From the IMG/VR virus record IMGVR_UViG_3300032327_000996, positions 1 to 31,091 of that record: a stretch of 31,091 bases of DNA; one strand, 5' to 3'. Under the pieces are notes generated by a model that searched no databases, had not been told where the DNA came from, and saw nothing but the letters and a program-made list of their open reading frames with translations. This document shows, one piece after another, positions 1 through 31,091 of this stretch (position 1 is the first letter of the stretch; every line of letters starts with the position of its first letter). The position numbers and the translations under genes were made by a program. The stretch is from a virus (taxonomy: Duplodnaviria > Caudoviricetes).

Positions 1-15
1 ACGCTCTTCCGATCT
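1..15 (+). other. Illumina TruSeq adapter remnant at the contig end (artifact)
   Basis: ACGCTCTTCCGATCT is exactly the 3' end of the Read 1 primer; its reverse complement is AGATCGGAAGAGCGT. Confidence 0.9.
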
Positions 16-18
16 CCA

Positions 19-591
19 TTAAACTAATCCCGCAATGTAATCCCAAGCAAGTTGTGATTTATTCAATACATATATTTTAACATTATTTTGAGTAGCACAC
101 AACCTTACTTTTACCGAATCTATCTTAATCAAATAATCATTTTTTGGATCAAGATAAATGTCAAATTCTGTAAGATAGAAGTCAGGTGTATAATGCCTTT
201 GCTTTCCTGTTTCATCTATCCATTTTAATCTTTTAGGTCTAATCCATTTGATATTATTTTTGTCCAACTCTTTAGCTAAAAGCAATTCATAGGAAGATTC
301 TAACAATACACCATTATATTCAAATGTTTTACGATAATTTTTACCACCAAAACCTCTTTCAATTGCTTTTGCAGATAGAAAGTTTTTAGTATCTTGTGTA
401 TGAAGGTTCGTACCACGATTTTTGCGAGTGGCAACCATCATTTTAGATTGATCCTCTTTGGTACGTGAAGTAAAATGTTTACTACGCATACACATTTGTT
501 TTGTAACACTGAATTTTGCAGACACTTCAGCAATAGAATGTCCTAAATCATAATATTTTTGTATCTCGGACCAGTTATATTTATTTTTCAT
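19..591 (-). CDS. Free-standing PD-(D/E)XK (TnsA-N-like) putative homing endonuclease
   Basis: C-terminal ESSYE...HYTPDFYL...IYLDPKN nuclease motif; basic N-terminal region; TAAATA 5 nt upstream of the ATG. Confidence 0.7.
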   Translation of the reverse strand: MKNKYNWSEIQKYYDLGHSIAEVSAKFSVTKQMCMRSKHFTSRTKEDQSKMMVATRKNRGTNLHTQDTKNFLSAKAIERGFGGKNYRKTFEYNGVLLESSYELLLAKELDKNNIKWIRPKRLKWIDETGKQRHYTPDFYLTEFDIYLDPKNDYLIKIDSVKVRLCATQNNVKIYVLNKSQLAWDYIAGLV

Positions 592-663
592 AAATCTATT
601 TATCCCAAGACTAAGGTATTACCATTATACAATCGTGAATACGAACCCCGCATAAATATATTT

Positions 664-828
664 ATGTATACATATGACGCCATCACAAAAACCGGATTAG
701 TAATTCACCTATCAATGAGTGATGACCATACTTTTTATATTCTAATATTTGATATTGATAACTTCACATTGACTATGAAATTCTTCAATAACATTGAAAC
801 AGCACTTGCTTTTGTGCAAGCACTTTAA
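664..828 (+). CDS. Small hypothetical protein (54 aa, MYTYDAITK...)
   Basis: The ATG at 664 lies 5 nt after TAAATA (653-658); the longer 559 start overlaps the opposite-strand gene. Confidence 0.55.
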   Translation: MYTYDAITKTGLVIHLSMSDDHTFYILIFDIDNFTLTMKFFNNIETALAFVQAL

Positions 829-833
829 TTATC

Positions 834-910
834 TGGAGTAGGTGACAGGGGTCGAACCTGCATAAAACGGATTTGCAATCCGTAGCCTAACCATTCAGCG
901 ACACACCTAC
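834..910 (-). tRNA. tRNA-Cys(GCA)
   Basis: Acceptor GTAGGTG/CACCTAC, anticodon arm ACGGA-TTGCAAA-TCCGT, GGTTCGA T-loop, encoded CCA. Confidence 0.95.
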
Positions 911-914
911 ATAT

Positions 915-1122
915 TGCTCTGCATCCCTCGGCGGTAATTATATCGCATCAATCATCGGACTAGACGAATAATCCACGACAACATCACACACGACTTCCAC
1001 CCGCTTCCCGACAGGGACCGTTATCGCATTGCTAGCGGCCTTTCGGTTCAAAGACTACCACCCGTAACTATCACGTTACTTCTCATCCTGTGGGTCACAG
1101 TATCTGTTGATTAGACAGAACG
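915..1122 (-). ncRNA. Candidate ~208-nt structured ncRNA of unknown family
   Basis: GC-richer ORF-less spacer between tRNAs; terminal pairing GTTCTG/CAGAGC; hairpins CTGTG/CACAG, GTAAC/GTTAC and CC-GAAA-GG. Confidence 0.55.
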
Positions 1123-1126
1123 TTTT

Positions 1127-1214
1127 TGGCGGAGCATGTAGGAATCGAACCTACTCACCTCTTTCGAAATGATGGATTAGCAATCCATTGCCTTAACCGG
1201 TCGGCCAATGCTCC
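1127..1214 (-). tRNA. tRNA-Ser(GCU)
   Basis: Acceptor GGAGCAT/ATGCTCC, ATGGA-TTGCTAA-TCCAT, long variable arm, G73, CCA. Confidence 0.95.
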
Positions 1215-1228
1215 TGATAAATATACAA

Positions 1229-1750
1229 ATGCAACACAATTTCTTTTATAAAAAAATAGGCAACATATCAACTGAATTACTTTGCGGTATGCAAAGTGAT
1301 ACATTATTTAGAACATACAGTTCATGTGTAGATTTTCCACCTAATGTATTGACCATTAGTAATTCTATAAATTCTACATTACTCATTAAATTATTTAATG
1401 AATTATCCTGTTTATTTAAACGTAATGGTCATATTAGTACTAACTATGCTAAAATGTATCCTATGAGTTATTTAAAAGAACATAGCGACCTTTCATCATA
1501 TGAAAAAGAATCATCAATTCATTCTACTATGATAAAATTGCAAATCCCTATCATAACAAATGAAAAAATAGGAATGATGTGGGCTCCGACTCCTAATGAG
1601 TCTACTCTTGTTAACTTTGATATAGGTGGAATTTATATCATAGATAATGTAAGAATGCATTCTGTAGTAAATCTAAGTAATGAATACCGATATAATTTAA
1701 CTTCACGATTTCATATTGATTCGTTACTAGATAAATCTTTACTAGATTAG
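1229..1750 (+). CDS. Asp/Asn beta-hydroxylase-like 2OG-Fe(II)/cupin oxygenase
   Basis: HSD...LQIPIITN...IDNVRMHSVVN...R gives HxD...H...R; ATG 1229 lies 5 nt after TAAATA, whereas the 1208 start overlaps a tRNA. Confidence 0.75.
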   Translation: MQHNFFYKKIGNISTELLCGMQSDTLFRTYSSCVDFPPNVLTISNSINSTLLIKLFNELSCLFKRNGHISTNYAKMYPMSYLKEHSDLSSYEKESSIHSTMIKLQIPIITNEKIGMMWAPTPNESTLVNFDIGGIYIIDNVRMHSVVNLSNEYRYNLTSRFHIDSLLDKSLLD

Positions 1751-1827
1751 TGGTGCCTCCACCTGGACTCGAACCAGGAACTTTTCCATTATGAGTGGAA
1801 TACTCTAACCAGTTGAGTTATAGAGGC
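1751..1827 (-). tRNA. tRNA with CAU anticodon (Ile2 or elongator Met)
   Basis: TTCCA-CTCATAA-TGGAA; G1-C72 pair; lacks the initiator 3xG-C anticodon stem; CCA. Confidence 0.9.
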
Positions 1828-2474
1828 AATTTATAAGTATTTTTATTGATACTTATTATATCTTGTTTTTGAACAGTTATCAACTGTTTCGGGAACTGTG
1901 TCCATTTTGCGGTGTCTCTTTCTGTTTTATATCCCTTAACTTCTACATATGAGTTTAAGTCCGGCAAATAAAAATCAGGAAAATATGTCCTATTACCATT
2001 CCACTCATATTTGAAACCCGGTCCATCATAACGGACACACTTAACATTATTTAATTTACACCATTTGTAAAAAACAAGTTCCCAAGAACCTTGAAATTTG
2101 ATACCATCAAAAATGAGTTGTTTAGTACGTCCTCTATTGGAGGAGGTGTATGATTCTGGATGATTCTCTACTGCATTTTTCATAATAGTAGAATGTCTCA
2201 TCTTTCGTTCATCTGACCATACTTGTAGTTTTCCTGCCTGTGAAAGTTTTTTACTTGTCTTTTTAGAAATCTTAAAATCAGGTATAGACCATTGATTTTT
2301 TACGTCTTTAATAATCTCACCTGTCTTTACTTTTTTCATATATTCGGACAAATTTTTTGCACCAGACAAATAACTCAAATCTATTTTGCTTGGATTATTT
2401 GCACAACGAATTAAATGCTGTGCTTGAGCATTTTTTGTATTGAATTCACGGTTACAATATATACAGGTAAACAT
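1818..2474 (-). CDS. Zn-finger plus PD-(D/E)XK putative homing endonuclease
   Basis: N-terminal CxxC..H..C; C-terminal GSWE...TYFPDFYLP...VEVKG; own TAAATA and AGGAG; the stop codon lies inside the tRNA 5' end. Confidence 0.75.
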   Translation of the reverse strand: MFTCIYCNREFNTKNAQAQHLIRCANNPSKIDLSYLSGAKNLSEYMKKVKTGEIIKDVKNQWSIPDFKISKKTSKKLSQAGKLQVWSDERKMRHSTIMKNAVENHPESYTSSNRGRTKQLIFDGIKFQGSWELVFYKWCKLNNVKCVRYDGPGFKYEWNGNRTYFPDFYLPDLNSYVEVKGYKTERDTAKWTQFPKQLITVQKQDIISINKNTYKLPL

Positions 2475-2523
2475 AATAACTCCTATAATATATTTATGCC
2501 TAGAGTCGCCTGTTCTAACCGTT

Positions 2524-2598
2524 TGGTGCGCCCACTTGGAATTGAACCAAGACTCGGTGGTTTATGAGACCACTGCTTTACCATTAAGCTATAAGCGC
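2524..2598 (-). tRNA. tRNA with CAU anticodon (Ile2 or elongator Met)
   Basis: GCGCTTA/TGGGCGC, GTGGT-CTCATAA-ACCAC, GGTTCAA, CCA. Confidence 0.9.
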
Positions 2599-2605
2599 AT
2601 ATACT

Positions 2606-2690
2606 TGGTACGACTGGCCGGAATCGAACCGGCACGCTGTTGGGCGAGAGATTTTAAGTCTCTTGTGTCTACCTATTTCACCACAGTCGC
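2606..2690 (-). tRNA. tRNA-Leu(UAA)
   Basis: AGAGA-CTTAAAA-TCTCT, long variable arm, CCA. Confidence 0.95.
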
Positions 2691-2703
2691 AAATCTTGTT
2701 ACT

Positions 2704-2732
2704 ATTATATATCAAATAGTCTTTATTGTCAA
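2704..2732 (-). promoter_or_regulatory. Consensus sigma70 promoter
   Basis: TTGACA-N17-TATAAT just upstream of tRNA-Leu. Confidence 0.85.
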
Positions 2733-2737
2733 ATGAA

Positions 2738-2949
2738 TTTGTAAGTAGTATCACCATCGTTATTGATACCATTCACCCATGTATATAAAGCCGGCTGGGA
2801 CTCGGTACGTTACTTGAGATTCATCCAGTATGTCCACCATTTGGAACTGACACCTTTCGAGTGCCGGGGATTCGAACCCCTTACCTTTTACTGCTTTGGT
2901 CCTTCGAAGTAACCTAGACAGCGTGACTTCACTTGCTAACACTTACAAA
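2738..2949 (-). ncRNA. Candidate ~210-nt ncRNA with an internal T-arm-like hairpin
   Basis: Perfect 9-bp terminal stem TTTGTAAGT/ACTTACAAA; GGGG-TTCGAAT-CCCC at 2866-2880; no cloverleaf. Confidence 0.6.
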
Positions 2950-2952
2950 ACT

Positions 2953-3026
2953 TGGCATCCCCTCAAGGACTCGAACCTTGACCAACGGTTTTGGAGACCG
3001 GTATGCTGCCATTACACTAAGGAGAT
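2953..3026 (-). tRNA. tRNA-Trp(CCA)
   Basis: CCGGT-CTCCAAA-ACCGT, G73, CCA. Confidence 0.93.
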
Positions 3027-3033
3027 ATAAATT

Positions 3034-3110
3034 TGGCGCACCGTAGGGGACTCGAACCCCTGGCCTCCTGCGTGACAGGCAGGCGATCTAACCAACTGAG
3101 CTAACGGTGC
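3034..3110 (-). tRNA. tRNA-Asp(GUC)
   Basis: CCTGC-CTGTCAC-GCAGG, G73, CCA. Confidence 0.96.
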
Positions 3111-3175
3111 AAAAATTAATTAAGAGCCTGTAGACTTAACTACAATTTACCGGTTTCAAGACGAACTCTTAAACT

Positions 3176-3262
3176 TGGTGGAGACGACTGGAGTCGAACC
3201 AGTAGTGCCTTTCGAGCGGCGGATTTACAGTCCACTGGGGTTACCAATTTTCCTACATCTCC
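3176..3262 (-). tRNA. tRNA-Tyr(GUA)
   Basis: GTGGA-CTGTAAA-TCCGC, long variable arm, CCA. Confidence 0.95.
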
Positions 3263-3272
3263 AAAAACGATC

Positions 3273-3352
3273 TGAGGCCATGCGAGCTCATCTGCATGCT
3301 TAGGCTTTTTGTCTTCTCCTGCCCGGGCAGTTACGACGGTAGCGTCACCTCA
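3273..3352 (-). ncRNA. Candidate 80-nt three-hairpin small RNA
   Basis: Terminal TGAGGT/GCCTCA with hairpins GACG/CGTC, CTGC/GCAG and ATGC/GCAT. Confidence 0.45.
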
Positions 3353-3361
3353 AAAACTAAC

Positions 3362-3423
3362 TACAGGACGCCCGGGAGTTCTACGGGTCGTTTAAGAATA
3401 CGCTTCGCAGCTACTCTCCTATA
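3362..3423 (-). ncRNA. Candidate 62-nt small RNA
   Basis: Terminal TATAGGA/TCCTGTA stem, GC-rich interior containing CCCGGG. Confidence 0.35.
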
Positions 3424-3428
3424 AAACT

Positions 3429-3503
3429 TGGTAGAGCTACGCGGAATCGAACCGCGCTTGCCTGGATGAAAACCAGATGTCCTAACCGATAGACGATAGC
3501 TCC
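3429..3503 (-). tRNA. tRNA-Glu(UUC)
   Basis: TCTGG-TTTTCAT-CCAGG; CGTCTA...GGAC D-arm typical of Glu; CCA. Confidence 0.94.
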
Positions 3504-3504
3504 A

Positions 3505-3608
3505 CTATATGAAAACACACTAGTGAAATTGCACTACCCCAGTTTCACGCTGGGTTACCAGTAGTTACAGAGGCATTGTCCTCCTGCAAATAATGTGTTT
3601 ACATATAG
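3505..3608 (-). ncRNA. AAACAC/GTGTGTTT long-stem element, copy 1
   Basis: CTATATGTAAACACAT pairs with GTGTGTTTTCATATAG and encloses inner hairpins. Confidence 0.55.
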
Positions 3609-3643
3609 AGCCCTGAACTTAACAGGGATATATGAATATTAAA

Positions 3644-3654
3644 TTTTAAAGAAC
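3644..3654 (-). promoter_or_regulatory. boxA-like Nus antitermination site
   Basis: GTTCTTTAAAA matches GYTCTTTAANA, about 35 nt downstream of the expected start of the proximal tandem promoter. Confidence 0.6.
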
Positions 3655-3693
3655 TGTTTTGCAACTGACTCTATCGTTTGTTGCTATGTGTCT

Positions 3694-3803
3694 ATTATAA
3701 CACCGTTTGAATTAATTGTCAAATTCTTTTTGTATCTTTGTGTCCAAGAACTTGTTCAATCAATCTATAACTAGAGTATAACAGATTGGAGATTTGTTGT
3801 CAA
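3694..3803 (-). promoter_or_regulatory. Tandem sigma70 promoters
   Basis: TTGACA-N17-TATACT (3803-3775) and TTGACA-N17-TATAAT (3722-3694). Confidence 0.85.
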
Positions 3804-3858
3804 ATTTTGCTAATGTAATACTTAGTACTATATAAAATGTTTAATGATAAATATTGTT

Positions 3859-4440
3859 ATGGAACAACACACCTTATACGATGATTTAGAATTACCAAAA
3901 AATTGTACGTTTGAAGAAATCAAACAAAAATACAGAATACTGGCACAAATTCATCATCCTGATAAGGGCGGTGATGTAGAAAAATTCAAAAAAATTAAAT
4001 TAGCATATGAAGTATTAAGTGATGTAACCAAACGTGAACATTATGATTCAACAGGTGATCACTATAATGATAATAATCTTAACACCGAAGTGTTTGGTAG
4101 GCTTAACGTAATGTTAGTACAATTTATACCACAGATTAATCCAGAATTTGATGATTTAATTTTAAGAATGAAAGTTGAAATACGTGCATTACAAGATCAA
4201 ACTACTAATTCCATTACTGAGTGTAATAATTCAATTAATAAATTAACTATCATTACTAAGAAAATTAAATTAAAAAAAGAAGGTGAAAATTTATTAAAAT
4301 CTTTTGCCGAAAAGAAAATTAAACAACAGCAGGCTGAATTGATTAATTTTAAAAGAGGTTTAATAGTTTTTGCAAGAATGCTAGAAGTATTAGAAGATTA
4401 TCATTATAGTAATGATGAATGGCAACTACTTATTCAATAA
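3859..4440 (+). CDS. J-domain (DnaJ-like) co-chaperone
   Basis: LYDDLEL...EIKQKYR...HHPDKGG...AYEVLSD...R..YD followed by a helical tail; ATG 3859 lies 5 nt after TAAATA. Confidence 0.9.
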   Translation: MEQHTLYDDLELPKNCTFEEIKQKYRILAQIHHPDKGGDVEKFKKIKLAYEVLSDVTKREHYDSTGDHYNDNNLNTEVFGRLNVMLVQFIPQINPEFDDLILRMKVEIRALQDQTTNSITECNNSINKLTIITKKIKLKKEGENLLKSFAEKKIKQQQAELINFKRGLIVFARMLEVLEDYHYSNDEWQLLIQ

Positions 4441-4515
4441 TGGTCCGGGGTACAGGAATCGAACCTGTATTGACTGCTTAGAAGGCAGATATTCTATCCA
4501 TTGAATTAACCCCAG
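4441..4515 (-). tRNA. tRNA-Arg(UCU)
   Basis: CTGC-CTTCTAA-GCAG, A20 in the D-loop, CCA. Confidence 0.93.
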
Positions 4516-4536
4516 ATAAATTTTTAACTTGCCCCT

Positions 4537-4565
4537 ATTGTAGCAGGATTTTTATTTATTGTCAA
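4537..4565 (-). promoter_or_regulatory. sigma70 promoter
   Basis: TTGACA-N17-TACAAT upstream of tRNA-Arg(UCU). Confidence 0.75.
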
Positions 4566-5119
4566 CCTACAGTATTACGATCTCGTAGAATTTTATTCCG
4601 TCTCTTGTAGATGGCGGCATTTGAAATGCCTAGCATATCTTCTAATTCAGAGATACCATGTTTGCTCATTAAGTCAATAAGGTCAATATTGTCCCAATCA
4701 ACTTTCCTACGGTTTGTAGTTGCACAAGTAGGAGAACAAAAACTATTTGTTATAGGTTTGTCACCCTTACACACCGGGCATAAATCGTACTCTTGTACTT
4801 TTCTGAATGCAGTATATTCTTCATCAAATACTGCATATTGCTTTGGGAGTTCTCTAGCTCCGGCATGAATTTCACTATGGCAATTATGACATACTAAAAT
4901 ACATTTTTTTAATTCTTCTATTACAGCCTCCCATTTTTTAGGATTTGCTCTAAGTGAGTCAAATGCTAATTCTTTAATAGTAGGATCAATGTGGTGGAAT
5001 GCTAATGCTTGCTGACATTTATCATATCCACAACACTGACATTTACCTCCCATTGCGGAAACCATTCTTTCTTTAGAACGGTGTCTCCATGCTTTAACTC
5101 TGTTTGATGATATTGACAT
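4562..5119 (-). CDS. HNH endonuclease with extra Zn-binding and HTH-like C-terminus
   Basis: GGKCQCCG...FHHIDP...CILVCHNCHSEIH; CPVC...CSPTC. Confidence 0.85.
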   Translation of the reverse strand: MSISSNRVKAWRHRSKERMVSAMGGKCQCCGYDKCQQALAFHHIDPTIKELAFDSLRANPKKWEAVIEELKKCILVCHNCHSEIHAGARELPKQYAVFDEEYTAFRKVQEYDLCPVCKGDKPITNSFCSPTCATTNRRKVDWDNIDLIDLMSKHGISELEDMLGISNAAIYKRRNKILRDRNTVG

Positions 5120-5175
5120 ATATAACCTCTAACCTTCACATTTATTTATGCCAGGTTGAGGTTATAGTTAGAATT

Positions 5176-5254
5176 TGGCTCCGAATGTGAGATTCGAACT
5201 CACCTAACCAGTGATTAACAGTCACGCCCATGCACCTAGCTCGGGTTTTTCGGA
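5176..5254 (-). tRNA. tRNA-Asn(GUU) with atypical D-arm
   Basis: GTGA-CTGTTAA-TCAC, U1-A72, G73, CCA; enlarged D-loop. Confidence 0.85.
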
Positions 5255-5261
5255 ATAAATC

Positions 5262-5337
<76 letters not shown>

Positions 5338-5429
5338 TAATCCAACTGTGACCTTACGCTCTTTCCGTTGGCGATTGAGCAGCCGACATTCTTAAAGTCA
5401 TCTCGGAACTGACTTCTTTATTTAACTGA

Positions 5430-5458
5430 AGTATATCACAACAAAACTTTTTTGTCAA
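5430..5458 (-). promoter_or_regulatory. sigma70 promoter
   Basis: TTGACA-N17-TATACT. Confidence 0.75.
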
Positions 5459-5474
5459 GCGATATTGTGATATT

Positions 5475-6035
5475 TTAGGACAACAAAATTCTACTGTGCT
5501 TAGGAACGCCCGCAAGCAAGTATTCCATTTGATCAGCTAGAATTGTTCTATGTTGAAGGATCATATTTTCATAGTGATTAGGTGCGTACGGTGTGTATAA
5601 CAATTCCATACGTGCTTCTTTCAATGTTTTATGACCTTTACGACTGTTACAATCTCTACATGAAGTAACTACGTTCATCCAGGTGTTTTCTCCACCTTTG
5701 CTTTTTGGATGAATGTGGTCACGGCTTAATGCGTGATAGTTGGCAAAATATTCACCACAGTACGCACATACATGACGATCACGACCAAACAAGGTTTTGT
5801 TTGTTAGTGCAACATTTGCATGTTTGTATGGATTAAATCCATGACCTTTGATTGCAATAATACTGGTGGTTTCTAAATAACTTAATGTACCATCATTTTG
5901 AATGCCACCTCTATATCTAGCCACAATATCACCCATTGACCATGCAATGGCATTTTTTGCTTGATAGACAATTGCATCATCATATGATATCCATTGTCTC
6001 GGAACTCCTGATATATCTAGTGCTAGTACTGCCAT
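5475..6035 (-). CDS. HNH endonuclease (McrA-like)
   Basis: LFGRDRHVCAYCG...SRDHIHPKSKGG..TWMNVVTSCRDCNSRKG; AAGGAG SD. Confidence 0.92.
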   Translation of the reverse strand: MAVLALDISGVPRQWISYDDAIVYQAKNAIAWSMGDIVARYRGGIQNDGTLSYLETTSIIAIKGHGFNPYKHANVALTNKTLFGRDRHVCAYCGEYFANYHALSRDHIHPKSKGGENTWMNVVTSCRDCNSRKGHKTLKEARMELLYTPYAPNHYENMILQHRTILADQMEYLLAGVPKHSRILLS

Positions 6036-6080
6036 GTAAAACTCCTTTGTTGGTAGTCACTAATTGTATTTAATCTATTT

Positions 6081-6155
6081 TGGCGGGCCTTGCAGGAATC
6101 GAACCCACATCACCAAGTTCGAAGCATGGCATTCTATCCATTGAACTAAAGGCCC
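6081..6155 (-). tRNA. tRNA-Arg(UCG)
   Basis: CCATG-CTTCGAA-CTTGG (one stem mismatch), A20, CCA. Confidence 0.88.
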
Positions 6156-6163
6156 GTGTTAGT

Positions 6164-6192
6164 ATTATACGACAAACACTGTTATTTGTCAA
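6164..6192 (-). promoter_or_regulatory. Consensus sigma70 promoter
   Basis: TTGACA-N17-TATAAT immediately upstream of tRNA-Arg(UCG). Confidence 0.8.
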
Positions 6193-6194
6193 TT

Positions 6195-6270
6195 TGGTGC
6201 CAAAGACTGGGATCGAACCAGTGACACACGGATTTTCAATCCGCTGCTCTACCATCTGAGCTACATTGGC
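6195..6270 (-). tRNA. tRNA-Phe(GAA)
   Basis: GCGGA-TTGAAAA-TCCGT, CCA. Confidence 0.95.
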
Positions 6271-6272
6271 TT

Positions 6273-6347
6273 TGGTGGATGATAGTGGGGTCGAACCACT
6301 GACCTCTTCGATGTCAACAAAGTATTCTACCGCTGAAATAATCATCC
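6273..6347 (-). tRNA. tRNA-Val(GAC)
   Basis: CTTTG-TTGACAT-CGAAG, CCA. Confidence 0.93.
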
Positions 6348-6354
6348 AATTTAT

Positions 6355-6428
6355 TGGTGCTCAAACGTAGAATCGAACTACGATATCTGTCATACCAAGA
6401 CAGTGTTCTTCCATTAAACTATATGAGC
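6355..6428 (-). tRNA. tRNA-Thr(GGU)
   Basis: CTGTC-TTGGTAT-GACAG, CCA. Confidence 0.93.
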
Positions 6429-6430
6429 AA

Positions 6431-6580
6431 AGGCGGGAGCCTAACTATCTTATTGTTAATAAGCCTCATTAGATTGTCTCGTATAGGCAAGTTTATACAC
6501 CCATCAATCATACTATAGTGTCATCACAGTTAACCCCACTGTGACTAGATTGACAGGGACTCAAACCTATCGTCTATCCC
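6431..6580 (-). ncRNA. Candidate ~150-nt ncRNA with a 5' T-arm-like hairpin
   Basis: GGGA...TCCC ends; GATAGG-TTTGAGTC-CCTGTC; GTCACAGT/ACTGTGAT hairpin. Confidence 0.5.
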
Positions 6581-6585
6581 ATAAC

Positions 6586-6661
6586 TGGCACCCCCTGATG
6601 GACTCGAACCACCGCATGCGGGAATCAAAATCCCGAGCCTTACCAACTTGGCGAAGAGGGT
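6586..6661 (-). tRNA. tRNA-Gln(UUG)
   Basis: CGGGA-TTTTGAT-TCCCG, G73, CCA. Confidence 0.93.
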
Positions 6662-6669
6662 ATAAATTG

Positions 6670-6743
6670 TGGTACCCAGTACAGGTTACGATCCTGTGTC
6701 TCACCCTTATCAGGGGTGTGTTATACCATTTAACTAACCGGGC
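6670..6743 (-). tRNA. tRNA-Ile(GAU) with atypical T-loop
   Basis: CACCC-CTGATAA-GGGTG; T-arm ACAGG-ATCGTAA-CCTGT; CCA. Confidence 0.9.
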
Positions 6744-6748
6744 ATACT

Positions 6749-6824
6749 TGGTAGTGATGGTCGGACTCGAACCGACGATAAACTCCGTATGAAGGAGGTA
6801 CATTAGCCGCTATGCTACATCACT
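6749..6824 (-). tRNA. tRNA-Met(CAU), probably elongator
   Basis: CTCC-TTCATAC-GGAG; paired A1-U72; CCA. Confidence 0.88.
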
Positions 6825-6829
6825 ATAAT

Positions 6830-6905
6830 TGGGGAGTCGTACGGGAATCGAACCCGTATTAACGGAATCACAATCCGTGGTGTTAACCGTTACACTAACA
6901 ACTCC
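6830..6905 (-). tRNA. tRNA-His(GUG)
   Basis: ACGGA-TTGTGAT-TCCGT; encoded G-1:C73; CCA. Confidence 0.95.
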
Positions 6906-6911
6906 ATATAT

Positions 6912-7002
6912 TGGCGGAAGGCTAGAGAGTCGAACTCTAAAGGCGCTATTAACGCTCGGCTGTTTTCAAGACAGATCCCATCGCCAGTTGGGTTGGCCTT
7001 CC
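6912..7002 (-). tRNA. tRNA-Ser(UGA)
   Basis: CTGT-CTTGAAA-ACAG, long variable arm, G73, CCA. Confidence 0.94.
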
Positions 7003-7004
7003 AT

Positions 7005-7097
7005 TTAACTTTTTGTATCAATATTTTGACTCTTATCTAGATAAGAGTCAATTAGACCTTTGTATGTGTATGTTACACATTCATAAAAAACTTTATT
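7005..7097. repeat. 93-bp direct repeat, copy 1 (3' remnant of ORF 7781-7963)
   Basis: Matches 7781-7873 with one mismatch; contains a perfect 26-bp palindrome at 7026-7051. Confidence 0.9.
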
Positions 7098-7150
7098 TAG
7101 TAACACTAGTGTTCTCTCATTAATATATTTTTCATCAAGCTAAATAGTTA

Positions 7151-7714
7151 ATGACTATTTACTATGCACATCTAAATTTACTAGACATAGACCCAATCAT
7201 TGGAGATAAAAATAAGTTAATGAAAAATTATCAATCACTGATTGATAACAATGATTTAAATCCTAAACTTATTGATATTATGGACAACGTGGGTATTAAA
7301 ATACCGCGTGCCGAGTCATTCTATTCTAAACCATTTTATCTTCAACAAATCCATACTGACAATTTAGGCGGAGACTATATTAAATTAAATTACGTTTATA
7401 GTGGATTCAATAGTACTATGAGCTGGTACTCTGTAAAAGATAGTCAACATAAATTAGATATTCGCTACACACCTGACTTACATACCGAGTTTATTCACTT
7501 TAAATACCATGATGTTGAACTGGTAGATCGTGTTAAAATAGGAGCACGTTCTACTTTAGTACAAGTAGGGTGCCCGCATAGTATAACAAACGGCAATGAA
7601 TATAGGTTATGTGTGTCACTTATTTTAATAGATAAAAATACCGGTGCCCGACTATCAATGTCTGATGCAGTTAATAGATTGTCACAGTATATCGGACAAA
7701 TTGGTGCTCCATGA
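7151..7714 (+). CDS. Cupin/2OG-Fe(II) oxygenase-like phage protein
   Basis: QIHTD...KLNYVY...LVQVGCPHSITN...RLCVSL; TAAATA 4 nt upstream. Confidence 0.65.
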   Translation: MTIYYAHLNLLDIDPIIGDKNKLMKNYQSLIDNNDLNPKLIDIMDNVGIKIPRAESFYSKPFYLQQIHTDNLGGDYIKLNYVYSGFNSTMSWYSVKDSQHKLDIRYTPDLHTEFIHFKYHDVELVDRVKIGARSTLVQVGCPHSITNGNEYRLCVSLILIDKNTGARLSMSDAVNRLSQYIGQIGAP

Positions 7715-7779
7715 CAGAATCGAACCGAGAACACTTTTCCTTTTGAGAAAAGCGACTTTGCCAATTTGTCCACAAAGGC
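7702..7779 (-). pseudogene. Chimeric tRNA-Leu(CAA) with a foreign 3' end
   Basis: Leu-like 5' half and CTCAAAA loop, but acceptor GCCTTTG/ATGGAGC and T-stem CTCGG/CTGTC pair poorly. Confidence 0.7.
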
Positions 7780-7780
7780 A

Positions 7781-7873
7781 TTAACTTTTTGTATCAATAT
7801 TTTGACCCTTATCTAGATAAGAGTCAATTAGACCTTTGTATGTGTATGTTACACATTCATAAAAAACTTTATT
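7781..7873. repeat. 93-bp direct repeat, copy 2
   Basis: Matches 7005-7097 with one mismatch. Confidence 0.9.
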
Positions 7874-7963
7874 AGTTTTTGGGTCTTGTACCTGTGTATA
7901 TACATCAGTGCGGACATTATCACGCACATTAGACACTAATCGTTGTATAGATTGAATTATCAT
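7781..7963 (-). CDS. Small hypothetical protein (60 aa)
   Basis: TAAATA 4 nt upstream of the ATG; its 3' half is duplicated at 7005-7097. Confidence 0.6.
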   Translation of the reverse strand: MIIQSIQRLVSNVRDNVRTDVYTQVQDPKTNKVFYECVTYTYKGLIDSYLDKGQNIDTKS

Positions 7964-7979
7964 GATGTATTTATTACTA

Positions 7980-8075
7980 TACCATATAGAAACACACTTG
8001 TTTGGATTCGAACCTTGTTCTAGTATTGTCTATCTGCGCTTCCCACAGTGCTGACAAGAGTGTTTTTATATGGTA
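7980..8075 (-). ncRNA. AAACAC/GTGTGTTT long-stem element, copy 2 (contains GGTTCGAATCC)
   Basis: TACCATATAAAAACACTCTTGT pairs with ACAAGTGTGTTTCTATATGGTA. Confidence 0.6.
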
Positions 8076-8144
8076 GGGGTGCTCGGGAACGATCCGAGTT
8101 TTACTGGTTAAAAGCCAGTTACTTCACCTTAAAGTTTCACCCCC
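8071..8144 (-). tRNA. tRNA-Lys(UUU) with atypical T-loop
   Basis: ACTGG-CTTTTAA-CCAGT; T-arm CTCGG-ATCGTTC-CCGAG; CCA. Confidence 0.88.
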
Positions 8145-8203
8145 ATAAGTCGTATGTTTGATTTTATGTGCCAATCATAGACCTACGGGAGTCTATGACG
8201 ACA

Positions 8204-8224
8204 CTATCGCTTACTGCGCTTCAT
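8204..8224 (-). CDS. Mini-ORF MKRSKR(amber) followed by a hairpin
   Basis: Own promoter, AAGGAA SD, ATG, TAG stop, then stem TCATAGAC/GTCTATGA (8168-8204). Confidence 0.5.
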   Translation of the reverse strand: MKRSKR

Positions 8225-8243
8225 ATCGTTTCCTTAAAAATGT

Positions 8244-8272
8244 ATTGTAACAGACAATTTAATTATTGTCAA
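8244..8272 (-). promoter_or_regulatory. sigma70 promoter
   Basis: TTGACA-N17-TACAAT. Confidence 0.75.
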
Positions 8273-8276
8273 ATTT

Positions 8277-8353
8277 TGGTGCGACCTAAGAGATTCGAAC
8301 TCCTGACCCCTTGGTTCGTAGCCAAGTACTCTATCCAACTGAGCTAAGGTCGC
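8277..8353 (-). tRNA. tRNA-Arg(ACG)
   Basis: CTTGG-CTACGAA-CCAAG, A20, CCA; first tRNA of the array in transcription order. Confidence 0.96.
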
Positions 8354-8431
8354 ATTCTAAAACACACTGTCATCACCACCATACTTCTCCGTTTTACAGG
8401 AGCTATGTCTGTACTGTGTGTTTTAGAATGC
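8352..8431 (-). ncRNA. AAACAC/GTGTGTTT long-stem element, copy 3
   Basis: Perfect 16-bp inverted repeat GCATTCTAAAACACAC/GTGTGTTTTAGAATGC. Confidence 0.6.
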
Positions 8432-8448
8432 CGTGTATTATTACACGA

Positions 8449-8571
8449 CATGATAGGGTTGATACCCTACCCAGTGATTTTACAATCTATGTTACCGCCA
8501 CAGATTTCATCCTACTGTCCGCCCGTTTGTTACACTTATGCGCTGTATGCCGGCCCTCGTTGCCTATCACG
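8449..8571 (-). ncRNA. Candidate ~123-nt structured ncRNA
   Basis: Terminal CGTGATAGG/CCTATCATG; inner AATCTGTG/CATAGATT hairpin; GC-rich. Confidence 0.45.
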
Positions 8572-8576
8572 CACTA

Positions 8577-8747
8577 TCAACTTTCTTTAACTAAAGTTTT
8601 CACTTTGTTAATAGACCGTTGATAGATTTTTGCACGTTCAATCTTGTTACGGATCAATTGTGCGACTTGTTCTTTTGATAATTCATGATTGCTAAACCAA
8701 TCACGTTTGTCATCAGAAGAAGTTTTGTATTCTATTTTTTTGTCCAT
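8577..8747 (-). CDS. Small basic protein (56 aa, MDKKIEYKTSSDDKRDWFSN...), first ORF after the attenuator
   Basis: Open frame ATG 8747 to TGA 8577 translated by hand; below the ORF-track cutoff; weak SD. Confidence 0.55.
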   Translation of the reverse strand: MDKKIEYKTSSDDKRDWFSNHELSKEQVAQLIRNKIERAKIYQRSINKVKTLVKES

Positions 8748-8784
8748 TTATTGTCAAATTTCCCTTTGTTGTTTTTAAACAACA
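8729..8784 (-). promoter_or_regulatory. sigma70 promoter with an upstream palindrome
   Basis: TTGACA-N17-TAGAAT (8757-8729); TGTTG-N8-CAACA at 8767-8784. Confidence 0.6.
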
Positions 8785-8785
8785 C

Positions 8786-8827
8786 AAAAACAAAAACCCC
8801 TGAGACTTTTTAGTTTCCCAGGGGTTT
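8786..8827 (-). terminator. Intrinsic terminator (attenuator terminator)
   Basis: 12-bp stem AAACCCCTGGGA/TCTCAGGGGTTT followed by TTGTTTTTG. Confidence 0.85.
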
Positions 8828-8888
8828 CTTAGATTTGTTAGAGTAGTTACTTAAGTATAACTTTCTCCTTCTATGAAACTCCCCGGAA
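8816..8888 (-). promoter_or_regulatory. Antiterminator hairpin, mutually exclusive with the terminator
   Basis: TTCCGGGGAGTTTCATAG (8888-8871) pairs with CTAAGAAACCCCTGGGA (8832-8816), about 16 bp; the leader stop codon sits at the apex. Confidence 0.7.
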
Positions 8889-9024
8889 TTTTCGCATCAT
8901 AATTAAATTCTGAACTGCGAATACTCGGTGTGGACATGTTACCCCCAAAGGCCAACACTGGTGTCAAAGAGGCTATCTGCCACTGACCCGTATGTTTTAG
9001 CGATTGAATGCAAATGCTTTTCAT
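8851..9024 (-). CDS. Putative attenuator leader peptide (57 aa) containing all 20 amino acids
   Basis: MKSICIQSLKHTGQWQ...ESYT; 36 distinct codons; TAAATA at 9033-9038; alternative in-frame GTG start at 9081. Confidence 0.65.
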   Translation of the reverse strand: MKSICIQSLKHTGQWQIASLTPVLAFGGNMSTPSIRSSEFNYDAKIPGSFIEGESYT

Positions 9025-9101
9025 AGTAAATCTATTTAGTCCTGGTTGTAAATTAATGCAAATAACTATTGTTTTTTGCACCTTTTCTCAATTCATGCTG
9101 A

Positions 9102-9227
9102 AGTATAGCAGAGAAATGAATTAGTGTCAACACTTTTTTCAACTATCTGCCCAAACTTCAAAAATTTTTTTTGCTCTGATTTTTCTGAACAGGTGTGTAA
9201 TATATATGCCTTTTGAATTGTTGTCAA
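9102..9227 (-). promoter_or_regulatory. Two sigma70 promoters upstream of the leader
   Basis: TTGACA-N17-TATACT (9130-9102) and TTGACA-N17-TATATT (9227-9199). Confidence 0.7.
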
Positions 9228-9300
9228 CAAATATTTTTCAAGATGTTACCAAAAAATAAAAAAATACATACGACTACTAATAAATACAAAAAGGTCATAT

Positions 9301-9939
9301 ATGTACAACGTAAGAATTTTAAACGAGTCTGATATACCAATGATAATAGAACTTTACAACCTTTGCCTTGAGTGGCGTAGCCCGTTTCAATCACTATCTA
9401 GATGGGATTTTTGGACTAATCACACTCATCTAGAGGAAAAAATGTCAGATGGTAGGACTGTAATCTTTGGTGCCTTCAAAAATGATGAATTAATTGCGCT
9501 TACAATGGGTGAATACTGGAAAGAGTTACCAATCTGGTTCTACGGTGGCATGATTACTAAAGTGCGTACTCTTAGATTTGATGTGCAAGAAAACGGATTG
9601 GCAGAACTTTTAGTAGCATCCGTAAATTATGCTGAAGAATTAGGCTATTATACTTTTTATTTCTTAGTTTCTGAGAGACAAGATAAATACTATACACACA
9701 ATATGTTATCAGATGATAAGATAAAAGAAATTATTGATGATTATTTAGTGGTGTATGAAGATTCAATTGAAGGTGCAGCTAAATCAAAATGGCCGGCTAT
9801 CCAAAGAATTTTTGACAAAAGAAGTACTGATAACATATCAGGTAAATGGTATGTAAAATGTGTTATAGCAAATAATAACCGAAGAAAAATAAACAAAAAG
9901 GAAGAAGGATGGATGTTAAGTCAGAATGCATTAAATTAA
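9301..9939 (+). CDS. GNAT-fold acyltransferase-like protein
   Basis: VRILNESDIPMIIEL...IFGAFKNDELIA...LL.ASVNYAEELGY pattern; fold inferred by eye. Confidence 0.55.
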   Translation: MYNVRILNESDIPMIIELYNLCLEWRSPFQSLSRWDFWTNHTHLEEKMSDGRTVIFGAFKNDELIALTMGEYWKELPIWFYGGMITKVRTLRFDVQENGLAELLVASVNYAEELGYYTFYFLVSERQDKYYTHNMLSDDKIKEIIDDYLVVYEDSIEGAAKSKWPAIQRIFDKRSTDNISGKWYVKCVIANNNRRKINKKEEGWMLSQNALN

Positions 9940-10151
9940 TTAATAATAATTTAACCATTGATTCTAGTAGACTATTCGCCGGCGAGTCTTGGAAAGAATT
10001 AAATATAGATAGTCTCTCTACATATGATATTATCGTAAGTGTCGAGGAAAAATTTAATTTGAGAATATCCGACCAAGAACTAAAAAATATTAACACCCCG
10101 ATCGAATTGGTTAAGTTGATTGAATCTAAGATTGAAGGGAAAAAATTATGA
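9909..10151 (+). CDS. acpP: Acyl carrier protein
   Basis: 80 aa, ELNIDSL phosphopantetheine site, VEEKFNLRISD...I.T pattern. Confidence 0.88.
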   Translation: MDVKSECIKLINNNLTIDSSRLFAGESWKELNIDSLSTYDIIVSVEEKFNLRISDQELKNINTPIELVKLIESKIEGKKL

Positions 10152-10501
10152 AAAAAATGGATATTATTTTACAAATACCAGATGTCACCTATGAACCGTA
10201 TCCTAGTAGTTTTATGAACGGATGGTATAAACGTGCGATTGAAGCCGGCATTGTGGGTACTCCTGTGTGTGATTGGACAGAGTTTTTACCTCTTACTAAG
10301 AATGTTACTGAAGAATTGGTAACATTAGGTTATTTGATTAAAGTTGAGTACATCTATCTTGATTATACTATTTTACAGATAGAGTTTTATTACGATACAG
10401 ATGAAAACTTAGCGAGGGCTAAGGAATATCTAACTGAAAAAACCGGCATTGTGTTCGAATCAGTTAAGACTGATATTGTTGAGCTATTGTTACTATCTTA
10501 A
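10148..10501 (+). CDS. Hypothetical protein coupled to ACP
   Basis: ATGA overlap with the ACP stop; no recognised motif. Confidence 0.7.
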   Translation: MKKMDIILQIPDVTYEPYPSSFMNGWYKRAIEAGIVGTPVCDWTEFLPLTKNVTEELVTLGYLIKVEYIYLDYTILQIEFYYDTDENLARAKEYLTEKTGIVFESVKTDIVELLLLS

Positions 10502-11415
10502 TAATTAGGTACATTAACGAAGAATAGATCGCCAGATGCTTTTCCGGCGTATATATTTGCTACATCGTTTTGTGAACTTGGATAAGTATTTAATAGATAC
10601 TTATGTACATTATATCTCAATGGTTGTATATCATCGCTTATGTATGACTCAAACCCAGTAATCTTGGGTCTTTCTACCAGTCCAAGACTAGTGAAAAATT
10701 TATTTTTCACCGCATAATGTTCTTCTTTGCCAGGCATAGTTAAATTTTTCCAGCATTGGTCGTATACACTATACCATATTTCTTTAGTATATGCATGGTA
10801 TCGTATAAAGTTATCTAATTTTTTGTGTTTACTATATGTTATTAAACTAAAAATTTGTTCTTCAAATTGCCAAACTTTAATGTCATCATTAAACTCAATA
10901 GCCTGATCTCCATGACCGCTGATTACTATACCATTGATATCCCGTAACCCTCTCATGTATGCAAGATTGTATTGATAATTACAGTGTGTTATTTCAGCAT
11001 ATTCTTTGAATTCACCAGACTTATAAAAATCAACTAAATCAAATGATATAACTCGATGGGGTATGTTATATTCGTCACATAGTTTTTTAGCCATTATCAT
11101 ATCTGGTTGATTCATGTTATTACCAAAATCAAACGTGATTGCTGTAAATTTTACTCCATCTTCTGCCATAGTTTTAGCAATCACTTGACTGTCATAGCCC
11201 CCACTTAGCATAACAAATATTTCCGATCCGCATGAGTTTTTTTGTATTTTTAGATTATTAAACCTAAAGGCTTCTCTTGCAGGTAATACATAATCACTAG
11301 AGTAATTCTCAAAGTCTACAAAAAATTTATCAGAGGCTGATGTTCTTTTGACTTTCGTGTAGTCGTTGTTGTACCCATATCTAAACCAATTATCAATAAA
11401 TAATTCCACTAGCAT
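10498..11415 (-). CDS. PP-loop ATP pyrophosphatase (QueC/asparagine synthase-like)
   Basis: VMLSGGYDS, AKKLCDEYNIPHRVI, ISGHGD. Confidence 0.8.
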   Translation of the reverse strand: MLVELFIDNWFRYGYNNDYTKVKRTSASDKFFVDFENYSSDYVLPAREAFRFNNLKIQKNSCGSEIFVMLSGGYDSQVIAKTMAEDGVKFTAITFDFGNNMNQPDMIMAKKLCDEYNIPHRVISFDLVDFYKSGEFKEYAEITHCNYQYNLAYMRGLRDINGIVISGHGDQAIEFNDDIKVWQFEEQIFSLITYSKHKKLDNFIRYHAYTKEIWYSVYDQCWKNLTMPGKEEHYAVKNKFFTSLGLVERPKITGFESYISDDIQPLRYNVHKYLLNTYPSSQNDVANIYAGKASGDLFFVNVPNY

Positions 11416-11753
11416 TCCTCTAATATTATAATAGCGGTTACCATATCACCTTCATCTGATAATGATGCGTGTATTTTGACATTTACGTTTTTGATTGTCA
11501 CTTGCGGTCTACCATAAGAGTCTCGCACCAGTTCAGCATTTTTCCAACTAATAGTAGATTGTAAATTTTCAGGCAAGGCTTTGTACAATGCCTCTTTAAC
11601 TGCCCATGTTTTTGCCAACATTGTTGATTTTAACGATATTGGCAAATTTTTGTATTCATTGTATTCGTAGGCTGTCATTATTTTTTCTGCTAACCTATTT
11701 TTATTACTGAATCTTTTTATATCAGTAAGATCAATTCCTATACCTATTATCAT
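11409..11753 (-). CDS. acpS: Holo-ACP synthase (4'-phosphopantetheinyl transferase)
   Basis: MIIGIGID...WAVKEALYKAL...GRP...SLSD; start 11753 overlaps the desaturase stop. Confidence 0.93.
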   Translation of the reverse strand: MIIGIGIDLTDIKRFSNKNRLAEKIMTAYEYNEYKNLPISLKSTMLAKTWAVKEALYKALPENLQSTISWKNAELVRDSYGRPQVTIKNVNVKIHASLSDEGDMVTAIIILEEC

Positions 11754-12544
11754 ACTTTCAAAAACGGTAAAAATATTTTGCAAGGATCGAATTCCCACCA
11801 TTTTCCACTAATAGATGTGCCAAAATCAAATGACTTGGGATCATAGTGATGGTTGTTATGCCAACCTTGTCCCCATCCTAAGTATCCTAAAACAATGTTG
11901 TTGTGAGAATTATCAGGTGTTTCAAAGTTTCTATATCCTATAATAGCTTTCCAGTGACCAAATAAGTTAGTTAAGTTATCTTGAAGCAATGATATTGCAG
12001 TTGGTAAACATACTAACATTAAACTTAGTTTCCAATCGATGAGTGCTATCAATACTGGCACTCCCCATAAAATCTTAAATTGATTATTATGAAACCATAT
12101 ATGATTAGATTTTCTAAGAAGGTTGGCAGCATACTTCATATTAAAACCTAAATTATTTTGAGTTATTTTAGTTGTCCAGGTAAAAAAGGCATAGAATTTT
12201 CCATGAATAGGACTATGTAAATCTTTTAATGTGTCACTATATTTGTGATGATATCCTCGATGAATCGCTGACCATACCAATGATGAGCCCTGACCACTTA
12301 ATGTACCAAAAAACAACAAAGTATTTTCTTTCCACCTAGGAAGATTAGGATGAGTATTATGTGAAAATACACGATGATACCCTACTGCTACTCCCAATCC
12401 TGCAATAAACACCCAGCCAATAAAAGATAGTATGAGATACCACCGTGGTATAACTCCTATAATGAGTAACCCAATTGTTAGTATACCTAAACTAATCATA
12501 GGCACAAAACTTAACCAAGAATATTTTGAGATATTATCGAACAT
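11750..12544 (-). CDS. Membrane fatty-acid (delta-9-like) desaturase
   Basis: His boxes HRVFSH, HRGYHH and HNNHH; D..D.HSP; WWEFDP; TM segments. Confidence 0.93.
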   Translation of the reverse strand: MFDNISKYSWLSFVPMISLGILTIGLLIIGVIPRWYLILSFIGWVFIAGLGVAVGYHRVFSHNTHPNLPRWKENTLLFFGTLSGQGSSLVWSAIHRGYHHKYSDTLKDLHSPIHGKFYAFFTWTTKITQNNLGFNMKYAANLLRKSNHIWFHNNQFKILWGVPVLIALIDWKLSLMLVCLPTAISLLQDNLTNLFGHWKAIIGYRNFETPDNSHNNIVLGYLGWGQGWHNNHHYDPKSFDFGTSISGKWWEFDPCKIFLPFLKV

Positions 12545-12559
12545 GCTATTATTTATTCT

Positions 12560-13156
12560 TTACAATCGACCTGCGTTATAAACAGTGTCTCTATATTGTT
12601 GTTTAACAAAAGTACATCGTACTACAGTGTCTACTGGAATCAAAGTTCGGTTGTATAAAATTTGCCAGTGCAAATTGAATTTGCATTGATGTTTAACAGG
12701 TACGTAGAATTCATCAAAATAATCATACCGTTCGTTAGCCCAATCACTAAAAATGAATCTGCGAAGGGAAGGGGCGTGTTTTGTTGACCAAAGTGTGTAG
12801 AACTTAAATCGTCCATTTGATTCGTTGTATTTCATTGCGGTATCTAACAAATCTTTTACTGTTTGTCTATTACCAATATTTCTAATATTAGTTGCGTACC
12901 AACTAGCATCGTCAGATGATTCATAAAATGATAGCAATGCTACAATAGTACCATTATCATCCATAGCACCGTATGCATGAAAACTACTGAGATCAGACAA
13001 ATAAGTATTACAAAAAGATTCGTGGTAAAAATTTACAGGGTTTTCAGATGGATCTAAAAAATACTTAGAAGTTATCTCCGAACCCATATATTTGTTATTC
13101 TCAAATAACGGCAATATTTTATCTTTATGTGCAGAATTTAGTTTAATTATTTCCAT
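12560..13156 (-). CDS. GNAT-fold protein, likely paralog of 9301-9939
   Basis: AYGAMDDNGTIVA...LLDTAMKYNESNGRFKFYTL. Confidence 0.5.
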   Translation of the reverse strand: MEIIKLNSAHKDKILPLFENNKYMGSEITSKYFLDPSENPVNFYHESFCNTYLSDLSSFHAYGAMDDNGTIVALLSFYESSDDASWYATNIRNIGNRQTVKDLLDTAMKYNESNGRFKFYTLWSTKHAPSLRRFIFSDWANERYDYFDEFYVPVKHQCKFNLHWQILYNRTLIPVDTVVRCTFVKQQYRDTVYNAGRL

Positions 13157-14072
13157 ATGTTCCTCTTAACATTTGTAATGTAGTTTCAAAATTGATACCA
13201 TCTAAACTTGCTTCTAAGCGTTGAATTTGTTTTTCCGGTATTCGTCGTAATGCTTCTAAATTAAATCCTAACAATTTTTCAAACCCGTGTGTTTTTTTAC
13301 GTACGGTCAACCCAATATCAGGCAACAATCTTTTAAGAATGTCATTTTTAATAGAAAAAGATGATAGTTTATAATTATATTTTTCGCTAACTAAACTAAT
13401 AATTGATGGATCTTCTAAATAGTATAGCATTGCTTCAGGAGTATAGCTAAACCATTCATTGACTAATGGAATATTATACTTTAATGAAAAACGCATTGCA
13501 CTTGCATCTTCATTTTCTCTAAACACATAGTTCCAACATGATGGGTCTACTTGAATATTACGTCTAAGTAATACTTCTCCCCCCATCACTGCAGGCGATG
13601 ACATTTTTTTTATTTGTTCATACACCATCAAATATGTAATCTGAGAACACTGTATATTATCTCCCAAATCTTGAGCTTTACCGCTGTAAAAATAGTCCTT
13701 AATATCTATATCAACTATTGTACAATCTAAATCTAATTCTTTTGCAATATTGATTGCCAAGTTAACGTCATACTCGTTATAACCCGGTAATCTAATAGTA
13801 ATACATTTTGGCTTGAACCCAATTGATATAAAATTTCTTGCAACAATTTCACTATCTGTGCCACCACTAAGAAATAATACAATGTCTTTTCCTAGTTGTT
13901 GATAAACCAAATCAGATATTCTTCTTAATTCACTAGATAAGTTATTATTTCGATAGTGGTCTATATCAATAGATCCTAAATTCACGTTAAATTTTTCAAA
14001 TGAATTTTCTCTAGTACCAAATTCTCTTCCGCCAATGAAGTATTTTAAATGATTATTGTAAGTGAAGTGCAT
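13143..14072 (-). CDS. Second PP-loop ATP pyrophosphatase
   Basis: LFLSGGTDS; DYFYSG and RKKTHGFE parallel DFYKSG and RPKITGFE of 10498-11415. Confidence 0.8.
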   Translation of the reverse strand: MHFTYNNHLKYFIGGREFGTRENSFEKFNVNLGSIDIDHYRNNNLSSELRRISDLVYQQLGKDIVLFLSGGTDSEIVARNFISIGFKPKCITIRLPGYNEYDVNLAINIAKELDLDCTIVDIDIKDYFYSGKAQDLGDNIQCSQITYLMVYEQIKKMSSPAVMGGEVLLRRNIQVDPSCWNYVFRENEDASAMRFSLKYNIPLVNEWFSYTPEAMLYYLEDPSIISLVSEKYNYKLSSFSIKNDILKRLLPDIGLTVRKKTHGFEKLLGFNLEALRRIPEKQIQRLEASLDGINFETTLQMLRGTYGNN

Positions 14073-14649
14073 TTTTAAATTCTTTTTCTAGTATGTCAAA
14101 AGTTTCTCCGAAGCCATACGTTATTAAATATCTAGGTTGGTCATTCAAACTTTCAACTGAGTGATATTGATTAGTGTTCATTAAATATGCATGACCTTCT
14201 GTTACTGTAATAACAGAATGATTATTATTAAAATTAGATTTTATCCCGTCATTACTTATTTTGGTAAGTGATCCGGAACTATTTCGCACGCCTATATTAA
14301 TACATGTGTTTCTACCAGCTTCATCTTTATGACAAATAATACTTCCTTTTGTCCTAATAAAATGAATTCTTTCTATTTGAACTTTCCTATTATTCGGGAA
14401 TACAGAACTAAGGATGCCGCGTACTTTTTCTACCATTTCTCTTAAAATAGGATGCTTAAATGTATGCCTAGAAAATGATATTGACCCAGTAACATTTCCC
14501 TCATTCTGGTATTCCATCCAACAAGGGTAATCTGGTATTATAAAATCATTACCGTATTTGTGAACAACCGTTTCTAATTTTTCAGCTTCATCTGTATATA
14601 GCTGAAATTCATACGGGTCTATTAATTTTCCTAAAGGTAGTAGTTCCAT
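14053..14649 (-). CDS. 2OG-Fe(II)/Asp-Asn beta-hydroxylase-like oxygenase
   Basis: HKD...INI...AYLMNTNQYHSVE...PR. Confidence 0.75.
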   Translation of the reverse strand: MELLPLGKLIDPYEFQLYTDEAEKLETVVHKYGNDFIIPDYPCWMEYQNEGNVTGSISFSRHTFKHPILREMVEKVRGILSSVFPNNRKVQIERIHFIRTKGSIICHKDEAGRNTCINIGVRNSSGSLTKISNDGIKSNFNNNHSVITVTEGHAYLMNTNQYHSVESLNDQPRYLITYGFGETFDILEKEFKNALHLQ

Positions 14650-14654
14650 ATTAA

Positions 14655-16187
14655 CTATGTATTGAGTAAAATTATTTTACTGTTGGGTGCGTTTTCATAT
14701 GAAGTTAGTTTTGGTATAACAATATTGTTAGATCGAGTTGGAACATCAGTATTCATCATATCATCATAATATTGTACATGTGTTTGTCTAAAATAGCCGT
14801 TGATTATTTTATGAATTATTAATGGATCTATTGGAGATTTTAATTGTTCTAGTGATAGTTTTTCCATTAAAATTGGTATACCAAACCCATCAACTTTTTT
14901 TATTAATGTTTTTCTTTTTGAATTGACCCGTATATCCATAGCATCAGCTAATTGTTTACATTCCTGATATGTCATAATAGGACTTTTCCAGTCACTAAAC
15001 ATACTTCCATTATTAGGCGACATGTCAGTATAGTAATTTACTAATTCAGGTTTAGTGTTAAACCCGTTCTTTTCTTTTTTCCAAATATAAAGAGGATTAT
15101 AATTTGTATACCCTACAATTTTACTATTCTCTAACCATTGAGTTTGTCTCTCTAAATCTTCTAACGTATCGTGTGGCAGTCCTATCAAAAAGTTAACACT
15201 GATAGCAACATTATCTCCCCATACATTATATAGGTCTTCTAGCACATCTTTTGCTTTTTCTCCAAAACCCTTACCTACGGTAAGCCCTGCTTTTCTGTTA
15301 AATGTTTCTATTCCAAATTTAGTACCACGAACTCCGCAGTTTTTATATATCTCCATCATTTCGGGGTGCTTATGAAATAACTCTAGCCTCATATATCCGC
15401 CGAATTCGAATTCGAATGGAAGTCTATTTACTATTCGTTCTAACAATAATGCTTTTTCCAAACTGTCATTGATAGTATCGTCTGTGAACATATACCGAGT
15501 AGTTCCAAAATGTTCGTAATTATGCATTAAGACGTTATATAAATTTTCCTCTGTTTTTGTCATGTCATGAAAATTTTTACCTAATAAATCATAGGTACAA
15601 TAACTACATTTAAAAACACAGCCCCTTCCAAATTCTAATGGCAGCGTTTCATTGTGTCTTATAGCATCGTGTTTAGTAAACGTTGAATGCTCACTTGAAT
15701 TGTAATCGTCATACTTATAAACTTTGTCAGATATATATTTTACACCATTTATTTCTTCATTAACAACCAATTCTTCATTGTATTCAAGGTGTCTCATTAT
15801 TGCCAAGAGTGTTGACTCTGCTTGTCCTATAACTCCGTAATCAAATGGCAAGACAGGTCTCAATCCGTGTATTATTTCTGAACCGCCTACTATGAATATT
15901 GCACCTTTTGCAATACTTTTGCACATATTAAAAATCCACTCAAAAGAATCATCGACTGAACCTCTAAAATTAAATAGGGTAGTAGATAGACAAATATACT
16001 TTGTCTTTACATCTACAAATTTAAGTATAAAATTTGTGACTTTTTCCTTGTCTAATTTTAATACATGATTGAGTGCCACTGCACTGTACCCACATTCTCT
16101 AAACACATTTGCTATAATATAGGCGCCGGCGGGTCTAACTGTCAGATAGTCATGTGAATAATTGCAAAATATAACAGCATCAGTCAT
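14655..16187 (-). CDS. Radical SAM protein with N-terminal B12-binding-like domain (class B-like)
   Basis: GRGCVFKCSYC, FTDDTIND, FGIET, IGLPHDT; N-terminal P.G...IA...IVGG...GQAE. Confidence 0.88.
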   Translation of the reverse strand: MTDAVIFCNYSHDYLTVRPAGAYIIANVFRECGYSAVALNHVLKLDKEKVTNFILKFVDVKTKYICLSTTLFNFRGSVDDSFEWIFNMCKSIAKGAIFIVGGSEIIHGLRPVLPFDYGVIGQAESTLLAIMRHLEYNEELVVNEEINGVKYISDKVYKYDDYNSSEHSTFTKHDAIRHNETLPLEFGRGCVFKCSYCTYDLLGKNFHDMTKTEENLYNVLMHNYEHFGTTRYMFTDDTINDSLEKALLLERIVNRLPFEFEFGGYMRLELFHKHPEMMEIYKNCGVRGTKFGIETFNRKAGLTVGKGFGEKAKDVLEDLYNVWGDNVAISVNFLIGLPHDTLEDLERQTQWLENSKIVGYTNYNPLYIWKKEKNGFNTKPELVNYYTDMSPNNGSMFSDWKSPIMTYQECKQLADAMDIRVNSKRKTLIKKVDGFGIPILMEKLSLEQLKSPIDPLIIHKIINGYFRQTHVQYYDDMMNTDVPTRSNNIVIPKLTSYENAPNSKIILLNT

Positions 16188-16725
16188 TGTTTTTGTACTC
16201 GACTACAAATTGATTTACATAATATATAATCTTTTGACCAATTGGTTTAAAGTTTCTATAGATATCAGGCCAATCATTAAACATTCCTGGACTCTTGCCT
16301 GCTTCCGCACGAACGAACCATTGATAAATTGCACTGTTGTATGAATCAGCGGTGATATATAAATGTTTGTAATCTCTGGTACTTTCTATAATTTTAGGCA
16401 GTATATACTCACCCATATAGTATTTTGTTCTATATTTTGGATCAACATATGCTCTAGTTAGAGCAAGAGCAATAGAAGGATCTAACTCATATTCATTCCA
16501 ACCGGCACTACAAATATATTCTCCGTCATCTTCTAACACATAATAGCAGCCACGCTTGTATCTTCCATTGACATCATTCAATATATAAAAAATGTTAGCC
16601 GGATCATTTTTGTAATCAGGATGATAATTTTTAATAATATCATTATCTGATATCTTAGAAAGAGAAACCTCTAACAAGTTCATTACAAACTTATTAGAGG
16701 AATCATGCAATTCATGCAATAGCAT
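16180..16725 (-). CDS. GNAT-fold acetyltransferase-like protein
   Basis: YYVLEDDGEYICSAG...RAYVDPKYR motif-A-like segment. Confidence 0.65.
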   Translation of the reverse strand: MLLHELHDSSNKFVMNLLEVSLSKISDNDIIKNYHPDYKNDPANIFYILNDVNGRYKRGCYYVLEDDGEYICSAGWNEYELDPSIALALTRAYVDPKYRTKYYMGEYILPKIIESTRDYKHLYITADSYNSAIYQWFVRAEAGKSPGMFNDWPDIYRNFKPIGQKIIYYVNQFVVEYKNND

Positions 16726-17270
16726 TAAGGTGCTACTTTGCCCACTGCATTTATAACTGCGGCAATCTTACCCACTGCTTGCAATTGCTGTACTGTCATA
16801 CCCTCATTCTTTAGAATATCGTAGTGTGACTTAACACAGAAGTGACACTTGCCAACAATACTTGCACATAATGCATACATTTCAAACTTTAATTTTGAAA
16901 CACCACCGTGTGTGGCATACGCTTGCATTCTTAAGCCTGCAGGTAATCCCTTAAGGTTTTCATCACCAGTCATTTCAACAAATGGATAGTATATATTATT
17001 CATACCCATTAATGCGGCTGCTGTTTTGGCGGCATCACGCTCTACTGCTCCCATTAATGGACCATTCATTTGAATTTCAAATGCTAGTTCCCCGTTGCCA
17101 GCTGCAATAGCGGCTGCTAATGCACAAGCATGTGCATCTACTAAATCTAAACCGCTACGATTAATAACCGCATCTAAGTTTAATTTAATATCTTTGGCAT
17201 GATCTGGAATTGATTCTTTTACATTAGCAACCCAGTCACCACCAATTGTTATTGGAGTAACTTGGGTCAT
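16725..17270 (-). CDS. ahpD: Alkyl hydroperoxidase AhpD
   Basis: PDHAKDIKLNL, MGMNNIYY, CHFCVKSH; start 17270 overlaps the ahpC stop. Confidence 0.92.
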   Translation of the reverse strand: MTQVTPITIGGDWVANVKESIPDHAKDIKLNLDAVINRSGLDLVDAHACALAAAIAAGNGELAFEIQMNGPLMGAVERDAAKTAAALMGMNNIYYPFVEMTGDENLKGLPAGLRMQAYATHGGVSKLKFEMYALCASIVGKCHFCVKSHYDILKNEGMTVQQLQAVGKIAAVINAVGKVAP

Positions 17271-17821
17271 AGTGTTTCGCCACCGATTGGACGACTGCAT
17301 GGACATAGTTCGCCGGTTTGCAATGCATCAAGTACACGTAATGCTTCATCTGGATTACGACCAACGTCCAAATTGTTAACTGTAACATGCTGAATGACAT
17401 TCTCGGGATCAACAATAAATGTTGCACGAAGTGCCGCACCAGCAGGTGCATAGAATACGCCCAATTGTTCAATTAAACTTACACTACCGCGTTCTTCACC
17501 GGATTGATGACGAGCAGTGTCGGCAAACTGAATGTGCTTAATTTTACCCAAATCTGCATGGCTACGTTGCCATGCTAATTTACAGAATTCATTGTCTGTT
17601 GATCCTGTAAGTAATACTGCATCACGATCAGCAAAGTCTTGGAATAACTTGTCGTATGCTACGATTTCTGTAGGGCACACGAATGTGAAATCTTTTGGAT
17701 AGTAAACAATTACTTTCCACTTGCCTTCAAAACTTTTTTCTGTAATAGTAAAGAAGTCATCTTTACCTGGGTTAACGCCTGTTACAGCAAATGCTGTTAA
17801 TTTATCTCCGACTGTTTTCAT
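17267..17821 (-). CDS. ahpC: Peroxiredoxin AhpC
   Basis: YPKDFTFVCPTE, RATFIVDP, ELCPC; AAGGAG SD before MKTVGD. Confidence 0.96.
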   Translation of the reverse strand: MKTVGDKLTAFAVTGVNPGKDDFFTITEKSFEGKWKVIVYYPKDFTFVCPTEIVAYDKLFQDFADRDAVLLTGSTDNEFCKLAWQRSHADLGKIKHIQFADTARHQSGEERGSVSLIEQLGVFYAPAGAALRATFIVDPENVIQHVTVNNLDVGRNPDEALRVLDALQTGELCPCSRPIGGETL

Positions 17822-17900
17822 AATTTCTCCTTTGTGTGTGAAATGAAATTCAATAAAATATTGAAACAATATTTAGATTTTTATTCTAACATTTAATATT

Positions 17901-18206
17901 TTATTCATCAATATTTTTTGGTAAACCGTTACTGTGTTTATCTGTTACTTTTTCGGTATCTTGGAACAAACGTTTCTCTTGCGCTGTAAGTTTGTCTTTA
18001 TGTGTCTTGCGAGGATTTCCGCACATCAGACACCCTGGTTGTCCGCAATCCATAGCGTGATGCTTTGCTAAACGATGTGGTTCTTTGATTGCTTTGTCTT
18101 TGTTAGTTAAACCATGCGCTTTTGCAATCTTAACTTGTCTTGCAACTGCTACAAGATTTTTATGGCGGCGGCGACTGTTAATAAATTTTGCTGTATCATT
18201 AGCCAT
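17901..18206 (-). CDS. Basic hypothetical protein with a Cys cluster
   Basis: DCGQPGCLMCGNPR. Confidence 0.7.
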   Translation of the reverse strand: MANDTAKFINSRRRHKNLVAVARQVKIAKAHGLTNKDKAIKEPHRLAKHHAMDCGQPGCLMCGNPRKTHKDKLTAQEKRLFQDTEKVTDKHSNGLPKNIDE

Positions 18207-18586
18207 TACTGTCTCTTTCTATAATCTTCTACTGCGGCTTTGATGGCGTCTTCGGCAAGGATTGAGCAATGGATTTTGACCGGGGGGAGTGCAAGTTCCT
18301 CTGCGATTTGACTGTTTCGGAGCTTGGAAGCTTCGTCAAGTGTTTTCCCCTTGACCCATTCAGTGACAAGACTTGAGCTAGCAATAGCCGACCCGCACCC
18401 ATATGTTTTAAATTTGGCATCTGTTATTAATCCTGTTAGTTTATCTACTTTTATTTGCAATTTCATTACATCACCGCATGCAGGGGCTCCTACCATTCCC
18501 GTACCCACATCATTGTCGTCTTTTGCAAAACTACCCACGTTGCGTGGGTTTTCATAATGGTCAACTACTGCGGCTGAATATGCCAT
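18206..18586 (-). CDS. iscU: Fe-S cluster scaffold IscU
   Basis: DHYENPRNVG, GAPACGD, YGCGSAIASSS, LPPVKIHCS. Confidence 0.98.
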   Translation of the reverse strand: MAYSAAVVDHYENPRNVGSFAKDDNDVGTGMVGAPACGDVMKLQIKVDKLTGLITDAKFKTYGCGSAIASSSLVTEWVKGKTLDEASKLRNSQIAEELALPPVKIHCSILAEDAIKAAVEDYRKRQ

Positions 18587-18589
18587 ATA

Positions 18590-18706
18590 TCAATCCTTTT
18601 TAAACATAGTGAAGATTTTTGCTTGAATGTTTTTTGCAAACTGTGGTTGAGGGAAATTCCAACCAATAAATGCACCTAATGCTAACCAAAATAATGTTTC
18701 CAACAT
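18590..18706 (-). CDS. Small membrane protein (38 aa, MLETLFWLALGAFIGWNFPQP...)
   Basis: AAGGAG SD, TAAATA upstream, one hydrophobic helix; not in the ORF track. Confidence 0.7.
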   Translation of the reverse strand: MLETLFWLALGAFIGWNFPQPQFAKNIQAKIFTMFKKD

Positions 18707-18733
18707 AATCAATACTCCTTATATGTATTGTAT

Positions 18734-19300
18734 TTAGTATGCCTCGTCCGCATTGTCAATAACTATCCAGCCTAATTTTAATAAATCAGCACGAATCTCG
18801 TCAGTAACTACACTTTCATTTACAAAGTTGTTTTTTATGTATAAGTAGTTTTCTTGTTGCTCTTTAGTCATGTCGTTGTATTCTTCATCGGATACTTCGC
18901 CCTTGATACCTGAACAGTACCAATCGATGTAGTCGCCCTTCTCAATCATATTAGCTACTATACCACCGGCACTGCGCCAACTAGCACTCCAACGCTTTTC
19001 TGTTAGTATAGGAATAACATCGTTTTTAGTAAAGTCATTGTTACATATAGCGGCATAAAGATTCTGTGCGTATGCTTCACTTTGTTTAGCTTTATCACAA
19101 ATCCATTTAGCAGACCGAAGGTCATACTCCATGTTGTATGCTTTCCACTCATCAGTAGCTTCTAGATCACGCTGGCGCTCGTCCCATGACTTAAAAAACT
19201 CAATCATATTTTCTGCTGATTCCGCAGACTGGTCGCCTTGCTCTACACGCTTTAATTGATTTTCTATTTGAAAAGTTCCGCGTTCTGGGCTACTATTCAT
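18734..19300 (-). CDS. Hypothetical phage protein
   Basis: Operonic ORF; YAQNLYAAICNN, SWRSAGG and YIDWYCSG stretches; function unknown. Confidence 0.8.
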   Translation of the reverse strand: MNSSPERGTFQIENQLKRVEQGDQSAESAENMIEFFKSWDERQRDLEATDEWKAYNMEYDLRSAKWICDKAKQSEAYAQNLYAAICNNDFTKNDVIPILTEKRWSASWRSAGGIVANMIEKGDYIDWYCSGIKGEVSDEEYNDMTKEQQENYLYIKNNFVNESVVTDEIRADLLKLGWIVIDNADEAY

Positions 19301-19769
19301 CTTCTACCTCTATCCATGTGTGATCGCCTAACCATTTAACTTTACACAAATATTCATATTCAGTGGGAGCACTACTAGACCAATCATTGGGTCCATTAAT
19401 GCTCAACCTAGTAAATTGTTTTCTATGGTCGTACAACAACCAATATATACTACCATTTGATAACTGAAAGTCGTATTTGGCTGCATGTACCATGTCAGTC
19501 AAATCAAGTCTATGCTTAATTTGCTCCGCTTGCTTTTGTAAAACATTCACTAGTTCCATGATTCTATCATATTCTTGCTTGGCATGCAACCTAGCAACGT
19601 TCAACATGATATCTTTATGCTTCTCTACCGGCACTAAATCAAATTTGGGTCCGCCCGATTCTGTCGCATATGGTGTTACATTGCGATTAAAAAAGTGGAT
19701 TAGCGAACCACTAGACGTAGAATCGTAACTACTTCTACCGTTCGCTGAGTTTAGTTTGTCATCAGACAT
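19293..19769 (-). CDS. Hypothetical protein (DUF2452-like)
   Basis: TPYATESGGPKF, coiled coil, GDHTW C-terminus; family assignment from recall only. Confidence 0.6.
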   Translation of the reverse strand: MSDDKLNSANGRSSYDSTSSGSLIHFFNRNVTPYATESGGPKFDLVPVEKHKDIMLNVARLHAKQEYDRIMELVNVLQKQAEQIKHRLDLTDMVHAAKYDFQLSNGSIYWLLYDHRKQFTRLSINGPNDWSSSAPTEYEYLCKVKWLGDHTWIEVEDE

Positions 19770-20869
19770 TAAAACAAATCAATTTTTTCCCAGGGCAGAT
19801 TAGATTTACCAAAATGCCCATAGTTAGTAGTTGTATGATATATTGGTCTAAACAAATTGAATCGTTCAATGATGCCTTTAGGTGTCAAATCAACATTGTC
19901 TTGTATCCATTTAGTTAAAGTGCGGGCTTGCGTAATATCTGCCGTTTCAATATAGAAACTCATAGGCTGTGCTAATCCAATAGCATAACTAATCTGACAT
20001 GTTGCCCAATCTGCTTTACCACTAGCGACAATGTTTTTGGCAATATAACGCATCATGTATGCGGCCGATCGATCCACTTTCGTAGGGTCTTTACCACTGA
20101 ACGCACCGCCGCCATGGGGACTATAACCGCCATAAGTATCAACAATAATTTTACGGCCAGTAAGACCAGTATCGCCGTCAGGGCCACCGATAACAAATCT
20201 ACCAGTAGGGTTGATAAAAAATTCAGTATCATTGTCAATATATTGTTTAGGTAACAATTCTCTAATTACTTGCTCTACTAACTCACGAACCAAATCGATA
20301 CTAGCATTTTCTACATGTTGAGTAGAACATACAACTTTGGCAATACGCTTAGGAGTACCATCATCATTGTATTCAAATGTCACTTGACTCTTTGCATCCG
20401 GGCCTAATATTGACAGACTGCCGTTTTTTCTAAGTTCTGTTAATCGTTCAACAATACGATGGCTCCAATAAATTGCGCTAGGCATATGATTTTCAGTTTC
20501 GTTACATGCATAACCAAACATTAATCCTTGATCGCCGGCGCCAAAGTTGTCTGTACCTAGTGCAATATCTGCGCTTTGACCATGTAGTAAGTTTGTGATT
20601 TCAACTGTACGCCAATCAAAACCAGATTGTTCATAACCAATATCTTTGATAATCTTGCGTACAGCACTATCAATTTCTTCATTGTGGAGAACACCTTTGT
20701 ATTCTCCGGCAACAACAACACGATTAGTAGTAACTAATGTTTCACAGGCACAACGCATTGCACTGTCTTCTTTTGCCATTACTAAATCTAGTACACTATC
20801 ACTTATTGCATCAGCAATTTTATCCGGGTGTCCCTCAGACACCGATTCACTTGTAAATAAATAACTCAT
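19769..20869 (-). CDS. metK: S-adenosylmethionine synthetase
   Basis: FTSESVSEGHPDK, GAGDQG, GGGAFSGKD. Confidence 0.99.
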   Translation of the reverse strand: MSYLFTSESVSEGHPDKIADAISDSVLDLVMAKEDSAMRCACETLVTTNRVVVAGEYKGVLHNEEIDSAVRKIIKDIGYEQSGFDWRTVEITNLLHGQSADIALGTDNFGAGDQGLMFGYACNETENHMPSAIYWSHRIVERLTELRKNGSLSILGPDAKSQVTFEYNDDGTPKRIAKVVCSTQHVENASIDLVRELVEQVIRELLPKQYIDNDTEFFINPTGRFVIGGPDGDTGLTGRKIIVDTYGGYSPHGGGAFSGKDPTKVDRSAAYMMRYIAKNIVASGKADWATCQISYAIGLAQPMSFYIETADITQARTLTKWIQDNVDLTPKGIIERFNLFRPIYHTTTNYGHFGKSNLPWEKIDLF

Positions 20870-20917
20870 TGATTCCTTTAGTAGTTTATATAGTATAACA
20901 CTATATGTCTACTTATG

Positions 20918-21523
20918 TTAGATTTTTTGGGTGTTTGTTTTTTGTGGTTTTTTATGCTTACTATAGAAAATATGATTTCCAATTTTCTTTACTTGTTGAT
21001 ATGGCCAAGAAGGAGAAACAGATAAGTTATGAAAGAATAATGTAGACTTTGGAACTACTTCCGCATATGCGTCATTTGCCATAACTTCATATGCAATATG
21101 TTTTGCTTGAATATATTTTGGATTATTTTTGTTGGGTTCACCTTTATTTTCACAAACCCAACTAAATTGACAAAGTTTTACTTTTTGCATCTCACCCTCA
21201 TCATTTTCTCTTTCAACATAAGATGCTTGATATATAACATTGCATGGATTAGAACCAAACCCATGTGTTACTCGATTAAGTACTACTCTTGCTATAGCTG
21301 CCTGACCGTGAATAGATTCACCGTTGGCTTCATAAAAGATATTTTTTGCCATACATGTAAGTTGTTTTGGATCTACTGCTTTTGCTACTTTAGCAACCTC
21401 TGCAACAGGTTCAGGTGTGTCCTTGAATAAGAAATATCTTTCTTCAGTATTAGTAATAATGAATCCAGATATTAGTATTAATAATCCGGTGACTATCCTT
21501 AAAAATTTAATTTTATCTATCAT
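20918..21523 (-). CDS. SleB/Hydrolase_2 cell-wall hydrolase
   Basis: CMAKNIFYEANGE, VVLNRV, CQFSW, IGNHIFY; N-terminal hydrophobic segment. Confidence 0.92.
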   Translation of the reverse strand: MIDKIKFLRIVTGLLILISGFIITNTEERYFLFKDTPEPVAEVAKVAKAVDPKQLTCMAKNIFYEANGESIHGQAAIARVVLNRVTHGFGSNPCNVIYQASYVERENDEGEMQKVKLCQFSWVCENKGEPNKNNPKYIQAKHIAYEVMANDAYAEVVPKSTLFFHNLSVSPSWPYQQVKKIGNHIFYSKHKKPQKTNTQKI

Positions 21524-21540
21524 GAGAAAAATCCTTAGTT

Positions 21541-24500
21541 TTATGCTAGATTCCAGCAATCACAATTGCAACGAATAACTTCGTCAATTGCTTCATTAAC
21601 TGTGTATGTACTAGGCATTAATGTTGATGATGAATACCATGAGTTTAAGTTTGGTGGTATCAAGTCTACATAAGGTGATCCTGCAAATGAGCCCGGTATA
21701 TATGCAAGACCGGTATCAATTGGGACACCGTTTATAACATACTCTCCGTCATCGTTGAGGGTACCTTCTGGGTTAGGTGTTACATCTTCTCCGTCACGTA
21801 TAGTAACAGGAGTTGATATCACTGTAGTGCTAGGACCATTTGGTAATGTTCCGTTTACTATTAACACTTTTTGCTGGTCGTATGGTAATTGATCAGATAT
21901 ATTATTATCTAATGAAATCCCTATTGCTGCCAATCTATCTTGGTTACGATTCTCTCTCATCATGCCCACAATACTCTGTCCACCAATCGTATCCCAATTT
22001 GTAATATTTTCTAATGTTTGAGCATACATGTGTGGTTCTGTGTTTTTACCATATTGTGGAACAGAATCAACAAATGTATAAATTGTAGTAGGGTAAAGAG
22101 ATAAGAAGTTTTCTCTTTCAGCAGTAGCCACTACTCCTGTATCTAATGGGGGACGTAGTCCTTCTTGTCTAGCACGTTGTTCAATAGTTAATTGGGCGCC
22201 CGTAGTATTCCATGAGTTATTAAGACTCTTACATGCTGCCGGCTTTGCTAATAAGATAGCATCAATCTCTATATTTGCTTGGTCAATATATAATTGAATA
22301 GGCGTGTTCATACCTGGCCATTGTGCAGGACCTGTTACTATAGTTCCACGTGACCCTTTGCCATATCCCAATGACACATTAGTACCACTTGTTGAAAAAT
22401 CACCATTTGATTGTACGGGTAAGTTGTCCGGCGGGGGCAACTGAATATATATTATTTCTTCAGGTGGAGTTGGTGCTGCTGGTGGTCCAGCTTGCATAAC
22501 TGATGTCGTTGTATATTTGTATGGGTTACCAAAATCTGCACTTAAACTATTAACTCTACCAAAATCTCCCGGTATGTTATTGTCGTTTGTTCCTATAGTA
22601 CAAGTTGCACTTGCGCCAACATTATTTGGTTGTATAGTAATTACTGGTGGGGGTGCAGTTCCTCTACCATATCCTCCACCTTTAACATCTACTTCAAAGG
22701 TTATTGTGTAATACCAATCATCAATTCTAGGCAAACCGGCATATGGAGGGTCTTCAGTAGGAGGATCATATGCCTGAATCATTACGTTATATACTGTTTG
22801 AGTGATACTCATTCTTGCACGTTGATATGTTACAGCAAGATATAACTCATGGTATATATTGAATAGTTTTCTAGTTGCTACTTCTCTTAGTTTATCATAT
22901 ATATTTGATAATGGACCGTTATAAGGCAATCCACTCATACAGCCAAAGAAGTCACTCATTGTGTAAGAACCCTGGGGGCCACTACCTAATGCAATCTTAG
23001 GTCTACCTAATGTACGCAATGGTAAATTAGTAGGGACTAAATTGTTACTATTGGCATTAGTATTCAACCCTGCCATTGTTTCTAAGTTAGTTACTACCTG
23101 TGCAAATTTTTCAATTTGTACTTCTTGTATGTTTTGTATCTGTTGCATTGCCGCACTGAACGCGCCGGCGCCTATAGCAACGTCAGGTGGTATTATGCTT
23201 GATAAGTATGAACCGTAACCTTTTGCCGGTACTTGTATTTGGGTAGAACCATTAGAACTGGTTGTATTTACATTATTGTCATTGTTAATTTCTTTTAACT
23301 GCTGCTCTACACTTACTTCTGCTATTGCCGGGGGAACATTATTTATAAGAGGAGTACCTATAGGAGTTTGAATTCCGATTTGATTTAATATTTGCGTACT
23401 TGTTAAATCTGAATTTATTGTTCCGGATGAGTTGTATATAGGAAATGCTATCTTACTATTTTGTGCACCATTTTGTGTTCCAGTATTGTATAACTGTACA
23501 GTTAATGTTGTGTAACTATTAGGGAACATTTTTGCCGGATTCAATAAATCTACTAAAGAAGTCAAACCGGGTGTTTTGCAGTTCAATGGAACTAACACTT
23601 CATCTAATGTTTCCCCCACTGTAATATAATATGCCGCGTATAATTTACGCTCCTGATCAGGTGTAGGTTGAGTTATATTAGATAATATAGCACCTAGTTC
23701 ATCTACCGGTATACCTGCTGATATAATTGCTAAACTTAAGTTTTTAGTCAACGAATTGTATTTGGCTAATGTCTTTAATAAGTTTGAGGGCAATCCATAA
23801 GTAGCAATTGTAGATAAATCAATTGCCTTGCCTAATGCAATCAAGTCTTGGCCAAATGCTTTTGTTGCTAAACTTACATTAGTGATATCAGCAGTAATAA
23901 GGTCATTCATATTACTGTATGTGCCTTCAAGGAAGTCTTTACTATTATCTACTGATAAGATGGCATTATTAGAATAACTAATGAAACCATAAGCATTTTG
24001 CCATTGCTGTACAAAATCTCTGTAACCTGCAGGATTTAAACTATCGCCTGCTGATAGTGTATTATTGTAATTAAACTCCATCCAGGCTTGTAATGCCATC
24101 AATCTAATATAAGCCCATTGAGTCGCAGGATTGGCTGTGTCTGGACTAGATGTCACTGGCAATGGTTGATTATTCTTATAAAGAGATCCGCCCCATCCTT
24201 TGTAATCACCTAAGTTAAATGTGCCGGTTCCAAATCTACCAATCAATTCTTCCCAAGTATACACCATTGATTTGGCATTACCTAATCCTGGAACTTGACT
24301 ATCAATTACAAATGAACCAGTTGTTGAAACACCATATGCAGCAGTCGAATATATTCTGAATGTACCAGCAGAGCCAGTTTCAATCATCCAATTGCCATTA
24401 TACCCTGTAGGACTTGCGCCATTAATTCTTATATAGGTTCCTGGCACTAACACAAATGATTGATTATATGTTACATCGAAATAGAATTGCTCAGTACCGG

Positions 24501-24828
24501 AAATAACACCGGATGTAATATTTGTTATAGGTATAGCATTTGTACCACCACCTATACTTATTAAGTTGTTATATGTAGTTTGGTTGGGTGTACCATCGGG
24601 CGGCGTGCCAGGAGTTATATCTAGGTGACCGTTATAAGCCTCATTGATAGCATGTGTAATAACACGTAATACAGTATCCTGGCAAACACGACCAAATGAA
24701 TAACCACCAAAATTTTGTGATGAACCTACCCATGAGGCAAACTTAGGGTTTATTTGTAAACCCTGTGTGTTTAATAGTGAATTAACACTATTAACGCCTA
24801 ATGGACTTTGTTTACCTGTATCACTCAT
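21541..24828 (-). CDS. Large probable virion (tail/baseplate-associated) protein
   Basis: 1095 aa, rich in G/T/N/P/S, GGGYG motif, coupled to PAAR; no exact family recognised. Confidence 0.6.
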   Translation of the reverse strand: MSDTGKQSPLGVNSVNSLLNTQGLQINPKFASWVGSSQNFGGYSFGRVCQDTVLRVITHAINEAYNGHLDITPGTPPDGTPNQTTYNNLISIGGGTNAIPITNITSGVISGTEQFYFDVTYNQSFVLVPGTYIRINGASPTGYNGNWMIETGSAGTFRIYSTAAYGVSTTGSFVIDSQVPGLGNAKSMVYTWEELIGRFGTGTFNLGDYKGWGGSLYKNNQPLPVTSSPDTANPATQWAYIRLMALQAWMEFNYNNTLSAGDSLNPAGYRDFVQQWQNAYGFISYSNNAILSVDNSKDFLEGTYSNMNDLITADITNVSLATKAFGQDLIALGKAIDLSTIATYGLPSNLLKTLAKYNSLTKNLSLAIISAGIPVDELGAILSNITQPTPDQERKLYAAYYITVGETLDEVLVPLNCKTPGLTSLVDLLNPAKMFPNSYTTLTVQLYNTGTQNGAQNSKIAFPIYNSSGTINSDLTSTQILNQIGIQTPIGTPLINNVPPAIAEVSVEQQLKEINNDNNVNTTSSNGSTQIQVPAKGYGSYLSSIIPPDVAIGAGAFSAAMQQIQNIQEVQIEKFAQVVTNLETMAGLNTNANSNNLVPTNLPLRTLGRPKIALGSGPQGSYTMSDFFGCMSGLPYNGPLSNIYDKLREVATRKLFNIYHELYLAVTYQRARMSITQTVYNVMIQAYDPPTEDPPYAGLPRIDDWYYTITFEVDVKGGGYGRGTAPPPVITIQPNNVGASATCTIGTNDNNIPGDFGRVNSLSADFGNPYKYTTTSVMQAGPPAAPTPPEEIIYIQLPPPDNLPVQSNGDFSTSGTNVSLGYGKGSRGTIVTGPAQWPGMNTPIQLYIDQANIEIDAILLAKPAACKSLNNSWNTTGAQLTIEQRARQEGLRPPLDTGVVATAERENFLSLYPTTIYTFVDSVPQYGKNTEPHMYAQTLENITNWDTIGGQSIVGMMRENRNQDRLAAIGISLDNNISDQLPYDQQKVLIVNGTLPNGPSTTVISTPVTIRDGEDVTPNPEGTLNDDGEYVINGVPIDTGLAYIPGSFAGSPYVDLIPPNLNSWYSSSTLMPSTYTVNEAIDEVIRCNCDCWNLA

Positions 24829-25106
24829 GGTACAAATACATCAGGACTACCTTGTGCCATATGATGACCACAACTATTACCTGACCCTACTCTGGCTACT
24901 GCTATACCGTCGGCGAATACACTAGGGCTAGCATCTGTTACAGTAGCACTTTTATGAGGACCATGACTTTTTCCCCATGGTGCATGTGGGCTAATTCTGC
25001 TGCCTTGCTGTCCTACTAATATTCCATTAGCAAAGACTGTTGTAGCACCTGCAATGATTGCACCCTGCATCTCATTTGTATCGCCTATACGGCATATCTG
25101 TGGCAT
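24825..25106 (-). CDS. PAAR-repeat spike-tip protein (gp5.4-like)
   Basis: RIGD, TVFANG, SVFADGIAVARVG..SCGH..AQGSPDVF. Confidence 0.92.
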   Translation of the reverse strand: MPQICRIGDTNEMQGAIIAGATTVFANGILVGQQGSRISPHAPWGKSHGPHKSATVTDASPSVFADGIAVARVGSGNSCGHHMAQGSPDVFVP

Positions 25107-25109
25107 TAA

Positions 25110-25403
25110 TTATCCTAATACGATTTTCTTATCTGGTATTTTAATACCAGTTGTTGCTTCAATATATTTCATTTTTATACTGTCTTCAGTATCAGCATAA
25201 AAAGCAATACTATTAGTATTTATTGTTACGTTTCCTTTAGGTTCTGCAGTAAACAAACTAGGAATCATTTGCATTCCTTGTTGAGTTGGTGCAATACTAA
25301 CTGGTTCTGTGACAATTACATTGTCACGGGTTATTTCAATTATCTTAGCGATAAGTTCTTCACCACTATTTAATTTTAGTGTATATATTTTTCCGTTTTC
25401 CAT
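25110..25403 (-). CDS. Hypothetical protein, Sm-like fold plausible
   Basis: TLKLNSGEELIAK...YIEATTGI. Confidence 0.7.
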   Translation of the reverse strand: MENGKIYTLKLNSGEELIAKIIEITRDNVIVTEPVSIAPTQQGMQMIPSLFTAEPKGNVTINTNSIAFYADTEDSIKMKYIEATTGIKIPDKKIVLG

Positions 25404-25633
25404 TATTTGCTTTCTGTTAATTTTTGTTTAAGTTCAGTGAACCCACCAATTAGTACGCCATCTAAAATGATTTGCGGTACTGTTCGTGCTGTCGGGATTG
25501 CTTCAAGCAATTCTTCTTTGGTATATCCATCTCCGATCTTACGTTCTTCAAATTGTATACCTTTACTTGTTAGTAGTGCTTTTGCTTGATCGCAGTAGGG
25601 ACAATGATACTTACTCCATACGATTGCTGTCAT
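25403..25633 (-). CDS. Glutaredoxin
   Basis: CPYC, RTVPQI, IGGF. Confidence 0.97.
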   Translation of the reverse strand: MTAIVWSKYHCPYCDQAKALLTSKGIQFEERKIGDGYTKEELLEAIPTARTVPQIILDGVLIGGFTELKQKLTESK

Positions 25634-25644
25634 TTTATTTTCCT

Positions 25645-26745
25645 TTAAATATTCGGTAATTCATCATAGTCAAGTAAATCTGACATAACTCCTATAACAT
25701 AGTTTGTTGATTCAGTTTCTTGCAGTGCTGATTGTTTTTTACTGGTATCAGTATGTTTGTTAAACCACGGGATAGGAGTGCTTTTTGGGGCAGTTGCTTG
25801 ATACTTAATACCAATTTCTTTCAGTGCTCCGACCGCAGTGTAGTCTACAAAGTCTTTTAATACTGTTGCGTTCAGTCCAATAACTGGGCCCATTTTAAAC
25901 AAATAGTCTGCCCACTCTTTTTCTTCACGGATAACATCCATGTATAGATTATACACTTCTTGGTCGCATTCTGCTTTGATTTCGGCAAATCTAGAGTCTT
26001 CTTTAACTACTTGATTAATTAAATAAGCAGTCCAGCCTTTATGTAGCAATTCATCTTGAAGAATTAAACTGATAATGTTGCCATTGCCAATAAAGATTTT
26101 GTTCTCAACCATTGCTAAACTTGTAGCAAAACTTACCATAAATCTAAATGCTTCTAATGCGTAACTAGCATGTAATGCCATGTATATTGCTTTGATGTGT
26201 TCTTTTTCTGGAACATTTTCTCCCATCTCTTTACGACAATTAACTTTATGTAATTCATCATAATATCTTCCAACACTACTTGCCATATCTACAATCTCTT
26301 TTGTATCATGTATAGTATTGAATACTTCCTTAGGTACGTTATAGATGTTTCGAATGATGTGACTGTAACTACGACTATGAATATTAGTTTCAAAGAAACT
26401 CCAATTATACATCAATGCCTCTAACTCTGGTAGTGAAACACAAGGAGTAAACACTTGCGCTGGGCCGCGTCCTTGCAAGCTATCAAGTGCTGTTTGTCTT
26501 AACACATTACTAGTGAAAATGTGTTTAACTGCATCGCTGGCATCTTTAAAGTCATTTGCATCTTTGGTCAAACTAACTTCTTCTGGAACCCAGAAGAAAC
26601 CACGTGCCGTTGTTTCGAAGTTCGCAATCTTAGTGTACTTGACCTCTTCGAACCTTTGAATTACTACCGGCCCGGCTGGGTCTAAGAACATCTTACGATT
26701 CAAATAATCTGTCTTTGTGTTTAGGTTGTATTGTTGTTTACTCAT
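25645..26745 (-). CDS. nrdB: Class Ia ribonucleotide reductase beta subunit
   Basis: FFWVPEEV, DSLQGR, ETNIHSRSY, LEAFRF, DELLH, QETE..NY. Confidence 0.97.
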   Translation of the reverse strand: MSKQQYNLNTKTDYLNRKMFLDPAGPVVIQRFEEVKYTKIANFETTARGFFWVPEEVSLTKDANDFKDASDAVKHIFTSNVLRQTALDSLQGRGPAQVFTPCVSLPELEALMYNWSFFETNIHSRSYSHIIRNIYNVPKEVFNTIHDTKEIVDMASSVGRYYDELHKVNCRKEMGENVPEKEHIKAIYMALHASYALEAFRFMVSFATSLAMVENKIFIGNGNIISLILQDELLHKGWTAYLINQVVKEDSRFAEIKAECDQEVYNLYMDVIREEKEWADYLFKMGPVIGLNATVLKDFVDYTAVGALKEIGIKYQATAPKSTPIPWFNKHTDTSKKQSALQETESTNYVIGVMSDLLDYDELPNI

Positions 26746-26869
26746 TTGGTTTCTTTCTAAATAATTTTTGTAATTTTTCTGTACGTTCTTGATATTGTTG
26801 TTCGGTTAGGCTACAACTCTTATCACACATGGGCTTACGAGTTGTTCTACCACATACGCATTTGCTCAT
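26738..26869 (-). CDS. 43-aa CDGSH-like mini-protein with a His-to-Cys change
   Basis: MSKCVCGRTTRKPMCDKSCSLTEQQY...; overlaps the nrdB start; AGGA SD; not in the ORF track. Confidence 0.7.
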   Translation of the reverse strand: MSKCVCGRTTRKPMCDKSCSLTEQQYQERTEKLQKLFRKKPNE

Positions 26870-26882
26870 TAATGATTTCCTG

Positions 26883-27518
26883 TTATTCGTCTTTTTCTTC
26901 TATGGTATAAAACCAATCATCTCCTGCACTCCACTTGCGAGTACCATCTACTGTAAATATTGTTTGTGCGGCTTTAAAGTCCGGGAACTTAACATTACCA
27001 GAAATTAAACTTTGATCGTACCATAAACATCTATTGTTAGGCTGACAAGCAAACTGACCATTCTCTAATCTAATAAAATTAAAACTCTTATGCTCTTCCG
27101 CAACCTCAGTAAACCCTGTATCTACATCCATTCCATCAGCGCAAAAATCTACAGTAAACAAATAAGTACCGTGATGCCACTCTTTGTCTTTACCTAGAAA
27201 TTTCACACCTAAATTTCGCAATCCTATTTTTTCAATGATAGTAAAACGATATCCCATACAATCCCAAAGCTGTAATATATCTATAGGTAAATTACCGGTG
27301 TAATCTTCGTTCCACACATAAGCATGAATAGGCAACTTATCATATAGTGCCCCGTAATTGGGTAATAATGATTCTATACGAAATACTTGCCCTCTTAGGG
27401 CTTTGAGACTGACCCATATAGCAGGTTCTAATTCGCCGTGACCTTTTTCAAAGTTATAAAGAAACTCTCGTTTAACAAAACACTTGATTGGCGGTAATGA
27501 TCCTACAATGTAACTCAT
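26883..27518 (-). CDS. Hypothetical protein in the nrd operon
   Basis: Operonic 211-aa ORF; GALYDKLP, QLWDC, EHK and QPNNR stretches; function unknown. Confidence 0.8.
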   Translation of the reverse strand: MSYIVGSLPPIKCFVKREFLYNFEKGHGELEPAIWVSLKALRGQVFRIESLLPNYGALYDKLPIHAYVWNEDYTGNLPIDILQLWDCMGYRFTIIEKIGLRNLGVKFLGKDKEWHHGTYLFTVDFCADGMDVDTGFTEVAEEHKSFNFIRLENGQFACQPNNRCLWYDQSLISGNVKFPDFKAAQTIFTVDGTRKWSAGDDWFYTIEEKDE

Positions 27519-28139
27519 TTAATAGTTTCCTGAAGCAAGTACTATCTTACAAATATGTTCTAATCGTTCTATGTGTTCGTATGCGCGCCATGGACTTGTA
27601 TCAATAGCAACTACGCCATGTCCCTTGATACCCACAATGTCATAAGCAATATTACCATAGTCATCTAATTTTAGATTTTCATGACAACGGTCAGCAAGTT
27701 CCTGACTGATGGGAGGTACATCTCCTACATTGGGTGCTACTCTAGTGTAACGGTTGAGTTCTGGAAATTGATCACTGATGGTACTCAAATCAATACCGGT
27801 GTGCATTGCGGCAATACAGTATGTAGGATGAACATGTACTACTACACGAACATCATTGCTGTGTTGTCCCATGTTTCTTTGTAAACCAAAGTGTAGTGGA
27901 ATTTCTCCACTAGGTTTTAGATTGGCACTGATATCAGTATAGTAATCTTCTTGCCACAATAGACCGTGAATACTGATCTTTTTAAATTGATCCGGCTGTA
28001 ATGTTTGCTTACGCACACCTGAAGGGGTAATGTAGAAGTGATCACGGTCGTGGTGACGAATACTTACATTACCATCACGACTGGTAATCCAGTTACGCTT
28101 ATATGCGTCTTCTAATACTTCACAAATTGTTTCTAACAT
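27519..28139 (-). CDS. Class II aldolase/adducin family protein
   Basis: DGNVS, ITPSG, PSGE..LH, VHVHP, GHGVVA. Confidence 0.92.
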   Translation of the reverse strand: MLETICEVLEDAYKRNWITSRDGNVSIRHHDRDHFYITPSGVRKQTLQPDQFKKISIHGLLWQEDYYTDISANLKPSGEIPLHFGLQRNMGQHSNDVRVVVHVHPTYCIAAMHTGIDLSTISDQFPELNRYTRVAPNVGDVPPISQELADRCHENLKLDDYGNIAYDIVGIKGHGVVAIDTSPWRAYEHIERLEHICKIVLASGNY

Positions 28140-29227
28140 TATAATTTACAACTTTCACATGAATCTTCGTCATCGAAATTGATTTGTTCAAGTGGCATAT
28201 CGGGAGGGATTTCATCTGTAGTTTTTGATCCCGATTTATTCACGAGGCTATAATAGAAGGTCTTGAGACCATAATAATGTCCAAGCATCAAGTTCTTAGC
28301 AATCAATGTTGTTGGAACTTTACGCTCAGGGAAGTGTGCAGGATTGTAAAAAGTATTGGTACTGATAGATTGATCAACATAAGCCGCAATGACTGCCGCT
28401 GTTTTTAGATAACCATCACAATCTTTTTGATCCCACATCATTTGATATTTGTTTTTCAACTTGTGATATTCAGGAACAACTTGCACAAAACTTCCTGCTT
28501 TACTTTCTTTAACACTAATTAAACTCATTGGCATTTCAATACCATTAGTACTGTTGATGACTACACTACTTGATTCTACAGGGGCAACAGCCATTTGCGT
28601 AGCATTACGTACACCATAACTACGCATCATAGCACGTAGTCCTTCCCAGTTTAATTCAGGTTCAAAGTTGGCTAATTCATTAACACCGGTTGCTCGTAAC
28701 TCCCAAGGAAAAACGCCTTGTCCATAACGTGTCTTGTCACTGTGGTCGCAACGACCACGTTCTTGTGCCAATTCAACACTGGCTTCAGTTAGATAATAGG
28801 CTTGATGTTCCATCCATGACTTAACTTCTTGCAGTGCATCTTTCTCACCGTATTTTAGACCACGCTTGGCATGCCAGTATGCTAAGTTAGTGATGCCAAT
28901 ACCTAATGGACGAATTTCGTCATTGCTTAATTTACTTTGAATACTCAAAAAGTCTTGATAATCAAGGATATTGTTGAGACTACGATGTAGAATGCGACAG
29001 GCTCTACGCATGTCTTCTGGGTTACGGAACGAGCCCCAGTTAATACTACCGAGAGTGCAAAGAGCAATACGGCCATCAGCATCATCAAGACGCTTGAAAG
29101 ACTTAGTAGGCAAAAGTATTTCACAGTTATGGACAAGGATATTATCTGCAAAAAAGCATTCTGTTTCCGGAACAGATATATCATACACCTCGGTTGGTTC
29201 TACATTTATTTTTTTAATTTTAATCAT
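28139..29227 (-). CDS. nrdA: NrdA C-terminal fragment fused to a split-intein C half
   Basis: 34-aa IntC ending LVHN, then CEILLPT, LCTLGS, APVESSS, KTFYY and C-terminal CESCKL. Confidence 0.96.
   Translation of the reverse strand: MIKIKKINVEPTEVYDISVPETECFFADNILVHNCEILLPTKSFKRLDDADGRIALCTLGSINWGSFRNPEDMRRACRILHRSLNNILDYQDFLSIQSKLSNDEIRPLGIGITNLAYWHAKRGLKYGEKDALQEVKSWMEHQAYYLTEASVELAQERGRCDHSDKTRYGQGVFPWELRATGVNELANFEPELNWEGLRAMMRSYGVRNATQMAVAPVESSSVVINSTNGIEMPMSLISVKESKAGSFVQVVPEYHKLKNKYQMMWDQKDCDGYLKTAAVIAAYVDQSISTNTFYNPAHFPERKVPTTLIAKNLMLGHYYGLKTFYYSLVNKSGSKTTDEIPPDMPLEQINFDDEDSCESCKL
29126..29227 (-). mobile_element. Split intein C-terminal half (34 aa)
   Basis: Basic MIKIKKI start, block F VYDISV, block G HN/C. 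Confidence 0.95.
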
Positions 29228-30159
29228 AATTTAATTCTTCCTTGCACAAATTCTGGATACTCTTTGCAGAATTCTTTTTCATTTGTTACTTTGATATTAG
29301 TTATTCCGTTGTTATACCAACGATGTTTTGCTGAATGAGCCGCTGCATTCTTTCGTTGTTCCTTACTTCTATGATAGGGAGAATATTTAATGTCAAGATT
29401 CATATTTATATTAGTCTCAATGATTAAATTTTCTAATGATCCAAATTTATTGCCTATCCACGCTAAAGAAATTTTCTTAAATTCAGTGAATTCTGCTTTC
29501 ATATTATCTTGTAATAAATTTAATTTAAGATATCCTTCTTGGCATGATTCTGAAACACATTTCCACATTCTTTCTCTTCGGTCTTGTGTCAATTCCTTGA
29601 AGTTGGTGTTTTTGGCGCCACTCATGTCCCTTGCAGATTTTCCTGGAATCCCCTTACTATGATGAACCCAATCGCCGGATAATACCTTAGGATGGTCAAC
29701 TGAAACAGATCCGTGCTTTTCTCTAGTAATAGCATCAACTACTGGCATCATTCCCGTTCTTGCTTTACTAATACATTCATTACCTAACAGTCTTAGGTGT
29801 TCCATTTCTTTAAGAAACTTTTCATCAACTTCTGACAGATTAATCTGTCGTTTATGATTTCCTGTCGCTTTTACAAAAAAGAATTGCAGGGCAGACCCAG
29901 CAGAATATTCATACCGAGTTCCTTTATAAATCTCATACAAGTAGTAATGAGCCATTAAGTGCTCGGAAAAGGTTAATAAAATTAAATTTTCTGCACCATC
30001 CGGATTACCATCTAGATGTCCTTTTGGGCCGGTTCTCTTCCTATTCTTGTACAAGAAATCAGGAACGATATGGTGTCGTTCATAGTAGGTTCCTTGATAT
30101 TTCATTCTGTTTTCTTTTCTTGCGTTGTCAATTAATTTTTTATAAAGTTCTTTATACAT
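29224..30159 (-). CDS. Free-standing HNH homing endonuclease between the nrdA halves
   Basis: YERHHIVP...D..ENLILLT..EHLMAH; C-terminal RWYNNG...GR; own TAAATA and GAGGA. Confidence 0.88.
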   Translation of the reverse strand: MYKELYKKLIDNARKENRMKYQGTYYERHHIVPDFLYKNRKRTGPKGHLDGNPDGAENLILLTFSEHLMAHYYLYEIYKGTRYEYSAGSALQFFFVKATGNHKRQINLSEVDEKFLKEMEHLRLLGNECISKARTGMMPVVDAITREKHGSVSVDHPKVLSGDWVHHSKGIPGKSARDMSGAKNTNFKELTQDRRERMWKCVSESCQEGYLKLNLLQDNMKAEFTEFKKISLAWIGNKFGSLENLIIETNINMNLDIKYSPYHRSKEQRKNAAAHSAKHRWYNNGITNIKVTNEKEFCKEYPEFVQGRIKL

Positions 30160-30191
30160 ATGATTTCCTCATATGTATTTATGCTTGGTAA

Positions 30192-31091
30192 TCAAATTTC
30201 AACGCATAACTCGTCAGTTTCTACTAATTCATCAGCCCTTATATAGCCTCTATTTTTAGTAAAAACAAGGTGGTCTTCTGTACATCTTAACACATTACCA
30301 TTTTCATCTTCAATTTCATATAATGTAGTGACTGTCTTTGTTTTGATTGCAGCCGAAACATTTTCCCAAGAAACTTTACCATTTTTAAAACTTTTGATTT
30401 TTGATGTGGTTAAACCGCCTAACTGAAATCTTTCAACTGCACTAGACATGGAAAGTTGCTCAACCGTTCCATTCTCATGCTGGAAAGTAACTTGTGTATC
30501 CCCGGTTACACAACAAAGGTTGCTTTGATAAATTGTATGATACTCGGGATCAAATGGACCCTGTTTCATTACATTATCAACAAACACAAGATAGATACGA
30601 CCTGTATCTGTTCGTTCTTTTAGAATACCACTTTTGAATACTTCCTCAGCACTCATTGACTTCTTACGTAAGTTTGATTGTTTTTCATACTTAACGTATA
30701 GTTCTTCAAACTTTTCAGTGTTACTATAAAATGCTTCGTACAAGTCAGGTACTTCGTTGGGATCAAAGAATGTTATGTTTTCTTTGTTTTTAAATCGTCT
30801 CCAGAAGAAAGCACTAAGAACAACTCCATAATCCATAAATCGTACACGAGTTTCATCAGTTCCTTGATTGTTTTTTAATACAATCAAATCATCAAACTGA
30901 TGATGCCAAATAGGATAAAAAACAGTAGCACTTGCATTACGAATACCACCTTGACTGCAACTACGCAAATCACCAAACCATTTCTTCAAAAATGGGATCA
31001 TACCAGTGTGCATGATTTCGCCGCCACGAATAGGACTACCTAATGGGCGTAATCTGCCAATCTCTAAACCAATGCCAGCACGTTTGCTAGC
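30192..31091 (-). CDS. nrdA: NrdA N-terminal fragment (5'-truncated by the window) fused to a split-intein N half
   Basis: SCSQGGIRN, ERTDTGRIY, QSNLC followed by CVTGDT; the frame is open to the window edge. Confidence 0.96.
   Translation of the reverse strand, partial: ASKRAGIGLEIGRLRPLGSPIRGGEIMHTGMIPFLKKWFGDLRSCSQGGIRNASATVFYPIWHHQFDDLIVLKNNQGTDETRVRFMDYGVVLSAFFWRRFKNKENITFFDPNEVPDLYEAFYSNTEKFEELYVKYEKQSNLRKKSMSAEEVFKSGILKERTDTGRIYLVFVDNVMKQGPFDPEYHTIYQSNLCCVTGDTQVTFQHENGTVEQLSMSSAVERFQLGGLTTSKIKSFKNGKVSWENVSAAIKTKTVTTLYEIEDENGNVLRCTEDHLVFTKNRGYIRADELVETDELCVEI
30195..30512 (-). mobile_element. Split intein N-terminal half (106 aa)
   Basis: Block A CVTGDT, block B CTEDH, RGYIRADEL..DEL acidic tail. 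Confidence 0.95.

Follow-up and report, generated by a model that had tools for sequence, protein, structure and literature searches.

The window, i.e. the whole stretch of 31,091 nucleotides analysed here, belongs to a T4-like phage with related records of 330-525 kb. On the minus strand it carries a leader ORF of 57 sense codons (8851..9024) in which every one of the 20 amino acids has appeared by codon 43, an intrinsic terminator with a U-tract (8786..8828), a second small ORF designated ORF2 (8577..8747), a conserved structured RNA element (8433..8584) between ORF2 and the first tRNA, and a tRNA array with interspersed endonuclease genes (834..8353) that is cut by the contig end. ARAGORN found 21 tRNAs at its default threshold and 25 at a relaxed threshold, all downstream of the leader and on the same strand. 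Approximately 24 were plausible, so the 24 tRNAs counted in the initial annotation are matched at the relaxed setting but not at the default one. That annotation had also described the leader as co-oriented with the array, which is correct, and as directly upstream of it, which is not: the small ORF and the structured RNA intervene, and the first tRNA lies 439 nt downstream of the terminator. A same-strand tRNA followed in all 45 near relatives having at least 1 kb of downstream DNA, and a tRNA was present at most 1 kb from the RNA element in 60/70 IMG/VR loci. These observations establish the anatomy of the unit and its place at the head of tRNA arrays.

The tRNA array of the window includes four HNH or other endonuclease genes, each following a TAAATA box (19-591, 1818-2474, 4562-5119 and 5475-6035, minus strand), and is also interrupted by opposite-strand ORFs. 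On either side of the first tRNAs are further stretches that are rich in hairpins but are not tRNAs (8430-8355 and 8055-7990, minus strand), and a repeat of approximately 90 nt occurs twice (7920-7780 and 7100-7005, minus strand). Inside the array, a sigma70-like promoter at 3722 is followed at approximately 3655-3642 (minus strand) by a boxA-like sequence. In the arrays of L260, L263 and L264 a tRNA-Ile with anticodon TAT was found, and several intron-containing tRNAs were called in one subfamily. Host-like metabolic genes are located at 18206-20869 and 25403-31013 (minus strand), encoding IscU, SAM synthetase, glutaredoxin, NrdB and NrdA, the last of which is split by a homing endonuclease gene. 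IscU scored above the TIGR01999 cut-off and was closest to an Acinetobacter-labelled record; together with the sigma70 consensus, this hints at a proteobacterial host.

A recount of the leader ORF (9024-8851, minus strand) agreed with the initial annotation: the twentieth amino acid is reached by codon 43, and 36 distinct codons, among them all six Ser codons, are used; for the G/C-ending codons, described there as frequent, the measured GC3 was 0.40. No codon run for one amino acid was present. When 6443 windows of 57 codons were taken from the genes of the same phage, all 20 amino acids occurred in 6.8% of them, all 20 were reached by codon 43 in 1.4%, at least 36 distinct codons were used in 5.4%, and six Ser codons were found in 0.02%. 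At least 36 distinct codons were also present in 64% of nucleotide-shuffled ORFs. The codon diversity of the window leader was ordinary (z 0.6). Taken singly, the codon statistics of the window leader are mildly unusual, and it is the leader family that is decisive.

The arms of the terminator lie at 8828-8816 and 8805-8793, and it folds with -20.4 kcal/mol. The stem consists of 14 pairs including G-U around a 10-nt loop rather than 12 bp. A small additional hairpin (8784-8767, minus strand) follows right after the U-tract and is present in many near relatives. Codons 46-52 of the leader form the 5' strand of an antiterminator (8871..8888, minus strand), part of which can pair with the start-codon region instead. 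The pairing of 8888-8871 with the terminator 5' arm region was computed at 17 pairs, where approximately 16 bp had been claimed, and the local fold energies of antiterminator and terminator were -27.1 and -20.4 kcal/mol, respectively. The TAA stop of the leader is in the apical loop of the antiterminator hairpin, as had been noted. In 26 long-type sequences the antiterminator was 88% paired and had 6 pairs with changes on both sides; the terminator, also in 26 sequences, was paired in 99% of cells and had 3 such pairs; the antiterminator core of 26 short-type sequences was 92% paired, one pair being G-C in 13 and A-U in 10 of them, all these structures being derived from the tested sequences and hence favoured over slid controls. 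These findings show that two mutually exclusive hairpins both covary, and the conservation of the antiterminator pairing that the initial annotation had called for is seen in the compensatory changes of the long-type set and in the paired core of the short-type set.

The effect of a ribosome footprint on folding depended on the model. In a nascent-RNA model, in which everything 5' of the ribosome was blocked and the footprint was placed at codon -20 or at the stop, the terminator 5' arm was sequestered at codon -20 in 22/22 near and 35/35 distant representatives, whereas no representative showed this at the stop, on a high background for this measure, as the arm was also sequestered in 17/35 when the upstream RNA was shuffled. 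In contrast, when the complete leader was folded at equilibrium the terminator dominated, whether a ribosome was absent (median 1.0) or placed early (median 0.97), and in a queue model at codon -20 it still prevailed in 16/22. The predicted switch appears in the nascent-RNA model and mostly does not in the equilibrium model. Because equilibrium folding favours the terminator, antitermination would have to be kinetic, by co-transcriptional trapping, which is likewise at work in classical attenuators. The last new amino acid of the leader fell within -1 to +4 codons of the modelled switch point in 21/22 representatives, the exception (L020) being mis-folded. The equilibrium dominance of the terminator is partly due to pairing of the start-codon region with the antiterminator. 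This start-codon duplex was significant in 11/22 near compared to 2/34 distant representatives, and was rejected as a general feature; it is clade-specific.

Near relatives were collected in several ways. A peptide search gave 17 loci. A non-coding motif upstream of the ATG gave 119 loci, of which 11 were without the ATG and 14 were cut or failed the length or terminator filters; the remaining 94 loci and the window yielded 66 distinct peptides of 44-58 aa. All 20 amino acids were present in 60/66 of these leaders and at least 19 in 66/66, compared to 3.3 expected to hold 20 from windows of 167 long ORFs in these loci. When 22 representatives below 60% identity were considered, 19 were complete compared to 1.1 expected. 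A profile (HMM) search of 1.84 billion proteins found 57 peptides, of which 43 were complete and 54 contained 19 amino acids or more. After two broken records were dropped, 101/119 pooled peptides and 37/46 pooled representatives, with a median identity of 29%, were complete. A further pattern search found mostly unrelated loci and two new leaders. No credible match was found among isolate phages in the INPHARED collection, and the three pattern matches in GTDB host genomes were all false. Of 20 RNA runs, each holding at most 0.07 of the words, contigs from 8 were compared; the matches were assembled contigs of relatives at approximately 85-90% identity, some of which (X1, X4, X7 and X9) span the leader, the terminator and downstream DNA. 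They were given no weight, because ends, strand and level are invisible in them and they may be DNA.

What the family conserves is amino-acid coverage together with a modest spread over synonymous codons; extreme codon diversity is not the conserved trait. Compared to synonymous shuffles, the number of distinct codons gave a mean z of 1.9 with phage usage and 0.8 with uniform usage. TCA was present in 66/66 and ACA in 65/66 near leaders, and CTY, GTY and CGR codons were mostly missing. The six Ser codons were discarded as a key trait, TCG, TCC and AGC occurring in 28/66, 26/66 and 23/66 near leaders, respectively, and an extreme codon count was discarded as well, being matched by shuffled ORFs and showing only a modest excess in the family. 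The residues that complete the alphabet are mobile. When Cys, His or Trp was gone from its usual position it was present elsewhere in the peptide in 20/26 cases (uncorrected for kinship), and when it was at the usual position a second copy existed in just 7/112. The leader peptide is thus not kept position by position like a normal protein, in line with the initial annotation: these residues relocate yet persist.

Distant relatives were gathered with the downstream RNA element as bait, so that leaders were collected blind to their amino-acid content. From 120 IMG/VR loci, 42 with too little upstream DNA, 4 without a terminator and 4 duplicates were removed, leaving 70 leaders. All 20 amino acids were found in 43/70 (2.2 expected) and at least 19 in 56/70; outside the near clade, 28/53 were complete. 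Among 35 representatives with a median identity of 19% to the window leader, 16 were complete (0.9 expected). Another 120 loci came from metagenomes; after removal of 53 short ones, 24 lacking a terminator, 3 lacking an ORF, 1 duplicate and 2 from the earlier sets, 24 of the 37 new leaders were complete (1.5 expected). Some distant leaders are short (25-35 aa) and contain 14-18 amino acids only. Amino-acid coverage was approximately 15- to 20-fold above expectation in four separately collected, partly overlapping sets, and persisted despite peptide divergence, as had been anticipated. At the level of sequence comparison, these findings establish that the full amino-acid alphabet of the leader is under selection.

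It is very improbable that the ORF simply encodes a small protein of the usual kind, that the terminator after it is constitutive and serves to insulate the tRNA array, and that the alternative pairing is incidental. The dN/dS of the leader is 0.37-0.49, similar to that of ORF2 (0.26-0.43), gene callers list leader peptides, and the terminator is the equilibrium fold, all of which would fit such a protein. Neither the coverage in the four sets, nor the shifting positions of single residues, nor the compensatory changes in the antiterminator agree with it.

The content of the leaders was compared with that of the downstream arrays in 35 arrays, 25 of which were closed, i.e. bounded by 3 kb without tRNA. 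Arrays covering all 20 amino acids were found behind 11/15 complete leaders and 2/10 incomplete leaders. Moreover, 10/14 amino acids absent from a leader were also without a tRNA in its array, compared to 4.6 expected under a uniform model (p 0.0004) or 5.9 under permutation (p 0.008); several of the loci are related and not independent, and tRNAs may sit elsewhere in the genomes. By batch, the match was 8/9 in the first and 2/5, not significant, in the second closed batch. The exceptions were L391, L413, L440, L466, L467, L101 and L429. This match of gaps is suggestive and favours tRNA sensing over amino-acid sensing. A tight match between leader codons and phage anticodons was sought and not seen: Arg-TCG tRNA was present in 10/10 and Val-GAC in 9/10 arrays, and their codon classes were rare in leaders (19/66 and 17/66, respectively).

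A related possibility is that the switch senses general translation trouble, such as starvation, antibiotics, ribosome shortage or an arrest of the S-I-R type, and not the tRNA pool. Leaders that act by nascent-peptide arrest, of the SecM/ApdA type, carry a conserved C-terminal arrest motif. A check for such a motif found the nearly invariant S-I-R stretch conserved in the near clade only; the distant leaders, at approximately 20% identity, share no motif, and an arrest motif would give no selection for movable single Cys, His and Trp residues. Coverage of amino acids is far stronger than that of codons, and a CGY codon is present in 66/66 near and 29/34 distant leaders, as might be expected of a general sensor; the whiB7 and toiL uORFs also respond to broad translation stress (bioRxiv 10.1101/2023.06.02.543512 and PMC12121999). 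On the other hand, the output is tRNA and the gaps of the leaders tend to match missing tRNAs. As a starvation trigger already belongs to the attenuator model preferred here, we consider a general stress sensor an improbable replacement for it.

Two sigma70-like promoters are predicted upstream of the leader on the minus strand: P1 (9199..9227), predicted to be early, with an 11/12 consensus match and a 17-nt spacer, and P2 (9102..9130), with an 11/12 match and a TG extension. At least one such site lies at most 330 nt upstream of the leader in 61/66 near relatives. A TAAATA box (9033..9039, minus strand), 8 nt 5' of the ATG, is likely a T4-type late promoter, and was invariant in 12/12 aligned loci gathered by peptide. 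In leader-family loci, TAAATA was found upstream of 132/332 ORFs; in 75 of these 132 it lies 4-9 nt from the ATG and there is no Shine-Dalgarno site, and in the other 57 it is further off and 45/57 have one. The distribution is bimodal: 66/132 genes have no Shine-Dalgarno site and begin 4-5 nt past the box. Of the near-complete related genomes, 5/5 contain a gp55-like late sigma factor; gp33 (PF16805) was not found in 5 genomes, in a search that had no positive-control match. The box is thus likely a late promoter yielding a nearly leaderless leader mRNA, and its spacing suggests that leaderless late mRNAs may be widespread in these phages.

The initial annotation had cautioned that internal sigma70 promoters could bypass the terminator, and this was justified. 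A sigma70-like promoter with an 11/12 match (8729..8757, minus strand) sits 30 nt past the terminator U-tract of the window, and eight sigma70-like sites are predicted after the terminator, seven of them within the tRNA array, where TAAATA boxes are present as well. The terminator switch therefore cannot be the sole gate in the window, and gating is partial. A promoter between terminator and RNA element was found in 35/47 near relatives, 5/53 distant loci and 3/37 loci of the metagenome set, and the stretch from terminator to tRNAs was promoter-free in 48/53 distant loci. The bypass promoter is a trait of the window's clade and not of the whole leader family, and for most distant relatives no other route into the first tRNA block than past the leader and terminator is predicted.

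ORF2 encodes a conserved 56-aa two-helix protein. It matched no family of PHROGs, Pfam or NCBIfam, a PDB comparison gave nothing credible, and Atlas scores were at most 0.80. Full amino-acid coverage is not a property of ORF2: 19 amino acids were reached in 0/27 and 3/50 sequences and 20 in none. Its ATG is located within the spacer of the internal promoter in the window and in 27/47 near relatives, with the consequence that ORF2 would be made only from read-through RNA. This arrangement, the purifying selection on ORF2, its presence in 50/70 loci of the wider IMG/VR set and the eight internal promoters of the window raise the possibility that the attenuator is real but that its practical target in the window's clade is ORF2, and perhaps the structured RNA, with internal promoters supplying most of the tRNAs and ORF2 mediating whatever effect the attenuator has on them. 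We regard this as unlikely. ORF2 is missing from 20/70 loci, where the element and tRNAs directly follow the terminator, 2-19 tRNAs precede the first internal promoter in 9/10 distant arrays, and array content is tracked by leader content.

The structured RNA element had compensatory changes in 11/12 consensus pairs (27 sequences) and was present in one copy per array in 5 genomes; approximately 720 IMG/VR stretches are estimated to carry it, and no Rfam family was found. It is composed of a hairpin whose loop is invariant, a G-rich linker that is conserved, and another, nested domain; a possible pseudoknot was noted by eye (window 8584-8433, minus strand; L391-L470). In a 525-kb record (L266; G003 411000-428000), two arrays on opposite strands are each preceded by a leader and the element, which could be a duplication or a chimeric assembly. 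The element is a candidate processive-antitermination or processing signal. The put RNA of phage HK022 (PMC9378689) is comparable in that it, too, acts in cis, has two stem domains and lies close to the 5' end of a long transcript; a put-like identity is not established by this resemblance of descriptions, which is a lead.

Several known systems resemble the leader-terminator unit. Like the trpL, hisL, pheL, thrL, leuL and ilv leaders, it has a leader ORF that overlaps alternative hairpins, and for the near clade a third pairing is predicted that would terminate transcription when the leader is untranslated, as in amino-acid operon leaders. The latter repeat the codons of one amino acid, or of a few, in runs and regulate genes for biosynthetic enzymes; unlike the trp, his and phe types, the phage leader is without a codon run. 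The Rfam His_leader and Phe_leader models scored 19-21 bits, far under their cut-offs of 49 and 55.

The closest precedent is the whiB7 uORF attenuator of mycobacteria (bioRxiv 10.1101/2023.06.02.543512). There, too, a uORF, a terminator and an antiterminator are combined, stalling leads to read-through, and composition sets the starvations that are sensed, stalling and sensing being predictions in the phage. A single Trp codon decides Trp sensing in the whiB7 uORF, which contains 19/20 amino acids in M. smegmatis and lacks several residues in M. tuberculosis (same source). It differs in controlling a cellular transcription factor, whereas the phage unit is viral, has a tRNA array as output and conserves full coverage itself. 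The whiB7 uORF is also Ala-rich (25-40%); Ala makes up 7% of leader codons in the near family, and ORF2 and tRNAs, not whiB7, lie downstream. The toiL uORF of the E. coli topAI-yjhQ operon is described in PMC12121999 as multipurpose, with stalls at different positions triggering one switch; unlike the phage leader it acts through RBS occlusion and Rho, is antibiotic-responsive and controls a toxin-antitoxin pair. Phage tRNAs counter tRNA-cleaving host defences according to PMC10264068, which provides a rationale for replacement tRNAs; that phage tRNA expression is sensed or regulated is not proposed in its abstract. A search of full-text literature, in which subscription papers were mostly outside coverage, found no description of the leader-terminator element, and three motifs were absent from 6 supplementary files of PMC10690425.

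Taken together, the leader-terminator unit is probably a ribosome-coupled transcription attenuator predicted to sense shortage of any charged tRNA. The attenuator proposed in the initial annotation gains from the covariation, the coverage and the peptide divergence; its emphasis on codon diversity is not retained. We infer translation of the leader, stalling, switching and negative feedback by the phage tRNAs as follows. A ribosome would load at or near the 5' end of the leader mRNA and trail the polymerase. If a charged tRNA of almost any kind were scarce, the leading ribosome would stall before approximately codon 41-43, the antiterminator would form first, and the polymerase would continue through ORF2 and the structured RNA to the tRNA array. 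If decoding were fast, the ribosome would cover the antiterminator strand and the terminator would form. Newly made phage tRNAs would relieve the stall. In the window phage early in infection, internal sigma70-like promoters would bypass the gate and supply tRNAs regardless; the gate would add extra tRNA dosage and control of ORF2, and would be most important late, when the TAAATA promoter may drive the leader.

A broader reading is possible, and we put it forward tentatively. A widespread clade of T4-like giant phages may carry an evolved amino-acid pangram that audits the entire tRNA pool of the host and is matched to the tRNAs of each phage; in a closed loop it would switch on a cassette of leader, ORF2, structured RNA and tRNAs against tRNA-cleaving defences, with ORF2 and the structured RNA making the read-through polymerase processive over an array of 5-18 kb.

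The reason for the large tRNA sets of phages is a long-open question. If the attenuator model is true, a sensor for shortage of any tRNA that is wired to the array would favour the view that tRNAs are replaced on demand, rather than carried as a static compensation for codon usage. A cassette of 250 nt would suffice to examine this idea in a laboratory strain, and the cassette would be a ready-made universal reporter of tRNA depletion. The leader would then represent a viral leader-peptide attenuator selected for the completeness of its alphabet and not for its sequence.
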